Part shown: in pieces, positions 1-32,000 of the stretch
Layout: every line of letters starts with the position of its first letter
Position numbering within the stretch: position 1 is the first letter of the stretch
NCBI GenBank assembly: GCA_963663995.1
Contig: OY760660.1
Span: forward strand, 1,500,001-1,532,000
Source of the DNA: Erysipelotrichaceae bacterium
GTDB taxonomy: Bacteria; Bacillota_I; Bacilli_A; Erysipelotrichales; Erysipelotrichaceae
Length of the DNA: 32,000 nucleotides
Direction: 5' to 3'
Notes under the pieces: model-generated
What the model was told of the DNA's origin: nothing
Seen by the model: the letters and a program-made list of their open reading frames with translations, nothing else
The model's database searches: none
Made by a program: the position numbers and the translations under genes

Positions 1-398
1 ACTATAATTTCAATAAACATCACTATACTGGATTAAGGGCTTACGGATCTTCAAAAACAGCTCAGCTATTGAGTGTTTTAGTATTAAATGAAGATAAAAA
101 TTATAAAAACATGAGATTTTTGTGCATGCATCCTGGGGATGTTAAAAGCGATATTGGCAAAAATAATGGGTTCTTGTATCGTCTATTTAGTAAATTATTT
201 ATACAACCAATGCTCAGAGATCCGAAAACAAGTGCGATAGCTATTCATTGTTTATTATCAGATCCATTTTATCGAGAGCAACATGAACAATTCTATCATT
301 TAACAATACCAGAAATCGCAGCGAATCATGCGCGAGATTATGTTAAAGCTCAAGAGCTTATCGAACTATCGAATAAACTAATAAATGATTTTATTTAA
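1..398 (+). CDS. SDR-family oxidoreductase, C-terminal part (the 5' end lies upstream of the window)
   Basis: Frame 3 is open from nt 3. The translation reads ...HHYTGLRAYGSSKTAQLL..., with the Tyr-x-x-x-Lys catalytic motif of short-chain dehydrogenases at nt 42-56, followed by MHPGDVKS (HPG-x-V). The TTG at 69 in the ORF track is therefore internal, not the start. Confidence 0.6.
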   Translation, partial: YNFNKHHYTGLRAYGSSKTAQLLSVLVLNEDKNYKNMRFLCMHPGDVKSDIGKNNGFLYRLFSKLFIQPMLRDPKTSAIAIHCLLSDPFYREQHEQFYHLTIPEIAANHARDYVKAQELIELSNKLINDFI

Positions 399-466
399 TT
401 AATAAAGACAAATTAATGTATCGAAGTTATTAATTACCAAGTACAATTATCAAAAAAGCAAACTAG

Positions 467-494
467 TTGTTTTATACAACAAAACATGTAATAA
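467..494 (+). promoter_or_regulatory. Candidate sigma-A promoter for the MarR-led operon, with an overlapping imperfect inverted repeat
   Basis: TTGTTT (467-472), 16-nt spacer, TAATAA (489-494), with a TG just upstream. The inverted repeat AGTTGT-TTTAT-ACAAC (465-480) overlaps the -35 and would suit a MarR operator. Confidence 0.3.
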
Positions 495-514
495 TACGAA
501 TAAAGAGGTTTATT

Positions 515-937
515 ATGCTATTTTGTGATATTAGTATTCAACATAGATACGGTAAAAATAAATTGGATGAAATGCTTTTTAAGTATGGTTTAGACTGGTC
601 AAGAATGACAGTTATTCTAGTCGTGTCAGAAGTACCAGGAATAGAGCAAAATAAATTAATTCCTTTTTTACAGACAGATAAAGCTAATGTTTCAAAATTG
701 TTGAAAAAGATGGTTAATGAGAACTTAATCATTTTAAATCATAATGCAATAGATAAACGAATTAACAAGTGTTATTTGACAGAAAAGGGCAATGAATTCG
801 TGCCTAAAATGAATGAAATTTTAAGTGCTTGGGAATCGATTCTTTTTTCAGGAATAAAAGAAGATGAGCTTCAAGTTTATCTAAAGGTTAGTCAGAAAGT
901 ATCAAATAATCTTTTGCCAAATTGGGAGAATAAATAA
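515..937 (+). CDS. MarR-family transcriptional regulator
   Basis: Winged-helix region (QNKLIPFLQTDKANVSKLLKKMVNENLIILNHNAIDKRINKCYLTEKG) of typical MarR length. The start is moved to the ATG at 515, preceded by AAAGAGG. The stop overlaps the next start (TAATG at 935-939). Confidence 0.8.
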   Translation: MLFCDISIQHRYGKNKLDEMLFKYGLDWSRMTVILVVSEVPGIEQNKLIPFLQTDKANVSKLLKKMVNENLIILNHNAIDKRINKCYLTEKGNEFVPKMNEILSAWESILFSGIKEDELQVYLKVSQKVSNNLLPNWENK

Positions 938-2712
938 TGGGAATTCAAGGGAAAACTCTTTATGGGTTAATTTTATCTGGTGCAAATAATATTGTAGTAA
1001 ATGAAAATTTGTTAAATAAGATAAATGTTTATCCAGTACCCGATGGGGATACAGGTACAAATTTATCGCTTACAATGAATCAGATTCTTCTTGAGGCAAA
1101 AGAATTTGAACATGTTTTTATGCAAATCGAAAATATTGCAGAGATTGCTCTTAAAAATGCATATGGTAATTCAGGTATGATTTTTGCAGAATATTTAAGT
1201 GGTATGTCAGATTCTTTAATAAACCAAAAAGAGATACTAAAAATTGATTTGATAAAAGCCTTTAAAAATGCGTATTCTAAAGCACATAAATCGGTAGCAC
1301 AACCTAAAGAGGGAACAATTTTAAGTGTTATGAAGATTTGGTCCGAATTATTAGAAACCTCAATACATGATGAATTAGAACACTTATTTAACAGTAATCT
1401 GGAAAAACTTTATAAGTCAGTCGAAAATACAAAAAATCAAATGAAAATTCTTAGAGACAATAATGTTGTAGATGCCGGCGCTATGGCTTTCTTCTTTTTT
1501 ATTGAAGGAATGACTAAGTTCTTGAAAAATGGATTATCAATGAATCTCGAATTCAAAGCATCAAAAATGGAATTGATTAGTGAACCGTTAAAGTCCCTTG
1601 ATATTGGTGCTTATAGATATTGTTGTCAATATCAAGTAAAAGGAAATATTGATGTTAAAGAACTAGAAAAAGAGATTAATCCATATGGTGATTCAATTGT
1701 CATCCATCAAGATAATTCAAACATTAGTATTCATATGCATGCAAATGATCCTGCAATGCTTATGCAAAAACTTTTATCTATAGGTCCTGTTCTAAAACAC
1801 AAGATAGACGACATGTATTTGCAAACTCATATGAAGCATAAGCCAAAATCCAAAATTGCTATTTTAACTGATTCTATTGCAGATATACCTTCTACACTAA
1901 TTGATGATAACCAAGTCGCTGTATTACCTTTAAATATTATTATCGACTCAATTGTCTATAAGGATAAAATCACGATGACAGCTGACTACTTCTATAATTA
2001 TCTTGATGATTTCAGATTAAGTCCAACATCTTCTCAACCTAATACTGAGAGTATAGAACGTTATTTAAAACAAATATTGAACAATTATGATGAAGTTATT
2101 GGAATTTTTGTATCGTCTGAAATGAGTGGTACTTACAGTAATATTTTAAAAGCATTAGATAAATTAGACACAAAGAATAAAAAGATAAAAATAATAGACT
2201 CAAAAAGTAATTCTGCTGCTCAAGGATTGATTGTTTACGAAACTGTATTAAAACGGAATGAAGGATTAAATTTTGACGACCTTGTTGAATATATTGAGAG
2301 ATTAATAGAGAAGTCTGAAATTTTTGTCAGTGTTAAAGATTTAAAGTACATGATTAAAGGTGGAAGAGTTTCAAAAGTGACAGGTCAATTACTTTCATTT
2401 ATTAAACTAAAACCTGTAATATCGATTGATAAAAATGGGAAAGGTATTATTCCTTATAAAACATTAAGTCAAAAAAGTGCTATTAATGCAATTTCAAAAA
2501 AACTATCTAATGATATGAAAGAATTTGGTATTTCAAAGTATTCGTTAGTTTATGCAGACAATGAAATAGATCTTAGCGAACTTAAGCGTGTTGCTGAAGA
2601 AATCATCGGCAAAAAACCTGAATATGTAGAGTGTATATCACCGATTGTTGGCTTGAATGCAGGTAAGGGTGCGTTTGCGATAGCGTACTTAAAGAATGGA
2701 GTAAGTAAATGA
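937..2712 (+). CDS. Dak2 (DhaL/FakA-like kinase) domain fused to a complete DegV (FakB-like fatty-acid-binding) domain
   Basis: N-terminus: VYPVPDGDTGTNL, AYGNSGMIF, PKEGTILSV and VVDAGAMAF, which are the Dak2/FakA nucleotide-binding motifs. Middle: YRYCCQY...GDSIVIHQD...ISIHMHANDP, resembling the FakA middle domain. C-terminal ~290 aa: KIAILTDSIADIP...TSSQPN...VSSEMSGTYSN...DSKSNSAAQG...LKYMIKGGRVSK, which are typical DegV motifs. Confidence 0.8.
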   Translation: MGIQGKTLYGLILSGANNIVVNENLLNKINVYPVPDGDTGTNLSLTMNQILLEAKEFEHVFMQIENIAEIALKNAYGNSGMIFAEYLSGMSDSLINQKEILKIDLIKAFKNAYSKAHKSVAQPKEGTILSVMKIWSELLETSIHDELEHLFNSNLEKLYKSVENTKNQMKILRDNNVVDAGAMAFFFFIEGMTKFLKNGLSMNLEFKASKMELISEPLKSLDIGAYRYCCQYQVKGNIDVKELEKEINPYGDSIVIHQDNSNISIHMHANDPAMLMQKLLSIGPVLKHKIDDMYLQTHMKHKPKSKIAILTDSIADIPSTLIDDNQVAVLPLNIIIDSIVYKDKITMTADYFYNYLDDFRLSPTSSQPNTESIERYLKQILNNYDEVIGIFVSSEMSGTYSNILKALDKLDTKNKKIKIIDSKSNSAAQGLIVYETVLKRNEGLNFDDLVEYIERLIEKSEIFVSVKDLKYMIKGGRVSKVTGQLLSFIKLKPVISIDKNGKGIIPYKTLSQKSAINAISKKLSNDMKEFGISKYSLVYADNEIDLSELKRVAEEIIGKKPEYVECISPIVGLNAGKGAFAIAYLKNGVSK

Positions 2713-3476
2713 TTAATGAGACATTGATTTTAATCATTATGATTTATTTTACAATTTGGTTTGTGATAAACACTAAATTAAAAAATGCGGGTCTAATTGA
2801 TATTGCATGGGGTTCTGGTTTTGTCGTATTAGCGATCACACAACTCATTAAATATCCTAGTTCACTAGGAGTAATCCTCTTTTTGATGGTAGCCATTTGG
2901 GGATTGAGATTAAGTTATCATATAGGGAAAAGAAACATAAATAAACCTGAAGATCACCGTTATCAAAAATTCCGAGAAGATTGGGGAAAATCCTATTTGC
3001 TTCGCTCAATTTTTCAAATTTATGGCTTACAAGCAATACTGATGTTAATTGTTTCGACTTCGTTTCTTGATGGGATAATGCAAGCAGAACTTAGATCTCT
3101 TATCGGTTTATTCTGTGGTATTACTTTATATATAGTTGGTTTAATCTTTGAAATTATTTCTGACTATCAAATGGAACAGTTTAAAAAAGATAAAAAGAAT
3201 AGAGGGAAGCTAATGACAAGTGGTTTATGGTCATTAAGTCATCATCCGAACTATTTTGGAGAAGCAACGCTGTGGCTTGGAATAGCCATATCTTCTTTAT
3301 CTCTTGGCTCAAGTTTTGTCGCAATGATAGGCGCATTTACGATTTTCTATTTAGTGAGATTTTTATCAGGCACACCATTAATGGAAAAGAGAATTCGTGA
3401 GTATCAAGGTTTTGAAGCTTATGCAAAAGTAGTACCAATTTTTTTTCCAAAATTGAAAGGAACACTAAAAAAATGA
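2709..3476 (+). CDS. DUF1295 / steroid-5-alpha-reductase-like integral membrane protein
   Basis: Multi-TM protein with WGLRLSYHIGKRN..PEDHRYQKFRE, SDYQMEQFKKD and GLWSLSHHPNYFGEATLWLG motifs. ATGA overlap with the upstream gene. Confidence 0.8.
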   Translation: MINETLILIIMIYFTIWFVINTKLKNAGLIDIAWGSGFVVLAITQLIKYPSSLGVILFLMVAIWGLRLSYHIGKRNINKPEDHRYQKFREDWGKSYLLRSIFQIYGLQAILMLIVSTSFLDGIMQAELRSLIGLFCGITLYIVGLIFEIISDYQMEQFKKDKKNRGKLMTSGLWSLSHHPNYFGEATLWLGIAISSLSLGSSFVAMIGAFTIFYLVRFLSGTPLMEKRIREYQGFEAYAKVVPIFFPKLKGTLKK

Positions 3477-3871
3477 AATTTTTTCTTCACTTTGCAGTAA
3501 CATTTGTTGTATTTCTCGGTGTAGATCTATTATGGTTAGGATTTATCGCAAAAGATATCTATGCTAATGCTATTGGGCATCTAATGAGTCCTAACGTTAA
3601 TTGGTCAGCCGCAATAATTTTCTATATTATTTTTGTTATTGGTATTTTATATTTCGTCGTTGAACCAGCACTTGTTCATCAAGATATCATTAAGCTTCTT
3701 ATTGCGTCAGCTCTGTTTGGATTTGTATCCTATGCAACATTTGATCTAACCAGTCTTGCTACTTTGAAAGATTGGCCATTAAATATAACAATAATTGATT
3801 TGATTTGGGGAACTAGTTTATCTTTGCTTGTTTCTAGTATTTCGTATTATTTAATCAGATTAATTTCATAA
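3473..3871 (+). CDS. DUF2177-family small membrane protein
   Basis: 132 aa with four predicted TM segments. The VDLLWLGFIAKDIY N-terminus and YATFDLT motif are characteristic of DUF2177. ATGA overlap with the DUF1295 gene. Confidence 0.6.
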   Translation: MKFFLHFAVTFVVFLGVDLLWLGFIAKDIYANAIGHLMSPNVNWSAAIIFYIIFVIGILYFVVEPALVHQDIIKLLIASALFGFVSYATFDLTSLATLKDWPLNITIIDLIWGTSLSLLVSSISYYLIRLIS

Positions 3872-3890
3872 TTAGTCAAGGGAGACAAAT

Positions 3891-4835
3891 ATGTTCGCAA
3901 AACCTAAACTTCTAGTAAGTGATTGTCTTGGATTTAAAGCATGTCGATATGACGCATCACAAATAAATGCACCACTCATACAAGCGTTAGAGCCTTATGT
4001 TGAGTATATAAGAGTATGTCCAGAAGTGGCGATAGGATTGCCGATACCTAGAGATAGTTTAAGGCTGATACAAGATCTTGATCATCCAAAACTTGTTGTC
4101 TCAAAATCAGGTAATGATTTAACGGATGATATGAAGAACTTTTCAAATAAATTTTTGGGTAATTTACCCATGGTTCATGGATTTTTGTTGAAAAGCAGAT
4201 CACCCTCATGTGGAACGAAAGATGTTAAAGTATATCATACGTTTGGAGTATCAAGTGCAATCGGTAAGGGTAAAGGAATGTTTGCCCAAGAAGTCTATAA
4301 TCACTATCCAAATCATCCTATTGAAGAAGAGGGTAGACTAACTAACTTTGCGATTAGAGAGGAATACTTTTATAAGATATTTACACTAGCTGAGTTTGAT
4401 GAGTCCGTTAAAACAGTGAATGATTTAGTTAAGTTTCATACAAAACATAAGTATGCGATGATGTCGTATCAACCCTTGAAAATGACGGAGTTAGGACAAA
4501 TTGTCGCAAAATCGAATAAGAAAACACAAAGAAATGATATTGAAGATTATAAAAAAAGTCTTTATCGATTACTTTCGGAAACTACGAGTATTGGACGTAA
4601 TGTAAACACGTTAAGTCACCTCTATGGTTATTTCAAAGATAATTTAAATGATTTAGAAAAGGAACATTACTTCACAACACTTAAATTATACAAAAACCAA
4701 CAAATTCCTTTTTCAGTACCCATTTCGATTATTAATTCGTGGGCGCTTCGTTTCAAAAATGATTACTTATTAAACCAATCAATTTTAAATCCCTTTCCAA
4801 AGGAACTCATGAATCTACATGATAGTGGAAATTAA
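3891..4835 (+). CDS. YbgA-like protein (DUF523/TudS-like N-terminal domain plus DUF1722 C-terminal domain)
   Basis: N-terminus KPKLLVSDCLGFKACRYDAS...VCPEVAIGLPIPR...KSRSPSCG (Cys-rich DUF523 pattern). C-terminal helical part HTKHKYAMMSYQP...HLYGYFK resembles DUF1722. RBS GGGAGA lies upstream of the ATG. Confidence 0.7.
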   Translation: MFAKPKLLVSDCLGFKACRYDASQINAPLIQALEPYVEYIRVCPEVAIGLPIPRDSLRLIQDLDHPKLVVSKSGNDLTDDMKNFSNKFLGNLPMVHGFLLKSRSPSCGTKDVKVYHTFGVSSAIGKGKGMFAQEVYNHYPNHPIEEEGRLTNFAIREEYFYKIFTLAEFDESVKTVNDLVKFHTKHKYAMMSYQPLKMTELGQIVAKSNKKTQRNDIEDYKKSLYRLLSETTSIGRNVNTLSHLYGYFKDNLNDLEKEHYFTTLKLYKNQQIPFSVPISIINSWALRFKNDYLLNQSILNPFPKELMNLHDSGN

Positions 4836-4849
4836 TCAATAAGGAGAAG

Positions 4850-5473
4850 ATGATGAATTTAAAAGAAAAATATATTGATGCATTAAATGAAATTGATCAT
4901 GATAAGTGCATATTAATTCTAGATGAGTATTTAAGTCATAAAGATGCAAATATTGATGATACTTTTGATTTAGTATCACATGCTCTTTCACTTTCCGTGA
5001 ATTGTGAGACTGATGAAATTTGGACAGAACATGCAAAAACACAAATTGTTAGATCAAGTATTGAACTATTATCAGTTCATATTGTGAAAAAAACGCCACT
5101 AAAAAATAACGAAAAAATAGCGGTAATTTGCCCAAATGGAGAATATCACGAATTAGGCGCACGATTTGTCAGCGAAGCTATACGCAAAGAAGGATATAAC
5201 GCGCTCTTCTTAGGTAATAGTTTGCCTAATAAAGATATTGTCCAACTGGTAAAAGCATCTGATTTAAAAGCAATTGTTTTCAGTATTTCCAACTTTTTTA
5301 CAATGCATTCAATAAATACCGTCATAGATGAAATAAATAAAATAAAACCTGATTTAAAGATTATTCTTGGTGGTCAAGCAATTAATCAAAATCCAGGACA
5401 AATCCATGGAGAAAATTGTGAGCTCTGCACGACTTTTGACCAATTGAAGAGTACATTGGAGAATTTAAAATGA
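4850..5473 (+). CDS. Stand-alone cobalamin-binding protein: helical cap plus Rossmann B12-binding domain, CarH/LitR-type, with no DNA-binding domain
   Basis: Contains E-Y-H-E-L-G, then exactly 41 residues to S-I-S, then 26 residues to GG. This matches the (E/D)xHxxG-41-SxV/T-22..27-GG cobalamin-binding signature. An N-terminal ~95-aa helical segment carries W-T-E-H. The real start may be the second ATG at 4853, which has better spacing to AAGGAG. Confidence 0.75.
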   Translation: MMNLKEKYIDALNEIDHDKCILILDEYLSHKDANIDDTFDLVSHALSLSVNCETDEIWTEHAKTQIVRSSIELLSVHIVKKTPLKNNEKIAVICPNGEYHELGARFVSEAIRKEGYNALFLGNSLPNKDIVQLVKASDLKAIVFSISNFFTMHSINTVIDEINKIKPDLKIILGGQAINQNPGQIHGENCELCTTFDQLKSTLENLK

Positions 5474-6612
5474 AATTATCGTTTAATATTGCAAGACGAT
5501 TTTTAGCTTATAACAAAGGTCAAACACTGCTGATTGTATTGGGTATAGCGATTGGAATATCAGTTCAAATTTTTATTGGTCTGCTCATTTCTGGTCTACA
5601 AGATTCACTAATAGATAGCACGATTGGTAGTAGTGCACACATTACAATCAGTTCTGAAACAAGAGGTGAAAACTTTAACTTCGATGCTGATTATTTAAGC
5701 GAACTAAAAGATATGGAAAATTTTACACATGTTGGAGTAAGTGTTAGTGGTCCAGCTTTTGGTGTCTATGATGAGAAAAGTCAATCCATACTTCTTAGAG
5801 GTTTAGATGATGAAGTGCTTGATATCAACAATTTAGAAGGCAAAATCATAGAAGGAACATTAGATCTATATAGAGGAATTGTTATTGGTAAAGGTTTAGC
5901 TGAACAGTTAGAGATTGGTGTGAATGATGAATTAATCATTCAAACAATTAATAACAATACTTATAATCTTAATGTATCTGGAATTGCTGATTTTAAAGTC
6001 GCAGCACTCAATGATAGTTGGGTTATCTCTAAACCAATTGTTGTCCAAAATATTTTAGAATTAGCGGATCAAATTTCAGCAATTGAAATACAAGTTGACG
6101 AAGTATTTAATGCTGATTTATACGCTGCGAGTTTAAGCATACCAACAGGTTTATCAGTAATTGATTGGAAAGAACAAAACGCAGAGTTACTTTCTGGTTT
6201 AAATGGACAAAGTGTTTCTACGTATATGATTCAAGTTTTCGTACTGGTTTCGGTCGTTTTAGGCATTGCTTCAACTCTTGCGATTACTGTGCTTCAAAAG
6301 TCTAAACAAATTGGAATCTTAAAAGCGATGGGAATTCCTGATACTCAAGCATCCCTTATTTTTATATTTCAAGGAATAATTCTAGGTTTCTTAGGTGGTC
6401 TTCTTGGGATGGGCTTAGGTTATGGTTTATTAGAAATGTTCTCAACATTTGCGAAGGGAGCAGATGGGAATCCAATTATTCCAATTACCTTTGATTTACA
6501 ATTTATTTTATTCTCAGGATCAATTGCAGTTATATCATCATTTATCGCTTCACTAATCCCTGCAAGAAAATCACTTAAACTAACAGTTATTGAGGTAATA
6601 CGTAATGGCTAA
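5470..6612 (+). CDS. ABC transporter permease, FtsX/MacB/LolCE-like
   Basis: N-terminal TM, a large extracytoplasmic domain, and a C-terminal FtsX-type 3-TM bundle (KSKQIGILKAMGIPD...). ATGA overlap with the upstream gene. Confidence 0.8.
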   Translation: MKLSFNIARRFLAYNKGQTLLIVLGIAIGISVQIFIGLLISGLQDSLIDSTIGSSAHITISSETRGENFNFDADYLSELKDMENFTHVGVSVSGPAFGVYDEKSQSILLRGLDDEVLDINNLEGKIIEGTLDLYRGIVIGKGLAEQLEIGVNDELIIQTINNNTYNLNVSGIADFKVAALNDSWVISKPIVVQNILELADQISAIEIQVDEVFNADLYAASLSIPTGLSVIDWKEQNAELLSGLNGQSVSTYMIQVFVLVSVVLGIASTLAITVLQKSKQIGILKAMGIPDTQASLIFIFQGIILGFLGGLLGMGLGYGLLEMFSTFAKGADGNPIIPITFDLQFILFSGSIAVISSFIASLIPARKSLKLTVIEVIRNG

Positions 6613-7282
6613 AATATTAGAGCTTAAAAACATTTATAAATCTTATGGTAAAACAGAAGTATTACATGGGATTAGTTTTGAATTAGAAGAAGGATCATTT
6701 ACATCGATTATTGGTCAATCAGGTTCTGGTAAAAGTACATTGTTGAACATACTTGGAACATTAGATAATGCAAGTCGAGGTGACGTCACAATTGATGGCA
6801 CAGATGTTAAAACTTTAAAGAGTAAAAAACTAGCAGAGTTAAGAAACAATACACTTGGTTTTATTTTTCAATTTCACCATTTACTTCCAGAGTTTTCTGC
6901 CATTGAAAATATCTTGATGCCGATAAAAATTCAAAAAGGTAAAGTCACAAAAGACGACTTAGCATGGGCTGAAGAACTGATTGAAGTTGTGGGATTAAGT
7001 AAGGTTAAAAATAATAATGCTTTAAAAATGTCTGGGGGTCAGCAACAACGTACGGCTATTGCACGGGCACTAATGAATAAACCTAAGATGATCCTCGCCG
7101 ATGAGCCTACAGGTAATTTGGATAGTGATACAGCAGAAAGTATTTATCAATTGATGCGATCTGTTAATGAAAAATATAATATAAGTTTTCTGATTATCAC
7201 ACATGATCAAGCGATTGCCCAAAAAGCAGATCGAATTATTGAGATCAAAGATGGGAAAATTGTACTTGATGTTTCTAAATAA
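6605..7282 (+). CDS. ABC transporter ATP-binding protein (MacB/LolD-like)
   Basis: Walker A GQSGSGKST, signature LSGGQQQR (MSGGQQQR here), Walker B ILADEPTGNLD, H-loop ITHD. It overlaps the permease gene by 8 nt. Confidence 0.9.
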   Translation: MAKILELKNIYKSYGKTEVLHGISFELEEGSFTSIIGQSGSGKSTLLNILGTLDNASRGDVTIDGTDVKTLKSKKLAELRNNTLGFIFQFHHLLPEFSAIENILMPIKIQKGKVTKDDLAWAEELIEVVGLSKVKNNNALKMSGGQQQRTAIARALMNKPKMILADEPTGNLDSDTAESIYQLMRSVNEKYNISFLIITHDQAIAQKADRIIEIKDGKIVLDVSK

Positions 7283-7352
7283 ATACTAGTCAAGCAACAT
7301 AGTTACTCTTCAATCCTTTTCATAAAGAAGAGCTTAAGATATTAATAGACAT

Positions 7353-7390
7353 AAAAAAACTGGAATTCTATGATTGATTTCCAGTTTTTA
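7353..7390. terminator. Bidirectional rho-independent terminator between the convergent ABC operon and nrdJ
   Basis: A-run, stem ACTGGAA (7359-7365), 13-nt loop, stem TTCCAGT (7379-7385), T-run. Confidence 0.6.
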
Positions 7391-7397
7391 GTTTATT

Positions 7398-9908
7398 TTA
7401 TAATCCGCACTTAAGTTGAGCATTACAGTTGGTACATGTATTACATCCACCAATTTCCTCAACGGTACCTTCTAAACAGATAGGACAGATATCACCAACT
7501 TCAACACCGATATTTCGATCTTGTCTGTCAGCTCTCAAATCTGTTTTCTTTTCTTCAGGTTGTTGTTCTTTGACATTAACACCGAAGTCATGAACTAAGT
7601 CCATTTGAGCCCAGTTGTTATCACTGTCATTAGTAAGTGTTAGAACTTGAGAATCACGTGATCCATCAACGTAAACAGTTCCACCTTTTGCTTTACCATC
7701 ATATAATCTTTGATAAATACGTTGTACTTGTCTTACTGAGAATCCACGAGGTGCATTAACTGTTTTAGAGATTGATGAATCAATCCATCTTTGAATTGCA
7801 CATTGAACATCAGCATGCTCTTCAGGAGCTAAGTCCATAGCTGCGACAAAGTAGTCAGGTAAATTTTCACGTGTATATTCAGGGTTAAGTTTCAAGAAGT
7901 CATCGACGATTTGGGCATTTACTTCAATGAATTTGCCTAAGCGTCCTGAACGATAATAACTGAATGAGAAGTAAGGTTCTAAACCAGTCGACACACCGAC
8001 CATAGTTCCGGTAGAACCAGTCGGAGCGATTGTTAATAAGTGTGAGTTACGGATACCGTGTTTTAGAACTTCTTGTCTAATTTCTTCACTCATTTCTTTC
8101 ATATAACCAGTGTTAATGAAATCTTCACGAGATTCTAAGAAAGGGAATGAACCTTTTTCAGAAGCTAATTTAATTGAAGTCATATAAGCGGCTTCAGCGA
8201 TCGTCTTAAAGACTTGATCAATAGTTTTTAATGATTCAGGTGAACCATAACGAGTACGTGACCAAATTAGTAAGTCATGTAAACCCATAACGCCTAAACC
8301 AACACGACGTTCGCCTAAAGCTTGTGTCTTATTAGGTTCTAAGAAATAAGGAGTATCATCGATAACGTTATCTTGCATACGTACGGTTAAGGAAACAGTA
8401 TTCGCTAATTCTTCATAGAGAATTTCGCCAGTTTCACGATTAACAAAGTTAGCTAGGTTTACAGCCGCTAAGTTACATACTGAATATGGAGCTAATGGTT
8501 GTTCGCCACAAGGGTTTGTTGCGACAACTTTTTGTCCATAAGATTTAGCGTTTGTCATATCGTTAGCATTATCAATGAAGAAGATACCAGGTTCTGCAGA
8601 ATAAGTCGCACAGAAGTTGATTAAATCCCAAAGATCGCGTGCTTTGATGGTGCGATAAACTTTAACAGGATATCCCATTTCAGCCCATTCACGAACATCA
8701 CCAATCTCATGCCATCTAAGATCATAAACTTCTTTTTCCTCTTTCGAGAAGTTTTGAAGGTCTGGGAAACGTAATTCGAAATCACCATCGTTTTTAACTG
8801 CATCCATGAATTCTTTGGTTAGGGTAACGGAAATGTTAGCACCAGTTAAGAATTCAGGGTTAAGTACTTCTAAAGTACCACCATCAGCTAGTTTTTCACG
8901 AGCGTGATTAATAATATGTTGAGCAGCAGTTTTGCTTTCAGCTAACTCTTCATACATTTCTCTTTCTAAACGAGAGAATTCTTTATATTTAATATGCTTT
9001 TCAGCTTCTTTACGAATTTGTTCATCATTTGAATTTTCAATAAGCCATTTTAAGACTTTAGCATTTTGCATTTTCGAAATAATGAATTCAATAATATCTG
9101 GATGCCAGTCAGCCATCATGATCATTTGAGCACCACGACGTGAGCCACCTTGTTCAACAAGATGAGTCAAGTTAGCTAAATCATTTAACCAACTAACCGC
9201 ACCAGATGATTTACCACCAACCCCTTTTGCAGGGGCACCTTTTGGACGTAGGGTAGAACCATTAGTCCCAACACCACCTCCACGTGACATGATTTCCATA
9301 ACCTCTTTACGATGTTCAGAAATACCACCACGTGAGTCATGCACAAATGGCATAACGAAGCAGTTGAAGTAAGTAACTTGTGTCCCAGAACCGGCACCAA
9401 ATAAAACACGTCCAGCAGGAATAGTGTTCATCTTTTCTAATTGTTCAGAAAAGAGTTTTCCAAATTTTACTTTATCATCATCAGACTTCTCAGTAGAGGC
9501 TAATGCGTTACCGACACGGCGTGCAATTTGTTCATAATATATTTCAACGGGTTTATCAACTTGATGTAGAGGACGCTTAATAAGGCCGGTTTCGGCTTCG
9601 ATTTCATCATCTAATGATCCTCTAAACTCTTCTTCAAGTACGATTGAAACGATTTCATTTTCAATAGCTTGAACAGTTCCAATACCGCGTGAAGGGAATT
9701 TAGGGTCTTCTTTTACAACTGTAACAACGATATCACCCACACCTAAAGTTTTATGACTACGGTCTTTTTGTGCATAACGGTCAAGCATGACTAAACGAGA
9801 CACACCTTGGTGACTTAAGTTATCATCCTTTTCAATTGGATAAATATGCGGAAAATGCGTACTGATGTCCGCATTCAGCTTTTGTACTGTTACATCTGAA
9901 TACTTCAT
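7398..9908 (-). CDS. nrdJ: Class II (adenosylcobalamin-dependent) ribonucleotide reductase
   Basis: 836 aa with the RNR active-site region TNPCGEQPL...CNL. There is no ATP-cone and no adjacent beta subunit gene. The Cys-rich C-terminal tail ICPICLEGTVEEIGGCNTCTNCNAQLKCGL is typical of class II enzymes. It lies next to B12 salvage genes. Confidence 0.9.
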   Translation of the reverse strand: MKYSDVTVQKLNADISTHFPHIYPIEKDDNLSHQGVSRLVMLDRYAQKDRSHKTLGVGDIVVTVVKEDPKFPSRGIGTVQAIENEIVSIVLEEEFRGSLDDEIEAETGLIKRPLHQVDKPVEIYYEQIARRVGNALASTEKSDDDKVKFGKLFSEQLEKMNTIPAGRVLFGAGSGTQVTYFNCFVMPFVHDSRGGISEHRKEVMEIMSRGGGVGTNGSTLRPKGAPAKGVGGKSSGAVSWLNDLANLTHLVEQGGSRRGAQMIMMADWHPDIIEFIISKMQNAKVLKWLIENSNDEQIRKEAEKHIKYKEFSRLEREMYEELAESKTAAQHIINHAREKLADGGTLEVLNPEFLTGANISVTLTKEFMDAVKNDGDFELRFPDLQNFSKEEKEVYDLRWHEIGDVREWAEMGYPVKVYRTIKARDLWDLINFCATYSAEPGIFFIDNANDMTNAKSYGQKVVATNPCGEQPLAPYSVCNLAAVNLANFVNRETGEILYEELANTVSLTVRMQDNVIDDTPYFLEPNKTQALGERRVGLGVMGLHDLLIWSRTRYGSPESLKTIDQVFKTIAEAAYMTSIKLASEKGSFPFLESREDFINTGYMKEMSEEIRQEVLKHGIRNSHLLTIAPTGSTGTMVGVSTGLEPYFSFSYYRSGRLGKFIEVNAQIVDDFLKLNPEYTRENLPDYFVAAMDLAPEEHADVQCAIQRWIDSSISKTVNAPRGFSVRQVQRIYQRLYDGKAKGGTVYVDGSRDSQVLTLTNDSDNNWAQMDLVHDFGVNVKEQQPEEKKTDLRADRQDRNIGVEVGDICPICLEGTVEEIGGCNTCTNCNAQLKCGL

Positions 9909-9984
9909 ATTAAAAACCCCTCTTGATTGATACGTTTTATTTTATCATGAACCCTTATATAGCATTCATGAAAATGATTTACAT

Positions 9985-10446
9985 TTATAACTCTTTTGAA
10001 AAAATATAATCTGATAATCGATTCATATATTTTAGTATATCTAAATTTATACTCTGTGATAATGAATAAGCAATGATAGTTCTCTCGACTGTACGAACCT
10101 TAGCTCTCAACACATGTAAATGAGCTTTTAATTCATCATCGAAAGGGAAAATAAATTGATGCGTTAAATTCTGTTTTTTTGCGATTTCATCTTCGAAATA
10201 GTGGATATGTTCATTTAAATCAATATCAACTAAGTAGCCTGAAAGAACACTACTTATTTGATAGAGGTCTTGAACAATCATTTCCCATTCCTGTTTATCA
10301 AGCTGATGTTTGGATTGGAAGTAAATGATCTCACTCGATAATACGTCTAACTCACCAATAAGGTTTATTAAAGGATCGCTTTTGGATAAGCGTTTATTTT
10401 TGATATCAGTTTGACCAGTGTCGCCTTTTTTAGTAGTGATTGTCAT
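9985..10446 (-). CDS. PduO-type ATP:cob(I)alamin adenosyltransferase
   Basis: The N-terminus TKKGDTGQTDI...RLSKSDPLINLIGELDVLSSEI matches the TxxGDxGxT / ExxGxxDEL pattern of PduO-type adenosyltransferases. 153 aa. Confidence 0.75.
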   Translation of the reverse strand: MTITTKKGDTGQTDIKNKRLSKSDPLINLIGELDVLSSEIIYFQSKHQLDKQEWEMIVQDLYQISSVLSGYLVDIDLNEHIHYFEDEIAKKQNLTHQFIFPFDDELKAHLHVLRAKVRTVERTIIAYSLSQSINLDILKYMNRLSDYIFSKEL

Positions 10447-10948
10447 ATTTTGCTTTTCTCATCAGCTTTTCTACAACTAAGTAGAGTGGCTTGTATAAGA
10501 GTATTATAAGGATATAATTGCTTGTTGCGTGAACTAAATCAAAAAGCAGGCCACGTATCCAATATATGTATCCCATCGTAAACCCATATAACAGTGCATT
10601 TTGAAGAGCGAATAGAAAGCCAAACATAAAACCAAACAAAGCTCCAAGAATGGCCCAAATTTGTTCTCTATCTCTTGAGAAAGCTTTAAATATTTGGACA
10701 ATAATCATCCATAATGTCCATATCCATAGGTAAGCAATAACCCAATCTCCAAAGCCCCAAACTAGTGCTTCTAAAATAGTGAATATAAAAACCACAATCA
10801 GCGACTCTTTCCAAGTAATAAATTGAGCAATGATCAAGAACCACAAGGTTACAAGTTCAACATTGGGAAGCGAGGCTGCAGCTATTTGTATCACAAAGGC
10901 GGTGGCGGCGATAAGGGCTAATAAGACCCAACGCTTTAAAGAACGCAT
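10430..10948 (-). CDS. Small polytopic membrane protein, ECF-transporter S-component-like (candidate cobalamin-specific, CbrT-like)
   Basis: 172 aa, about 5-6 TM segments, aromatic/Gly-rich. It sits between the DUF4430 and adenosyltransferase genes, downstream of a cobalamin riboswitch. The substrate assignment comes from context only. Confidence 0.45.
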   Translation of the reverse strand: MRSLKRWVLLALIAATAFVIQIAAASLPNVELVTLWFLIIAQFITWKESLIVVFIFTILEALVWGFGDWVIAYLWIWTLWMIIVQIFKAFSRDREQIWAILGALFGFMFGFLFALQNALLYGFTMGYIYWIRGLLFDLVHATSNYILIILLYKPLYLVVEKLMRKAKYDNHY

Positions 10949-10949
10949 T

Positions 10950-11396
10950 TTAGTAAGCTGAAGTAAAATCTAATTCAAAGCTATCTTGATCGTATATACT
11001 TTGTAAATCAATACCATTACAGAAACCAGCTTCGACACAATCTTTATTGTTTTCTGAGTTAACTAACCACCATGGGCCAGTACTCATATCTTCAGTCGCA
11101 TATTCATTAATAGATATAATCATACGACCCCAAGCATCTGATTTTTCACCACTGTAATCTAAACTAAGTTCGTCGTAGAATTCATCGACTTCATCCAGTA
11201 ATTCTCCCAGTGTTTCTGAATCTGTATGAACGGTTTCTTCAAAGACGACAACATCACCATTTTCATTATCAACTACGATTGATAGTTGAATATCTTTTTC
11301 CCCAGGCATGGTTGGGAAAATAATGGGTTTTAATGCGAAATAAACAACGGCTGCTAAAGTTAAAGCGATAATCGCTCTAATATAATTTTTCTTCAT
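10950..11396 (-). CDS. DUF4430-like (transcobalamin beta-domain-like) membrane-anchored protein
   Basis: N-terminal TM anchor (MKKNYIRAIIALTLAAVVYF) and a C-terminal WGRMIISINEY...GPWWLVNSENN...IYDQDSFELDF pattern. The start is set at the ATG at 11396 (RBS AAAGGA), not at 11426. It is the first gene after the cobalamin riboswitch. Confidence 0.6.
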   Translation of the reverse strand: MKKNYIRAIIALTLAAVVYFALKPIIFPTMPGEKDIQLSIVVDNENGDVVVFEETVHTDSETLGELLDEVDEFYDELSLDYSGEKSDAWGRMIISINEYATEDMSTGPWWLVNSENNKDCVEAGFCNGIDLQSIYDQDSFELDFTSAY

Positions 11397-11413
11397 ATAG
11401 GCACATCCTTTCA

Positions 11414-11650
11414 ATAAAAAACACATCCTTAAGATGTGTAAAAAAGACGGTTTGTGTCTTTTTATCTTAAGTCCCAGAAGATAATGGATTTGCTTTTGTT
11501 GGCAGGTCTACTGGCTGATCGTTCATCCTTTAAGCACCTTCCCGAAATTCTCTTTCAGTGGTATCTTGCTTATCGTCACGACCTACAGTTGCTGGGACAG
11601 CTTTGTTTATTACAAATTCCCTATTGAGCTCTTAGAGCACCAAAGTAAGC
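11414..11650 (-). promoter_or_regulatory. Cobalamin (B12) riboswitch with terminator/antiterminator expression platform
   Basis: The minus-strand RNA contains GGUGC...AAUAGGGAA, GCUGUCCCAGCAACUGUAGG, AGAUACCACUG, GGGAAGG and the B12 box AGCCAGUAGACCUGCC (11501-11516). It ends in the hairpin ACACAUC-UUAAG-GAUGUGU plus a U-run (11414-11439). A TATAAT -10 element lies on the minus strand at 11657-11662. Confidence 0.85.
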
Positions 11651-11702
11651 ATGTTAATTATAGAGCATATTGTGGTAAATTAATGTGAAATTTCATAAAA
11701 AC

Positions 11703-11730
11703 TTGACCCTTCTCTAAAAAAGCGTAAAAT
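11703..11730 (+). promoter_or_regulatory. Candidate sigma-A promoter of ispD
   Basis: TTGACC (11703-11708), 16-nt spacer, TAAAAT (11725-11730), 25 nt upstream of the ATG. Confidence 0.45.
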
Positions 11731-11755
11731 TCATAGCATAGTGGGTGATTGAAAA

Positions 11756-12397
11756 ATGAATTATTCCGTTGTAATTGCGGCTGCCGGTAAAGGGACTCGT
11801 ATGGGTCTAAAGTTCAATAAAATGTTCTTACCAATTGAAGGCGGCAAGACAATCCTAGAAAAAACTTTAAGTATCTTCTTAGATGATCCAAGATGTAAAC
11901 AAATCGTCATCGTAACAAATCCTGAGGATATTTCAAAACTGATCGACCGTTATGAAGAAGGTCGTATCGTTTATGTTATGGGGGGTAAAACCCGTCAAGA
12001 ATCTGTCTATCATGGTCTAAAAGCTGTGACTGAAGAGATCGTATTTGTTCATGATGGTGCACGTCCTTGGCTACCTTTAGCTGATATCAATAATTTATTA
12101 GAAGCGATGAAAACTGAAAAAGCAGCTATCTTAGGTGTTAAAGCTGTTCAAACGATTAAAGAAGTTCACGGGGGATATATTAAGAAAACAATCCCAAGAC
12201 AGTCTTTATATCATGCACAAACCCCACAAGCTTTCCATATTGGCTTGTTAATGGAATGTCATTTAAAAGCAGAAAAGGCTGGCTTCCATGCGACTGATGA
12301 TGCTCAACTCGTTGAAAACTTCTCGGCAATCCCGATTAAAATGGTTGAGGGATCTTATACGAATACCAAGATTACGACCATTCATGATTTAATCTAA
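11756..12397 (+). CDS. ispD: 2-C-methyl-D-erythritol 4-phosphate cytidylyltransferase (IspD/TarI family)
   Basis: N-terminus VVIAAAGKGTRMG, then VHDGARPW and TPQAF motifs. 213 aa. An IspD versus ribitol-5-P (TarI) function cannot be separated by eye. Confidence 0.75.
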   Translation: MNYSVVIAAAGKGTRMGLKFNKMFLPIEGGKTILEKTLSIFLDDPRCKQIVIVTNPEDISKLIDRYEEGRIVYVMGGKTRQESVYHGLKAVTEEIVFVHDGARPWLPLADINNLLEAMKTEKAAILGVKAVQTIKEVHGGYIKKTIPRQSLYHAQTPQAFHIGLLMECHLKAEKAGFHATDDAQLVENFSAIPIKMVEGSYTNTKITTIHDLI

Positions 12398-12399
12398 AA

Positions 12400-12418
12400 A
12401 AAGGAGCAATGCTCCTTT
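12400..12418. repeat. Left copy of the 19-bp direct repeat (target duplication) AAAGGAGCAATGCTCCTTT, itself a hairpin
   Basis: Identical 19-mer at 14005-14023. The asymmetric centre CAATG has the same orientation in both copies, so the repeat is direct, not inverted. Confidence 0.7.
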
Positions 12419-14004
12419 CAGACTGTCGACAAAATAGTTGGCAGTCTTTTTTAATGATTTGGTAAAATAGAGGTATCAAAGAGAGTATAAATCTATGATC
12501 ACTAAAACCAATCAAAAAGCAGAAGAGATGAGTGTCATCATCTTAGAGAATTTCATCCCAGAAAACCATCTACTACGGAAAATTAATCAATGGATTAACT
12601 TCCGTTTTATTTATGATTTAGTGGAACCCTTATATTCCAAGATTGGACGTCCTAGTATTGAACCAGTCATTCTCTTTAAACTTCTATTCATAAATCATTT
12701 GTATGGATACAACAGTATGAGAAGAACGATTGAAGAAACGAAAGTAAACTTAGCGTATCGTTGGTTTATTGGGCTTAGTGTAGATGAAAAGATACCTCAC
12801 TTCTCTGATTTCTCAAAGAACTATACACGTAAGTTCTCTCAAGAGATAGAAGTGATGCATCCTCTAACAGGTGTCATTGAAGTCAAGACGGTCTTCGCAG
12901 CTGTCTTTGATCAAATACTACTTCAAGCGCACGAGAAGGACTTTATTCGAGCGGCTCATATCTATATGGATTCAACCCATATTAAAGCGAATGCGAATAA
13001 ACGAAAATCAGAAGAAGTTAAGATTCTCGAAGAACGAAAACACTATCAAGATGCCTTAAATCAAGAGTGTGATGAGTATAGTGAATATAAAGGAATTAAG
13101 ATAGCTAAGGAACCCATTCTTAAAGAAAAACGAATCAAGCAAAGTACGGTTGATCCTGAGAGTGGAAACTTCCATAAAGGTGAACACGAGAAACAATTTG
13201 CTTATTTAGCGCAGACAGCCTGTGATGAGAATGGCTTTATTCTAGGGGTCAAAGTGAATCCAGGGAATCTTCATGACAGTACGACGTTTAGTGAAGCTTT
13301 TGATGAAGTCCATCAAGTCTATGGTCAAAACATACGAAGTATTGGACTAGATGCTGGGTATAAAGCACCCTATATCGCACGTGAGTTAATAGAACGAAAG
13401 ATTACGCCTTTAATGCCTTATAGTCGACCTAAAGGCAGAAAGAATAATGAAGATGAGTTGAAAGTCGTTAAGAAAGAATTTAAATATGATAAGAGTGCAG
13501 ATGTCTATCTTTGTCCACATGGAAAGCGTTTAAGTCCAAGAAGTATAAATAAAGAAACAGGTTATATCACTTATCGAAGTACCACAAAAGACTGTAAGAG
13601 CTGTCCACTCAGAGATCATTGTCTATCTAAAAGCAGTTCAACTAAAACGGTCCAAAGACATCTATGGCAGTCTTATATGGATGAAGTAGAAATGATCCGT
13701 CATACTTCATATCATTCGCTCTATTATCCCAAACGAAAACAAACCATTGAGCGTATCTTTGGGGATGGGAAAGAGAAACATGGACTAAGATATACCCGCT
13801 ATAAAGGACTCAAGAAGGTACAAGATTATACGTATCTGCTTTTCGCTTGTATGAATATGAAAAAAATAGCGATTTGGAGTGACCGTAAAGCACTCGCTAC
13901 CACACTTAATTCGCTGTTTTATTCATTTTTAAAGCCATTGATCCAAAGAAAAACGAGGTTATCGTTTTCTTTCAACGTTTAACCCCGTATTTGTCTACAG
14001 TCTG
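12419..14004 (+). mobile_element. IS1182-family insertion sequence (1586 bp)
   Basis: Imperfect terminal inverted repeats: CAGACTGTCGACAAAATA (left) and CAGACTGTAGACAAATA (reverse complement of the right end). It has a single DDE transposase ORF and is flanked by a 19-bp direct repeat. A hairpin plus T-run at 12420-12452 lies just inside the left end. Confidence 0.8.
12495..13982 (+). CDS. IS1182-family (IS5-like) DDE transposase
   Basis: The N-terminal domain (NHLLRKINQWINFRFIYDLVEPLYSKIGRPSIEPVILFKLLFINHLYGYNSMRRTIEE...LAYRWFIGL) is typical of IS1182/IS5 transposases. Also present are DSTHIKANAN, LDAGYK and a C-terminal ERIFGDGKEKHGLRYTRYKGLKKV motif. Confidence 0.85.
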   Translation: MITKTNQKAEEMSVIILENFIPENHLLRKINQWINFRFIYDLVEPLYSKIGRPSIEPVILFKLLFINHLYGYNSMRRTIEETKVNLAYRWFIGLSVDEKIPHFSDFSKNYTRKFSQEIEVMHPLTGVIEVKTVFAAVFDQILLQAHEKDFIRAAHIYMDSTHIKANANKRKSEEVKILEERKHYQDALNQECDEYSEYKGIKIAKEPILKEKRIKQSTVDPESGNFHKGEHEKQFAYLAQTACDENGFILGVKVNPGNLHDSTTFSEAFDEVHQVYGQNIRSIGLDAGYKAPYIARELIERKITPLMPYSRPKGRKNNEDELKVVKKEFKYDKSADVYLCPHGKRLSPRSINKETGYITYRSTTKDCKSCPLRDHCLSKSSSTKTVQRHLWQSYMDEVEMIRHTSYHSLYYPKRKQTIERIFGDGKEKHGLRYTRYKGLKKVQDYTYLLFACMNMKKIAIWSDRKALATTLNSLFYSFLKPLIQRKTRLSFSFNV

Positions 14005-14023
14005 AAAGGAGCAATGCTCCTTT
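14005..14023. repeat. Right copy of the 19-bp direct repeat; with the following T-run it forms an intact terminator hairpin
   Basis: AAAGGAGCAATGCTCCTTT followed by TTT. It lies directly downstream of the srlB stop codon (minus strand) at 14025-14027. Confidence 0.7.
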
Positions 14024-14024
14024 T

Positions 14025-14390
14025 TTATTGAATAAACTGAATTTCATCCCCGACATTAAGATCAGGTACTTTATAAGGACTCAATAATGCGGCACCAGCC
14101 ATCAGTTCAGTTCCTTCCTCTAAACCAAAGTAAAGAGAAATATGACCTAACTCATTTAATGTTGTGCCTGCAACTTCACCAATGTCTTCTACAGCATATT
14201 CAACATCACCAAACTTGATCTTGCTGCCTTTCTTTAAGAAGTCTAATGGTATTTGCATTTCTGTTTCGTGAATGACACAAACTTCTCTAAGTCCTGGAGG
14301 AGCAGTGTCATTGAATAGAATTAGAATAGGATAATCTTCAAAGAAATAATCTGGTCCTAAATCTGTGATTTTAGATTTTATAATACTCAT
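14025..14390 (-). CDS. srlB: PTS glucitol/sorbitol-specific EIIA component
   Basis: 121 aa. The pattern ...ILILFNDTAPPGLREVCVIHE...GDVEYAVEDIGEVAGTTLNELGHISLYF... matches the SrlB/GutB family. Confidence 0.85.
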   Translation of the reverse strand: MSIIKSKITDLGPDYFFEDYPILILFNDTAPPGLREVCVIHETEMQIPLDFLKKGSKIKFGDVEYAVEDIGEVAGTTLNELGHISLYFGLEEGTELMAGAALLSPYKVPDLNVGDEIQFIQ

Positions 14391-14394
14391 ACTA

Positions 14395-15639
14395 CTATCC
14401 TAACATTTCATCCTGCATTTTTCTAAGTTTCCATACAGTTGTTGATGTATCTAATGCTACATCTTCTTCACTAATGAAGGTTCCTTTAGCGATATCGCGT
14501 TTTGCGACAACATTTCCAGAAATTAAACCGATAGGAACTAAATTCTTTTCTTTAACAACAACGTGATCTTCAATTACACCACGTACACAGAAACCACCAA
14601 TACCATCTAGTCTTTCTCCAGCTTTAATGTCTTTTTTCGCAACAGCGACTGTATCAGATACTTGACCACATAATGGAACGATTGAATGTTCACCTTTAAG
14701 GACAGCTTTTGCGATTGAAATAGGTGTTTCAAGTGAACCTAAGTGATAAGGACGATAAATGATTTGATGATCATTGTCAGTTTTATTCATATAACGGAAT
14801 GTTTCATCAGCCATTTTTGTTTTAGCTTTAACGATAACGAATACACCAGGAGCAATACCATCGACATATTCGACACAGCCATAGTTATTAAGGACGCCAC
14901 CTTCATCTTTAGTACGAAGTTGGGCAACAGTTCCTTTTAAGTCACCAGATACACCATGCATACCTGTAACATCAGCTTTATAACCAATCGCATTGGATAA
15001 TAAAGTCATTTCAGCCATTGTTTTTGTACCATCAGCAAATGCAGCTAACATATGAGCTGCCATGTGACGATCTGATGCTTCTTGAGCAACCGTATCAGGA
15101 TTTGCTTCAATACGTAATTTGTTGTTTTTTCCTTTACCAGCAACAAGTACTTCCATACCCATTGATTTAGCGAATTCATATAATTCGAAGGTTGCGGCAG
15201 GTTCATCACCATCGGATCCTGTGTAGGATAGTCCGGCAGCTTGGAATAGTTTGTAAAGTAATGGACCAACTGTAATATCGATTTCTACATTAAGTAGAAC
15301 AACGTGCTTTTTAGAGATTAAGCACTCCATGCAGATTTTAGCACCGACTTCAGGAACGCCTGTTGCGTCAACTACAACATCCACATTTTCGTTTTGGATA
15401 ACTTCTCTAAAGTTTGTAGTTGTAAGTGTATCTACCTTAATTGTTGCATTATTTGCAAACTCTTCAGCAGCTTTCTTAGCGTTATCTAAGTTAATATCAC
15501 TAACACCTGTTACCACCATGCCTGGGATTGTAGCGATTTGAGAGATCATGCCTCGACCCATTTGGCCAGCACCGATAACTCCGACGCGAATTGGATTGTT
15601 ATTAGTTTCGCGTTCTAATAATTCTTGATAAATTGTCAT
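14395..15639 (-). CDS. NAD(P)-dependent oxidoreductase, homoserine-dehydrogenase-like with a C-terminal SAF domain (COG4091-type), copy 1
   Basis: Rossmann motif VGVIGAGQMGRGM at the N-terminus. C-terminal SAF-like part: VAVAKKDIKAGERLDGIGG...VAKRDIAKGTFIS. The start is moved to the ATG at 15639 (RBS GGAAAGG), which aligns with the start of the paralogue at 27323. The 47-codon extension in the ORF track covers the promoter. Confidence 0.7.
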   Translation of the reverse strand: MTIYQELLERETNNNPIRVGVIGAGQMGRGMISQIATIPGMVVTGVSDINLDNAKKAAEEFANNATIKVDTLTTTNFREVIQNENVDVVVDATGVPEVGAKICMECLISKKHVVLLNVEIDITVGPLLYKLFQAAGLSYTGSDGDEPAATFELYEFAKSMGMEVLVAGKGKNNKLRIEANPDTVAQEASDRHMAAHMLAAFADGTKTMAEMTLLSNAIGYKADVTGMHGVSGDLKGTVAQLRTKDEGGVLNNYGCVEYVDGIAPGVFVIVKAKTKMADETFRYMNKTDNDHQIIYRPYHLGSLETPISIAKAVLKGEHSIVPLCGQVSDTVAVAKKDIKAGERLDGIGGFCVRGVIEDHVVVKEKNLVPIGLISGNVVAKRDIAKGTFISEEDVALDTSTTVWKLRKMQDEMLG

Positions 15640-15669
15640 ATAGTTACCTTTCCATGATAAAGAATCATC

Positions 15670-15683
15670 TGTAAACGCCTTCA
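15670..15683. promoter_or_regulatory. cre-like (CcpA) site immediately downstream of the oxidoreductase/srlB promoter -10
   Basis: TGTAAACGCCTTCA has one mismatch to the TGWAANCGNTNWCA consensus. Confidence 0.4.
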
Positions 15684-15711
15684 TCATAGAACGATGATTT
15701 TTCGATGTCAA
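15683..15711 (-). promoter_or_regulatory. Sigma-A promoter for the oxidoreductase-srlB transcription unit
   Basis: On the minus strand: TTGACA (15711-15706), 17-nt spacer, TATGAT (15688-15683). Confidence 0.5.
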
Positions 15712-15728
15712 TTTTGTTAATGCATATG

Positions 15729-15740
15729 TAACAAATGTGA
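15729..15740. promoter_or_regulatory. 12-bp palindromic operator-like motif, site 1 (TAACAAATGTGA)
   Basis: One of four occurrences of T[A/C]ACA-AA-TGT[T/G]A in regulatory DNA in this window. It lies about 17 nt upstream of the minus-strand -35. Confidence 0.35.
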
Positions 15741-15790
15741 ATATTTGGTAATATTGTGAATAGATGAAAAGATTTATCAAGTTGTTTTTG

Positions 15791-15802
15791 TCACATTTGT
15801 GA
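15791..15802. promoter_or_regulatory. 12-bp palindromic operator-like motif, site 2 (TCACATTTGTGA; reverse complement TCACAAATGTGA)
   Basis: Perfect 5-bp arms TCACA/TGTGA. It lies 28 nt upstream of the gutM -35, in the divergent intergenic region. Confidence 0.35.
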
Positions 15803-15830
15803 AAAAAGAGTCACTTTTGGCACAATTGAA

Positions 15831-15859
15831 TTGACATTGATATAGCGCTTACATAAAAT
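15831..15859 (+). promoter_or_regulatory. Sigma-A promoter for gutM-srlA-srlE
   Basis: TTGACA (15831-15836), 17-nt spacer, TAAAAT (15854-15859). Confidence 0.55.
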
Positions 15860-15876
15860 CGAGTTAGCTAAGGCAA

Positions 15877-15890
15877 GGAAAACGCTTTCA
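15877..15890. promoter_or_regulatory. cre-like (CcpA) site in the gutM leader
   Basis: GGAAAACGCTTTCA matches TGWAANCGNTNWCA except at the first base. It lies downstream of the predicted transcription start. Confidence 0.35.
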
Positions 15891-15927
15891 CTTGCTTTGC
15901 TCTTTACAGAAAGGAAGGGTGTGTAAT

Positions 15928-16332
15928 TTGGATTATACAAAACTGATAATTGCATTTGCGGCTGTATGGTTTGTTCAAGGCTACTTAGCGATCGTCCAAA
16001 ATCGGTCCATGACGAAGACGCTAACGACTTTACAAAGAAAACATACATCAGGGCATCTTGGTGTGGGAATCAAGAAAGCTAAATGGAATGTTGGGAAAGG
16101 GTTTTACATAATCTTGGTTACAGATGAAGTTGGTGTTCTCAAAGATGTTCAACTCTTATCAGGCTTTCTCGTTACAGCTCGATTTAAACCATATGAAAAA
16201 CTTGTGGGATTAAGTGTATCAGAAGCTCGTGCAGCCATTAAGCAGAAAAATTTGCTTGCCGCATTCGATGAAGCTGTGAGTCGCATTAATGTTGAACGTA
16301 AACATCATGAGCTCGAACCTTTCAAAATTTAA
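15928..16332 (+). CDS. gutM: Glucitol operon activator GutM
   Basis: N-terminal TM helix (LIIAFAAVWFVQGYLAIVQ), then GHLGVGIKK... and LSGFLVTARFKP, matching the GutM pattern. The TTG at 15928 is preferred as the start, 9 nt after GAAAGGAAGG. The upstream part of the ORF overlaps the RBS, and the exact start is uncertain. Confidence 0.7.
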   Translation: MDYTKLIIAFAAVWFVQGYLAIVQNRSMTKTLTTLQRKHTSGHLGVGIKKAKWNVGKGFYIILVTDEVGVLKDVQLLSGFLVTARFKPYEKLVGLSVSEARAAIKQKNLLAAFDEAVSRINVERKHHELEPFKI

Positions 16333-16352
16333 ATTCTCAAAAGGAGGAAGTT

Positions 16353-16865
16353 ATGGATTTTCTAGTATCTCTAGCCGAAGGTTTCATTGGAATCTTCAAT
16401 CAAGGTGGTAGTGTATTAATGAGTTTAATCACTGGTATTCTACCAACATTAATTGTATTGCTTACTTTCGTTAATGCGATCATCGCATTAGTTGGGGAAG
16501 AAAAAGTTGAAAACTTTGCCAAAATGACAACTAAGAACATATTCTTACGTTACACATTATTCCCTGTATTGGCTGTCTTCTTCATGACAAACCCAATGTG
16601 TTATACATTTGGACGTTTCGTTGAAGAAAAACAAAAACCAGCGTTCTATGACGCAGCGGTATCATTTGTTCACCCAATCTTAGGTTTATTCCCACATGCA
16701 AATGCTGGTGAATTATTCGTTTGGACCGGTATTTCTGTTGGTATTACACAATTAGGTTTAAGTGTTGCTCCTTTAGCATTACGTTATTTCTTTGCTGGGG
16801 TTATCGTTATCTTAATCCGTGGTCTTGTTACTGAAACTCTCACAAAAATGATGTGGAAGGATTAG
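16353..16865 (+). CDS. srlA: PTS glucitol/sorbitol EIIC component (SrlA)
   Basis: 170-aa membrane protein. The N-terminus MDFLVSLAEGFIGIFNQGGS and NPMCYTFGRFVEEKQKPAFYDAAVSFVHP are typical of SrlA. A strong RBS AAAGGAGGAA is present. Confidence 0.9.
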   Translation: MDFLVSLAEGFIGIFNQGGSVLMSLITGILPTLIVLLTFVNAIIALVGEEKVENFAKMTTKNIFLRYTLFPVLAVFFMTNPMCYTFGRFVEEKQKPAFYDAAVSFVHPILGLFPHANAGELFVWTGISVGITQLGLSVAPLALRYFFAGVIVILIRGLVTETLTKMMWKD

Positions 16866-16869
16866 TCAT

Positions 16870-17910
16870 ATGGCTGACAGAGTCGTTAAAGTTGTTGCTG
16901 GTGGTAAAGGCTGGGGCGGTCCGCTTTATTTAAAAGCAGAAGGCAAACGTAGTGTTGTTGCTTCCGTTACCGGTGGTGGTATCCATCCAGTTGCTGCTAA
17001 AATCTCTGAACTTCTAGGTGTTGAAGCTGTTGACGGTTTCAATTCTAAAGTTGAACCAGATGAAATGATTGTCGCAGTTGTTGACTGTGGTGGTACAGCT
17101 CGTTGTGGTGTTTATCCAAAACTTGGTGTATTAACAGTTGATCTACATGCAATCACACCTTCTGGACCGCTTATGAAGTTCATGAAAGAAGATAACTTTG
17201 TATCTGGTGTCACAGTTGAACAAATTAGTATGTCAGAAGGAACACCTGCACCTAAAGCAGAAGCTCCTAAAGCAGAACCAAAGAAAACATCAACTGCTGA
17301 AGCTAAAGAAATAAAAGATGAAGCTAAAAAAGTCGTTGCTGAAAGAAAAGCAGAGGAGAAAAATATGGGAAATACAAGTGGTGTCCAAGCTGTAATCAGT
17401 AATCTTGGACGTGCTGTTGGTAAGGTCATTGGTGCATTCTACCAAGCTGGCCGTGAATCTATTGATATTACAATTAAAAATGTATTGCCATTTATGGCAT
17501 TTATCTCAATGATGATTGGGTTAATTCTATACACAGGTATTGGTGATGTTATTGCTAAAGCTGTTGTTCCACTCGCGTCAAGTTTAGTGGGAATGATCGT
17601 CTTATCATTTATTGCTGCAATTCCATTCCTAAGTCCAGTTTTGGGCCCAGGTGCGGTTATTGCGCAAGTTGTTGGTGTTCTAGTTGGTGTTGAAATTGGT
17701 TTAGGCCACATTGCTCCATCAATGGCACTACCTGCACTATTCGCTATTAATGCACAAGTTGGTTGTGACTTCGTTCCTGTTGGTTTAACATTGGGTGAAG
17801 CAGAACCTAAAACGGTTGAAATTGGTGTTCCAGCTGTCTTGTTCTCAAGATTAATTACTGGTCCAGTATCAGTGCTAGTAGCATACCTATTAAGTTTCGG
17901 TCTATATTAA
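16870..17910 (+). CDS. srlE: PTS glucitol/sorbitol EIIBC component (SrlE)
   Basis: N-terminal EIIB domain with VVDCGGTARCGVYPK (phospho-Cys region), an Ala/Lys/Glu-rich linker, and a C-terminal membrane domain. Confidence 0.9.
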   Translation: MADRVVKVVAGGKGWGGPLYLKAEGKRSVVASVTGGGIHPVAAKISELLGVEAVDGFNSKVEPDEMIVAVVDCGGTARCGVYPKLGVLTVDLHAITPSGPLMKFMKEDNFVSGVTVEQISMSEGTPAPKAEAPKAEPKKTSTAEAKEIKDEAKKVVAERKAEEKNMGNTSGVQAVISNLGRAVGKVIGAFYQAGRESIDITIKNVLPFMAFISMMIGLILYTGIGDVIAKAVVPLASSLVGMIVLSFIAAIPFLSPVLGPGAVIAQVVGVLVGVEIGLGHIAPSMALPALFAINAQVGCDFVPVGLTLGEAEPKTVEIGVPAVLFSRLITGPVSVLVAYLLSFGLY

Positions 17911-17931
17911 TAGATAGGAAAATAGTGATTT

Positions 17932-17960
17932 AAGAAGCAAGTTCTCTTGCTTCTTTTTTT
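17932..17960 (+). terminator. Rho-independent terminator after srlE
   Basis: Stem AAGAAGCAAG, loop TTCT, stem CTTGCTTCTT, followed by a T-run. Confidence 0.75.
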
Positions 17961-17975
17961 GTTATCATTAAAGAA

Positions 17976-18662
17976 ATGAATATTATTTATAAGGATAGTG
18001 GAGTGTTAGAAAAATACTCCATTCAAAATGATCTTGAATTATCTGCTGATTTGAAACCCAATACAGTTTTAATTCATTTTTGGCAAGTTAATGCAGTTTT
18101 ATTAGGTAAGTTGGATACAGTATTACCTCAATATCAAAGTGGAGTGGACTATCTAATTAAACAAGATTACCGAGTTGATGTTAGAAAACAAGGTGGATTA
18201 GCTATTGTTTCAGACAAAGATAATTTAAATATTAGTTTTATTTTTAAAACAAGTGATTTTCATGATTTGCATAAACCCTATCAATGTGTAGCAAATGCGA
18301 TAGCTAGTGCACTTAAAGAATTAGATTTACATGTAGATATTAAAAGTATTGATGACTCTTATTGTCCTGGTGATTATGACTTGAGTGTTAATGGATTGAA
18401 ATTTGCTGGCATAGCTCAATATCGAAACAAAGAAGTTATTGTCGTCAGTGTAAGTTTATTTGTGAGTGGCGATCAAGCTAAAAGATCTGAAACGATTAAG
18501 AATTTTTATTTGGCTGCACATGCTGATAAAAGCAGCAAACAACAATACCCTTTAATAGATATCAATAGTATGACAACATTATCTGATTTACTCGGAAAAG
18601 AAGTCAGTATTAATGTGGTAAAAGAATCACTTAGTAACGCTTTCTATAACATATGTGAATAA
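17976..18662 (+). CDS. lipL: LipL-like lipoyl/octanoyl amidotransferase (biotin/lipoate A/B ligase family)
   Basis: YRVDVRKQGGLAIVSDKDNLNISFIF, SYCPGDYDLSVNGLKFAGIAQYR, SLFVSGDQAKRSETIKNFY and YPLIDINSMTTLSDLLGKE closely parallel the B. subtilis LipL blocks as I recall them (GYRVIVRNSGGLAVV, SYCPGSYDLSI.GRKFAGISQRR). Confidence 0.65.
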   Translation: MNIIYKDSGVLEKYSIQNDLELSADLKPNTVLIHFWQVNAVLLGKLDTVLPQYQSGVDYLIKQDYRVDVRKQGGLAIVSDKDNLNISFIFKTSDFHDLHKPYQCVANAIASALKELDLHVDIKSIDDSYCPGDYDLSVNGLKFAGIAQYRNKEVIVVSVSLFVSGDQAKRSETIKNFYLAAHADKSSKQQYPLIDINSMTTLSDLLGKEVSINVVKESLSNAFYNICE

Positions 18663-18771
18663 TATAATAACAATGTACACAGCATAATATAACAATTGTC
18701 AAATTAGTTTTTGTTAATTGACATGGCAATTTCACAACCCTAAACTAATAATAGAATATGTTACGTATTAG

Positions 18772-18783
18772 TAACAAATGTTA
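18772..18783. promoter_or_regulatory. 12-bp palindromic operator-like motif, site 3 (TAACAAATGTTA), with an extra upstream half-site
   Basis: Perfect palindrome TAACA-AA-TGTTA ending 3 nt before the RBS of the SorC-family regulator gene. Together with TGTTAC at 18759-18764 it forms TGTTAC-N6-GTAACA. Confidence 0.35.
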
Positions 18784-18795
18784 AGCGGAGGATAT

Positions 18796-19740
18796 ATGGG
18801 AGAAAAAAACAATGATCGTTTACTCATAGATATTGCGAAAATGTATTATGACGAAGCGGCAACCCAAGAAGATATTGCTCAACGTTTCAATATTTCAAGA
18901 TCTTTAGTTTCTAAGCATCTTTCATTAGCTCGAGAAAAAGGATTAGTTGAAATTGTTGTTCACGATGAAAGTATTCAACCTTTTAAAGTCATCGAAGATC
19001 GTATTCAAAAGAAATATGACTTAGAAGATGTCGTTTGTGTTTCAAGTGCTGATACATCTCAAATTAAATTTAGAGTTGGACTAGCGGCAGCTAAATATTT
19101 ATCTAAAATTGTTACACCAGATATGTTTATTGGTTGTTCTGCTGGAACAACGGTTCACGAAGTGGCTGAAGCAATGAATCTAAATCTAAATATGAGTAAT
19201 CTTACTTTTGTACCTATGGTAGGTGGATTAGGAATGGCTCATACAGATATTCAAGCCAATGTTATCTGTGATATCTTTGCGAGAAAGACAGGAGGTAATG
19301 CGATTCAATTACATGCCCCTCTGGTTGTTGATGATGAGAACTCAAGAGAAGTTTTTGTTAGACAAAGATTTATTAAAGAGATCTTAGATTTAGCCCGTCA
19401 TGTCGATGTTGCAGTGGTTGGAGTTGGTGGTCAACCAGCTTACTATGAAATGACGAAAGCATATTTACATAAAATTGAACCACTTGATCCTAAAGAAGCA
19501 GAATATGTCACAGGAGATATCTTGTACAACTTCTTTGATCAAGATGGAAAAGCTGCAAATTCAGCTTGGAATAAACGTGTTATTAACTTAAGTATTGATG
19601 ACTTAATGATGATTCCTAAAGTCATTGGAGTTGCTTATGGACCAACGAAAATCGATGCCATACATGCAGCACTTAGTGGTGAGTTAATCAACGTTTTAAT
19701 TACTGACGTTAACACAGCTAAACAGCTGTTGGATAAGTAG
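18796..19740 (+). CDS. SorC/DeoR(Bsu)-family sugar-binding transcriptional regulator
   Basis: N-terminal HTH (LLIDIAKMYYDEAATQEDIAQRFNISRSLVSKHLSLAREKGLVEI) and a C-terminal SorC sugar-phosphate-binding domain (GVGGQPA...GDILYNFFDQDG...VIGVAYGPTKIDAIHAALSG). The start is the ATG at 18796, after GGAGGA. Confidence 0.8.
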   Translation: MGEKNNDRLLIDIAKMYYDEAATQEDIAQRFNISRSLVSKHLSLAREKGLVEIVVHDESIQPFKVIEDRIQKKYDLEDVVCVSSADTSQIKFRVGLAAAKYLSKIVTPDMFIGCSAGTTVHEVAEAMNLNLNMSNLTFVPMVGGLGMAHTDIQANVICDIFARKTGGNAIQLHAPLVVDDENSREVFVRQRFIKEILDLARHVDVAVVGVGGQPAYYEMTKAYLHKIEPLDPKEAEYVTGDILYNFFDQDGKAANSAWNKRVINLSIDDLMMIPKVIGVAYGPTKIDAIHAALSGELINVLITDVNTAKQLLDK

Positions 19741-19751
19741 AAAGGGTATAT

Positions 19752-21140
19752 ATGAGTTCATTAGACACAGTTATTATTGGATCAGGTCCTGGAGGTTATG
19801 TTGCAGCAATTCGTGCTAGCCAATTAGGACAAAAAGTGACTTTAATTGAGAAAGCAGACATTGGAGGAACATGCCTAAATGTAGGTTGTGTCCCATCGAA
19901 AGCACTCCTAAATATTGGTCATCATCTACATGGCTTAAAAGAATTAAGTACATTTGGGATTGATGTGAGTGATTCAAATTTTGATTTTGTAAAAGCACAA
20001 AAATTCAAAGATCAAAGAGTTGTTAAGAAGTTAAGAATGGGCATTACCGCTTTACTTCAAAAAAATAAAGTAGAAGTGATTGTTGGGACGGCTGATTTTA
20101 CCTCTGCCAACTCCATTGAGGTTACAAGTGATGGAAAGAAAACTTCACATAGTTTTAAGAATGCGATTATTGCGGTTGGGGGAAGACCAGTTGAATTAAA
20201 GTTCTTACCCAAGGATGAAAGAATCTTAGATTCTAGTTCAGCTTTAAACTTAAAAGAACTACCAAAAACGATGATTGTTATCGGAGCTGGATATATTGGC
20301 TCTGAACTTTCGGAAGCCTTCGCTATGTTAGGCACTAAAGTAACCCTAATTGAAGGAACTCCTAATATTCTTCCTGGATTCTCAACAGATTTATCAAGTC
20401 TTGTTGGAAAGAATTTTAAGAAACTTGGAATTGATGTGATTACCGATGCGATGGTTGAATCCGCTGAAGTAAAAGATAATCAAATTCATTTCAAATACAA
20501 ACATAATAATGAAATTAAATCAGTCACTGCGGATTATGCTTTAGTATCTGTTGGTAGACGTCCTAATACAGATTTGCTTTCTTTAGATAAAGCAAAAGTA
20601 GAATTAAAAGATAGAGGTTTAATAAAAGTTGATGCACAAAGCAGAACAACTAATCCTCATATTTATGCAATTGGTGATGTCGTTGAAGGTTTAGCTTTAG
20701 CACATAAAGCTTCTTATGAAGCAAAAATCGTTGCAGAAGTTATATCTGGATCAAAAAACATTGTTGATTATAAATGCATACCTGCTGTTTGTTATACAAC
20801 CCCTGAAATTTCAAGTGTTGGTTTGAGTTTGGAAGATGCTAAAGCTAAAGGCTTAAAAGCTAAGTCATCAGACTTCCCATTTCAAGCAAACTCACGATCA
20901 ATTGCGAGTGGAAATACAGAAGGTTATGTTCGTTTAATTTTTGAAGAAAAAACCGAACTATTACTAGGAGCACAAGTGGTTGGTGGACAAGCAAGTGAAA
21001 TGATTACCAACTGTGCTTTAGCCATTGAAAACAGTTTAACGCTAGAAGATATTGCCTTAACAATCTTCCCACATCCATCTTTTGCGGAAGCAATTATGGA
21101 TAATGCAGAAGTTGGTTTAGGCTATCCAATACATATGTAA
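19752..21140 (+). CDS. lpd: Dihydrolipoyl dehydrogenase (E3)
   Basis: FAD-binding motif GSGPGGYVAAIRA, redox-active disulfide GGTCLNVGCVPSKALL, and the C-terminal HPSFAE interface motif. Confidence 0.9.
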   Translation: MSSLDTVIIGSGPGGYVAAIRASQLGQKVTLIEKADIGGTCLNVGCVPSKALLNIGHHLHGLKELSTFGIDVSDSNFDFVKAQKFKDQRVVKKLRMGITALLQKNKVEVIVGTADFTSANSIEVTSDGKKTSHSFKNAIIAVGGRPVELKFLPKDERILDSSSALNLKELPKTMIVIGAGYIGSELSEAFAMLGTKVTLIEGTPNILPGFSTDLSSLVGKNFKKLGIDVITDAMVESAEVKDNQIHFKYKHNNEIKSVTADYALVSVGRRPNTDLLSLDKAKVELKDRGLIKVDAQSRTTNPHIYAIGDVVEGLALAHKASYEAKIVAEVISGSKNIVDYKCIPAVCYTTPEISSVGLSLEDAKAKGLKAKSSDFPFQANSRSIASGNTEGYVRLIFEEKTELLLGAQVVGGQASEMITNCALAIENSLTLEDIALTIFPHPSFAEAIMDNAEVGLGYPIHM

Positions 21141-21153
21141 GAAAGGAAAGATT

Positions 21154-22143
21154 ATGAGTACATCTTTAAAAAACAAAGCAAATTTAAATGACGAACAACT
21201 AAAAGAAGCGTATCGCAAAATGTGGTTAGTTCGCTACTTTGAAGAAAAAGTAGATTTCTTTTTCGCTCAAGGTAAAATCCATGGGACAACTCACCTGTGT
21301 GTAGGAGAGGAAGCAAGTTCAGTAGGTTCAGGCGCGGTACTACGTATAAGTGACTGGATTACCGCAACTCATCGCGGTCACGGACAAACAATTGCCAAGG
21401 GAACTAAAGTTAATGTCATGATGGCAGAACTCTTTGGGAAAACATCTGGAACCAATAATGGTAAAGGTGGATCGATGCATATTGCAGAACTTGAAACTGG
21501 TAACTTAGGTGCAAATGGAGTTGTCGGTGGTGGTTATGCGATTGCGGCAGGGGCTGCTTTATCTGAACAAATGAAGGGTACAGATAATGTTGCTTTATGT
21601 TATGCCGGTGATGGGTCAACCAATGAAGGTTCATTCCACGAAGCTCTAAACATGGCTTCAATTTGGAAACTTCCTGTCGTCTATTTTATTGAAAATAATA
21701 TGTATGGTATGTCAGGTCCGATTAAAGATATGGCCAATATTGAAAATTTATCAGAACGAGCAAAATCCTATGGAATACCAGGGATTACCATTGATGGAAA
21801 CAATCTGATGGAAGTTATTAATACAACCTTTGAAGCAGTTGAAAGAGCGCGCAAAGGTGAGGGGCCTACTTTAATTGAGGCGAAAACATATCGTTGGAAG
21901 GGTCATTCAAAATCGGATGCGAAAAAATATCGTACTCGTGAAGAAGAAGCTTACTGGCGTGAAGAAAAAGATCCTATCGCAAAGGCTAAAGCTGATTTTA
22001 TAAAAGCAGGGGTCTTTACGGAAGAAGAAGCAGAAACAATTAGACAAAGTGCATTTGATGAAGTTGAAGCAGCTGTAGAATTTGCAGAAGCAGGTGAAAC
22101 AGTTGGTCTAGATCAACTTTACACAAATGTATTGGCAGATTAG
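21154..22143 (+). CDS. TPP-dependent 2-oxoacid/acetoin dehydrogenase E1 alpha subunit (AcoA-like)
   Basis: THRGHGQTIAKG, GKGGSMHIA, and the TPP motif GDGSTNEGSFHEALNMASIWKLPVVYFIENN. It resembles acetoin dehydrogenase E1 alpha more closely than PdhA, by eye. Confidence 0.85.
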   Translation: MSTSLKNKANLNDEQLKEAYRKMWLVRYFEEKVDFFFAQGKIHGTTHLCVGEEASSVGSGAVLRISDWITATHRGHGQTIAKGTKVNVMMAELFGKTSGTNNGKGGSMHIAELETGNLGANGVVGGGYAIAAGAALSEQMKGTDNVALCYAGDGSTNEGSFHEALNMASIWKLPVVYFIENNMYGMSGPIKDMANIENLSERAKSYGIPGITIDGNNLMEVINTTFEAVERARKGEGPTLIEAKTYRWKGHSKSDAKKYRTREEEAYWREEKDPIAKAKADFIKAGVFTEEEAETIRQSAFDEVEAAVEFAEAGETVGLDQLYTNVLAD

Positions 22144-22155
22144 AAGGAGACAAGT

Positions 22156-23139
22156 ATGAGAGAAATTACATATTCAGAAGCCGTACGTGAAGCACTTAGC
22201 GAAGCGATGCGTGAAGATGAAACCGTCTTTTTAATGGGTGAAGATATCGGTGTTTATGGTGGTGCATTTGGGGTAACTCGAGGCATGATTGAAGAATTTG
22301 GTCCAAAACGATTAAGAATCACACCTATTTCAGAAGCAGCGATTTCAGGGGCAGCGATTGGCGCTGCAATGACTGGTATGCGTCCAATCTTCGAACTTCA
22401 ATTCTCAGATTTTATTACGATTGCGATGGACAATATTGTTAATCAAGCAGCTAAAATCCACTATATGTATGGTGGTAAGGCAAAAATTCCACTCGTTATG
22501 CGTACACCTGGTGGCTCAGGTACAGGTGCAGCTGCACAACATAGTCAAAGTCTAGAAAACTGGACAGCGCATATCCCTGGTTTGATTGTTATTCAACCAT
22601 CAACTGCATATGATGCGAAAGGTTTACTTCACTCAGCTATTAAAAATAATAATCCTGTTATGTTTTACGAACATAAACTATGTTATAGAACAAAAATGGA
22701 TGTACCTGAAGGTAAATATGAAATCCCTATTGGGGTTGCTGATATTAAAAAAGAAGGCTCAGATATTACGGTAGTTGCGACAGGAATTATGGTTCATAAA
22801 GCGCTTGAAGCAGCTGAAATCCTAGCTCAAGATGGGATTAGTATTGAAGTTGTTGATCCACGTACAATCGTTCCATTAGATAAAGAAACAATTGTAAATT
22901 CAGTTAAGAAAACACATCGTGCTGTCGTGGTAACAGAAGCTGTAAAACGTTCTGGTTTCTCAGCAGAACTCGCTTCTGTTATTGCTGAAGAAGATTCATT
23001 TGATTATTTAGATTATCCATTGGTTCGATTAGCAGGACAAGAAGTGCCTATTCCTTATCAACCTACAATGGAAAAAGCAGCAGTTCCACAAGTCAATGAT
23101 ATTGTCGAAGCCTGCAAGAAAATTATGGAGAGTGTATAA
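22156..23139 (+). CDS. 2-oxoacid/acetoin dehydrogenase E1 beta subunit
   Basis: The transketolase-like pyrimidine-binding and C-terminal domains are present: FLMGEDIGVYGGAFGVTRG, TPISEAAISGAAIGAAMTGMRP, VVDPRTIVPLD. Confidence 0.9.
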   Translation: MREITYSEAVREALSEAMREDETVFLMGEDIGVYGGAFGVTRGMIEEFGPKRLRITPISEAAISGAAIGAAMTGMRPIFELQFSDFITIAMDNIVNQAAKIHYMYGGKAKIPLVMRTPGGSGTGAAAQHSQSLENWTAHIPGLIVIQPSTAYDAKGLLHSAIKNNNPVMFYEHKLCYRTKMDVPEGKYEIPIGVADIKKEGSDITVVATGIMVHKALEAAEILAQDGISIEVVDPRTIVPLDKETIVNSVKKTHRAVVVTEAVKRSGFSAELASVIAEEDSFDYLDYPLVRLAGQEVPIPYQPTMEKAAVPQVNDIVEACKKIMESV

Positions 23140-23141
23140 CG

Positions 23142-24353
23142 ATGGCAACAGAAGTATTAATGCCTAAACTTAGCTCTACCATGGATGAAGGTAGCGTTAC
23201 AGAATGGCTTAAAAATGTTGGAGATACTGTCAAAGTGGGAGAACCTATCTTTGAAGTTATGACGGATAAAATTGCAATTGAAGTCGAAGCCTATGAAGCA
23301 GGTGTCTTACTTGGCCGTTATGTTGAAGTGGGTGAAAAAGTCCCTGTAAACACGGTTATCGCTCATATTGGTGATGCTGGTGAAAAAGTTGAAGCACCAA
23401 CAAAATCAAGCACATCGAAAGCTGTTGAAACAATTAATGAAGAGGTAGTGGAAATCGCTGCTTCTGCACCTATTGCAAAACCTACCGGAGATGTACGAGC
23501 AACCCCAGCTGCTCGTAAACTTGCAAGAGAGAATAATGTAGATATCTCGCAAGTCTATGCGAATTTAACCGATAGTCCTCGTGTTCATTTAAAACATGTA
23601 CAAGAAGCTATCAATAATCCTAAATCACAAAGTACTACAGTAGTACCAACCATTACACAAAGTGAAGTTCTTGTGCCTTGGAAAGGTGTTCGTAAGATGG
23701 TGGCTGATCAAATGGTTAAATCCAAGGCGACTGCTCCGCATGTAACACTTAATGCTGAAGTAGATACAATGAACTTAGTAGACTTACGTAAAACTTTATT
23801 AGCAAATGCAAAAGAGACAGATACTCGTATAAGCTTTACCCATCTTATTGCTTATTACACAGCTAAAGTATTAACAAAACATACAAACGTTAATGCCAGA
23901 GCACTAGAGGATGGTATTCATCAATATGCGCACGTTAATTTAGGGATAGCGACAGCGATGGATGATGGTTTAATTGTCCCGGTTATCCAAAATGCGGATA
24001 CATTAAGTATTAGAAGTCTTGCAGATATTGCAAAAGATTTAAGCAAGCGTGCCCGTACGAATGCACTTGTAAGTGCTGAATTAAATGGCGGTACTTTCAC
24101 TATTACGTCTCTAGGGACAACAGAAGTTCTAAACTTCAATCCTGTTATCAATGTTCCAGAGATTGCGATTTTGGGTGTTGGGAAAACCTATACTAAACTG
24201 GCGTTCAATGAACAAAAAGAAGTTGTAGAGCGAACATATCTTCAACTCAGTTTATCCTTCGATCATAGAGCGATTGATGGATATCCAGCTGCATTATTCC
24301 TTAGTGATTTAGTGAAGTTGTTAGAGAATCCTGAACTCGTCGTTTTATATTAA
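23142..24353 (+). CDS. Dihydrolipoamide acyltransferase (E2), with a single lipoyl domain
   Basis: Lipoyl-Lys motif EVMTDKIAIEVEA, subunit-binding domain RATPAARKLAREN, catalytic motif SFDHRAIDG. Confidence 0.9.
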   Translation: MATEVLMPKLSSTMDEGSVTEWLKNVGDTVKVGEPIFEVMTDKIAIEVEAYEAGVLLGRYVEVGEKVPVNTVIAHIGDAGEKVEAPTKSSTSKAVETINEEVVEIAASAPIAKPTGDVRATPAARKLARENNVDISQVYANLTDSPRVHLKHVQEAINNPKSQSTTVVPTITQSEVLVPWKGVRKMVADQMVKSKATAPHVTLNAEVDTMNLVDLRKTLLANAKETDTRISFTHLIAYYTAKVLTKHTNVNARALEDGIHQYAHVNLGIATAMDDGLIVPVIQNADTLSIRSLADIAKDLSKRARTNALVSAELNGGTFTITSLGTTEVLNFNPVINVPEIAILGVGKTYTKLAFNEQKEVVERTYLQLSLSFDHRAIDGYPAALFLSDLVKLLENPELVVLY

Positions 24354-24366
24354 ATTATTTATTAGA

Positions 24367-24437
24367 AAGCTGTAACAAAAATTGGGGACATCAAACATTA
24401 AGTGTTGATAAAACAAAATTGTTACAGCTTATTTTTA
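24367..24437 (+). terminator. Probable terminator after the E2 gene (long-range stem with a large loop)
   Basis: AAGCTGTAACAA (24367-24378) pairs with TTGTTACAGCTT (24419-24430) and is followed by a T-rich run. The loop is unusually long (~40 nt). Confidence 0.45.
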
Positions 24438-24506
24438 TATTGATAATAATTTGGATTTGAAACATTTTTTGTATACTTTGTTTAACCCTTAATCGATGGA
24501 GAGAAT

Positions 24507-25184
24507 ATGTCTTACAAATATATCAATTTCAAATCATTAATTCCATATCTTGAAGGACTCAAACTACAAGCTATAGCTTTTGATAAAGTATTAAATCAAG
24601 AAGCGAAAGGCATATTGTTGATTCTTGAACATGAAGCTGTTTATACCATTGGTAAAGATGGTGGTTGGAATAATTTGCTTGAATCAAAAGATGTTTTGAA
24701 TGAAGAAGGAATTGATGTAGTGGAAGTGAATCGTGGAGGTAATATTACTTTTCATGGACCTGGACAGATTGTTTTATATCCCATCTTAGATTTGAATTAT
24801 TTGGGGAAAGATATTCATTTATTTATTGACAATTTAGAGAAATCGATTATTGAGACACTAAAAAATTTTGATATTGAAGCTACTCAAAAACCAAAGTATC
24901 GAGGGGTGTGGGTAGACGATCAAAAAATAGCAGCGGTAGGTGTTCATATATCAAAATGGATTAGCTCACATGGCATTGCTTTTAATATTAATGTGGATAA
25001 GCGTAATTTTGATCGAATAACTCCTTGTGGCTTAAAGGATTTTAGAGTTGTTTCATTGGATGAGTATAAAGGAAGACAATCGATTGAAAACATCAAAGAA
25101 TTGTTAATTCAAAGTTTTGAATCAATATTTAAACTAAAGTTTGAAGAAACAAGTGAAGATTACTTAAGTGAGGAAAATAGATGA
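24507..25184 (+). CDS. lipB: Octanoyltransferase LipB
   Basis: [38 protein letters not shown] (catalytic Lys) and TPCGL (catalytic Cys). It overlaps the lipA start by 4 nt. Confidence 0.85.
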
Positions 25185-26050
25185 GCACTGAAATAAAAAG
25201 ACCGGATTGGTTAAGAAAGAAAATATCTCATGTCGAGAATATAGATGAAACTTTTAATATCCTAAAACGTTTATCACTTAATACAGTTTGTGATAGTGCC
25301 ATGTGTCCTAATATTGGTGAATGCTACGGCAATAAGACAGCCACTTTTATGATATTAGGGAATGTTTGTACGCGTGTTTGTCGTTTTTGTGCAGTCCCTA
25401 AAGGGCGAACGGAAATGGTGGATGTTGATGAACCCAGACATATTGGAGAAGCATGTAAAGAATTAGCTTTGAAACATGTTGTCGTAACATCGGTAACACG
25501 TGATGATTTAAAAGGTGGGGGAGCTCAACATTTTGCGAATGTTATAAACGAAATTCGGAAAAGTAATCCAAAAACGACGATTGAAGTATTAATTCCAGAT
25601 TTAAAAGGTAACTGGGATGCTTTAAAAATAATCGTAGATGCAAAACCAGATATCATTAATCACAATACTGAAACCGTTAAAAGTCTCTATTCAGTGGTTA
25701 GACCTGTCGCTATTTACGATCGATCACTAGAACTTCTAAAAACAGTGAAGGAAATGGATCCTAATATCTATACTAAATCAGGCATAATGGTTGGACTTGG
25801 ATAAACAGATCCAGAAGTATTTACTTTAATGGATGATTTAAGAAAGAATAACGTTGATATTATGACGATTGGCCAATATCTACAACCAACATCTAAACAC
25901 TTGGATGTAAAAGAATATGTACATCCAGATAAGTTTGAATATTATAAAAATATAGCAGAAGAAAAAGGTTTCTTATATGTTGCCTCTGGTCCATTTGTGA
26001 GAAGTTCATATAATGCGGCGATTGGAATTGATAAGGTAAGAGCTTTATAA
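25181..26050 (+). pseudogene. lipA: Lipoyl synthase LipA interrupted by a single in-frame TAA (25802-25804)
   Basis: ORFs 25181-25804 and 25829-26050 are in the same frame. The read-through translation is ...[37 protein letters not shown]...[10 protein letters not shown]. The stop replaces the Glu of the conserved GLGET motif (GAA to TAA). Both Cys motifs ([12 protein letters not shown] and CTRVCRFC) lie in the N-terminal part, and the RSSY motif lies in the C-terminal part. Confidence 0.8.
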
Positions 26051-26053
26051 AAG

Positions 26054-26088
26054 AAACGGTAAGCTACCTATAACTTACCGTTTTTATT
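26054..26088. terminator. Bidirectional terminator between lipA and the convergent oxidoreductase gene
   Basis: Stem AAACGGTAAG (26054-26063), 10-nt loop, stem CTTACCGTTT (26074-26083), with an A-run on one side and a T-run on the other. Confidence 0.65.
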
Positions 26089-27323
26089 TAATATTTCTGA
26101 TCTTGAATCATCCTTAATGTATATATAGTACTATCTGTATCAAAAATAAGGTCATCATAAGTAATAAATGTTCCTTTTTTAATACCTTTTTTAACTCGTA
26201 CATTTTCGGATAATAAACCTATTGGAACATAATTGTTTTCTAAGGCTTCACTATGCTTCGTTATAACACCTCGAAAGCAATAACCACCGATATAATCTAA
26301 TGTTTCATTTTCCACTAAATCTTTTTTAGCGACTGCGACAGTATCTGAAAGCTGATTAAAATAAGGGGCAATTGCAGCTTCTTGTTTTAAGTAAGCTTTA
26401 GCGATTGTAAGAGGTGTTTCAAGTGAGCCTAAATGATAGGGACGATAGAGGATTTGATGATCTTCAAAGTCTTGCATCATATAATGGAGTTCTTCGCTGA
26501 CGTAAGGATTTTGTCCTTTGACAATGACGAAGACACCTGGGGCAATCCCATCAACATACTCAATGACTCCATATTGGCTTAAAACGCCATTGTCTGTTCG
26601 TAATTTTTGAACGGTTTCTTTTAAATTGGCTTTAACACCATGCATGCCAACTCGATCTGGAATAAAACCAATTGAATTAGAGAGTAAGGTCATTTCAGCC
26701 ATTGTTTTTGTACCGTCGGCAAAAGATGCTAACATATGTGCGCTCATTTTTCTTCTTTGTGCTTCTTCTAAAACAGTATCAGGATTGGCTTCTAAACGTA
26801 TTTTGTTGTTTTTACCTTTACCAGCCACTAAGACTTCTAAACCACATGCTTTCGCAAATTCATACAATTCGACAATTGCGGCAGGTTCATCACCATCAGA
26901 TCCCGTATAAACAAGCCCAGCATTTTTAAACTCATGATAGAAGTAAGTGCCGACAGTGATATCCATTTCAACATTTAATAAAACAATCGACTTATTGGCT
27001 TTTAAACATTCCAAACAGATATTTGCGCCAGTCTCTGGATGTCCAGTCGCATCTACGACAATATCAACATCGTTATGTTGAATTAATTCATGATAGTTTG
27101 ATGTGATAAAAAGATCGTGTTCTTGATTTGAATAGTTTTGGTAAATTTCTTTTGCCTTCTCAGCTTTTGAAATTGTTCGATTACAGATAGCGGATACAAT
27201 CATGCCATTTAAGGTAGCGATTTGTGCGACTAAACCTAAGCCCATTTGGCCAACGCCAACGATACCTACTTTAATGGGTGTATTGTTTTTTTCTAATTTT
27301 AATAAATCTTGATAGATGCTCAT
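26088..27323 (-). CDS. NAD(P)-dependent oxidoreductase, homoserine-dehydrogenase-like with a C-terminal SAF domain (COG4091-type), copy 2
   Basis: 411 aa, collinear with the protein at 14395-15639. Identity is roughly 55-65% by eye, and very high in the central YTGSDGDEPAA...VLVAGKGKNNK...FADGTKTMAEMTLLSN block. Confidence 0.7.
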   Translation of the reverse strand: MSIYQDLLKLEKNNTPIKVGIVGVGQMGLGLVAQIATLNGMIVSAICNRTISKAEKAKEIYQNYSNQEHDLFITSNYHELIQHNDVDIVVDATGHPETGANICLECLKANKSIVLLNVEMDITVGTYFYHEFKNAGLVYTGSDGDEPAAIVELYEFAKACGLEVLVAGKGKNNKIRLEANPDTVLEEAQRRKMSAHMLASFADGTKTMAEMTLLSNSIGFIPDRVGMHGVKANLKETVQKLRTDNGVLSQYGVIEYVDGIAPGVFVIVKGQNPYVSEELHYMMQDFEDHQILYRPYHLGSLETPLTIAKAYLKQEAAIAPYFNQLSDTVAVAKKDLVENETLDYIGGYCFRGVITKHSEALENNYVPIGLLSENVRVKKGIKKGTFITYDDLIFDTDSTIYTLRMIQDQKY

Positions 27324-27336
27324 TTTCCCTCACAAT

Positions 27337-27348
27337 TCACAAATGTGA
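27337..27348. promoter_or_regulatory. 12-bp palindromic operator-like motif, site 4 (TCACAAATGTGA), with an adjacent extra TCACA half-site
   Basis: Perfect palindrome 14 nt upstream of the start codon of oxidoreductase copy 2. A further TCACA at 27330-27334 abuts the RBS. Confidence 0.35.
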
Positions 27349-27435
27349 CAATACTATTTTATTTGTCACTAATGAAAAAGCAAGTAAATGTTTTAATAGG
27401 AATAGAAATGACAGCTTAAAACAGGGTATTTCCTA

Positions 27436-27464
27436 TTGTTTATGAAAAGTAAGAGTGTTATAAT
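27436..27464 (+). promoter_or_regulatory. Sigma-A promoter of the rpsF-ssb-rpsR operon
   Basis: TTGTTT (27436-27441), 17-nt spacer, TATAAT (27459-27464), preceded by a TG (extended -10). Confidence 0.5.
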
Positions 27465-27537
27465 CTACAACGGGTAGATATCCTATATATTTACTCCTTG
27501 CCTGTACAAGGCCAATAGACCATAAGGAGGTGAACAC

Positions 27538-27825
27538 ATGAGAAAATATGAAATCATGTACATCGTTAAAGCAGATTTAGACGATGCGTCACGTCAAGAA
27601 TTGGTTGACCGTTTACACGCTATCATCACAAATGATGGTGGACAAGTAACTAAGGTCGACGAATGGGGGATTAAGGAATACGCTTATCCTATCAATGACG
27701 AGACAAAAGGTTATTACGTGGTTATCAAAGTTGAAGCTAAACCTGAAACTTTAGATGAATTCAATCGTTTAGCACGTATTGAAACCAATGTAGTACGTTT
27801 CTTAGTTGTAAACGAAGAAGAGTAG
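27538..27825 (+). CDS. rpsF: 30S ribosomal protein S6
   Basis: MRKYEIMYIVKADLDD...EWGIKEYAYPIND, 95 aa, strong RBS AAGGAGG. Confidence 0.95.
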   Translation: MRKYEIMYIVKADLDDASRQELVDRLHAIITNDGGQVTKVDEWGIKEYAYPINDETKGYYVVIKVEAKPETLDEFNRLARIETNVVRFLVVNEEE

Positions 27826-27838
27826 GAGGATCACATAG

Positions 27839-28288
27839 ATGTTAAATCGTGTTGTATTAGTGGGAAACTTAGTAAGAGATCCACAGTACAGTAAAACTCA
27901 ATCCGGTATCTCGCTTGTTAGATTTACAGTTGCGTGCAATCGTACGTTTAGTAAAAATAATGAAGCAGACTTTATTGGTTGTATCGCTTGGCGACAAACA
28001 GCTGATTTTGTAAGTCAATATGTCAAGAAGGGTAACACTGTTGCGCTTGAAGGACGTATTACAACTGGAAGTTATGATGATCAAAGCACTGGTAAAAAGG
28101 TTTATACAACCGAAGTAACCGTCGATAATTTACAACTCGTTGGATCACGTGCATCACGTGAACAACAAAATAACGAAACTCAAAGCACGTCGACTGGCTA
28201 TTATGCCGATGTCGATAGTAAATCTGATGATGTAGATTTCGAAACTGGACCATTACTTGATATCTCAAGTGATGACCTTCCATTCTAA
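27839..28288 (+). CDS. ssb: Single-stranded DNA-binding protein
   Basis: [18 protein letters not shown]-fold N-terminus and the acidic C-terminal tip DDLPF. Confidence 0.95.
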
Positions 28289-28302
28289 AGAAAGGAGTTC
28301 TC

Positions 28303-28533
28303 ATGGCATTTAGAAAACAACGTGTAGGCCGTAAAAAGGTCTGCTATTTCACTAAAAATAACATTAAAACCATTGACTACAAAGATACGGAGTTATTAAA
28401 ACGCTTTATCACAGCAAATGGTAAAATTATTCCAAGACGTGTAACTGGCACAAACGCAAAACCTCAACGTATGTTAGCAACAGCTATCAAACGTGCTCGT
28501 CAAATGGCATTATTGCCTTACGTAGCTGACTAA
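28303..28533 (+). CDS. rpsR: 30S ribosomal protein S18
   Basis: 76 aa with [15 protein letters not shown]...[19 protein letters not shown]...[19 protein letters not shown]. Confidence 0.95.
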
Positions 28534-28544
28534 TTAAAAACATA

Positions 28545-28583
28545 CCTTCACCCGTCAATACACAAGGGTGAAGGTTTTATTTT
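28545..28583 (+). terminator. Rho-independent terminator after rpsR
   Basis: Stem CCTTCACCC (28545-28553), 12-nt loop, stem GGGTGAAGG (28566-28574), then TTTTATTTT. Confidence 0.75.
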
Positions 28584-28591
28584 ATAAACCT

Positions 28592-29494
28592 ATGAACAAA
28601 AATAACGTACGAAAAATCACACAAGGCGCAATGATGTTAAGTATCATTGCAGTATTTCTTATTATTAATCTGCAAACAGCAGGTCTTTTAGAGTTGTATG
28701 CAGTTTGGCTTTTACCATTGCCTTTTATTTTTTATCAAGTCCAGTATGGATTTAAGGCAACTTTAGTATTATCAATCGCAAGTTTGATTATTGGTTTCTT
28801 ACTTGGTTCAGTTATGACTCTCTTCTATGTCGCAACAGCAATCGTTGTCGGATTAGTTTATGGTTATGGCGTATCTAAAGATAAGGACAATGGTTGGTTG
28901 TTGTTTTTTACGACAGTCGTCACAGCCATTAGTATGTTCTTAGAAATGTATGCATTTGCGGCTTTCTTTGGATATGACTTAGCTGCTGAAACACATGAAA
29001 TTGTTGAAGCTTTAAAGAATATAGAAGGATTAATTATTCCAAGTAATTTAGAAAGTTTAGTTTTAGGAATTTATCCAGTTGCTTTACTCTTTATGTCATT
29101 TTTGCAATCTTTAGTGGTGCATATGTTGTCAATATTACTGTTGAAACGATTAAAGATAAAGACACGAAAAATGAAAGATTTAAGTAACTATCGTTTACCT
29201 CTTTGGGCAGGTATTTTATGTCTAGTTGGTTTATTTGCAGGATCAGCTATTAAAAGTCCTTCAGCATTGGTGACACAGTATTTAATGTTAACCATTACTG
29301 TTAGTACTTTAGTAATCTTAGTTGATGCATATATTGTTGTTGTCCTAGTCGCTAGAAAATATAAAATGAGATGGTTACCATTACTGTCTGTTTTATCGAT
29401 TGTATTCTTGCCAAGTATGGGTATCTATGTTTTCATAGGAGTAGGTTTACTTGATTCTTTAACAGATTTTAGACAAAGAGTTCTAAAGATATAA
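28592..29494 (+). CDS. yybS: DUF2232 (YybS-like) polytopic membrane protein
   Basis: Multi-TM protein located immediately upstream of gdpP, as in B. subtilis yybS-yybT. The start is moved to the ATG at 28592 because the GTG at 28568 lies inside the rpsR terminator stem. Confidence 0.65.
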   Translation: MNKNNVRKITQGAMMLSIIAVFLIINLQTAGLLELYAVWLLPLPFIFYQVQYGFKATLVLSIASLIIGFLLGSVMTLFYVATAIVVGLVYGYGVSKDKDNGWLLFFTTVVTAISMFLEMYAFAAFFGYDLAAETHEIVEALKNIEGLIIPSNLESLVLGIYPVALLFMSFLQSLVVHMLSILLLKRLKIKTRKMKDLSNYRLPLWAGILCLVGLFAGSAIKSPSALVTQYLMLTITVSTLVILVDAYIVVVLVARKYKMRWLPLLSVLSIVFLPSMGIYVFIGVGLLDSLTDFRQRVLKI

Positions 29495-29504
29495 GAGAAA
29501 AATT

Positions 29505-31460
29505 ATGTTCCATCATTTCAAAAATATTAGACCCTTATTATGGAGTATTATCACTGTTGATACAGTGCTTTTAGGGATACGTTTTGCATTACAAATTCGT
29601 TATCACTGGACTTTAGATATTGGGATTGTTTTAGGTAATATCTTAATGTTTTTGTTTGTGGCGGACTATTATGAAGAACAAGCACAACAAAGACAGTTTA
29701 GTATTTCAAACGTATTAGGTAAAAGTACATTTGATGCTTTGTTGTTTGGTGATGTCGGGCTAGTTGTTTATAACGATGATTTTGAAATCATGTGGATAAG
29801 CGATTTGTTAGTCCAAAGAAACTATCAAGTCATTGGTCAAAAAATTATGCAGTGGTTACCTGAAACAAAGGCGATTTTTAATAATGAAGCTGAAACCATT
29901 CGTTTAAATATTAATGAACATTCTTATGAAGCAACGAAAGTTAGTGGTGCTTCTACATTGATTTTAAAAGATATTACTTTCTTAAATGAAACTTTAATTG
30001 AGTCACATGATAAACAAATTGTATTAGGAATGGTTCACTTCGATAACTATGAAGAAACAACACAATTTGAGGATGAACATCGTGTCACATTAATTGATTC
30101 TAGAATTAGACAAGCTGTTTATACTTGGGCAAGTGAAATGGGTATTTTCGCTAAACGTCTTAGAAACAATCGAATGATTTTAGTGTTAGATGAAAAACTA
30201 TTCCAACTTGCTTATGAAGATCGATTCTCAATTGTTGATACAATTAGAAAAGAATCTGAAGATTTAGATATTGCGATCACATTATCAATGGCTTTCTCGC
30301 GTGGAAGTACCAACTTTTCTGACTTAGAAGATATGGTTAATCAAGCCTTAGACTTAGCGCAAAATCGTGGTGGTGACCAAGTTGCGATTAAAACTTATAA
30401 CGAAGATGTTATTTATGTCGGTGGTTCATCAGAAGCACAAGCAAAAAAATCAAAAGTTAGAGCACGTGTTATTGCCCAATCATTGCGCGAAACGATTTTG
30501 AATAGTTCTAATGTCATTGTGATGGGTCATAAAGATATGGACTTTGATTGTTTTGGATCAGCTTTAGTTATGAGTCGTTTTGTCTATGCCTATCAAAAAC
30601 CTGTTGGCATTGTATTACACGGTGAACAAGAAGAAAAATTATCAAGTTCATTTGCTAAACATAAAGATGAATTAGCGCTTTATCATAATTTTATGACTGA
30701 GCATCAAGCGCGCCAAATGATAAATGAAGATACACTTTTAATCCTTGTTGATCATCACGCTGAAAGCTATACACAAGTACCTAAGTTCTTACACGAAGTT
30801 AAACATATTGTTGTTTTAGACCATCATCGTCGTAATCAAGATTTCACGTTTAATCCAATGTTGGTCTATACAGAAACTTCAGCTTCTTCAACTAGTGAAA
30901 TGGTGGCTGAACTGATTTCATATCATCAATATACAGTCCCACTTACTCCAATTGAATCTACTTTTATTTTCACTGGTGTTGTGGTTGATACAAATCGTTT
31001 TAGAAATCGTAGTGGATCACGTACCTTTGAAGTAGCCAGCTTACTTAAAAAATATGGAGCTGATAGCGCTCAAAGTGATGAATTCTTAAAGGATAATTTG
31101 CGTGACTTCCAACAAAAATCTGCAGTATTAAGTCATCAAAAAGTAATTAATAATTCACTTATTATTACTTATGCAGCTGATGATCTTTACACTAGTCGTT
31201 CGATTATTTCACAGGTTGCAGACTCATTATTGTTGGTTGAAGGCATTGAAGCTAGCTTTGCGATTGGTCGATTAAATGATCGATTAGTTGGAATCAGTGC
31301 GCGCTCAAATGGGAATGTTAATGTCCATGCTATAATGGAAAAAATGCAAGGAAGTGGGCACTTTAATGCAGCTGCTTTGCAACGAGAAAATACAGATGTA
31401 GAAAGCCTTTTAAGTGAACTTGAAAGTACGATTACTGATATACTTGAAAGTGAGGAATAG
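29505..31460 (+). CDS. gdpP: Cyclic-di-AMP phosphodiesterase GdpP (2 TM, PAS-like, degenerate GGDEF, DHH/DHHA1)
   Basis: 651 aa with N-terminal TM helices and DHH motifs ([27 protein letters not shown]). A DHHA1 GGGH-like motif ([10 protein letters not shown]) is present. Conserved position between yybS and rplI. Confidence 0.85.
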
Positions 31461-31462
31461 AT

Positions 31463-31906
31463 ATGAAAGTTATCCTATTAGAAGATGTTAAAAAAGTGGG
31501 TAAAAAAGGAGAAGTGTGTGAAGTCGCAGATGGCTATGCACGTAACTTTTTAATTCGAAATAAAAAAGCTGTTGCAGCTACAGATCAAGCAAACGCTATC
31601 CTTGCTCAACAAAAAGCAGATAAAGCTCAACAAGAAGCTGACGATAAAAAAGCAGCTGAAGAACTCAAAGAAAAACTAGAAAAACTAGTTTTAAAATTTA
31701 GTCTAAAACAAGGTGATAAAGGTCGCGTTTTTGGATCGATTAGCACTAAGCAAATTAGTGATGATTTAAAGAAAACGCATGGATATGATGTGGATAAGCG
31801 CAAAATGCATGGGGAAGCCATTGTTTCAATTGGCTTTAGCAAAATTCAAGTTGAGCTTTATAAAGGTGTTGTCGCAACCCTTACCATTGAGGTCAAACCA
31901 CAATGA
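31463..31906 (+). CDS. rplI: 50S ribosomal protein L9
   Basis: [31 protein letters not shown], 147 aa. Confidence 0.95.
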
Positions 31907-32000
31907 GTCAGACTCTACCTAATAGTATAGAAACAGAACAAGCGATGTTGTCCAGTATGTTAGCTTACCCTAACTCTGTTCAAATTGCTTCTGAATTAGC
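31903..32000 (+). CDS. dnaB: Replicative DNA helicase (DnaB/DnaC), N-terminal fragment running off the window
   Basis: ATG at 31903 overlaps the rplI stop (ATGA). The translation is [32 protein letters not shown], containing the typical P..xEAEQAxLGsML helicase N-terminus. Conserved position after rplI. Confidence 0.75.

Follow-up and report, generated by a model that had tools for sequence, protein, structure and literature searches.

Standalone photocobilins, which belong to the B12 photoreceptors, control a partner via protein contact (PMC10979010). Modulation of an ABC transporter by light has been described for heliorhodopsin in the HeR-OmrDE system (PMC11109279). Heliorhodopsin neighbourhoods contain genes for DegV or Dak2-DegV, DUF2177, DUF1295, photolyase, SDR, alpha/beta-hydrolase and ABC transporter proteins, among which DegV (including Dak2-DegV fusions), DUF2177 and DUF1295 are characteristic, and a hypothesis of "light-dependent membrane lipid remodelling" has already been proposed for this set (bioRxiv 10.1101/2021.02.16.431466). 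Dak2-DegV fusions have been reported but not characterised (Erni 2006, as cited in that preprint), and UsgR, a DUF1295-like fungal protein, is an ene-reductase (PMC8597850). Singlet oxygen induces DUF1295, DUF2177 and DUF1365 in Chlamydomonas (PMC4067076), and the Shewanella RpoE2-ChrR regulon contains ybgA-phrB-cfa and photolyase-SDR units (PMC4336711); these two reports document the light and singlet-oxygen gene families that a first-pass annotation of the present locus had named as regulon background. RudS, with a TudS-DUF1722 architecture and a Cys triad, is a characterised tRNA 4-thiouridine (s4U) desulfidase that has been tied by experiment to UVA tolerance (PMC11417400), and in proteobacteria the RudS/ybgA family, which is linked to the UVA response, has photolyase or MerR genes as neighbours (PMC11417400, PMC4336711).

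The window, a 32,000-nt stretch of an Erysipelotrichaceae contig from an uncultured bacterium of gut type, contains a composite operon organized around a conserved three-gene module (the trio) that encodes a B12-binding protein, an FtsX-family permease and an ABC ATPase. Eight plus-strand genes between 515 and 7282 are linked by overlaps or by gaps of at most 19 nt. The directly measured junctions from the MarR gene to the ABC ATPase gene are, in order, −1 (TAATG), −4 (ATGA), −4 (ATGA), +19, +14, −4 (ATGA) and −8 (ATGGCTAA), an exact match with the overlaps and short gaps annotated earlier; the ORF list and domain search likewise bear out the earlier gene and domain calls, including the partial SDR gene upstream. 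The first convincing hairpin lies at about 7344–7397, consistent with the earlier statement that no terminator precedes 7353–7390. It is positioned between convergent genes with an A-run and a U-run on its flanks (core 7355–7389, outer stem 7344–7397, flanks A7 and U5; −16.8 kcal/mol, z = −4.26), as a bidirectional intrinsic terminator common to the operon and a convergent NrdJ operon. A consensus scan returned two weak plus-strand terminator-like sites within coding sequence (3271–3290 and 4168–4180), and the total of 5 terminator-like sites is inside the range expected from shuffling (2.6 ± 1.9). Promoter-like matches occur at chance level (40 vs 40.3 expected), so that the scan yields no evidence of internal promoters. 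An IS1182 transposase is present elsewhere in the window.

The B12, FtsX and ABC genes are adjacent in all 26 dereplicated clade clusters with enough sequence. The hosts are Erysipelotrichaceae, Clostridia (Herbivorax, Pseudobacteroides, Acetivibrio, Christensenellaceae and Proteinivorax) and one member of the Actinobacteriota, a Solirubrobacterales MAG. Identity between the B12 proteins falls to ~28% across this clade, and the junctions are kept across phyla: of 41 loci, 29 have a B12-FtsX junction of −4 and a further 11 one of −1 to +1 nt, and the FtsX-ABC junction is −8 in 38 of 39. At locus L035 a deletion scar joins B12 residues 2–66 to the final 20 residues of the ABC protein, indicating that the trio was lost as a single unit. 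Relatives on the same backbone as the window carry the trio alone or the trio with RudS, and most trio loci lack MarR, the Fak fusion, DUF1295, DUF2177 and RudS. The operon had earlier been viewed as one combined system; it is not indivisible, the invariant unit being B12-FtsX-ABC only, which stands alone in most lineages. A search for natural fusions of the B12 domain to a transporter domain returned none, and no paper on the trio was found in the literature searched; this module, conserved in many bacteria, has apparently not been described so far.

The domains, predicted fold and motifs of the 207-aa product of the gene at 4850–5473 (plus strand) point to a standalone cytoplasmic B12-binding protein with a four-helix cap and a Rossmann domain. 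With its AF2 model (pLDDT 91.2), all 50 of the top 50 Foldseek matches in the PDB are B12 photoreceptor domains (TtCarH, photocobilins, CtMerR and LitR), with TM-scores up to 0.80, the value reached with photocobilins. The best PDB profile match is also a photocobilin (4.6e-11), and the corrinoid methyl-transfer proteins 4JGI and MtaC (2I2X) score nearly as high as the photoreceptors in this search. The invariant residues are W58-x-E60-H61, G97-E-Y-H100-E-L-G103, G122xxxP126, S145 and G174-G175. Of the four elements in the published light signature, the clade has three (E-x-H-x-x-G, E-H and G-x-x-x-P; PMC11796333), and its His motif carries the Glu of CarH where methyltransferases have Asp. 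The B12 proteins of the trio form a distinct clade in which W-x-E-H is invariant; the adenosyl-packing Trp of CarH (W-x9-E-H) is missing at that spacing, the invariant Trp being placed two residues before E-H, and outgroup B12 domains with the canonical W-x9-E-H (L033, L034, L048 and L049) have no FtsX neighbour. With the Trp shifted relative to CarH, the upper-ligand pocket may differ. Of the earlier description as a CarH-type B12 module without a DNA-binding domain, the fold, most signature residues and the missing DNA-binding domain hold, but the protein belongs to a separate clade without the canonical Trp spacing, which makes a role as photoreceptor plausible, not established.

The B12 stop codon overlaps (ATGA) the start of the gene for a MacB/LolC-type (FtsX-family) permease with MacB_PCD and FtsX domains (5470–6612, plus strand). 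TM1 (residues 22–40) is followed by an extracytoplasmic MacB_PCD (~41–255) and TM2–4 (256–365), and the best solved relatives are LolF, LolE/LolC, YtrF and MacB. The gene for the ABC ATPase, of the LolD/MacB/FtsE type (6605–7282, plus strand), shares 8 nt with the permease gene; the protein scores 268 bits against the LolD model, the cutoff of which is 308. The trio hosts are monoderm, so that Lol-type lipoprotein release to an outer membrane is not applicable. We favour, with about even confidence, a reading in which the pump is under the control of a B12-dependent subunit that acts through protein contact and probably senses light, and in which photodamage functions have been recruited to the operon. 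The B12 protein would be a regulatory subunit of the MacB/LolC-type pump, and the state of the bound cobalamin would alter its oligomeric state or conformation. The most likely trigger would be the light-driven photolysis of adenosylcobalamin known from CarH, and the altered contact with the transporter would switch its ATPase or mechanotransmission activity.

The best surviving alternative, which we nevertheless consider rather unlikely, is that the B12 protein is a sensor of cobalamin status (or cobalt redox), not of light, through which the MacB-type pump is regulated in the dark. It would report cytoplasmic cobamide availability, by analogy with the trans-inhibition domains of ABC importers, and the role of the pump would lie in corrinoid-related functions of the envelope or in a physiological switch that depends on B12. 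Outside the focal operon, a convergent operon (7398–11659, minus strand) with a cobalamin riboswitch at its head (11484–11659) encodes a 158-aa protein with a single TM, an ECF-S-like membrane protein of 172 aa (the ortholog of which matches PF12822), an adenosyltransferase of the PduO type and NrdJ, the ribonucleotide reductase that depends on B12. This operon could plausibly supply the B12 protein with adenosylcobalamin. The trio is convergent to this operon throughout the lysS...ispD backbone, and RACo and URO-D-type corrinoid methyltransferase genes lie 5' of the trio in the Solirubrobacterales locus; a B12 sensor and a light sensor would suit both settings equally well. Cobalamin sensing would also be consistent with the missing canonical Trp spacing, with the close profile scores of the corrinoid proteins, and with the many hosts that we take to be strict anaerobes from habitats expected to be dark. 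However, the NrdJ operon is beside the trio only on the lysS...ispD backbone, and B12 genes adjoin the trio in one synteny block only, with none on the AraC/photolyase, GH94, transketolase and Clostridia backbones. The focal operon has no riboswitch ahead of it, its B12 protein carries the E-H and Glu-type His-on motifs of photoreceptor domains, and MacB-type transporters are not known to be importers. The recurrent neighbours of the trio, where it has any, are not genes of B12 metabolism but those for photolyase, RudS and the lipid set of heliorhodopsin type. A photolyase gene lies within 9 kb of the trio in 4 dereplicated clusters on 2 backbones, so that the light link gains support from relatives, even though the operon itself contains no photolyase, as had been noted. 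No light-related neighbours of the trio were found in Clostridia and on the transketolase backbone.

The window opens with the 3' part (131 codons; 3–398, plus strand) of an SDR-family oxidoreductase gene, identified by ORF and domain calls. The full gene on contig L001 (100% identical) encodes 304 aa, matches adh_short and is preceded by a SnoaL-like gene. It is missing from L010, a relative of 85% identity, indicating that the SDR gene is a strain-level addition. An operator-like inverted repeat, AGTTGT-N5-ACAAC(A), is positioned in the promoter region at 465–481, 35 nt 5' of the start codon of a gene for a 140-aa MarR-family winged-helix regulator (515–937, plus strand). Several MarR-type matches of this protein fall slightly below the Pfam gathering thresholds, its L010 ortholog matches PF01047, and the gene is restricted to the lineage of the window, L001, L010 and L011. 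The repeat is a perfect 7+5+7 palindrome in L010 and L011, and the strict motif is rare, with 0.029 occurrences per kb in 763 kb of loci. An AGTTnn-N5-nnAACT element is also found 5' of the B12 gene in the MarR-less relatives L004–6, L009 and L013. The conserved operator-like repeat lies in the 465–495 region that had been named for a MarR binding test; its presence in relatives without a nearby MarR gene suggests that MarR may not be its binder, or not the sole one. These observations bear on an improbable alternative, in which the B12 protein is an AerR-like co-regulator that binds a DNA-binding protein (MarR here, AraC elsewhere) and has no direct link to the pump; operon transcription would be light- or B12-dependent, with the pump and lipid genes as co-regulated effectors. 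B12-binding antirepressors without a DNA-binding domain are known (AerR; 7TE2 is a profile match), a MarR gene heads the operon, an AraC gene is upstream in L007 and L015–L021, and the promoter holds the conserved repeat. In contrast, the regulator family varies by lineage and most trio loci have no adjacent regulator, the repeat is present at MarR-less loci, and the sole constant partner of the B12 gene is the FtsX/ABC pair, with conserved translational overlap.

The lipid gene set follows the MarR gene. A single-chain fatty-acid-kinase-like protein (937–2712, plus strand) comprises Dak2, FakA_M and full-length DegV/FakB domains; its Dak2 domain, the FakA N-terminal part, has DGDTG at residues 36–40, and the fusion scores far under the FakA equivalog cutoff (133 vs 975 bits). 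The next two genes, assigned by domain calls, encode a DUF1295 protein (2709–3476, plus strand) and a small DUF2177 membrane protein with four hydrophobic segments (3473–3871, plus strand). A DUF1295 gene accompanies the trio in 5 dereplicated clusters, and orthologous Dak2-DegV fusions are found 3' of the ABC gene in L015–L021 and L044 and 5' of DUF1295 in L046. Wherever present (L007/8, L015–21, L041–44 and L046), DUF2177 is directly 5' of the B12 gene, except in the window lineage, where the RudS-type gene separates the two. When co-conservation of the genes grouped in the first-pass annotation was checked, Dak2-DegV, DUF1295, DUF2177 and the trio recurred together in three arrangements (window/L010, L015–L021 and L046) that differ in gene order and flanking context, the genes being closely packed on a single strand in each case, with B12 identities of 31–40% between these loci. 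The gene at 3891–4835 (plus strand), earlier called YbgA and counted with the membrane-protein set, is not that of a membrane-lipid protein; as in RudS, the product joins a [4Fe-4S] desulfidase domain (TudS/DUF523) to DUF1722 and has three cluster-ligating cysteines (Cys12, Cys43 and Cys107) (PMC11417400). Only loci of the L002/L003 and L010 lineages carry it 5' of the trio. The MarR, SDR/SnoaL and DUF523+DUF1722 genes are lineage-specific and were inserted between the trio and an older promoter. The least probable account, and a very doubtful one, is that no functional link exists beyond the trio, the extra genes (MarR, Fak fusion, DUF1295, DUF2177 and RudS) having been inserted at a permissive site after lysS and the tight packing of a compact genome making the operon a transcriptional convenience, not a system: the relatives with the trio alone or with RudS, the SDR/SnoaL genes of one strain only, the many trio loci with none of the MarR, Fak, DUF1295, DUF2177 and RudS genes and the transposase as a sign of a plastic locus would fit, but three specific uncommon families are unlikely to have joined the trio by chance three times, in three orders and three flanking contexts, and GC3 shows no sign of recent foreign origin.

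In our preferred reading, that of a B12-dependent pump subunit with recruited photodamage functions, genes would have been inserted in the Erysipelotrichaceae lineage between the old promoter/operator of the trio and the trio, so that all products would be made together. These would be a portable lipid module that accompanies photoreceptors (Dak2-DegV kinase, a DUF1295 reductase-like membrane protein and DUF2177), the RudS tRNA s4U desulfidase and the MarR regulator. The pump would pull a lipid-like substrate out of the outer leaflet, the Dak2-DegV kinase would re-activate free fatty acids to acyl-phosphate, and DUF1295 and DUF2177 would modify damaged acyl chains. The earlier suggestion of a light-, B12- or oxidative-stress-responsive membrane-lipid system agrees with the recurrence of the genes and the light context, but the operon is a composite, RudS is not a lipid protein, and the lipid set is no new combination, having already been reported beside heliorhodopsins (10.1101/2021.02.16.431466).

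The window fusion has, like FakA/FakB, a Dak2 kinase domain with DGDTG, a FakA middle domain and, for fatty-acid binding, a complete DegV/FakB domain, but unites kinase and binding protein in one chain, with DegV in place of the FakA C-domain. The RudS-type gene shares its operon with a B12 protein and a pump, not with photolyase, and differs from the E. coli ybgA-phr pair in that E. coli YbgA is DUF1722 alone. As in MacB, LolCDE, LolDF, YtrEF and YknXYZ, a four-TM FtsX-family permease with a large extracytoplasmic MacB_PCD is combined with a separate LolD-like ATPase, and the actinobacterial trio locus also has a YknX-type adaptor. In contrast to LolCDE, the window pump scores under the LolCE and LolD equivalog cutoffs, and no known type VII ABC transporter has a cytoplasmic cobalamin-binding partner.

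The loci share SDR, DUF1295, DUF2177 and ybgA with the sigmaE-ChrR/LitR photo-oxidative regulons, and photolyase occurs in relatives (PMC4336711, PMC4067076), but the regulators at trio loci are MarR or AraC, and the genes and domains listed for the examined loci include no ECF sigma/anti-sigma pair, no MerR/LitR regulator and no CFA-synthase-like gene. The B12 protein has its best structural matches in the CarH/LitR/photocobilin family (TtCarH 5C8D, SasPcob 8J2W and CtMerR 8JBS), with which it shares the four-helix cap and Rossmann B12 fold, the Glu-type His-on motif E-x-H-x-x-G, the E-H pair and G-x-x-x-P. It differs from this family in having its Trp at W-x-E-H rather than W-x9-E-H, in having no DNA-binding, globin or enzyme domain, and in the constant coupling of its gene to those of a MacB-type ABC transporter; the literature searched describes no such output for the family. 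The same accessory families, the Dak2-DegV fusion included, stand beside a putative photoreceptor in Firmicutes in the heliorhodopsin neighbourhoods (10.1101/2021.02.16.431466; PMC11109279), and HeR-OmrDE offers the same concept, an ABC transporter modulated by a photoreceptor. The window yielded no heliorhodopsin; a soluble B12 protein takes the place of the 7-TM retinal protein as the putative sensor, and the transporter is of the MacB/FtsX type VII, not a heterodimeric multidrug exporter. The operon unites a B12-binding, light-sensor-like protein and a pump with lipid and tRNA-repair genes that are found elsewhere beside other light sensors.

Nine forward-strand genes lie within positions 1-7282 of the window. 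First comes the 3' end of an SDR gene (131 codons, 3-398), followed by a MarR-like gene (515-937), a gene for a 591-residue protein in which a Dak2 kinase, the FakA middle region and an entire DegV/FakB domain are united (937-2712; the Fak fusion), genes for DUF1295 (2709-3476) and DUF2177 (3473-3871), a TudS/DUF523 plus DUF1722 gene (3891-4835), a gene for a 207-residue B12-binding protein (4850-5473), a MacB_PCD plus FtsX permease gene (5470-6612), and a LolD-like ABC ATPase gene (6605-7282). The junctions from MarR to the ATPase measure, in order, -1, -4, -4, +19, +14, -4, and -8 nt, in exact agreement with the tight packing described in the first-pass annotation, and a hairpin terminator flanked by A and U runs separates this focal operon from the convergent gene (-16.8 kcal/mol, z = -4.3). 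Consensus scans for promoters and terminators inside the operon gave matches at chance level and are therefore uninformative on internal promoters or terminators. The window holds no photolyase, rhodopsin, or CFA synthase, as had been noted earlier for the first and the last of these. Recent horizontal transfer, suggested by the lower GC content of the operon, was rejected; GC3 in the operon genes (0.19–0.26) matches that of neighbors such as NrdJ (0.245), so the lower GC is not a GC3 effect and does not point to a foreign source. Apart from the focal operon and the convergent one, the window is of housekeeping character (ispD, an IS1182 transposase, sorbitol PTS, a 2-oxoacid dehydrogenase complex, lipoate enzymes, ssb, gdpP, and rplI). 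The IS1182-family transposase gene (12495-13982) lies between ispD and the sorbitol PTS genes and is missing there in two relatives (L002 and L010). The window also carries two paralogous pairs, one of DRL-type oxidoreductases (14395-15780 and 26088-27323, reverse strand) and one of LplA/B-type lipoate ligase genes (17976-18662 and 24507-25184), and a radical-SAM gene (25181-25804) that encodes 207 residues only and may be truncated.

Nested versions of the operon occur on the same lysS...ispD backbone in contigs that encode relatives of the B12 protein. A contig identical to the window (L001) additionally shows SnoaL and the full SDR upstream, the 85% relative has MarR through ABC with the SDR absent, a 61% relative has the DUF523+DUF1722 gene with B12-FtsX-ABC only, and relatives at 46–49% carry B12-FtsX-ABC on its own. 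These nested versions indicate that an older three-gene unit, the trio, acquired MarR, the Fak fusion, DUF1295, DUF2177, and the DUF523+DUF1722 gene on its upstream side. The operon is thus composite, with the trio as its conserved unit. Scans of genomes and metagenomes with the window proteins mapped 57 loci, and FtsX and ABC genes lie immediately downstream of the B12 gene in 26 of 26 clusters of this B12 clade (dereplicated at 70% identity, with sufficient flanking sequence). The first homolog search had returned 16 clusters only and understated the family size; a later profile search and a permease search showed the family to be much larger. At the B12-to-FtsX junction, 29 of 41 loci have an ATGA overlap and 11 more abut to within one nucleotide, and the identical 8-nt FtsX-to-ABC overlap is found in 38 of 39 loci. 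The hosts are Erysipelotrichaceae, Clostridia (Herbivorax, Pseudobacteroides cellulosolvens, Acetivibrio alkalicellulosi, Christensenellaceae, and Proteinivorax hydrogeniformans), and one Solirubrobacterales MAG. A search for recurrent partners of the trio in Clostridia found unrelated neighbors (WYL, GGGtGRT, HtrA, dockerin, aldo-keto reductase, and GNAT), and the genes that flank it on a transketolase/PTS backbone likewise show no relation to one another, which marks the trio as a self-contained module. In the Solirubrobacterales MAG (L054, 1-10721) a YknX-type membrane-fusion adaptor gene follows the trio, and a few kb ahead of it are three URO-D-family methyltransferase genes and one for a RACo corrinoid activase. 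One relative (L035) bears a deletion scar at 3228-3469 in which the first 66 B12 codons (residues 2-66) are joined to the last 20 ABC codons; a single deletion thus removed FtsX entirely, together with the greater part of B12 and of ABC.

The B12-binding protein matches PF02310 (53 bits) and has neither a transmembrane segment nor a signal peptide. The Glu-type His-on motif G97-E-Y-H100-E-L-G103, together with S145 and G174-G175, is invariant in 16 sequences, E-x-H-x-x-G is preserved across 40 loci, and G122xxxP126 and W58-x-E60-H61 are also invariant. The AF2 model (pLDDT 91.2) places a four-helix cap (helices 4-13, 17-28, 35-48, and 54-81) ahead of a Rossmann domain, and its full-length fold matches are the cobalamin-binding domains of CarH and the photocobilins. 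The best 50 solved-structure matches are all cobalamin photoreceptor domains (TtCarH, photocobilins with a TM-score of 0.80, CtMerR, and LitR); in profile searches of the PDB a photocobilin ranks first (4.6e-11), with the corrinoid proteins 4JGI and MtaC close behind. CarH/LitR-type domains bind AdoCbl and change oligomeric state upon light-driven Co-C cleavage; the protein is predicted to bind cobalamin and may share this photochemistry. The published light-response signature consists of GxxW, EH, GxxH, and GxxxP (PMC11796333). Three of these four elements, EH, GxxH, and GxxxP, are invariant in the clade and GxxW is absent; the clade Trp stands two residues ahead of E-H (W-x-E-H) versus ten in the canonical W-x9-E-H. 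When 1.84 billion cluster representatives were searched, the best 150 included 87 with W-x-E-H and 33 with the canonical W-x9-E-H only; the variant defines the clade. The four relatives of the W-x9-E-H type among the mapped loci have no FtsX neighbor. Longer representatives were examined for Rosetta-stone fusions joining the B12 domain with a transporter or regulator domain, and ten of them carry B12 domains only; the extensions of the five whose sequences were read are low-complexity or mis-called.

The permease matches PF12704 and PF02687 and shows canonical MacB/LolC topology, with TM1 (22-40), an extracytoplasmic domain (41-255), and TM2-4 (256-365). Its best solved relatives are LolF, LolE/C, YtrF, and MacB. 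Against the NCBIfam equivalog models the permease scores 105 bits for LolCE (cutoff 362) and the ATPase 268 bits for LolD (cutoff 308), and the Erysipelotrichaceae host is monoderm. A B12 import or export system was rejected as the main reading because MacB-type transporters are not known to import and pick up their substrates from outside the cytoplasm, because the organism already has an ECF-S-like gene under riboswitch control, and because B12 genes adjoin the trio on one backbone only. HrtBA-like heme/tetrapyrrole efflux with a SCHIC-type heme sensor was also rejected, as solved structures gave no HrtB match (E <= 1e-3) and the B12 protein keeps the full cobalamin His-on signature.

The one backbone on which B12 genes adjoin the trio is that of the window, where a convergent operon (7398-11659, reverse strand) consists of a riboswitch, a 158-residue protein, a 172-residue protein, a PduO-type adenosyltransferase, and, at its end, the B12-dependent ribonucleotide reductase NrdJ. 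The cobalamin riboswitch at its head (11484-11659, 102 bits) is the sole Rfam match in the window at the gathering threshold, and control of the focal operon by a known RNA element was rejected since this match lies on the opposite strand. The two small proteins between the riboswitch and PduO (10430-11426, reverse strand) have no Pfam match. The 172-residue protein is polytopic and ECF-S-like, with an L004 ortholog that matches the ECF S-component family PF12822, and the 158-residue protein has one N-terminal hydrophobic segment; both are candidate cobalamin uptake components. Cobalamin riboswitches normally turn genes off at high B12, and nrdJ, though it requires B12, would also be lowered under these conditions unless the 77-nt gap preceding it carries its own promoter. 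In four relatives (L013, L014, L035, and L047) a photolyase and an ABM monooxygenase gene lie downstream of nrdJ on the same strand. In the metagenome contig L001, nrdJ was called as two genes (736 and 117 residues, span 8820-11331), probably through an assembly or sequencing error; the window gene is intact (836 residues).

The MarR-like protein scores slightly below the cutoffs for MarR_2 (24.4 bits, cutoff 27) and MarR (23.8 bits, cutoff 24.6), and the BilQ, TcaR, and SlyA models likewise match below theirs. A palindrome, AGTTGT-N5-ACAAC, at 465-481 is kept amid otherwise diverged DNA in the 85% relative (L010, 5611-5627), there as a perfect 7+5+7 repeat. Relatives with no MarR in the locus (L004-6, L009, and L013; for instance L004 9972-9988, L009 9971-9986, and L013 9964-9980) have the form AGTTnn-N5-nnAACT after the -10 box that precedes the B12 gene. 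The repeat thus occupies the promoter of the leading operon gene with or without a MarR gene, and the element predates the MarR insertion. The half-sites co-vary among relatives (GT/AC versus AA/TT), and the strict motif is rare (0.029 per kb over 763 kb). The repeat may serve as the operator of an unlinked regulator or form a 5'-UTR hairpin.

The accessory genes suggest a link with light damage. The Fak fusion contains Dak2 (4.9e-30), FakA-like_M (1.2e-17), and DegV over the full profile length (2.9e-62), with the Mg-binding DGDxG motif as DGDTG at residues 36-40, and it is adjacent to the DUF1295 and DUF2177 genes (937-3871). All three families also occur with the trio in L015-L021, L044, and L046, including a second Erysipelotrichaceae lineage on a different backbone. 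There the genes run AraC ... DUF1295-DUF2177-B12-FtsX-ABC-Dak2/DegV fusion and converge on PAS-GGDEF-HD and photolyase genes; a carboxylesterase lies upstream, and DegV genes are close by. On the lysS backbone a photolyase directly follows the trio in some relatives. The most divergent full cluster (L046, 31% B12 identity, GH94 flank) reads fusion-DUF1295-DUF1475-DUF2177-B12-FtsX-ABC, where the small DUF1475-like gene (3207-3548) may be a further member of the lipid set. DegV, DUF2177, and DUF1295 are characteristic heliorhodopsin neighbors in Firmicutes and Chloroflexi, Dak2-DegV fusions have been noted there, and light-linked membrane lipid remodelling was proposed for the set (10.1101/2021.02.16.431466); photolyase, SDR, alpha/beta-hydrolase, DUF2177, and ABC transporters have also been listed beside heliorhodopsins, one of which modulates an ABC transporter (PMC11109279). 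No rhodopsin-family match was found among the scanned window ORFs or in the annotated loci. A fungal DUF1295-like protein is a membrane ene-reductase (PMC8597850). The DUF523+DUF1722 protein (PF04463, 1e-34; PF08349, 7.7e-33) has, judged by its sequence, the architecture and cysteines of RudS, with Cys12, Cys43, and Cys107 as putative [4Fe-4S] ligands and counterparts of Cys12/44/110 in Salmonella RudS, a tRNA 4-thiouridine desulfidase that shortens UVA-induced growth delay (PMC11417400). Its earlier assignment, as YbgA, to the membrane-lipid set does not stand. The proteobacterial light/singlet-oxygen background given with that assignment is documented (PMC4336711, PMC4067076), and the gene and domain listings of the window and the examined loci contain no ECF sigma/anti-sigma pair, MerR/LitR regulator, or CFA-synthase-like gene.

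We propose that the B12 protein is the sensor subunit of a MacB-type pump. Translational coupling would make protein and pump in fixed proportion, and the cobalamin state of the protein would control its putative contact with the transporter. The signal would most likely be light-driven loss of the adenosyl ligand, as in CarH, for which the adjoining PduO enzyme can supply adenosylcobalamin. The operon of this lineage would have gathered light-damage functions for lipids (Fak fusion, DUF1295, and DUF2177) and tRNA (RudS), to which relatives would add DNA repair via photolyase. The main rival is a dark sensor of B12 status or redox; it fits the displaced Trp of the clade, the B12 operon adjoining the trio on one backbone, the corrinoid methyltransferase genes near the actinobacterial trio, and the anaerobic way of life of many trio hosts. 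An AerR-like co-regulator, for a protein whose gene is invariably followed by those of the pump, is less likely. Pure chance packing of the accessory genes with the trio is also less likely, the lipid set recurring on separate backbones. Returning to the pump sensor, its boldest form is a tentative and, taken jointly, rather unlikely one: that the W-x-E-H clade is a new class of cobalamin photoreceptor which light-gates a MacB-type transporter directly, with neither DNA binding nor a fused enzyme as output, and that the lipid set is a photoreceptor-agnostic salvage or repair system for photo-oxidised acyl chains, recruited independently by heliorhodopsins and the B12 system.

The components are already known singly: cobalamin photoreceptor domains, MacB-type pumps, Dak2-DegV fusions, RudS, and the lipid set found beside heliorhodopsins. 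The literature was searched for B12-binding domains connected with FtsX, MacB, or ABC transporters and yielded none, and we found no description of an obligate pairing of a distinct standalone B12 clade with a MacB-type ABC transporter or of a heliorhodopsin-type lipid set attached to such a pair. The combination, first thought to be undescribed, appears to be so in these two respects; the lipid set itself is known beside heliorhodopsins. The analysis also corrects the source annotations, in which the proteins are named 'methanogenic corrinoid protein MtbC1' and 'lipoprotein-releasing system permease'. If the B12 protein controls the pump, cobalamin-based sensors would gain a new output mode, control of membrane transport or mechanotransmission, and synthetic biology a compact three-gene part responsive to green light (or B12). 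The results also bear on the function of heliorhodopsins and their DegV/DUF2177/DUF1295 neighbors: the same set beside an unrelated putative photoreceptor suggests that it meets an effect of light, for instance lipid damage in the membrane, and not a feature of the rhodopsin, and its role becomes testable in a second system.

Compared with known systems, the CarH/LitR transcription factors have an N-terminal MerR-type DNA-binding domain, whereas the 207-residue protein consists of cap and Rossmann domains only; it is therefore not a CarH/LitR regulator and at most a CarH-like sensor module. The first-pass annotation had likewise noted the missing DNA-binding domain. The W-x9-E-H motif of TtCarH (W131, E141, and H142) is replaced by W58-x-E60-H61. 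In sigmaE-ChrR/LitR regulons control is exerted by an ECF sigma/anti-sigma pair or MerR/LitR, and a CFA-synthase-like furan fatty acid gene is present; trio loci instead have MarR, AraC, or no regulator. Heliorhodopsin neighborhoods share the lipid set with the window, where the heliorhodopsin gene itself is absent. The Dak2, FakA middle, and DegV/FakB partner of the FakA/FakB fatty acid kinase are all present in the window protein, which, unlike FakA/FakB, is a single-chain fusion below the FakA equivalog cutoff. LolCDE lipoprotein-release systems combine scores above the equivalog cutoffs with a diderm host, and neither applies to the window pump. The hallmarks of MacB/LolCDE-type (type VII) transporters in general, a four-TM FtsX permease, a MacB_PCD between TM1 and TM2, and a separate ATPase, are all present in it.

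Follow-up and report, generated by a model that had tools for sequence, protein, structure and literature searches.

Within a 32,000-nt stretch of an Erysipelotrichaceae genome (contig OY760660.1, hereafter the window), a single reading frame joins the kinase and middle domains of FakA to a complete DegV domain, the fatty-acid-binding fold of FakB. What we observed is its domain architecture, the conservation of its residues, its paralogues, and its gene linkage; its kinase activity, product, and substrate class, and the choice between transfer in cis and in trans, we infer. We judge it probable, at roughly 70%, that the gene product is a fatty acid kinase complete in itself, probably a homodimer, that serves its own pathway and is insulated from the FakA/FakB pool.

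The fused protein carries a full-length DegV domain

The reading frame encodes 591 amino acids without an internal stop, and its features are as follows.

937..2712, + strand: putative fused fatty acid kinase gene, 591 aa with Dak2, FakA middle, and full DegV domains (ORF, Pfam, NCBIfam, AlphaFold2, fold matches)
1033..1515, + strand: Dak2 (DhaL-like) ATP/Mg domain, residues 33-193 (Pfam, residue alignment)
1612..1830, + strand: FakA middle (dimerization/metal-site) domain, residues 226-298 (Pfam PF21645)
1852..2694, + strand: predicted complete DegV/FakB fatty-acid-binding domain, residues 306-586 (Pfam, NCBIfam, fold, profile comparison)

A Pfam scan of the 591-aa protein recovered Dak2 (residues 33-193, E 4.9e-30), FakA-like_M (PF21645, residues 226-298, E 1.2e-17), and DegV (PF02645, residues 306-586), in that order. 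This bears out a first-pass annotation made from the DNA letters, which had described Dak2 motifs in the N-terminal ~200 residues, a FakA-middle-like region at residues ~200-300, and a true DegV domain over the last ~290 residues; the motifs it named are all present, at residues 36, 77, 125, 177, 365, 396, and 474. The DegV match extends over profile positions 1-279 of 280 (E 2.9e-62, 211 bits), and beneath it the FakA-like_C model (PF13684) scores only 32 bits. Among NCBIfam models, the DegV model TIGR00762 reaches 229 bits (cut-off 99.7). The canonical FakA models stay below their cut-offs, with TIGR03599 at 229 bits (cut-off 396, aligned to model positions 4-407 of 530 only) and NF038248 at 133 (cut-off 975). 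Profile comparison by hhalign gave the fused C-terminal domain a score of 500 (probability 100%) against free DegV proteins, compared with 38.5 (probability 61%) against FakA_C. An AlphaFold2 model of the fusion (pLDDT 90.5, pTM 0.81) superimposes its C-terminal domain on whole FakB/DegV crystal structures at TM 0.84-0.91 over about 285 columns, and its N-terminal domain on S. aureus FakA_N at TM 0.90. Together, Pfam, NCBIfam, fold matches, and profile comparison confirm that the C-terminal part of the fusion is a genuine full-length DegV rather than the truncated C-domain of an ordinary FakA.

Fusions are widespread and accompany a canonical FakA

Proteins of this form, about 590 aa long, occur in over 100 protein clusters, and the fusion is kept in hundreds of genomes. 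Among the matches listed, 119 full-length homologues at 41-79% identity share the same uninterrupted fused frame, and all 120 proteins, the query included, contain the same three Pfam families. A survey of how far the architecture extends, as the first-pass annotation had proposed, detected the fusion in 31 of the 299 genomes sampled from the phylum, as well as in many Gram-negative phyla. That two genes were joined artificially by a frameshift, or that an ordinary FakA C-domain was misread, is an explanation in whose favor we found nothing: the frame is unbroken in 119 homologues and many independent genomes, which excludes misassembly, and the end-to-end DegV profile match agrees with hhalign and fold comparison on a full DegV domain. 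We regard its probability as negligible, and read 937..2712 as a real, ordinary-looking gene for a variant form of the enzyme, with predicted activity.

Each of the 31 fusion-bearing genomes in the 299-genome sample also contains a canonical FakA-type match (threshold E <= 1e-90). The window's own genome, checked for separate fakA and fakB genes, encodes a canonical FakA, two free DegV proteins, and one PlsY. The fusion is therefore an extra, self-contained system in this organism.

In an unrooted tree of the kinase and middle domains, a single branch separates the fusions from canonical FakA (SH-aLRT 98), and the fusions form a clade (SH-aLRT 99) in a tree that includes DhaL as an outgroup, indicating, as far as this phylogeny reaches, a single origin. 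Derivation of canonical FakA from a fused ancestor is compatible with the unrooted tree. The DhaL outgroup, which is very distant, places the root on the canonical FakA side, on a saturated branch. By hhalign, FakA_C resembles free DegV proteins at least as much as it resembles the fused DegV domain.

Catalytic residues are conserved and the FakA-docking arginine is lost

We next compared the fusion with the residues that serve catalysis and ligand binding in characterized FakA and FakB proteins. Aligned to the ADP/Mg ligands of S. aureus FakA, which binds two Mg ions (PMC9136124), residues N30, D36, D38, T39, N78, and D179 correspond to N32, D38, D40, T41, N82, and D185, and all six are invariant across the 119 homologues. 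In a set of 87 diverse fusions reaching down to 23% identity, D36, D38, T39, N78, and D179 remain invariant (87 of 87), with N30 conserved in at least 90%. The middle domain likewise retains a Cys/His/His metal site, C229, H266, and H268 (S. aureus C240, H282, and H284; S. suis C244, H289, and H291), invariant in both sets; the metal-site residues of FakA are essential for activity (PMC11617999).

Within the DegV domain, S365, S397, and R477 align with FakB2 T61, S93, and R170. The carboxylate-binding serine (S397) and catalytic arginine (R477) are invariant in all 87 fusions and in 16 free DegV proteins. A histidine that takes part in a hydrogen-bond network in FakB (FakB2 H266, FakB1 H270) is replaced by N574. 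Across the 87 fusions, this position is Asn in 62, His in 19, and Ser in 5; it is variable among free DegV proteins as well (His in 9, Asn in 3). Head-group chemistry may therefore differ in proteins with the asparagine.

A second substitution affects the interface between the two proteins. The arginine with which FakB docks onto FakA (FakB2 R202, FakB1 R205) is L510 in the fusion, and the equivalent residue is Leu in 40, Phe in 35, Arg in 4, and Lys in 1 of the 87 fusions, as opposed to Arg (13) or Lys (3) in all 16 free DegV proteins. With the carrier covalently attached and the docking arginine lost, the fusion would be insulated from the housekeeping FakA/FakB pool and serve a pathway of its own. 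One could instead imagine that the Dak2 and middle domains work with the two free DegV proteins too, in which case the fusion would amount to another FakA that brings along its own FakB. The N and L domains of FakA do keep some activity with FakB when isolated (PMC9136124), yet the fusion lacks the FakA_C groove to which FakB binds, and a canonical FakA is available in every fusion-bearing genome sampled, so that we consider this arrangement very unlikely.

Arg205 of FakB1, lost in the fusions, is also the residue of membrane encounter, and lipid loading of the fusion may for this reason require a partner.

Two membrane protein families are conserved partners of the fusion

The fusion gene lies in a run of genes on the same strand.

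3..398, + strand: 3′ end of a short-chain dehydrogenase gene (YGSSK motif; fragment without a Pfam match)
516..937, + strand: MarR-family regulator (ORF listed from TTG 467; likely start ATG 516 behind AAAGAGG)
2709..3476, + strand: DUF1295 membrane protein, steroid 5-alpha-reductase/ICMT-like (start overlaps the fusion stop, ATGA)
3473..3871, + strand: DUF2177 small membrane protein (start overlaps the upstream gene)
3891..4835, + strand: DUF523 (2-thiouracil desulfurase family) + DUF1722 protein, YbgA-like (Pfam)
4850..5473, + strand: B12-binding domain protein without a DNA-binding domain (Pfam)
5470..6612, + strand: FtsX/MacB-type permease (Pfam, ORF)
6605..7282, + strand: ABC ATPase, at the end of the co-directional gene run

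The stop codon of the MarR gene overlaps the ATG of the fusion gene by one base. A consensus scan of the + strand returned no terminator-like site in the intergenic gaps from 398 to 7282; the two sites it did return (3271-3290 and 4168-4180) both lie within genes. The gene at 2709..3476 is the sole DUF1295 gene of the genome, and its product is probably an NADPH ene-reductase-type enzyme. Identification of this protein with the furan-fatty-acid enzyme UfaO was considered and rejected, as UfaO belongs to DUF1365.

Co-translation with a MarR regulator and membrane proteins had been taken in the first-pass annotation as a sign of a dedicated lipid substrate. Comparison with other genomes upholds this for the membrane proteins only. 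DUF1295 and DUF2177 adjoin fusions elsewhere, even where the genes are reordered and at identities as low as 30%, and are conserved partners of the fusion. We rejected MarR as a conserved partner, its coupling being confined to the closest relative. The idea of a dedicated substrate itself gains support from the constant DUF1295/DUF2177 linkage and from the retention of canonical FakA and two free DegV proteins alongside the fusion.

Distant fusions carry a different neighbor. In four loci (L045, L048, L060, and L067), plsY lies directly downstream of the fusion. Because PlsY consumes acyl-phosphate, this position supports acyl-phosphate as the product. Along with the conserved FakA and FakB residues, it also favors, as far as sequence can, the earlier proposal of a single-chain fatty acid kinase.

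These linkages bear on whether the protein might act mainly as a lipid sensor or regulator, signaling to MarR, the B12-binding protein, or the ABC pump, instead of as a kinase that carries flux. FakA activity influences virulence regulation in S. aureus, and the fusion is translationally coupled to the MarR gene. Set against this, MarR is kept in the nearest relative only, the complete set of catalytic residues is kept unchanged across many phyla, and plsY adjoins distant members. A regulatory role in place of catalysis thus seems unlikely to us.

In related bacteria the module accompanies light-associated genes

In relatives, the module is found with heliorhodopsin, a B12 photoreceptor-type regulator, and photolyase. 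One such cluster (genome G250) reads B12-regulator, heliorhodopsin, fusion, DUF1295, photolyase-like, DUF523-DUF1722, DUF2177, and the B12-binding protein stays with the module in two further genomes (G010 and G227). The heliorhodopsin model PF18761 matches 38 of 299 related genomes: 25 of the 31 with a fusion and 13 of the 268 without one, counts that are not phylogenetically independent. DUF1295 and DUF2177 are also induced by singlet oxygen in Chlamydomonas (PMC4067076). In the window's own complete genome, PF18761 has no match and the B12-binding protein lacks a DNA-binding domain, making any link to light indirect here.

This context raises the question of which lipid is bound. The substrate could be something other than an ordinary fatty acid, such as a photo-oxidized or keto/enone fatty acid, an isoprenoid or retinoid acid, or a lipid hydroxyl, with the product passing to DUF1295/DUF2177 and not to PlsY. 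Several observations point this way: this clade has Asn for the FakB His, DUF1295 occupies the directly downstream slot held by PlsY in distant fusions, DUF1295 is akin to ene-reductases, and the module is linked to heliorhodopsin and singlet-oxygen genes. An ordinary fatty acid nonetheless fits better with the invariant carboxylate-binding Ser and catalytic Arg, with the close fold match to fatty-acid-loaded FakB structures (TM 0.84-0.91), and with plsY linkage in members of the same family. We therefore hold the unusual substrate to be improbable, though the strongest of the competing explanations.

Proposed mechanism

In the fatty acid kinase that we favor, the DegV domain would lift a free fatty acid or close derivative from the membrane, using S365, S397, and R477 and leaving the carboxylate exposed. 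The Dak2 domain would bind ATP and two Mg ions through N30, D36, D38, T39, N78, and D179, and would transfer the gamma-phosphate to yield acyl-phosphate. A flexible linker at about residues 198-226 would tether the Dak2 domain, and the middle domain, with its Cys-His-His metal site, would join two chains, so that transfer could take place within a chain or across the dimer. The pathway would include the co-translated membrane proteins DUF1295 and DUF2177 and, in related bacteria, may form part of a gene set for light or photo-oxidative stress. The literature we searched yielded no biochemical data for any member of the fusion family.

A more specific proposal, which we offer only tentatively and think rather less likely than not to hold as a whole, is that the fusion, DUF1295, and DUF2177 constitute a membrane-lipid repair route triggered by light or photo-oxidation. 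Turned on by way of heliorhodopsin or proteins of the B12 photoreceptor type and acting alongside photolyase, it would have the DegV domain capture damaged or released fatty acids, the ene-reductase-like membrane protein DUF1295 process them, and the kinase re-activate them as acyl-phosphate, ready to be put back into phospholipid. If true, this would provide a concrete lipid-linked output for heliorhodopsin and a natural single-chain model of the active Fak complex.

How FakA and FakB are arranged in their active complex is disputed, and no such complex has been solved (PMC11617999). The fusion, a predicted natural enzyme whose lipid carrier is covalently fixed in the position of FakA_C, offers a ready means of working out how fatty acid and ATP site come together. 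In reviews, Fak is presented as a strategy of Gram-positive bacteria that takes two proteins (PMC10146087). The fused form occurs widely, next to plsY in several Gram-negative phyla and as an additional system in Bacillota. Its tight linkage to DUF1295/DUF2177, and in relatives its linkage to heliorhodopsin, the B12 regulator, and photolyase, opens two uncharacterized membrane protein families and the role of heliorhodopsin to experiment.

Comparison with known systems

The closest characterized system is the two-component FakA + FakB of Firmicutes (S. aureus; S. suis complex, PDB 7W7H; FakA_N, 7RM7; FakB2, 4X9X). The fusion has the same Dak2 ATP/Mg ligand residues, shares the middle-domain Cys/His/His metal site with FakA, and shares the DegV fold, carboxylate Ser, and catalytic Arg with FakB. 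It differs in being one chain instead of two, in carrying a full 280-residue DegV in place of FakA's truncated C-domain and its FakB-docking groove, in having L510 for the docking Arg and Asn for the FakB His, and in scoring under the cut-offs of both FakA models.

The architecture is not new. Dak2-DegV fusions were recorded by Erni et al. 2006, as cited in bioRxiv 10.1101/2021.02.16.431466, and the window's protein has the same architecture as, and belongs to, this catalogued family, under the NCBI name 'DegV family protein'. According to that preprint, a trio of DegV, DUF1295, and DUF2177 is typical of heliorhodopsin neighborhoods. The same three families are adjacent in the window, whose genome lacks heliorhodopsin, and are joined here to MarR, the DUF523-DUF1722 gene, the B12-binding protein, and a MacB-type ABC pump.

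The plsY-linked single-chain forms of Gram-negative bacteria (Xanthomonadales, Cytophagia, and others) have the same three domains and group with the other fusions, apart from canonical FakA. They share just 24-29% identity with the window's protein, are followed by plsY and not by DUF1295/DUF2177, and mostly retain His at the FakB His position. More distantly, dihydroxyacetone kinases (DhaK-DhaL and single-chain DAK) also pair a Dak2/DhaL nucleotide domain with a substrate domain of the EDD fold. In the fusion, the substrate domain is a lipid-binding DegV rather than DhaK, and DhaL models reach about 27 bits; both systems exist in fused and split forms.

Domain architecture and distribution of the fusion

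The gene at 937-2712 was read in the first-pass annotation as one polypeptide joining a Dak2 domain, a FakA middle domain and a full DegV domain, and this three-part structure was confirmed by Pfam, NCBIfam, profile-profile scores and AlphaFold2 fold matches:

937-2712, + strand: fusion open reading frame, 591 residues, free of stops
Fusion residues 33-193: Dak2 domain (Pfam E 4.9e-30)
Fusion residues 226-298: FakA middle domain (Pfam E 1.2e-17)
Fusion residues 306-586: DegV domain (Pfam E 2.9e-62; profile positions 1-279 of 280)

The C-terminal part could instead have been the ordinary FakA C-domain, whose Pfam model does score 32 bits here, as a shadow under the DegV match. Profile-profile comparison excludes this, with a score of 500 against free DegV proteins versus 38.5 against FakA C-domains. 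The fusion also lies far over the cut-off of the NCBIfam DegV domain model and under that of the canonical FakA/YloV model, which aligns over its first 407 of 530 positions. In an AlphaFold2 model built from 87 diverse homologues (pLDDT 90.5, pTM 0.81, with pLDDT <50 at linker 210-217 only), the C-domain superposes at TM 0.84-0.91 on crystal structures of whole FakB with fatty acid bound, and the N-domain on S. aureus FakA_N at TM 0.90.

A frameshift or assembly error joining two genes is likewise refuted, as the fused frame recurs in homologues and in other genomes. The ~590-residue three-domain architecture is present in all 120 best protein-search rows (the query and 119 others, 41-79% identity), which come from Erysipelotrichaceae, Clostridia and others and, where named, are called 'DegV family protein'. 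Of 20 other genomes in the window's genus, 18 give a match with E <= 1e-60, mostly a full-length fused frame, and these matches form two subfamilies with 51-72% and ~35% identity to the window's fusion. Across an evenly drawn sample of 299 genomes from the phylum, each at least 90% complete, 31 carry the fusion, concentrated in five families. When a single genome was scanned for each species, contiguous fusions of full length, 24-34% identical, also turned up in Bacteroidales, Cytophagia, Syntrophales, Desulfohalobiaceae, Treponema, Acidobacteriota, Gemmatimonadota, Xanthomonadales, other Proteobacteria, Eisenbacteria and Krumholzibacteriota. The fusion is no artefact and is not rare.

In a search of 40 relatives, the subfamilies are scattered across species of the genus (g1; loci L007-L014 versus L016-L024), and no genome listed has both. 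In the second subfamily, Ser stands in place of the FakB His and DUF1295 is the next gene downstream. One genome of this genus (L036, G020:C48) has its fusion gene interrupted at 2346-4049 by a 1.66-kb insertion, with perfect 40-bp direct repeats on both sides (2346-2385 and 4010-4049) and, on the strand opposite to the fusion, a gene for a DDE transposase of 495 aa.

Conservation of ligand-binding and catalytic residues

We assigned residues by sequence alignment, with published FakA/FakB work as the key (including PMC9136124 and PMC11617999). The fusion has the ADP/Mg ligands N30, D36, D38, T39, N78 and D179, the metal-site residues C229, H266 and H268, and the DegV-part carboxylate-binding and catalytic residues S365, S397 and R477. 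All twelve are unchanged in 119 close homologues; among 87 fusions with identities as low as 23%, all except N30 and S365 are unchanged. The FakB His of the carboxylate hydrogen-bond network is replaced by Asn in the clade of the window's fusion.

FakB R202/R205 is described as completely conserved and as the key residue for FakA binding; L510 stands at this position in the window's fusion. Of the 87 fusions, 40 have Leu at this position, 35 have Phe and only 5 have Arg or Lys, versus Arg or Lys in 16/16 free DegV proteins of our set. Loss of this docking Arg would be expected if the carrier need not find FakA by diffusion. We predict, with a probability of roughly 0.7, that the fusion is a self-contained fatty acid kinase at its kinase core.

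Acyl-phosphate is the substrate of the acyltransferase PlsY. Four distant fusion genes, from Xanthomonadales, Cytophagia and two unclassified bacteria (L045, L048, L060 and L067; fusion gene ends near 9776-9785), are each followed directly by plsY in the same orientation. Of the indirect evidence available, this linkage best supports acyl-phosphate as the product of the fusion family; it also suggests that a fatty acid kinase supplies PlsY in Gram-negative phyla. At three proteobacterial loci (L051:4371-5024, L052:7128-7931 and L053:7305-7970), the fusion is directly preceded by a gene whose product has a T2SSB (type II secretion protein B) domain at its C-terminal end.

Operon and conserved partners

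The window's fusion is the second gene of a run:

Gene order: MarR, fusion, DUF1295, DUF2177, DUF523-DUF1722, B12-binding protein, FtsX permease, ABC ATPase

The fusion/DUF1295 junction is an ATGA overlap, and the DUF2177 start also overlaps. A consensus scan found no terminator-like sites in the intergenic gaps of the run; its two + strand sites fall inside the DUF1295 and DUF523-DUF1722 genes. MarR, which the first-pass annotation proposed as co-translated with the fusion, is not a conserved partner: its stop does share one base with the fusion ATG, but conservation is limited to the nearest relative. An inverted repeat at 464-482 (TAGTTGT-TTTAT-ACAACAA, 7-bp arms, one mismatch), 35 nt 5′ of the likely MarR start (ATG 516), is a possible operator, but a repeat this short may be chance in AT-rich DNA.

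DUF1295 and/or DUF2177 adjoin the fusion in almost every relative, across both subfamilies, and also in Oscillospiraceae, Anaerorhabdus, Treponema and Ca. Saccharicenans. The adjacency persists despite varying gene order and is the signature of functional coupling. The DUF1295 protein, whose gene is the only one of its kind in the genome, aligns with steroid 5-alpha-reductase structures, and a fungal DUF1295-like protein is an ene-reductase. Most likely the fusion acts on a dedicated lipid that DUF1295 and DUF2177 also handle. The B12-binding/FtsX/ABC ATPase trio (window 4850-7282) accompanies the three genes in genome G010 and, in another order, in G227 (L026:12565-14994 and L134:7554-9998).

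Light-response context

According to a preprint, heliorhodopsin neighbourhoods are characterised by DegV, DUF1295 and DUF2177, and Dak2-DegV fusions are found there (bioRxiv 10.1101/2021.02.16.431466). In our 299-genome sample heliorhodopsin occurs in 25/31 fusion genomes versus 13/268 others, counts that are not phylogenetically independent. One relative, G250, has a light-response-looking cluster:

L132 (G250:C7:23000-36000), 3748-10745, one strand: XRE-HTH + B12-binding_2 + B12-binding regulator, heliorhodopsin, fusion, DUF1295, photolyase-like, DUF523-DUF1722, DUF2177

MutY lies upstream of this cluster. The order in G227 is DUF1295, DUF2177, B12-binding protein, FtsX, ABC ATPase, then fusion. 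Relatives most likely place the fusion/DUF1295/DUF2177 module under light-response control.

In Chlamydomonas, singlet oxygen induces DUF1295, DUF2177 and DUF1365 genes (PMC4067076). The window's operon keeps the B12-binding and DUF523-DUF1722 genes; heliorhodopsin is absent from its complete genome. That the fusion, DUF1295 and DUF2177 form a membrane-lipid repair route triggered by light or photo-oxidation is, as a whole, rather unlikely. The genome has a photolyase-like gene outside the window (G000:C1:210260-210718, 429-aa frame).

Relation to canonical FakA

Genes for a canonical FakA-type protein (open frame of 547 aa, 544 aa from the first Met), two free DegV proteins and one PlsY are also present in the window's genome (complete, 1.95 Mb). 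The canonical FakA model is over its cut-off in 287/299 genomes of the phylum. Each of the 31 genomes with the fusion also gives a canonical FakA-type match (E <= 1e-90); within the phylum, then, the fusion adds to FakA and does not replace it. In a tree of the kinase and middle domains (47 fusions, 25 canonical FakA), the two groups part at one branch (SH-aLRT 98), which points to a single origin. With a DhaL outgroup the fusion clade has SH-aLRT 99, with the outgroup branch saturated and the root in an unresolved canonical region. The fusion architecture itself is known, being already catalogued and mentioned in the literature.

Follow-up and report, generated by a model that had tools for sequence, protein, structure and literature searches.

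Gene content of the locus

The window (the whole 32,000-nt stretch of Erysipelotrichaceae DNA analyzed here) harbors a three-gene module of ~207 + 380 + 225 aa, in which a gene for a putative cobalamin-binding protein (hereafter the B12 protein) is followed by the permease and ATPase genes of an ABC transporter (Table 1). The ORF of the first gene was judged to be real; a strong AAGGAG Shine-Dalgarno sequence lies 5-8 nt upstream of its start, and the product comprises 207 aa, the public gene call (P0001) beginning at the second Met and comprising 206 aa. Its TGA stop codon shares the letters ATGA with the ATG start of the permease gene, resulting in a 4-nt overlap. Promoter and terminator scans of positions 1-7600 gave results at chance level and did not reveal the operon boundaries.

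On the opposite strand, the convergent arrangement with a class II ribonucleotide reductase (RNR) gene was retained in the two closest Erysipelotrichaceae clusters. The PduO-type adenosyltransferase, which an earlier reading of the sequence alone had placed nearby, was also present, together with a cobalamin riboswitch. The two small genes under this riboswitch had no family match in Pfam or NCBIfam, so the candidate assignments "ECF S-component" and "DUF4430" were unsupported; it is plausible that the riboswitch operon serves in B12 uptake. In the window and in close relatives, the RNR, PduO and riboswitch operon genes could supply adenosylcobalamin (AdoCbl) or hint at sensing of the B12 status. 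The module itself was not preceded by a cobalamin riboswitch in the window, nor was one detected ahead of it at 21 further loci, which rules out riboswitch control of the module in these loci.

Table 1. Genes and RNA features in and around the module (window coordinates).
Feature	Position	Strand	Remark
MarR-family regulator	467..937	+	First gene after SDR in the co-directional run; in the window genome and one close relative only
FakA (Dak2)-DegV/FakB fusion, fatty-acid kinase-like	937..2712	+	Recurs beside the module in several lineages
DUF1295 membrane protein (steroid reductase/ICMT-like)	2709..3476	+	
DUF2177 membrane protein	3473..3871	+	
DUF523 (2-thiouracil desulfurase-like) + DUF1722 fusion	3891..4835	+	14 nt upstream of the B12 gene
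Stand-alone CarH-like cobalamin-binding protein (putative)	4850..5473	+	Four-helix bundle with WxEH, Rossmann B12 domain
FtsX/MacB_PCD permease, LolF/LolE-like (type VII ABC)	5470..6612	+	PF12704 + PF02687; conserved downstream partner
LolD-like ABC ATPase	6605..7282	+	PF00005; third gene of the module
Class II (B12-dependent) ribonucleotide reductase	7398..9908	-	Convergent with the module
PduO-type ATP:cob(I)alamin adenosyltransferase	9985..10446	-	Possible AdoCbl supply
Cobalamin riboswitch	11484..11659	-	Heads a minus-strand operon, not the B12-sensor module

Domain architecture and affinity of the B12 protein

The sole Pfam match in the B12 protein was the B12-binding domain PF02310 (residues 89-189, E 2.8e-14); no HTH domain was found by Pfam, and the cap model PF02607 gave no match at E<=0.01. 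An AlphaFold2 model computed from 16 homologues (pLDDT 91.2, pTM 0.88) revealed a cap formed by a four-helix bundle (helices 4-13, 17-28, 35-48, and 54-81) followed by a Rossmann domain at residues 89-205. The sequence-only reading had described a stand-alone ORF encoding a helical cap plus a Rossmann B12 domain and carrying no MerR or other HTH domain, and this description agrees with the ORF, the Pfam results, and the model.

Comparison of the model with the PDB by Foldseek uncovered that the best 50 matches were all B12 photoreceptor domains (TtCarH, photocobilin, CtMerR, and LitR), with the highest TM-score for photocobilin (0.77-0.80). Among the NCBIfam profiles, CarH ranked first (6e-11), ahead of the corrinoid proteins, with all matches, CarH included, lying far below the family cut-offs. 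When the family profile of the B12 protein was compared with PDB sequences, photocobilin was again the best match (4.6e-11), followed by the corrinoid protein 4jgi, CtMerR, MtaC, and CarH, and more weakly by AerR (6.5e-6); the alignment with 4jgi spans the cap, yet no EH matches there. The B12 protein is thus very probably a CarH-like cobalamin sensor domain, as the sequence-only reading had proposed in calling it a CarH/LitR-type module devoid of a DNA-binding domain; best matches to methyltransferase corrinoid proteins, which that reading had named as a refuting result, were not obtained, such proteins being absent from the top 50 folds. Judged from its sequence, however, it cannot be counted as a full CarH/LitR family member, since it lacks both the DNA-binding domain and the GxxW motif (see below). 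MerR-fused relatives (L028 and L029) formed a separate, more distant group with Wx9EH.

Conserved motifs and the photoreceptor signature

The lower-ligand motif of the B12 protein reads E98-Y-H100-E-L-G103 and is followed after 41 residues by S145-I-S147 and after 26 more by G174-G175, whereas W58-T-E60-H61 sits in helix 4 of the cap. These motifs and their spacings are exactly those listed in the sequence-only reading, and the series corresponds to the His-on motif D/E-x-H-x-x-G...S-x-L...G-G (E98-x-H100-x-x-G103, S145-I-S147, and G174-G175). Conservation analysis of 68 diverse family representatives (mean column identity 33%) revealed solely seven invariant residues, W58, E60, H61, E98, H100, G122, and G175. 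Five of them (E60, H61, H100, G122, and G175) occupy positions of the photoreceptor signature or of the classic B12 motif, and the other two (E98 and W58) adjoin such positions. The motifs are thus not chance features, and selection acts on sites which, in proteins of the CarH type, carry the lower His ligand and sense the upper adenosyl group.

A signature of light-responsive cobalamin domains has been published, consisting of GxxW, EH, GxxH, and GxxxP and represented in TtCarH by W131, E141, H142, and H177 (PMC11796333). The B12 protein carries three of these four motifs. Its EH motif (E60-H61) aligned with those of photocobilin and CtMerR, the equivalent residues in TtCarH (E141/H142) contacting the adenosyl group; GxxH is represented by G97-E-Y-H100, and GxxxP by G122-N-S-L-P126, in which P126 is conserved in at least 90% of the 68 members. 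The GxxW motif is absent, as the alignment places V50 at position -10 and S47 at position -13 relative to the Glu; in its place, the family has an invariant Trp at -2 (W58 in WxEH). Of the W-x9-E-H motif of CarH, to which the sequence-only reading had likened the cap, the Glu-His pair is therefore present and the Trp at the CarH spacing is not. As W131 of CarH packs on the adenosyl group, the absence of GxxW would count against CarH-like photochemistry and AdoCbl binding. Moreover, given that the published signature requires GxxW, a strict four-motif SignatureFinder search would probably miss this family, and the diversity of B12 photoreceptors may accordingly be under-counted. Cys94 was also nearly invariant across the 68 members, and the Clostridia keep Cys-x-W.

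Conserved linkage with a type VII ABC transporter

The two genes downstream of the B12 gene display the hallmarks of a type VII ABC transporter, namely an FtsX permease with a MacB-like extracytoplasmic domain and a LolD/MacB-type ATPase. The best PDB match of the permease was LolF (1.7e-15), and its NCBIfam lolCE score was 105 bits against a cut-off of 362, while the ATPase was closest to LolD with 268 bits against an equivalog cut-off of 308. With both scores below the equivalog cut-offs, the pair does not qualify as a LolCDE/LolDF lipoprotein-release system proper. The hosts are Bacillota, most of which are expected to be monoderm and hence without sorting of lipoproteins to an outer membrane. 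A cytoplasmic (cobalamin-binding) third subunit is not known in type VII ABC transporters.

The order B12 gene, FtsX permease gene, ABC ATPase gene was conserved in 27/27 genome loci, which comprised Erysipelotrichaceae MAGs, Herbivorax, Pseudobacteroides cellulosolvens, Acetivibrio alkalicellulosi, Christensenellaceae, and other Clostridia; named strains with the module include P. cellulosolvens DSM 2933, A. alkalicellulosi DSM 17461, and Herbivorax sp. ANBcel31. A further 80 metagenome loci were picked by similarity to the B12 protein alone, using a 16-sequence alignment as the query. Where at least 600 nt were available downstream, the permease gene was found in 65 of 66 such loci (L091 being the sole exception), and where at least 2200 nt were available, both the permease and the ATPase genes were found in all 45. 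In the reverse direction, a search was started from the permease, and each of three homologues (53-55% identity) was preceded by a B12-binding gene that overlapped it by 4 nt. Overall, the B12 gene was paired with a MacB/Lol-type ABC transporter in more than 100 Bacillota loci, which range from 28 to 60% GC and fall into at least 14 sequence clusters, with WxEH and E-x-H-[ED]-x-G kept in all. It is thus likely that the functional partner of the B12 protein is the transporter encoded downstream.

The B12-protein family is modest in size. A word-indexed search returned 16 close homologues, and an exhaustive profile search returned 62 clusters (50% identity) at E<1e-30 and 1802 at E<1e-10. Fusions of the B12 domain to a permease or an ATPase were not found among the family proteins inspected; several longer members (P0066, P0084, P0089, and others), considered as candidate fusions, had no extra Pfam domain and no similarity to permeases or ATPases, and look like mis-called ORFs.

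Gene neighborhood and candidate signals

In Erysipelotrichaceae, the neighbors of the module include genes for photolyase, DUF1295, DUF2177, the FakA-DegV fusion, and DUF523/DUF1722. Such light-type genes recurred beside the module in at least three distant lineages and in different gene orders: L043 and L056 had FakA-DegV, DUF1295, and DUF2177, and L080 and L092 had photolyase and an ICMT/DUF1295-like protein, with MsrAB in addition in L080 and a PNPOx-family gene in L092. The combination of DegV, DUF2177, and DUF1295 has been described as the characteristic neighborhood of heliorhodopsins, which also features photolyase and cobalamin-binding proteins (bioRxiv 10.1101/2021.02.16.431466). [quoted passage not shown] As the L056 operon thereby has a CarH-like transcription factor of its own, the stand-alone B12 protein is free for a non-transcriptional role there.

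In the window genome, light is the most likely signal, because the module forms the tail of a run of photo-oxidative-stress and lipid-remodeling genes. Overall, the odds are about even that the B12 protein responds to light and not to the B12 or redox state. Most of the Clostridia loci examined had no light-related neighbors of the module, and some module-bearing metagenome loci stem, by contig name, from sediment or activated-sludge assemblies, an origin suggesting that light may not be the family-wide signal.

Proposed role and alternative explanations

Taken together, the 207-aa protein may be a cytoplasmic cobalamin sensor like that of the photoreceptor CarH, with AdoCbl as its probable ligand; it would have lost, or never had, a DNA-binding domain and would instead serve the type VII (LolDF/MacB-like) ABC transporter of the next two genes as an accessory subunit. 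The upper ligand of the cobalt would be an intact adenosyl group in the dark and would be lost after illumination or when AdoCbl is absent; the state of this ligand would alter the conformation or the oligomeric state of the sensor, and the change would shift the ATPase or transport activity, most likely via contact with the nucleotide-binding subunit. In the window, the module would act as the tail of a photo-oxidative-stress and lipid-remodeling run (MarR, FakA-DegV, DUF1295, DUF2177, and DUF523/DUF1722). To this composite reading, in which a dedicated cobalamin-sensing accessory subunit acts on the transporter, with light as its most likely signal in this genome, we give a roughly even chance. 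A broader version, in which the WxEH proteins are photosensory or AdoCbl-sensing subunits of an unrecognized and widespread class of three-component type VII ABC transporters in Bacillota, with light-driven loss of the adenosyl group directly gating the ATPase or mechanotransmission, is offered tentatively and is the less probable of the two.

Four alternatives were weighed. The first keeps the same protein and transporter and lets the sensor report cobalamin availability or the oxidation state of cobalt, independently of light, and tune the transporter accordingly. The sediment and sludge contigs, the Clostridia loci without photolyase or other light genes, and the proximity of the module to the PduO, B12-dependent RNR, and cobalamin riboswitch operon genes in the window and its close relatives would fit such a sensor, as would the near-invariant Cys94 and the Cys-x-W of the Clostridia, which could be redox-active. 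However, invariance falls on the residues with which photoreceptors read the upper (adenosyl) ligand, the module is repeatedly accompanied by photolyase and the gene trio of heliorhodopsins in several lineages, and AdoCbl in such a pocket is inherently photolabile, so that a purely light-independent sensor appears unlikely.

A second alternative, less probable again, is corrinoid trafficking, in which the B12 protein would be a cytoplasmic carrier that passes cobalamin or another tetrapyrrole to or from the ABC transporter for uptake or efflux. The canonical His-on motif, the tight linkage to the transporter genes, and the B12 salvage genes nearby in the window are consistent with this idea, and FtsX-type pumps are known to handle tetrapyrroles (heme by HrtBA and protoporphyrin by MacAB). 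It is weakened by the riboswitch scans, since neither the window nor the 21 further loci had a cobalamin riboswitch ahead of the module, whereas the B12 operon next door does have one. In addition, type VII transporters take their substrates from the outer leaflet or the periplasmic side rather than from the cytoplasm, and simple carriage would not need the EH and W residues of the cap that are conserved with photoreceptors.

The sequence-only reading had suggested a third alternative, in which the B12 protein acts like AerR as a light-dependent antirepressor, here binding the MarR regulator encoded at the head of the run. The stand-alone cap plus B12 domain indeed resembles AerR, the marR gene shares the direction of the run and overlaps the gene that follows it there, and CrtR, a MarR-type regulator, reportedly mediates light-induced expression. 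Nevertheless, a marR gene adjoined the B12 gene only in the window genome (L001 being the same sequence) and in the 85%-identical L006; L002, L003, and L007-L009 had no adjacent regulator, AraC-type or housekeeping genes lay upstream of the module in other Erysipelotrichaceae, and its neighbors in the annotated Clostridia loci were unrelated and variable. The conserved partner is thus the downstream ABC transporter, which the sequence-only reading had left out of account, and not a transcription factor, and the AerR match (E 6.5e-6) was weaker than those of photocobilin, CtMerR, and CarH; both the choice of MarR as the target and the antirepressor mechanism itself consequently lost ground, and we consider them improbable. 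Least probable of all is a role in methyl transfer, in which an MtaC/MtbC-like corrinoid protein would work with a methyltransferase encoded at another site. Although one homologue was automatically named "methanogenic corrinoid protein MtbC1", 4jgi and MtaC were among the top PDB sequence matches, and TIGR02370 matched with E 3.5e-9, the scores were only 36 bits against a cut-off of 215 (TIGR02370) and 31 against 420 (MtaC), Glu rather than Asp precedes the motif His, the top 50 fold matches contain no corrinoid protein, and methyltransferase genes were found in none of the Pfam-annotated neighborhoods of the B12-gene loci.

Returning to the sensor-transporter reading, the known outputs of B12 photoreceptors are DNA-binding domains, diguanylate cyclases and similar signaling domains, and antirepressors. 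No description of a cobalamin-binding or CarH-type protein coupled to an ABC, FtsX, or Lol/MacB-type transporter was found in the literature searched, and the sequence patterns reported here point to a module of B12 photoreceptor type whose partner is new and lies outside transcription. If the broader version holds, no earlier B12 photoreceptor would have acted on a transporter instead of on transcription or a second messenger, and this one would work in photo-oxidative repair of membrane lipids. Firm coupling of a cobalamin sensor to an ABC transporter would give B12 photobiology a post-translational output in membrane transport and would offer the first regulatory handle on many Lol/MacB-like transporters of Gram-positive bacteria. 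It could also tie these transporters to the unexplained DegV/DUF2177/DUF1295 "light" gene set around heliorhodopsins, and the compact module would potentially be useful as a transporter switch controlled by green light.

Comparison with known systems

The B12 protein shares with the CarH/LitR sensory domains (TtCarH, PDB 5C8D/8C31; CtMerR, 8JBS) the four-helix bundle plus Rossmann B12 fold, the Glu-containing E-x-H-E-x-G motif, an E-H pair on the fourth helix of the bundle, and the GxxH and GxxxP motifs. CtMerR, which is experimentally light-responsive, has both tryptophans, including the one two residues before EH (NIWEEH). In contrast to CarH/LitR, the B12 protein lacks GxxW (W at -10) and any DNA-binding domain, whether of MerR or another type, its cap is too divergent for a PF02607 match, and the partner conserved beside it in genomes is an ABC transporter rather than an operator or promoter. 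Photocobilins (SasPcob, PDB 8J2W/8J2X), to which it is closest by PDB sequence match and TM-score and with which its EH aligned, differ by their C-terminal biliverdin-binding globin-like domain, whereas the B12 protein ends at the Rossmann fold. Similar to AerR/PpaA, it consists of just a cap and a B12 domain and would act via another protein without an output domain of its own; unlike them, it has no conserved transcription-factor partner, and its probable partner is a transporter. The AerR match was also the weaker one.

On the transporter side, the resemblance to LolDF, LolCDE, and MacB lies in the FtsX and MacB_PCD domains of the permease, in LolF as its best PDB match, and in the closeness of the ATPase to LolD. 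A published precedent is the pairing of OcHeR and OmrDE, in which a heliorhodopsin binds an ABC transporter whose activity is raised by light (PMC11109279). In both cases, a photoreceptor (here a candidate one) is encoded beside an ABC transporter, OcHeR modulating OmrDE post-translationally, and the neighborhood of DegV, DUF2177, DUF1295, and photolyase genes is the one common to heliorhodopsins. The two systems differ in that the sensor described here is a soluble cobalamin protein rather than a membrane retinal protein such as OcHeR, and in that its transporter is of type VII and FtsX/MacB-like, whereas OmrDE is a type IV exporter.

Genes under the cobalamin riboswitch

Below the cobalamin riboswitch, the minus-strand run encodes, in order, two small proteins with no match in Pfam or NCBIfam, a PduO adenosyltransferase and a B12-dependent class II RNR. 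Co-transcription of the RNR gene with this run would place a B12-dependent enzyme under repression by B12; a separate promoter may lie in the 77-nt gap ahead of the gene. In L001, the metagenome copy of the window, the RNR is split into two ORFs, whereas the window has a single one and the contig is otherwise identical; the two assemblies, both of one organism, differ here by a frameshift.

Features located in the window and in related loci
Feature	Locus	Position	Strand	Remark
Cobalamin riboswitch	window	11484-11659	-	head of minus-strand run 7398-11659
Class II RNR	window	7398-9908	-	one ORF
Class II RNR	L001	8820-11331	-	two ORFs
IS-type transposase (DUF772 + DDE_Tnp_1)	window	12495-13982	+	one intact ORF, 495 aa
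Paralogous proteins (411-461 aa)	window	14395-15780; 26088-27323	-; -	long near-identical stretches in common
lipA-like gene	window	25181-26060	+	in-frame TAA at 25802-25804
Photolyase-like fragments	L006	5012-5307	-	62 + 44 aa
XRE-HTH-B12 fusion	L056	858-1748	-	296 aa
XRE-HTH-B12 fusion	L106	9-227	-	

Other features of the window

The transposase was called as two genes in L001. A glucitol-type PTS cluster adjoins one of the two paralogues, and the copy in the relative L002 matches NAD_binding_3/DRL_cat/SAF. The lipA-like gene reads G-L-G-*-T-D around its stop, where LipA has G-L-G-E-T, and ~85 further residues are readable in the same frame. It is a pseudogene unless the stop is a sequencing error.

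Relatives of the B12 protein

The window has no photolyase; in its closest relative, L006, the two short fragments upstream of MarR are apparently a decayed photolyase gene. Clostridial B12 proteins (L017-L027 and most metagenome loci, residues ~50-65) carry a conserved Cys immediately N-terminal to I/V-W-x-E-H and a second ~10 residues ahead of it, and Cys94 (C-P-x-x-E-x-H) is near-invariant across the family; this pattern may point to a redox or ligand function.

[quoted passage not shown] The protein appears to be a CarH-like regulator whose DNA-binding domain is not of the MerR type.

Follow-up and report, generated by a model that had tools for sequence, protein, structure and literature searches.

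A conserved 12-base palindrome in an Erysipelotrichaceae PTS and dehydrogenase cluster: a likely operator for its DeoR-like SorC-family regulator

Known SorC-family repressors and related gene clusters

In Bacillus subtilis, DeoR, which belongs to the DeoR subfamily of the SorC family, binds the dra-nupC-pdp operator ATTGAACAAAATTTCAATTACCAATTTACATATGTTCAA as a tetramer that occupies both half-operators, TTGAACA-AA-ATTTCAA and ATTTACA-TA-TGTTCAA, with R34 and R39 contacting bases (PMC11229326). CggR of the same organism likewise occupies tandem half-operators as a tetramer, and a sugar phosphate causes its release (PMC11229326, PMC2943609). The locus studied here encodes a protein of this family beside genes that resemble those of classical glucitol/sorbitol (gut/srl) operons, with which it shares Gut-family EIIC, EIIBC and EIIA components and GutM; unlike those operons, it carries DXR-II enzymes, a SorC-family regulator and an E1-E2-E3 complex instead. 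Among enzymes of the DXR-II class, G121, T229, H250 and V351 have been named as conserved residues that differ in DLO1 and DLO2 (PMC3847144).

The gene cluster

The window, the whole stretch of 32,000 nucleotides that was analyzed, contains the following genes of the cluster:

14025-14390, minus strand: Gut-type PTS EIIA
14395-15639, minus strand: DRL1, DXR-II/DRL-family oxidoreductase (PF21135 and SAF domain)
15919-16332, plus strand: gutM
16353-16865, plus strand: gut-type EIIC
16870-17910, plus strand: EIIBC
17976-18662, plus strand: LipL/LipM-like octanoyl/lipoyl transferase
18796-19740, plus strand: SorC-family, B. subtilis DeoR-like regulator (HTH and PF04198 sugar-binding domain), the proposed binder
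19752-24353, plus strand: acetoin/pyruvate-dehydrogenase-like complex, with E3 19752-21140, E1alpha 21154-22143, E1beta 22156-23139 and E2 23142-24353
26088-27323, minus strand: DRL2, second DXR-II/DRL-family oxidoreductase, 60% identical to DRL1

DRL1 in fact starts with the ATG at 15639 rather than with the TTG at 15780. Co-transcription of E3, E1alpha, E1beta and E2 with the regulator is suggested by gaps of 2-13 bp. Neither a sorbitol-6-phosphate dehydrogenase nor a GutR/SrlR-type regulator was found in the cluster.

A repeated palindrome in the regulatory regions

A preliminary description of this DNA had reported four near-identical palindromes, and the four exact 12-mers lie where it placed them, at 15729, 15791 (minus strand), 18772 and 27337. 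Three of them have perfect 5-bp arms, and the additional half-sites TGTTAC (18759) and TCACA (27330) are present as well. The pattern TMACAAATGTKA matches four times in the window against 0.09 expected from 100 dinucleotide-preserving shuffles, none of which reaches four. The motif is thus real, but four sites were an incomplete set: the generalized palindrome is TNACAWWTGTNA, which adds two exact sites at 18647-18658 and 18690-18701, for a total of six strong sites with four auxiliary, degenerate ones. The window has a G+C content of 35%, and the motif is A/T-rich.

Six matches to TNACAWWTGTNA compare with 0.54 expected (Poisson P ~2e-5), and non-coding DNA, only 6.9% of the window, holds five of the six (binomial P ~9e-6), both P values being optimistic because the pattern was set after the sites had been seen. 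The sixth, at 18647-18658, shares bases with the final codons of the lipL/M-like ORF. One-mismatch variants have no such non-coding bias (eight in the window, one of them non-coding). All six exact sites fall in three regulatory regions of a single cluster, and the window has no exact match outside these regions. The sites, the promoters, which are all consensus predictions, and the cre-like elements are as follows:

15670-15683: cre-like (CcpA) site TGTAAACGCCTTCA, adjoining the DRL1 promoter at its -10 box and start; kept in locus L001
15683-15711, minus strand: predicted sigma-70-type promoter of the DRL1-gutIIA operon (TTGACA, 17 nt, TATGAT; 11/12 matches)
15708-15719: auxiliary site TCAATTTTGTTA, 2 mismatches, 21 bp from site 1 (inverted repeat I2), overlapping the DRL1 -35 box
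15729-15740, plus strand: predicted strong operator site 1, TAACAAATGTGA, centered ~-58 from the predicted DRL1 promoter start; kept in L001, L006, L008-L010 and L026
15791-15802: predicted strong operator site 2, TCACATTTGTGA, reading TCACAAATGTGA on the minus strand, centered ~-69 from the predicted gutM promoter start
15811-15822: auxiliary site TCACTTTTGGCA, 2 mismatches, 20 bp from site 2, just 5' of the gutM -35 box
15831-15859, plus strand: predicted promoter of the gutM-gutIIC-gutIIBC(-lipL/M) operon (TTGACA, 17 nt, TAAAAT; 11/12 matches)
15877-15890: cre-like site GGAAAACGCTTTCA in the gutM leader, where a AAGCGCTTTCA-type sequence is present in all lineages
18647-18658: predicted strong operator site TAACATATGTGA at the end of the lipL/M-like ORF, ~-100 from the regulator promoter; kept in L001 and L006-L010
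18690-18701: predicted strong operator site TAACAATTGTCA, centered ~-57 from the regulator promoter start
18718-18746, plus strand: predicted promoter of the regulator-E3-E1alpha-E1beta-E2 operon (TTGACA, 17 nt, TAAACT)
18752-18763: auxiliary site TAGAATATGTTA, covering the predicted transcription start, 20 bp from the site at 18772 and including the TGTTAC half-site
18772-18783: predicted strong operator site 3, TAACAAATGTTA, in the leader at ~+19 to +30, directly before the regulator RBS; a site between promoter and RBS is kept ahead of the regulator in L001-L003, L005 and L026
27337-27348: predicted strong operator site 4, TCACAAATGTGA, directly 5' of the DRL2 RBS; kept 5' of DRL2 orthologs (74-80% identity) in L084, L081 and L082
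27357-27368: auxiliary site TTTTATTTGTCA, 20 bp from site 4, overlapping the likely -10 box (TAAAAT, minus strand)

Each strong site is paired with a weaker copy 19-21 bp away (20-21 bp in the window), and the partners overlap a -35 or -10 box or a start of transcription of the predicted promoters. This tandem layout is also seen in the flanks of the sites, 24% of which carry a second site (up to 2 mismatches) at an offset of 19, compared with ~0.5% at other offsets; a second peak occurs at 39.

Conservation in related loci

Since the pattern was defined post hoc in the window, the independent test lay in other genomes, and there the motif is conserved: orthologous clusters of Erysipelotrichaceae, Enterococcus/Vagococcus and Bacillaceae carry it at equivalent places. 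The preliminary description had raised the prospect that the motif might recur at a similar rate throughout, or be missing from related genomes. Instead, 26 orthologous loci hold 51 sites in 213 kb of cluster against 2 in 227 kb of flanks, and the positions are kept in relatives whose regulator is 41-60% identical. In Erysipelotrichaceae with a 57-60% identical regulator, the DRL1/gutM divergent region has two sites 60-63 bp apart (62 bp here, center to center) and 1-3 sites lie 5' of the regulator gene, while the sequence around the conserved sites has diverged.

A count over 65 loci gives 96 sites no more than 350 bp 5' of a gene for DRL (43), the regulator (21), E1alpha (16), gutM (10) or a second SorC paralog (5). 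The E1-E2-E3 operon of Bacillaceae has a site to itself, ~42 bp 5' of a separately transcribed E1alpha gene, and many Bacillaceae loci contain the second SorC paralog (31-37% identical), which could bind some of the sites. A single SorC-family gene is present in Erysipelotrichaceae and Enterococcus loci (20 kb examined).

Assignment of the regulator and its probable mode of action

We consider it likely, from the sequence comparisons, that TNACAWWTGTNA is the operator of the SorC-family protein at 18796-19740, and that this protein acts chiefly as an autoregulated repressor. The protein had already been put forward as the candidate, and we favor it because its own leader carries sites, because loci with no more than the regulator and E1-E2-E3 (L016, L021, L024) still have the motif, because the motif is like the B. 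subtilis DeoR operator, and because the tandem 19-21 bp layout suits a SorC-family tetramer. The recognition helix ISRSLVSK is nearly invariant. It is also conserved in homologs whose loci are without the exact motif but have degenerate versions such as GAACAATTGTTC, so helix and motif do not discriminate sharply.

The proposal that one regulator governs the PTS, both oxidoreductases and the dehydrogenase complex gains support, because sites are kept 5' of DRL2 orthologs and of Bacillaceae E1alpha. The predicted regulon would comprise four transcription units: DRL1-gutIIA, gutM-gutIIC-gutIIBC(-lipL/M), the autoregulated regulator-E3-E1alpha-E1beta-E2 operon, and DRL2. The regulator may bind as a dimer of dimers, one dimer on the strong palindrome and the other on the weaker copy, which lies on the same helical face at a distance of 19-21 bp. 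Binding should block transcription, because the weaker copies overlap the DRL1 -35 box, the regulator start and leader, and the DRL2 -10 box. The 62-bp spacings may allow cooperation between bound tetramers, a phosphorylated pathway product would be expected to free the DNA of repressor, and CcpA would act separately through the cre-like sites in both divergent leaders.

Alternatively, the same regulator could activate the divergent DRL1 and gutM promoters, or both activate and repress them, while still repressing its own promoter and DRL2. The strong sites 1, 2 and 18690, at ~-57 to -69 and 5' of the -35 boxes, would also suit an activator, Enterococcus keeps a site ~25-30 bp 5' of the gutM -35 box as well, and SorC of K. 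pneumoniae is described as both activator and repressor. We nevertheless regard this as unlikely: with 11/12 consensus matches the divergent promoters should need no activator, and DeoR, CggR and LsrR, the well-studied members of the SorC family among the PDB matches, are all known as repressors. B. subtilis DeoR itself represses with a palindrome at -60 to -43 and a half-operator reaching the -35 region (PMC11229326), an arrangement that recurs here with the auxiliary site at 15708 over the -35 box.

It is quite improbable that the palindrome is bound by another protein and that the SorC-family protein acts elsewhere; candidates would be GutM, a second SorC paralog with its gene at another locus, and global regulators like CRP/FNR, Rex or CcpA. 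TGTGA/TCACA half-sites are reminiscent of the CRP/FNR box (TGTGA-N6-TCACA) and the Rex box (TTGTGAA-N4-TTCACAA), but the arm order of these boxes is opposite to that of the motif and the spacing is different. A CcpA cre requires a central CG, and distinct cre-like sites are already present; furthermore, a global regulator should have a motif spread beyond the cluster to which this one is limited. Nearly all clusters include gutM, yet the motif persists in the three loci without gutM nearby. The paralog found in many Bacillaceae loci has no counterpart within the 20 kb examined of the Erysipelotrichaceae and Enterococcus loci, and the motif fits the known design of DeoR operators. Chance in an AT-rich genome, for which base composition and the post hoc pattern might speak, is hardly credible given the shuffles, the non-coding placement of five of six exact sites and the positions and spacing kept across three bacterial families, and the conservation analysis led us to reject it.

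A possible catabolic role for DXR-II enzymes

The oxidoreductases had been described as SAF-domain proteins and the substrate as sorbitol. The SAF domain is indeed present in DRL1, and the family is DXR-II/DRL: DRL1 has the Pfam DRL_cat and SAF domains of that family, matches the DXR-like enzyme of Brucella abortus (PDB 3upl/3upy) with an E value of 9e-84 and retains G121, T229, H250 and V351, whereas position 351 of DRL2 is Leu. Sorbitol is probably wrong. Because the oxidoreductases are of the DXR-II (DRL) type and sorbitol-6-phosphate dehydrogenase is absent, the substrate of the module may be 2-C-methyl-D-erythritol instead. That a DXR-II enzyme is encoded together with a PTS and a dehydrogenase complex, under the probable control of a repressor and of cre-like sites, suggests a role in catabolism and not in biosynthesis. 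Together, the transporter, the two DXR-II-type oxidoreductases and the acetoin-dehydrogenase-like complex look like an undescribed pathway of sugar-alcohol breakdown.

Comparison with DeoR and other SorC-family regulators

The regulator shares its effector-binding domain family with CggR and with LsrR and SorC of enterobacteria, whose operators have no sequence resemblance to the motif. The CggR/gapA operator lies, as here, in the leader of an operon that begins with the regulator gene, but CggR differs in having a winged-helix DNA-binding domain and a direct-repeat operator of the CGGGACN6TGTC type.

The likeness to DeoR is closer. Both proteins combine an HTH with PF04198, and DeoR (PDB 8r7y) is the best solved-structure match (E 2e-34). 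The motif corresponds to the central 12 bp of the 7-2-7 half-operator design of DeoR, whose right half TTACATATGTTC agrees with it at all but one of the 12 positions, and the two operators share inverted repeats with the core (G/T)NACA-WW-TGTN(C/A); the TT/AA at the outer ends of DeoR half-sites is not conserved here. In both systems a strong half-operator is paired with a degenerate one roughly two helical turns away (19-21 bp here, 23 bp in DeoR), and a palindrome near -60 is accompanied by a second element that extends to the -35 region. Arg34, through which DeoR contacts bases, is conserved as R35, while the R39 position is K40, and the recognition helix reads SRSLVSK compared with SRPTVSR. 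The regulator is neither DeoR itself nor its ortholog, scoring 212 bits against an NCBIfam DeoR model with a cut-off of 420. Unlike DeoR, it is proposed to act at four promoters through six strong sites and to be autoregulated from its own leader, and its predicted targets are a PTS, DXR-II enzymes and a 2-oxoacid/acetoin-dehydrogenase-like complex rather than the genes of nucleoside catabolism.

A palindromic motif confined largely to non-coding DNA

The preliminary description had reported four near-identical 12-bp palindromes, with half-sites nearby (TGTTAC at 18759 and TCACA at 27330) and a distance of 62 bp between the first two sites, and all of these coordinates and letters were verified in the sequence. 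The pattern TMACAAATGTKA matches exactly 4 times in the 32-kb window, against a mean of 0.09 in dinucleotide-preserving shuffles, in which 4 matches were never reached. These four sites stand, and the definition of the motif had to be corrected: the center is W-W and positions 2 and 11 are free in related loci, which makes the motif the true palindrome TNACAWWTGTNA. This broader motif has 6 exact matches in the window where 0.54 are expected, a number reached in 0 of 100 shuffles, so that there are six strong sites (starting at 15729, 15791, 18647, 18690, 18772, and 27337) and not four. The two added sites are:

18647-18658, strong site upstream of the regulator promoter
18690-18701, strong site upstream of the regulator promoter

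Non-coding DNA makes up 6.9% of the window and holds five of the six sites (binomial ~9e-6), the remaining one overlapping the final codons of an ORF resembling LipL/LipM. Variants with one mismatch show no placement bias (1 of 8 non-coding); the signal thus belongs specifically to the consensus. Chance or base composition as the source of the sites is ruled out by the shuffles, by this confinement to non-coding DNA, and by the conservation across relatives described below. When we looked for conserved flanks, such as the outer TT/AA of DeoR-like operators, the flanking positions proved nearly information-free.

An RNA element is also ruled out, because an Rfam search of the three regulatory regions gave no match and because 5-bp arms only 2 nt apart are unable to fold into a stable hairpin. 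The CRP/FNR box is TGTGA-N6-TCACA and the Rex box is TTGTGAA-N4-TTCACAA; both are ruled out, since the arms of the palindrome are TCACA-N2-TGTGA, with another order and spacing. Across the window Rfam matched only a cobalamin riboswitch (RF00174, 102 bits; 11484-11659, minus strand), which lies upstream of a minus-strand gene row that includes a PduO-type cobalamin adenosyltransferase (9985-10446), the large subunit of ribonucleotide reductase (7398-9908), and two further ORFs without a Pfam assignment, one of them scanned without a match.

Genes joined by the motif

Genes of the cluster and its downstream neighbors
14025-14390, minus strand: gut-type PTS EIIA (gutIIA)
14395-15639, minus strand: DRL1, with Pfam DRL catalytic and SAF domains
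15919-16332, plus strand: GutM
16353-16865: gut EIIC (gutIIC)
16870-17910: gut EIIBC
17976-18662: LipL/LipM-like lipoyl/octanoyl transferase
18796-19740: SorC-family regulator
19752-24353: E3, E1alpha, E1beta, and E2 of an acetoin/pyruvate-dehydrogenase-like complex
24507-25184: LipB-like gene
25181-26050: split lipA
26088-27323, minus strand: DRL2, 60% identical to DRL1
after DRL2: rpsF, ssb

The 16 ORFs scanned between 14025 and 27323 comprise PTS parts, GutM, two DRL enzymes, lipoylation enzymes, the SorC-type regulator, and E1-E2-E3. DRL1 really begins at the ATG at 15639, in line with the start of its paralogue in the alignment. Gaps of 2-13 bp suggest that the regulator and E3-E1alpha-E1beta-E2 form one operon. 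The lipoyl synthase gene lipA is present as two ORFs, 25181-25804 (207 aa) and 25829-26050 (73 aa); it is either a pseudogene or an artifact of sequencing or assembly. Just past E2 there is a long inverted repeat at 24368-24431 (GCTGTAACAAAAATT ... AAAATTGTTACAGC, then TTATTTTT), the arms of which resemble operator half-sites; a simple terminator scan after E2 found none and did not call this repeat.

For the two enzymes previously described as SAF oxidoreductases, the family is corrected here to DXR-II/DRL. Each scores 187 bits on PF21135 (DRL catalytic), and DRL1 matches Brucella DXR-II with E 9e-84. Residues G121, T229, H250, and V351 (Brucella numbering) are conserved in DXR-II and replaced in DLO1/DLO2 (PMC3847144). 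Aligned to 3upy, DRL1 has G, T, H, and V at these positions, and DRL2 has L at 351. By these domain and residue matches both proteins are DXR-II/DRL family members, with putative DXP/MEP reductoisomerase activity.

The transport genes had been read as a sorbitol system. Like a classical gut/srl operon, the cluster has Gut-family EIIA, EIIC, and EIIBC (PF03829, PF03608, PF03612/PF07663) together with GutM (PF06923). Unlike one, it has neither an SDR-type sorbitol-6-phosphate 2-dehydrogenase (SrlD/GutF) nor GutR/SrlR among the 16 scanned ORFs. The gut-type PTS therefore stands, and since the dehydrogenase was not found, its substrate is probably not sorbitol.

Conservation across three bacterial families

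A scan in which a single genome stood for each species, with aligned regulator homologues as the query, gave 80 loci, which were annotated against the window's proteins. The gene set recurs in Erysipelotrichaceae (regulator 57-93% identical), in Enterococcus and Vagococcus (46-54%), and in many Bacillaceae (41-46%). Common to these groups are the gut-type PTS, GutM, DRL, and the SorC-type regulator, usually accompanied by E1-E2-E3. Of the 80 loci, at least 65 contain the cluster, and the gene content of the window is repeated in 60 or more of them. The window itself comes from an uncultured Erysipelotrichaceae bacterium; the closest locus, L001 (OY781039.1), has a regulator 93% identical to that of the window.

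The preliminary description had made its regulon depend on conservation of the motif, which is what we find. Relatives have paired sites 60-63 bp apart in the divergent region between DRL1 and gutM, and 1-3 sites upstream of the regulator gene. In Enterococcus and Vagococcus the motif also lies in the divergent region between gutM and DRL, and it is present in the leader of regulator-E1-E2-E3 operons with no PTS nearby (L016, L021, and L024). In Bacillaceae each separate unit has a motif upstream, including E1alpha, where 16 loci have a site centered ~42 bp before the start codon. DRL2 is absent from L001, and its orthologues in other relatives (74-80% identity), at the same position, keep a site ahead of the gene. 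Nor is the motif frequent elsewhere in the DNA available: the 26 closest loci have 51 sites in 213 kb of cluster DNA versus 2 in 227 kb of flanks.

An exact match also recurs inside gutIIC in 13 loci, at codons for L-T-F-V-N (L001 7659, L006 7652, L008 4801, L009 7654, L010 7654, and others). The window's gutIIC spells these residues with other codons (CTTACTTTCGTTAAT, 16458-16481) and lacks the match, and we therefore treat it as a coding coincidence, which it probably is, though a strikingly frequent one.

The loci differ in other respects. A DDE transposase gene (PF13751/PF01609; 12495-13982) lies between ispD and gutIIA in the window; the two genes are adjacent in L001, indicating a recent IS insertion. 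The stretch ~24354-27440, with the lipB-like gene, the split lipA, and DRL2 with its promoter, is absent from L001, where rpsF directly follows E2. DRL2 is found at the same spot in L081, L082, and L084, of which L081 has no lipB or lipA. Many Bacillaceae clusters (L027-L079, e.g. L066 18052-19107) have a second SorC-family paralogue, 31-37% identical and often with its own motif copy ~47 bp upstream; in those Bacillaceae the operators may be common to both of these related regulators or split between them. The cluster may also occur in Listeria, as two facts suggest: DXR-II is listed there (PMC3847144), and Listeria Lmo0547 (4r9n) is a homologue of the regulator.

Promoters, tandem sites, and cre-like sites

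A consensus promoter scan predicted the following strong promoters:

15711-15683, minus strand: DRL1 promoter
15831-15859, plus strand: gutM promoter
18718-18746, plus strand: regulator promoter

Four of the strong sites have degenerate partners, with 2 mismatches to the motif, at distances of 20-21 bp:

15708, partner of 15729, over the DRL1 -35 box
15811, partner of 15791, adjoining the gutM -35 box
18752, partner of 18772, over the predicted regulator transcription start
27357, partner of 27337, over the likely DRL2 -10 box

Strong site 18772 itself is placed between the predicted transcription start and the RBS of the regulator gene. Among 177 non-identical sites from all loci, a second site (<=2 mismatches) occurs at offset 19 in 24% of flanks versus ~0.5% at other offsets, with a further peak at offset 39. 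The 62-bp spacing is seen twice in the window, at 15729-15791 and 18690-18752. Judged from site positions, this tandem layout is compatible with a pair of half-operators, some two helical turns apart, that a tetramer would occupy.

The palindrome is not itself a cre (CcpA site), defined here as TGWAANCGNTNWCA with a central CG, because its center is WW without CG and separate cre-like sites exist:

15670-15683, cre-like site just downstream of the predicted DRL1 promoter
15877-15890, cre-like site just downstream of the predicted gutM promoter

In every lineage examined, the gutM leader retains the gutM-side site (AAGCGCTTTCA type). The two sites point to catabolite repression in addition to the proposed local repressor, and CcpA would act separately through them.

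A possible route for 2-C-methyl-D-erythritol catabolism

What the regulon might be for is a more tentative matter. One possibility is that its genes break down 2-C-methyl-D-erythritol (ME) by an undescribed route, a reading that we hold to be less likely than not and for which we infer the chemistry of each step. The gut-type PTS would import ME and phosphorylate it to MEP, the DXR-II enzymes would catalyze the reverse DXR reaction from MEP to DXP, and E1-E2-E3 would split DXP, an alpha-hydroxy methyl ketone, into acetyl-CoA and glyceraldehyde 3-phosphate. MEP or DXP would then act as inducer and free the DNA of the DeoR-like repressor.

Several observations speak for such a route: the residues conserved in DXR-II are present, the linkage of PTS, DXR-II, and E1-E2-E3 is kept in three bacterial families, and the cluster combines cre-like sites with a repressor, as is usual for catabolic operons. 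Facts from other organisms fit as well. Enterococci make their isoprenoids via mevalonate. Finegoldia magna has DXR-II activity without other MEP or MVA enzymes (PMC3847144), and the Salmonella sorbitol PTS transports ME, as Testa et al. (2004, J Bacteriol 186:473) are cited in PMC3994034. The MEP cytidylyltransferase gene ispD, which adjoins the cluster in the window (11756-12397) and also lies beside PTS EIIA/DRL genes in L001 (4532-5173), L026 (44-727), and L083 (3916-4557), is an extra tie between the cluster and MEP metabolism. Among the papers searched, nothing relevant was found on the cluster or on methylerythritol catabolism. The scattered distribution of DXR-II, including in bacteria without the MEP pathway, is an old puzzle that becomes a testable pathway hypothesis here; if true, the ME route would explain the enzyme's presence in those bacteria.

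The regulator and its likeness to DeoR

The SorC-family protein has a Pfam Sugar-bind domain (PF04198, 206.8 bits, residues 66-312) and HTH-type matches at residues 13-54. Its best match among solved structures is B. subtilis DeoR (8r7y, E 2e-34), followed by Listeria Lmo0547. It is the best candidate to bind the palindrome, which would be a DeoR-type operator: regulator and motif strictly co-occur, the site at its own gene is positioned for autoregulation, the motif persists in loci without gutM, and the operator is DeoR-like. The recognition helix (ISRSLVSK) is nearly invariant and did not separate motif-positive from motif-negative loci; the latter carry degenerate versions of the motif. 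We infer that the regulator would bind as a dimer of dimers and repress, with a phosphorylated pathway intermediate relieving repression. At the -58 and -69 sites it may have an activating role. The proposal of a local regulon under this protein is thus supported, as amended for motif definition, site number, enzyme family, and probably substrate.

As a regulatory element alone this would be an ordinary local repressor-operator system, and its interest lies mainly in the genes it joins. Common control would tie the DXR-II enzymes to a gut-type PTS and to an acetoin-dehydrogenase-like complex, a link not noted in the literature searched, and a concrete operator, regulator, and regulon can be proposed for a previously unstudied SorC-family repressor.

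The DeoR operator is ATTGAACAAAATTTCAATTACCAATTTACATATGTTCAA, on which a DeoR tetramer places one dimer per half-operator, with bases contacted by R34 and R39 (PMC11229326). Its half-operators can be written as 7-2-7 inverted repeats, TTGAACA-AA-ATTTCAA and ATTTACA-TA-TGTTCAA. The motif TNACAWWTGTNA corresponds to the central 12 bp of this design (TTGAACA-NN-TGTTCAA type), the right DeoR half-operator TTACATATGTTC agrees with it at 11 of 12 positions, and enterococcal sites read GAACATATGTTA or GAACATATGTTC. The DRL1 promoter also repeats the DeoR arrangement: its strong palindrome is near -60, and a half-operator of weaker match extends to the -35 region. Unlike in the DeoR half-sites, however, the outer TT/AA is not kept around the motif.

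The protein is nevertheless not an orthologue of DeoR controlling dra-nupC-pdp, a reading ruled out by score, helix, and neighbors. It reaches 212.4 bits on NCBIfam NF053881 against an equivalog cut-off of 420, its recognition helix is SRSLVSK where DeoR has SRPTVSR, and it is adjoined by the PTS, DRL enzymes, and E1-E2-E3, unlike the deoC/nupC/pdp context of DeoR. The B. inaquosorum locus L044, expected to be a genuine deoR locus, is another PTS-DRL cluster. On these comparisons, the regulator is a distinct, uncharacterized member of the DeoR subfamily that would be DeoR-like in its working.
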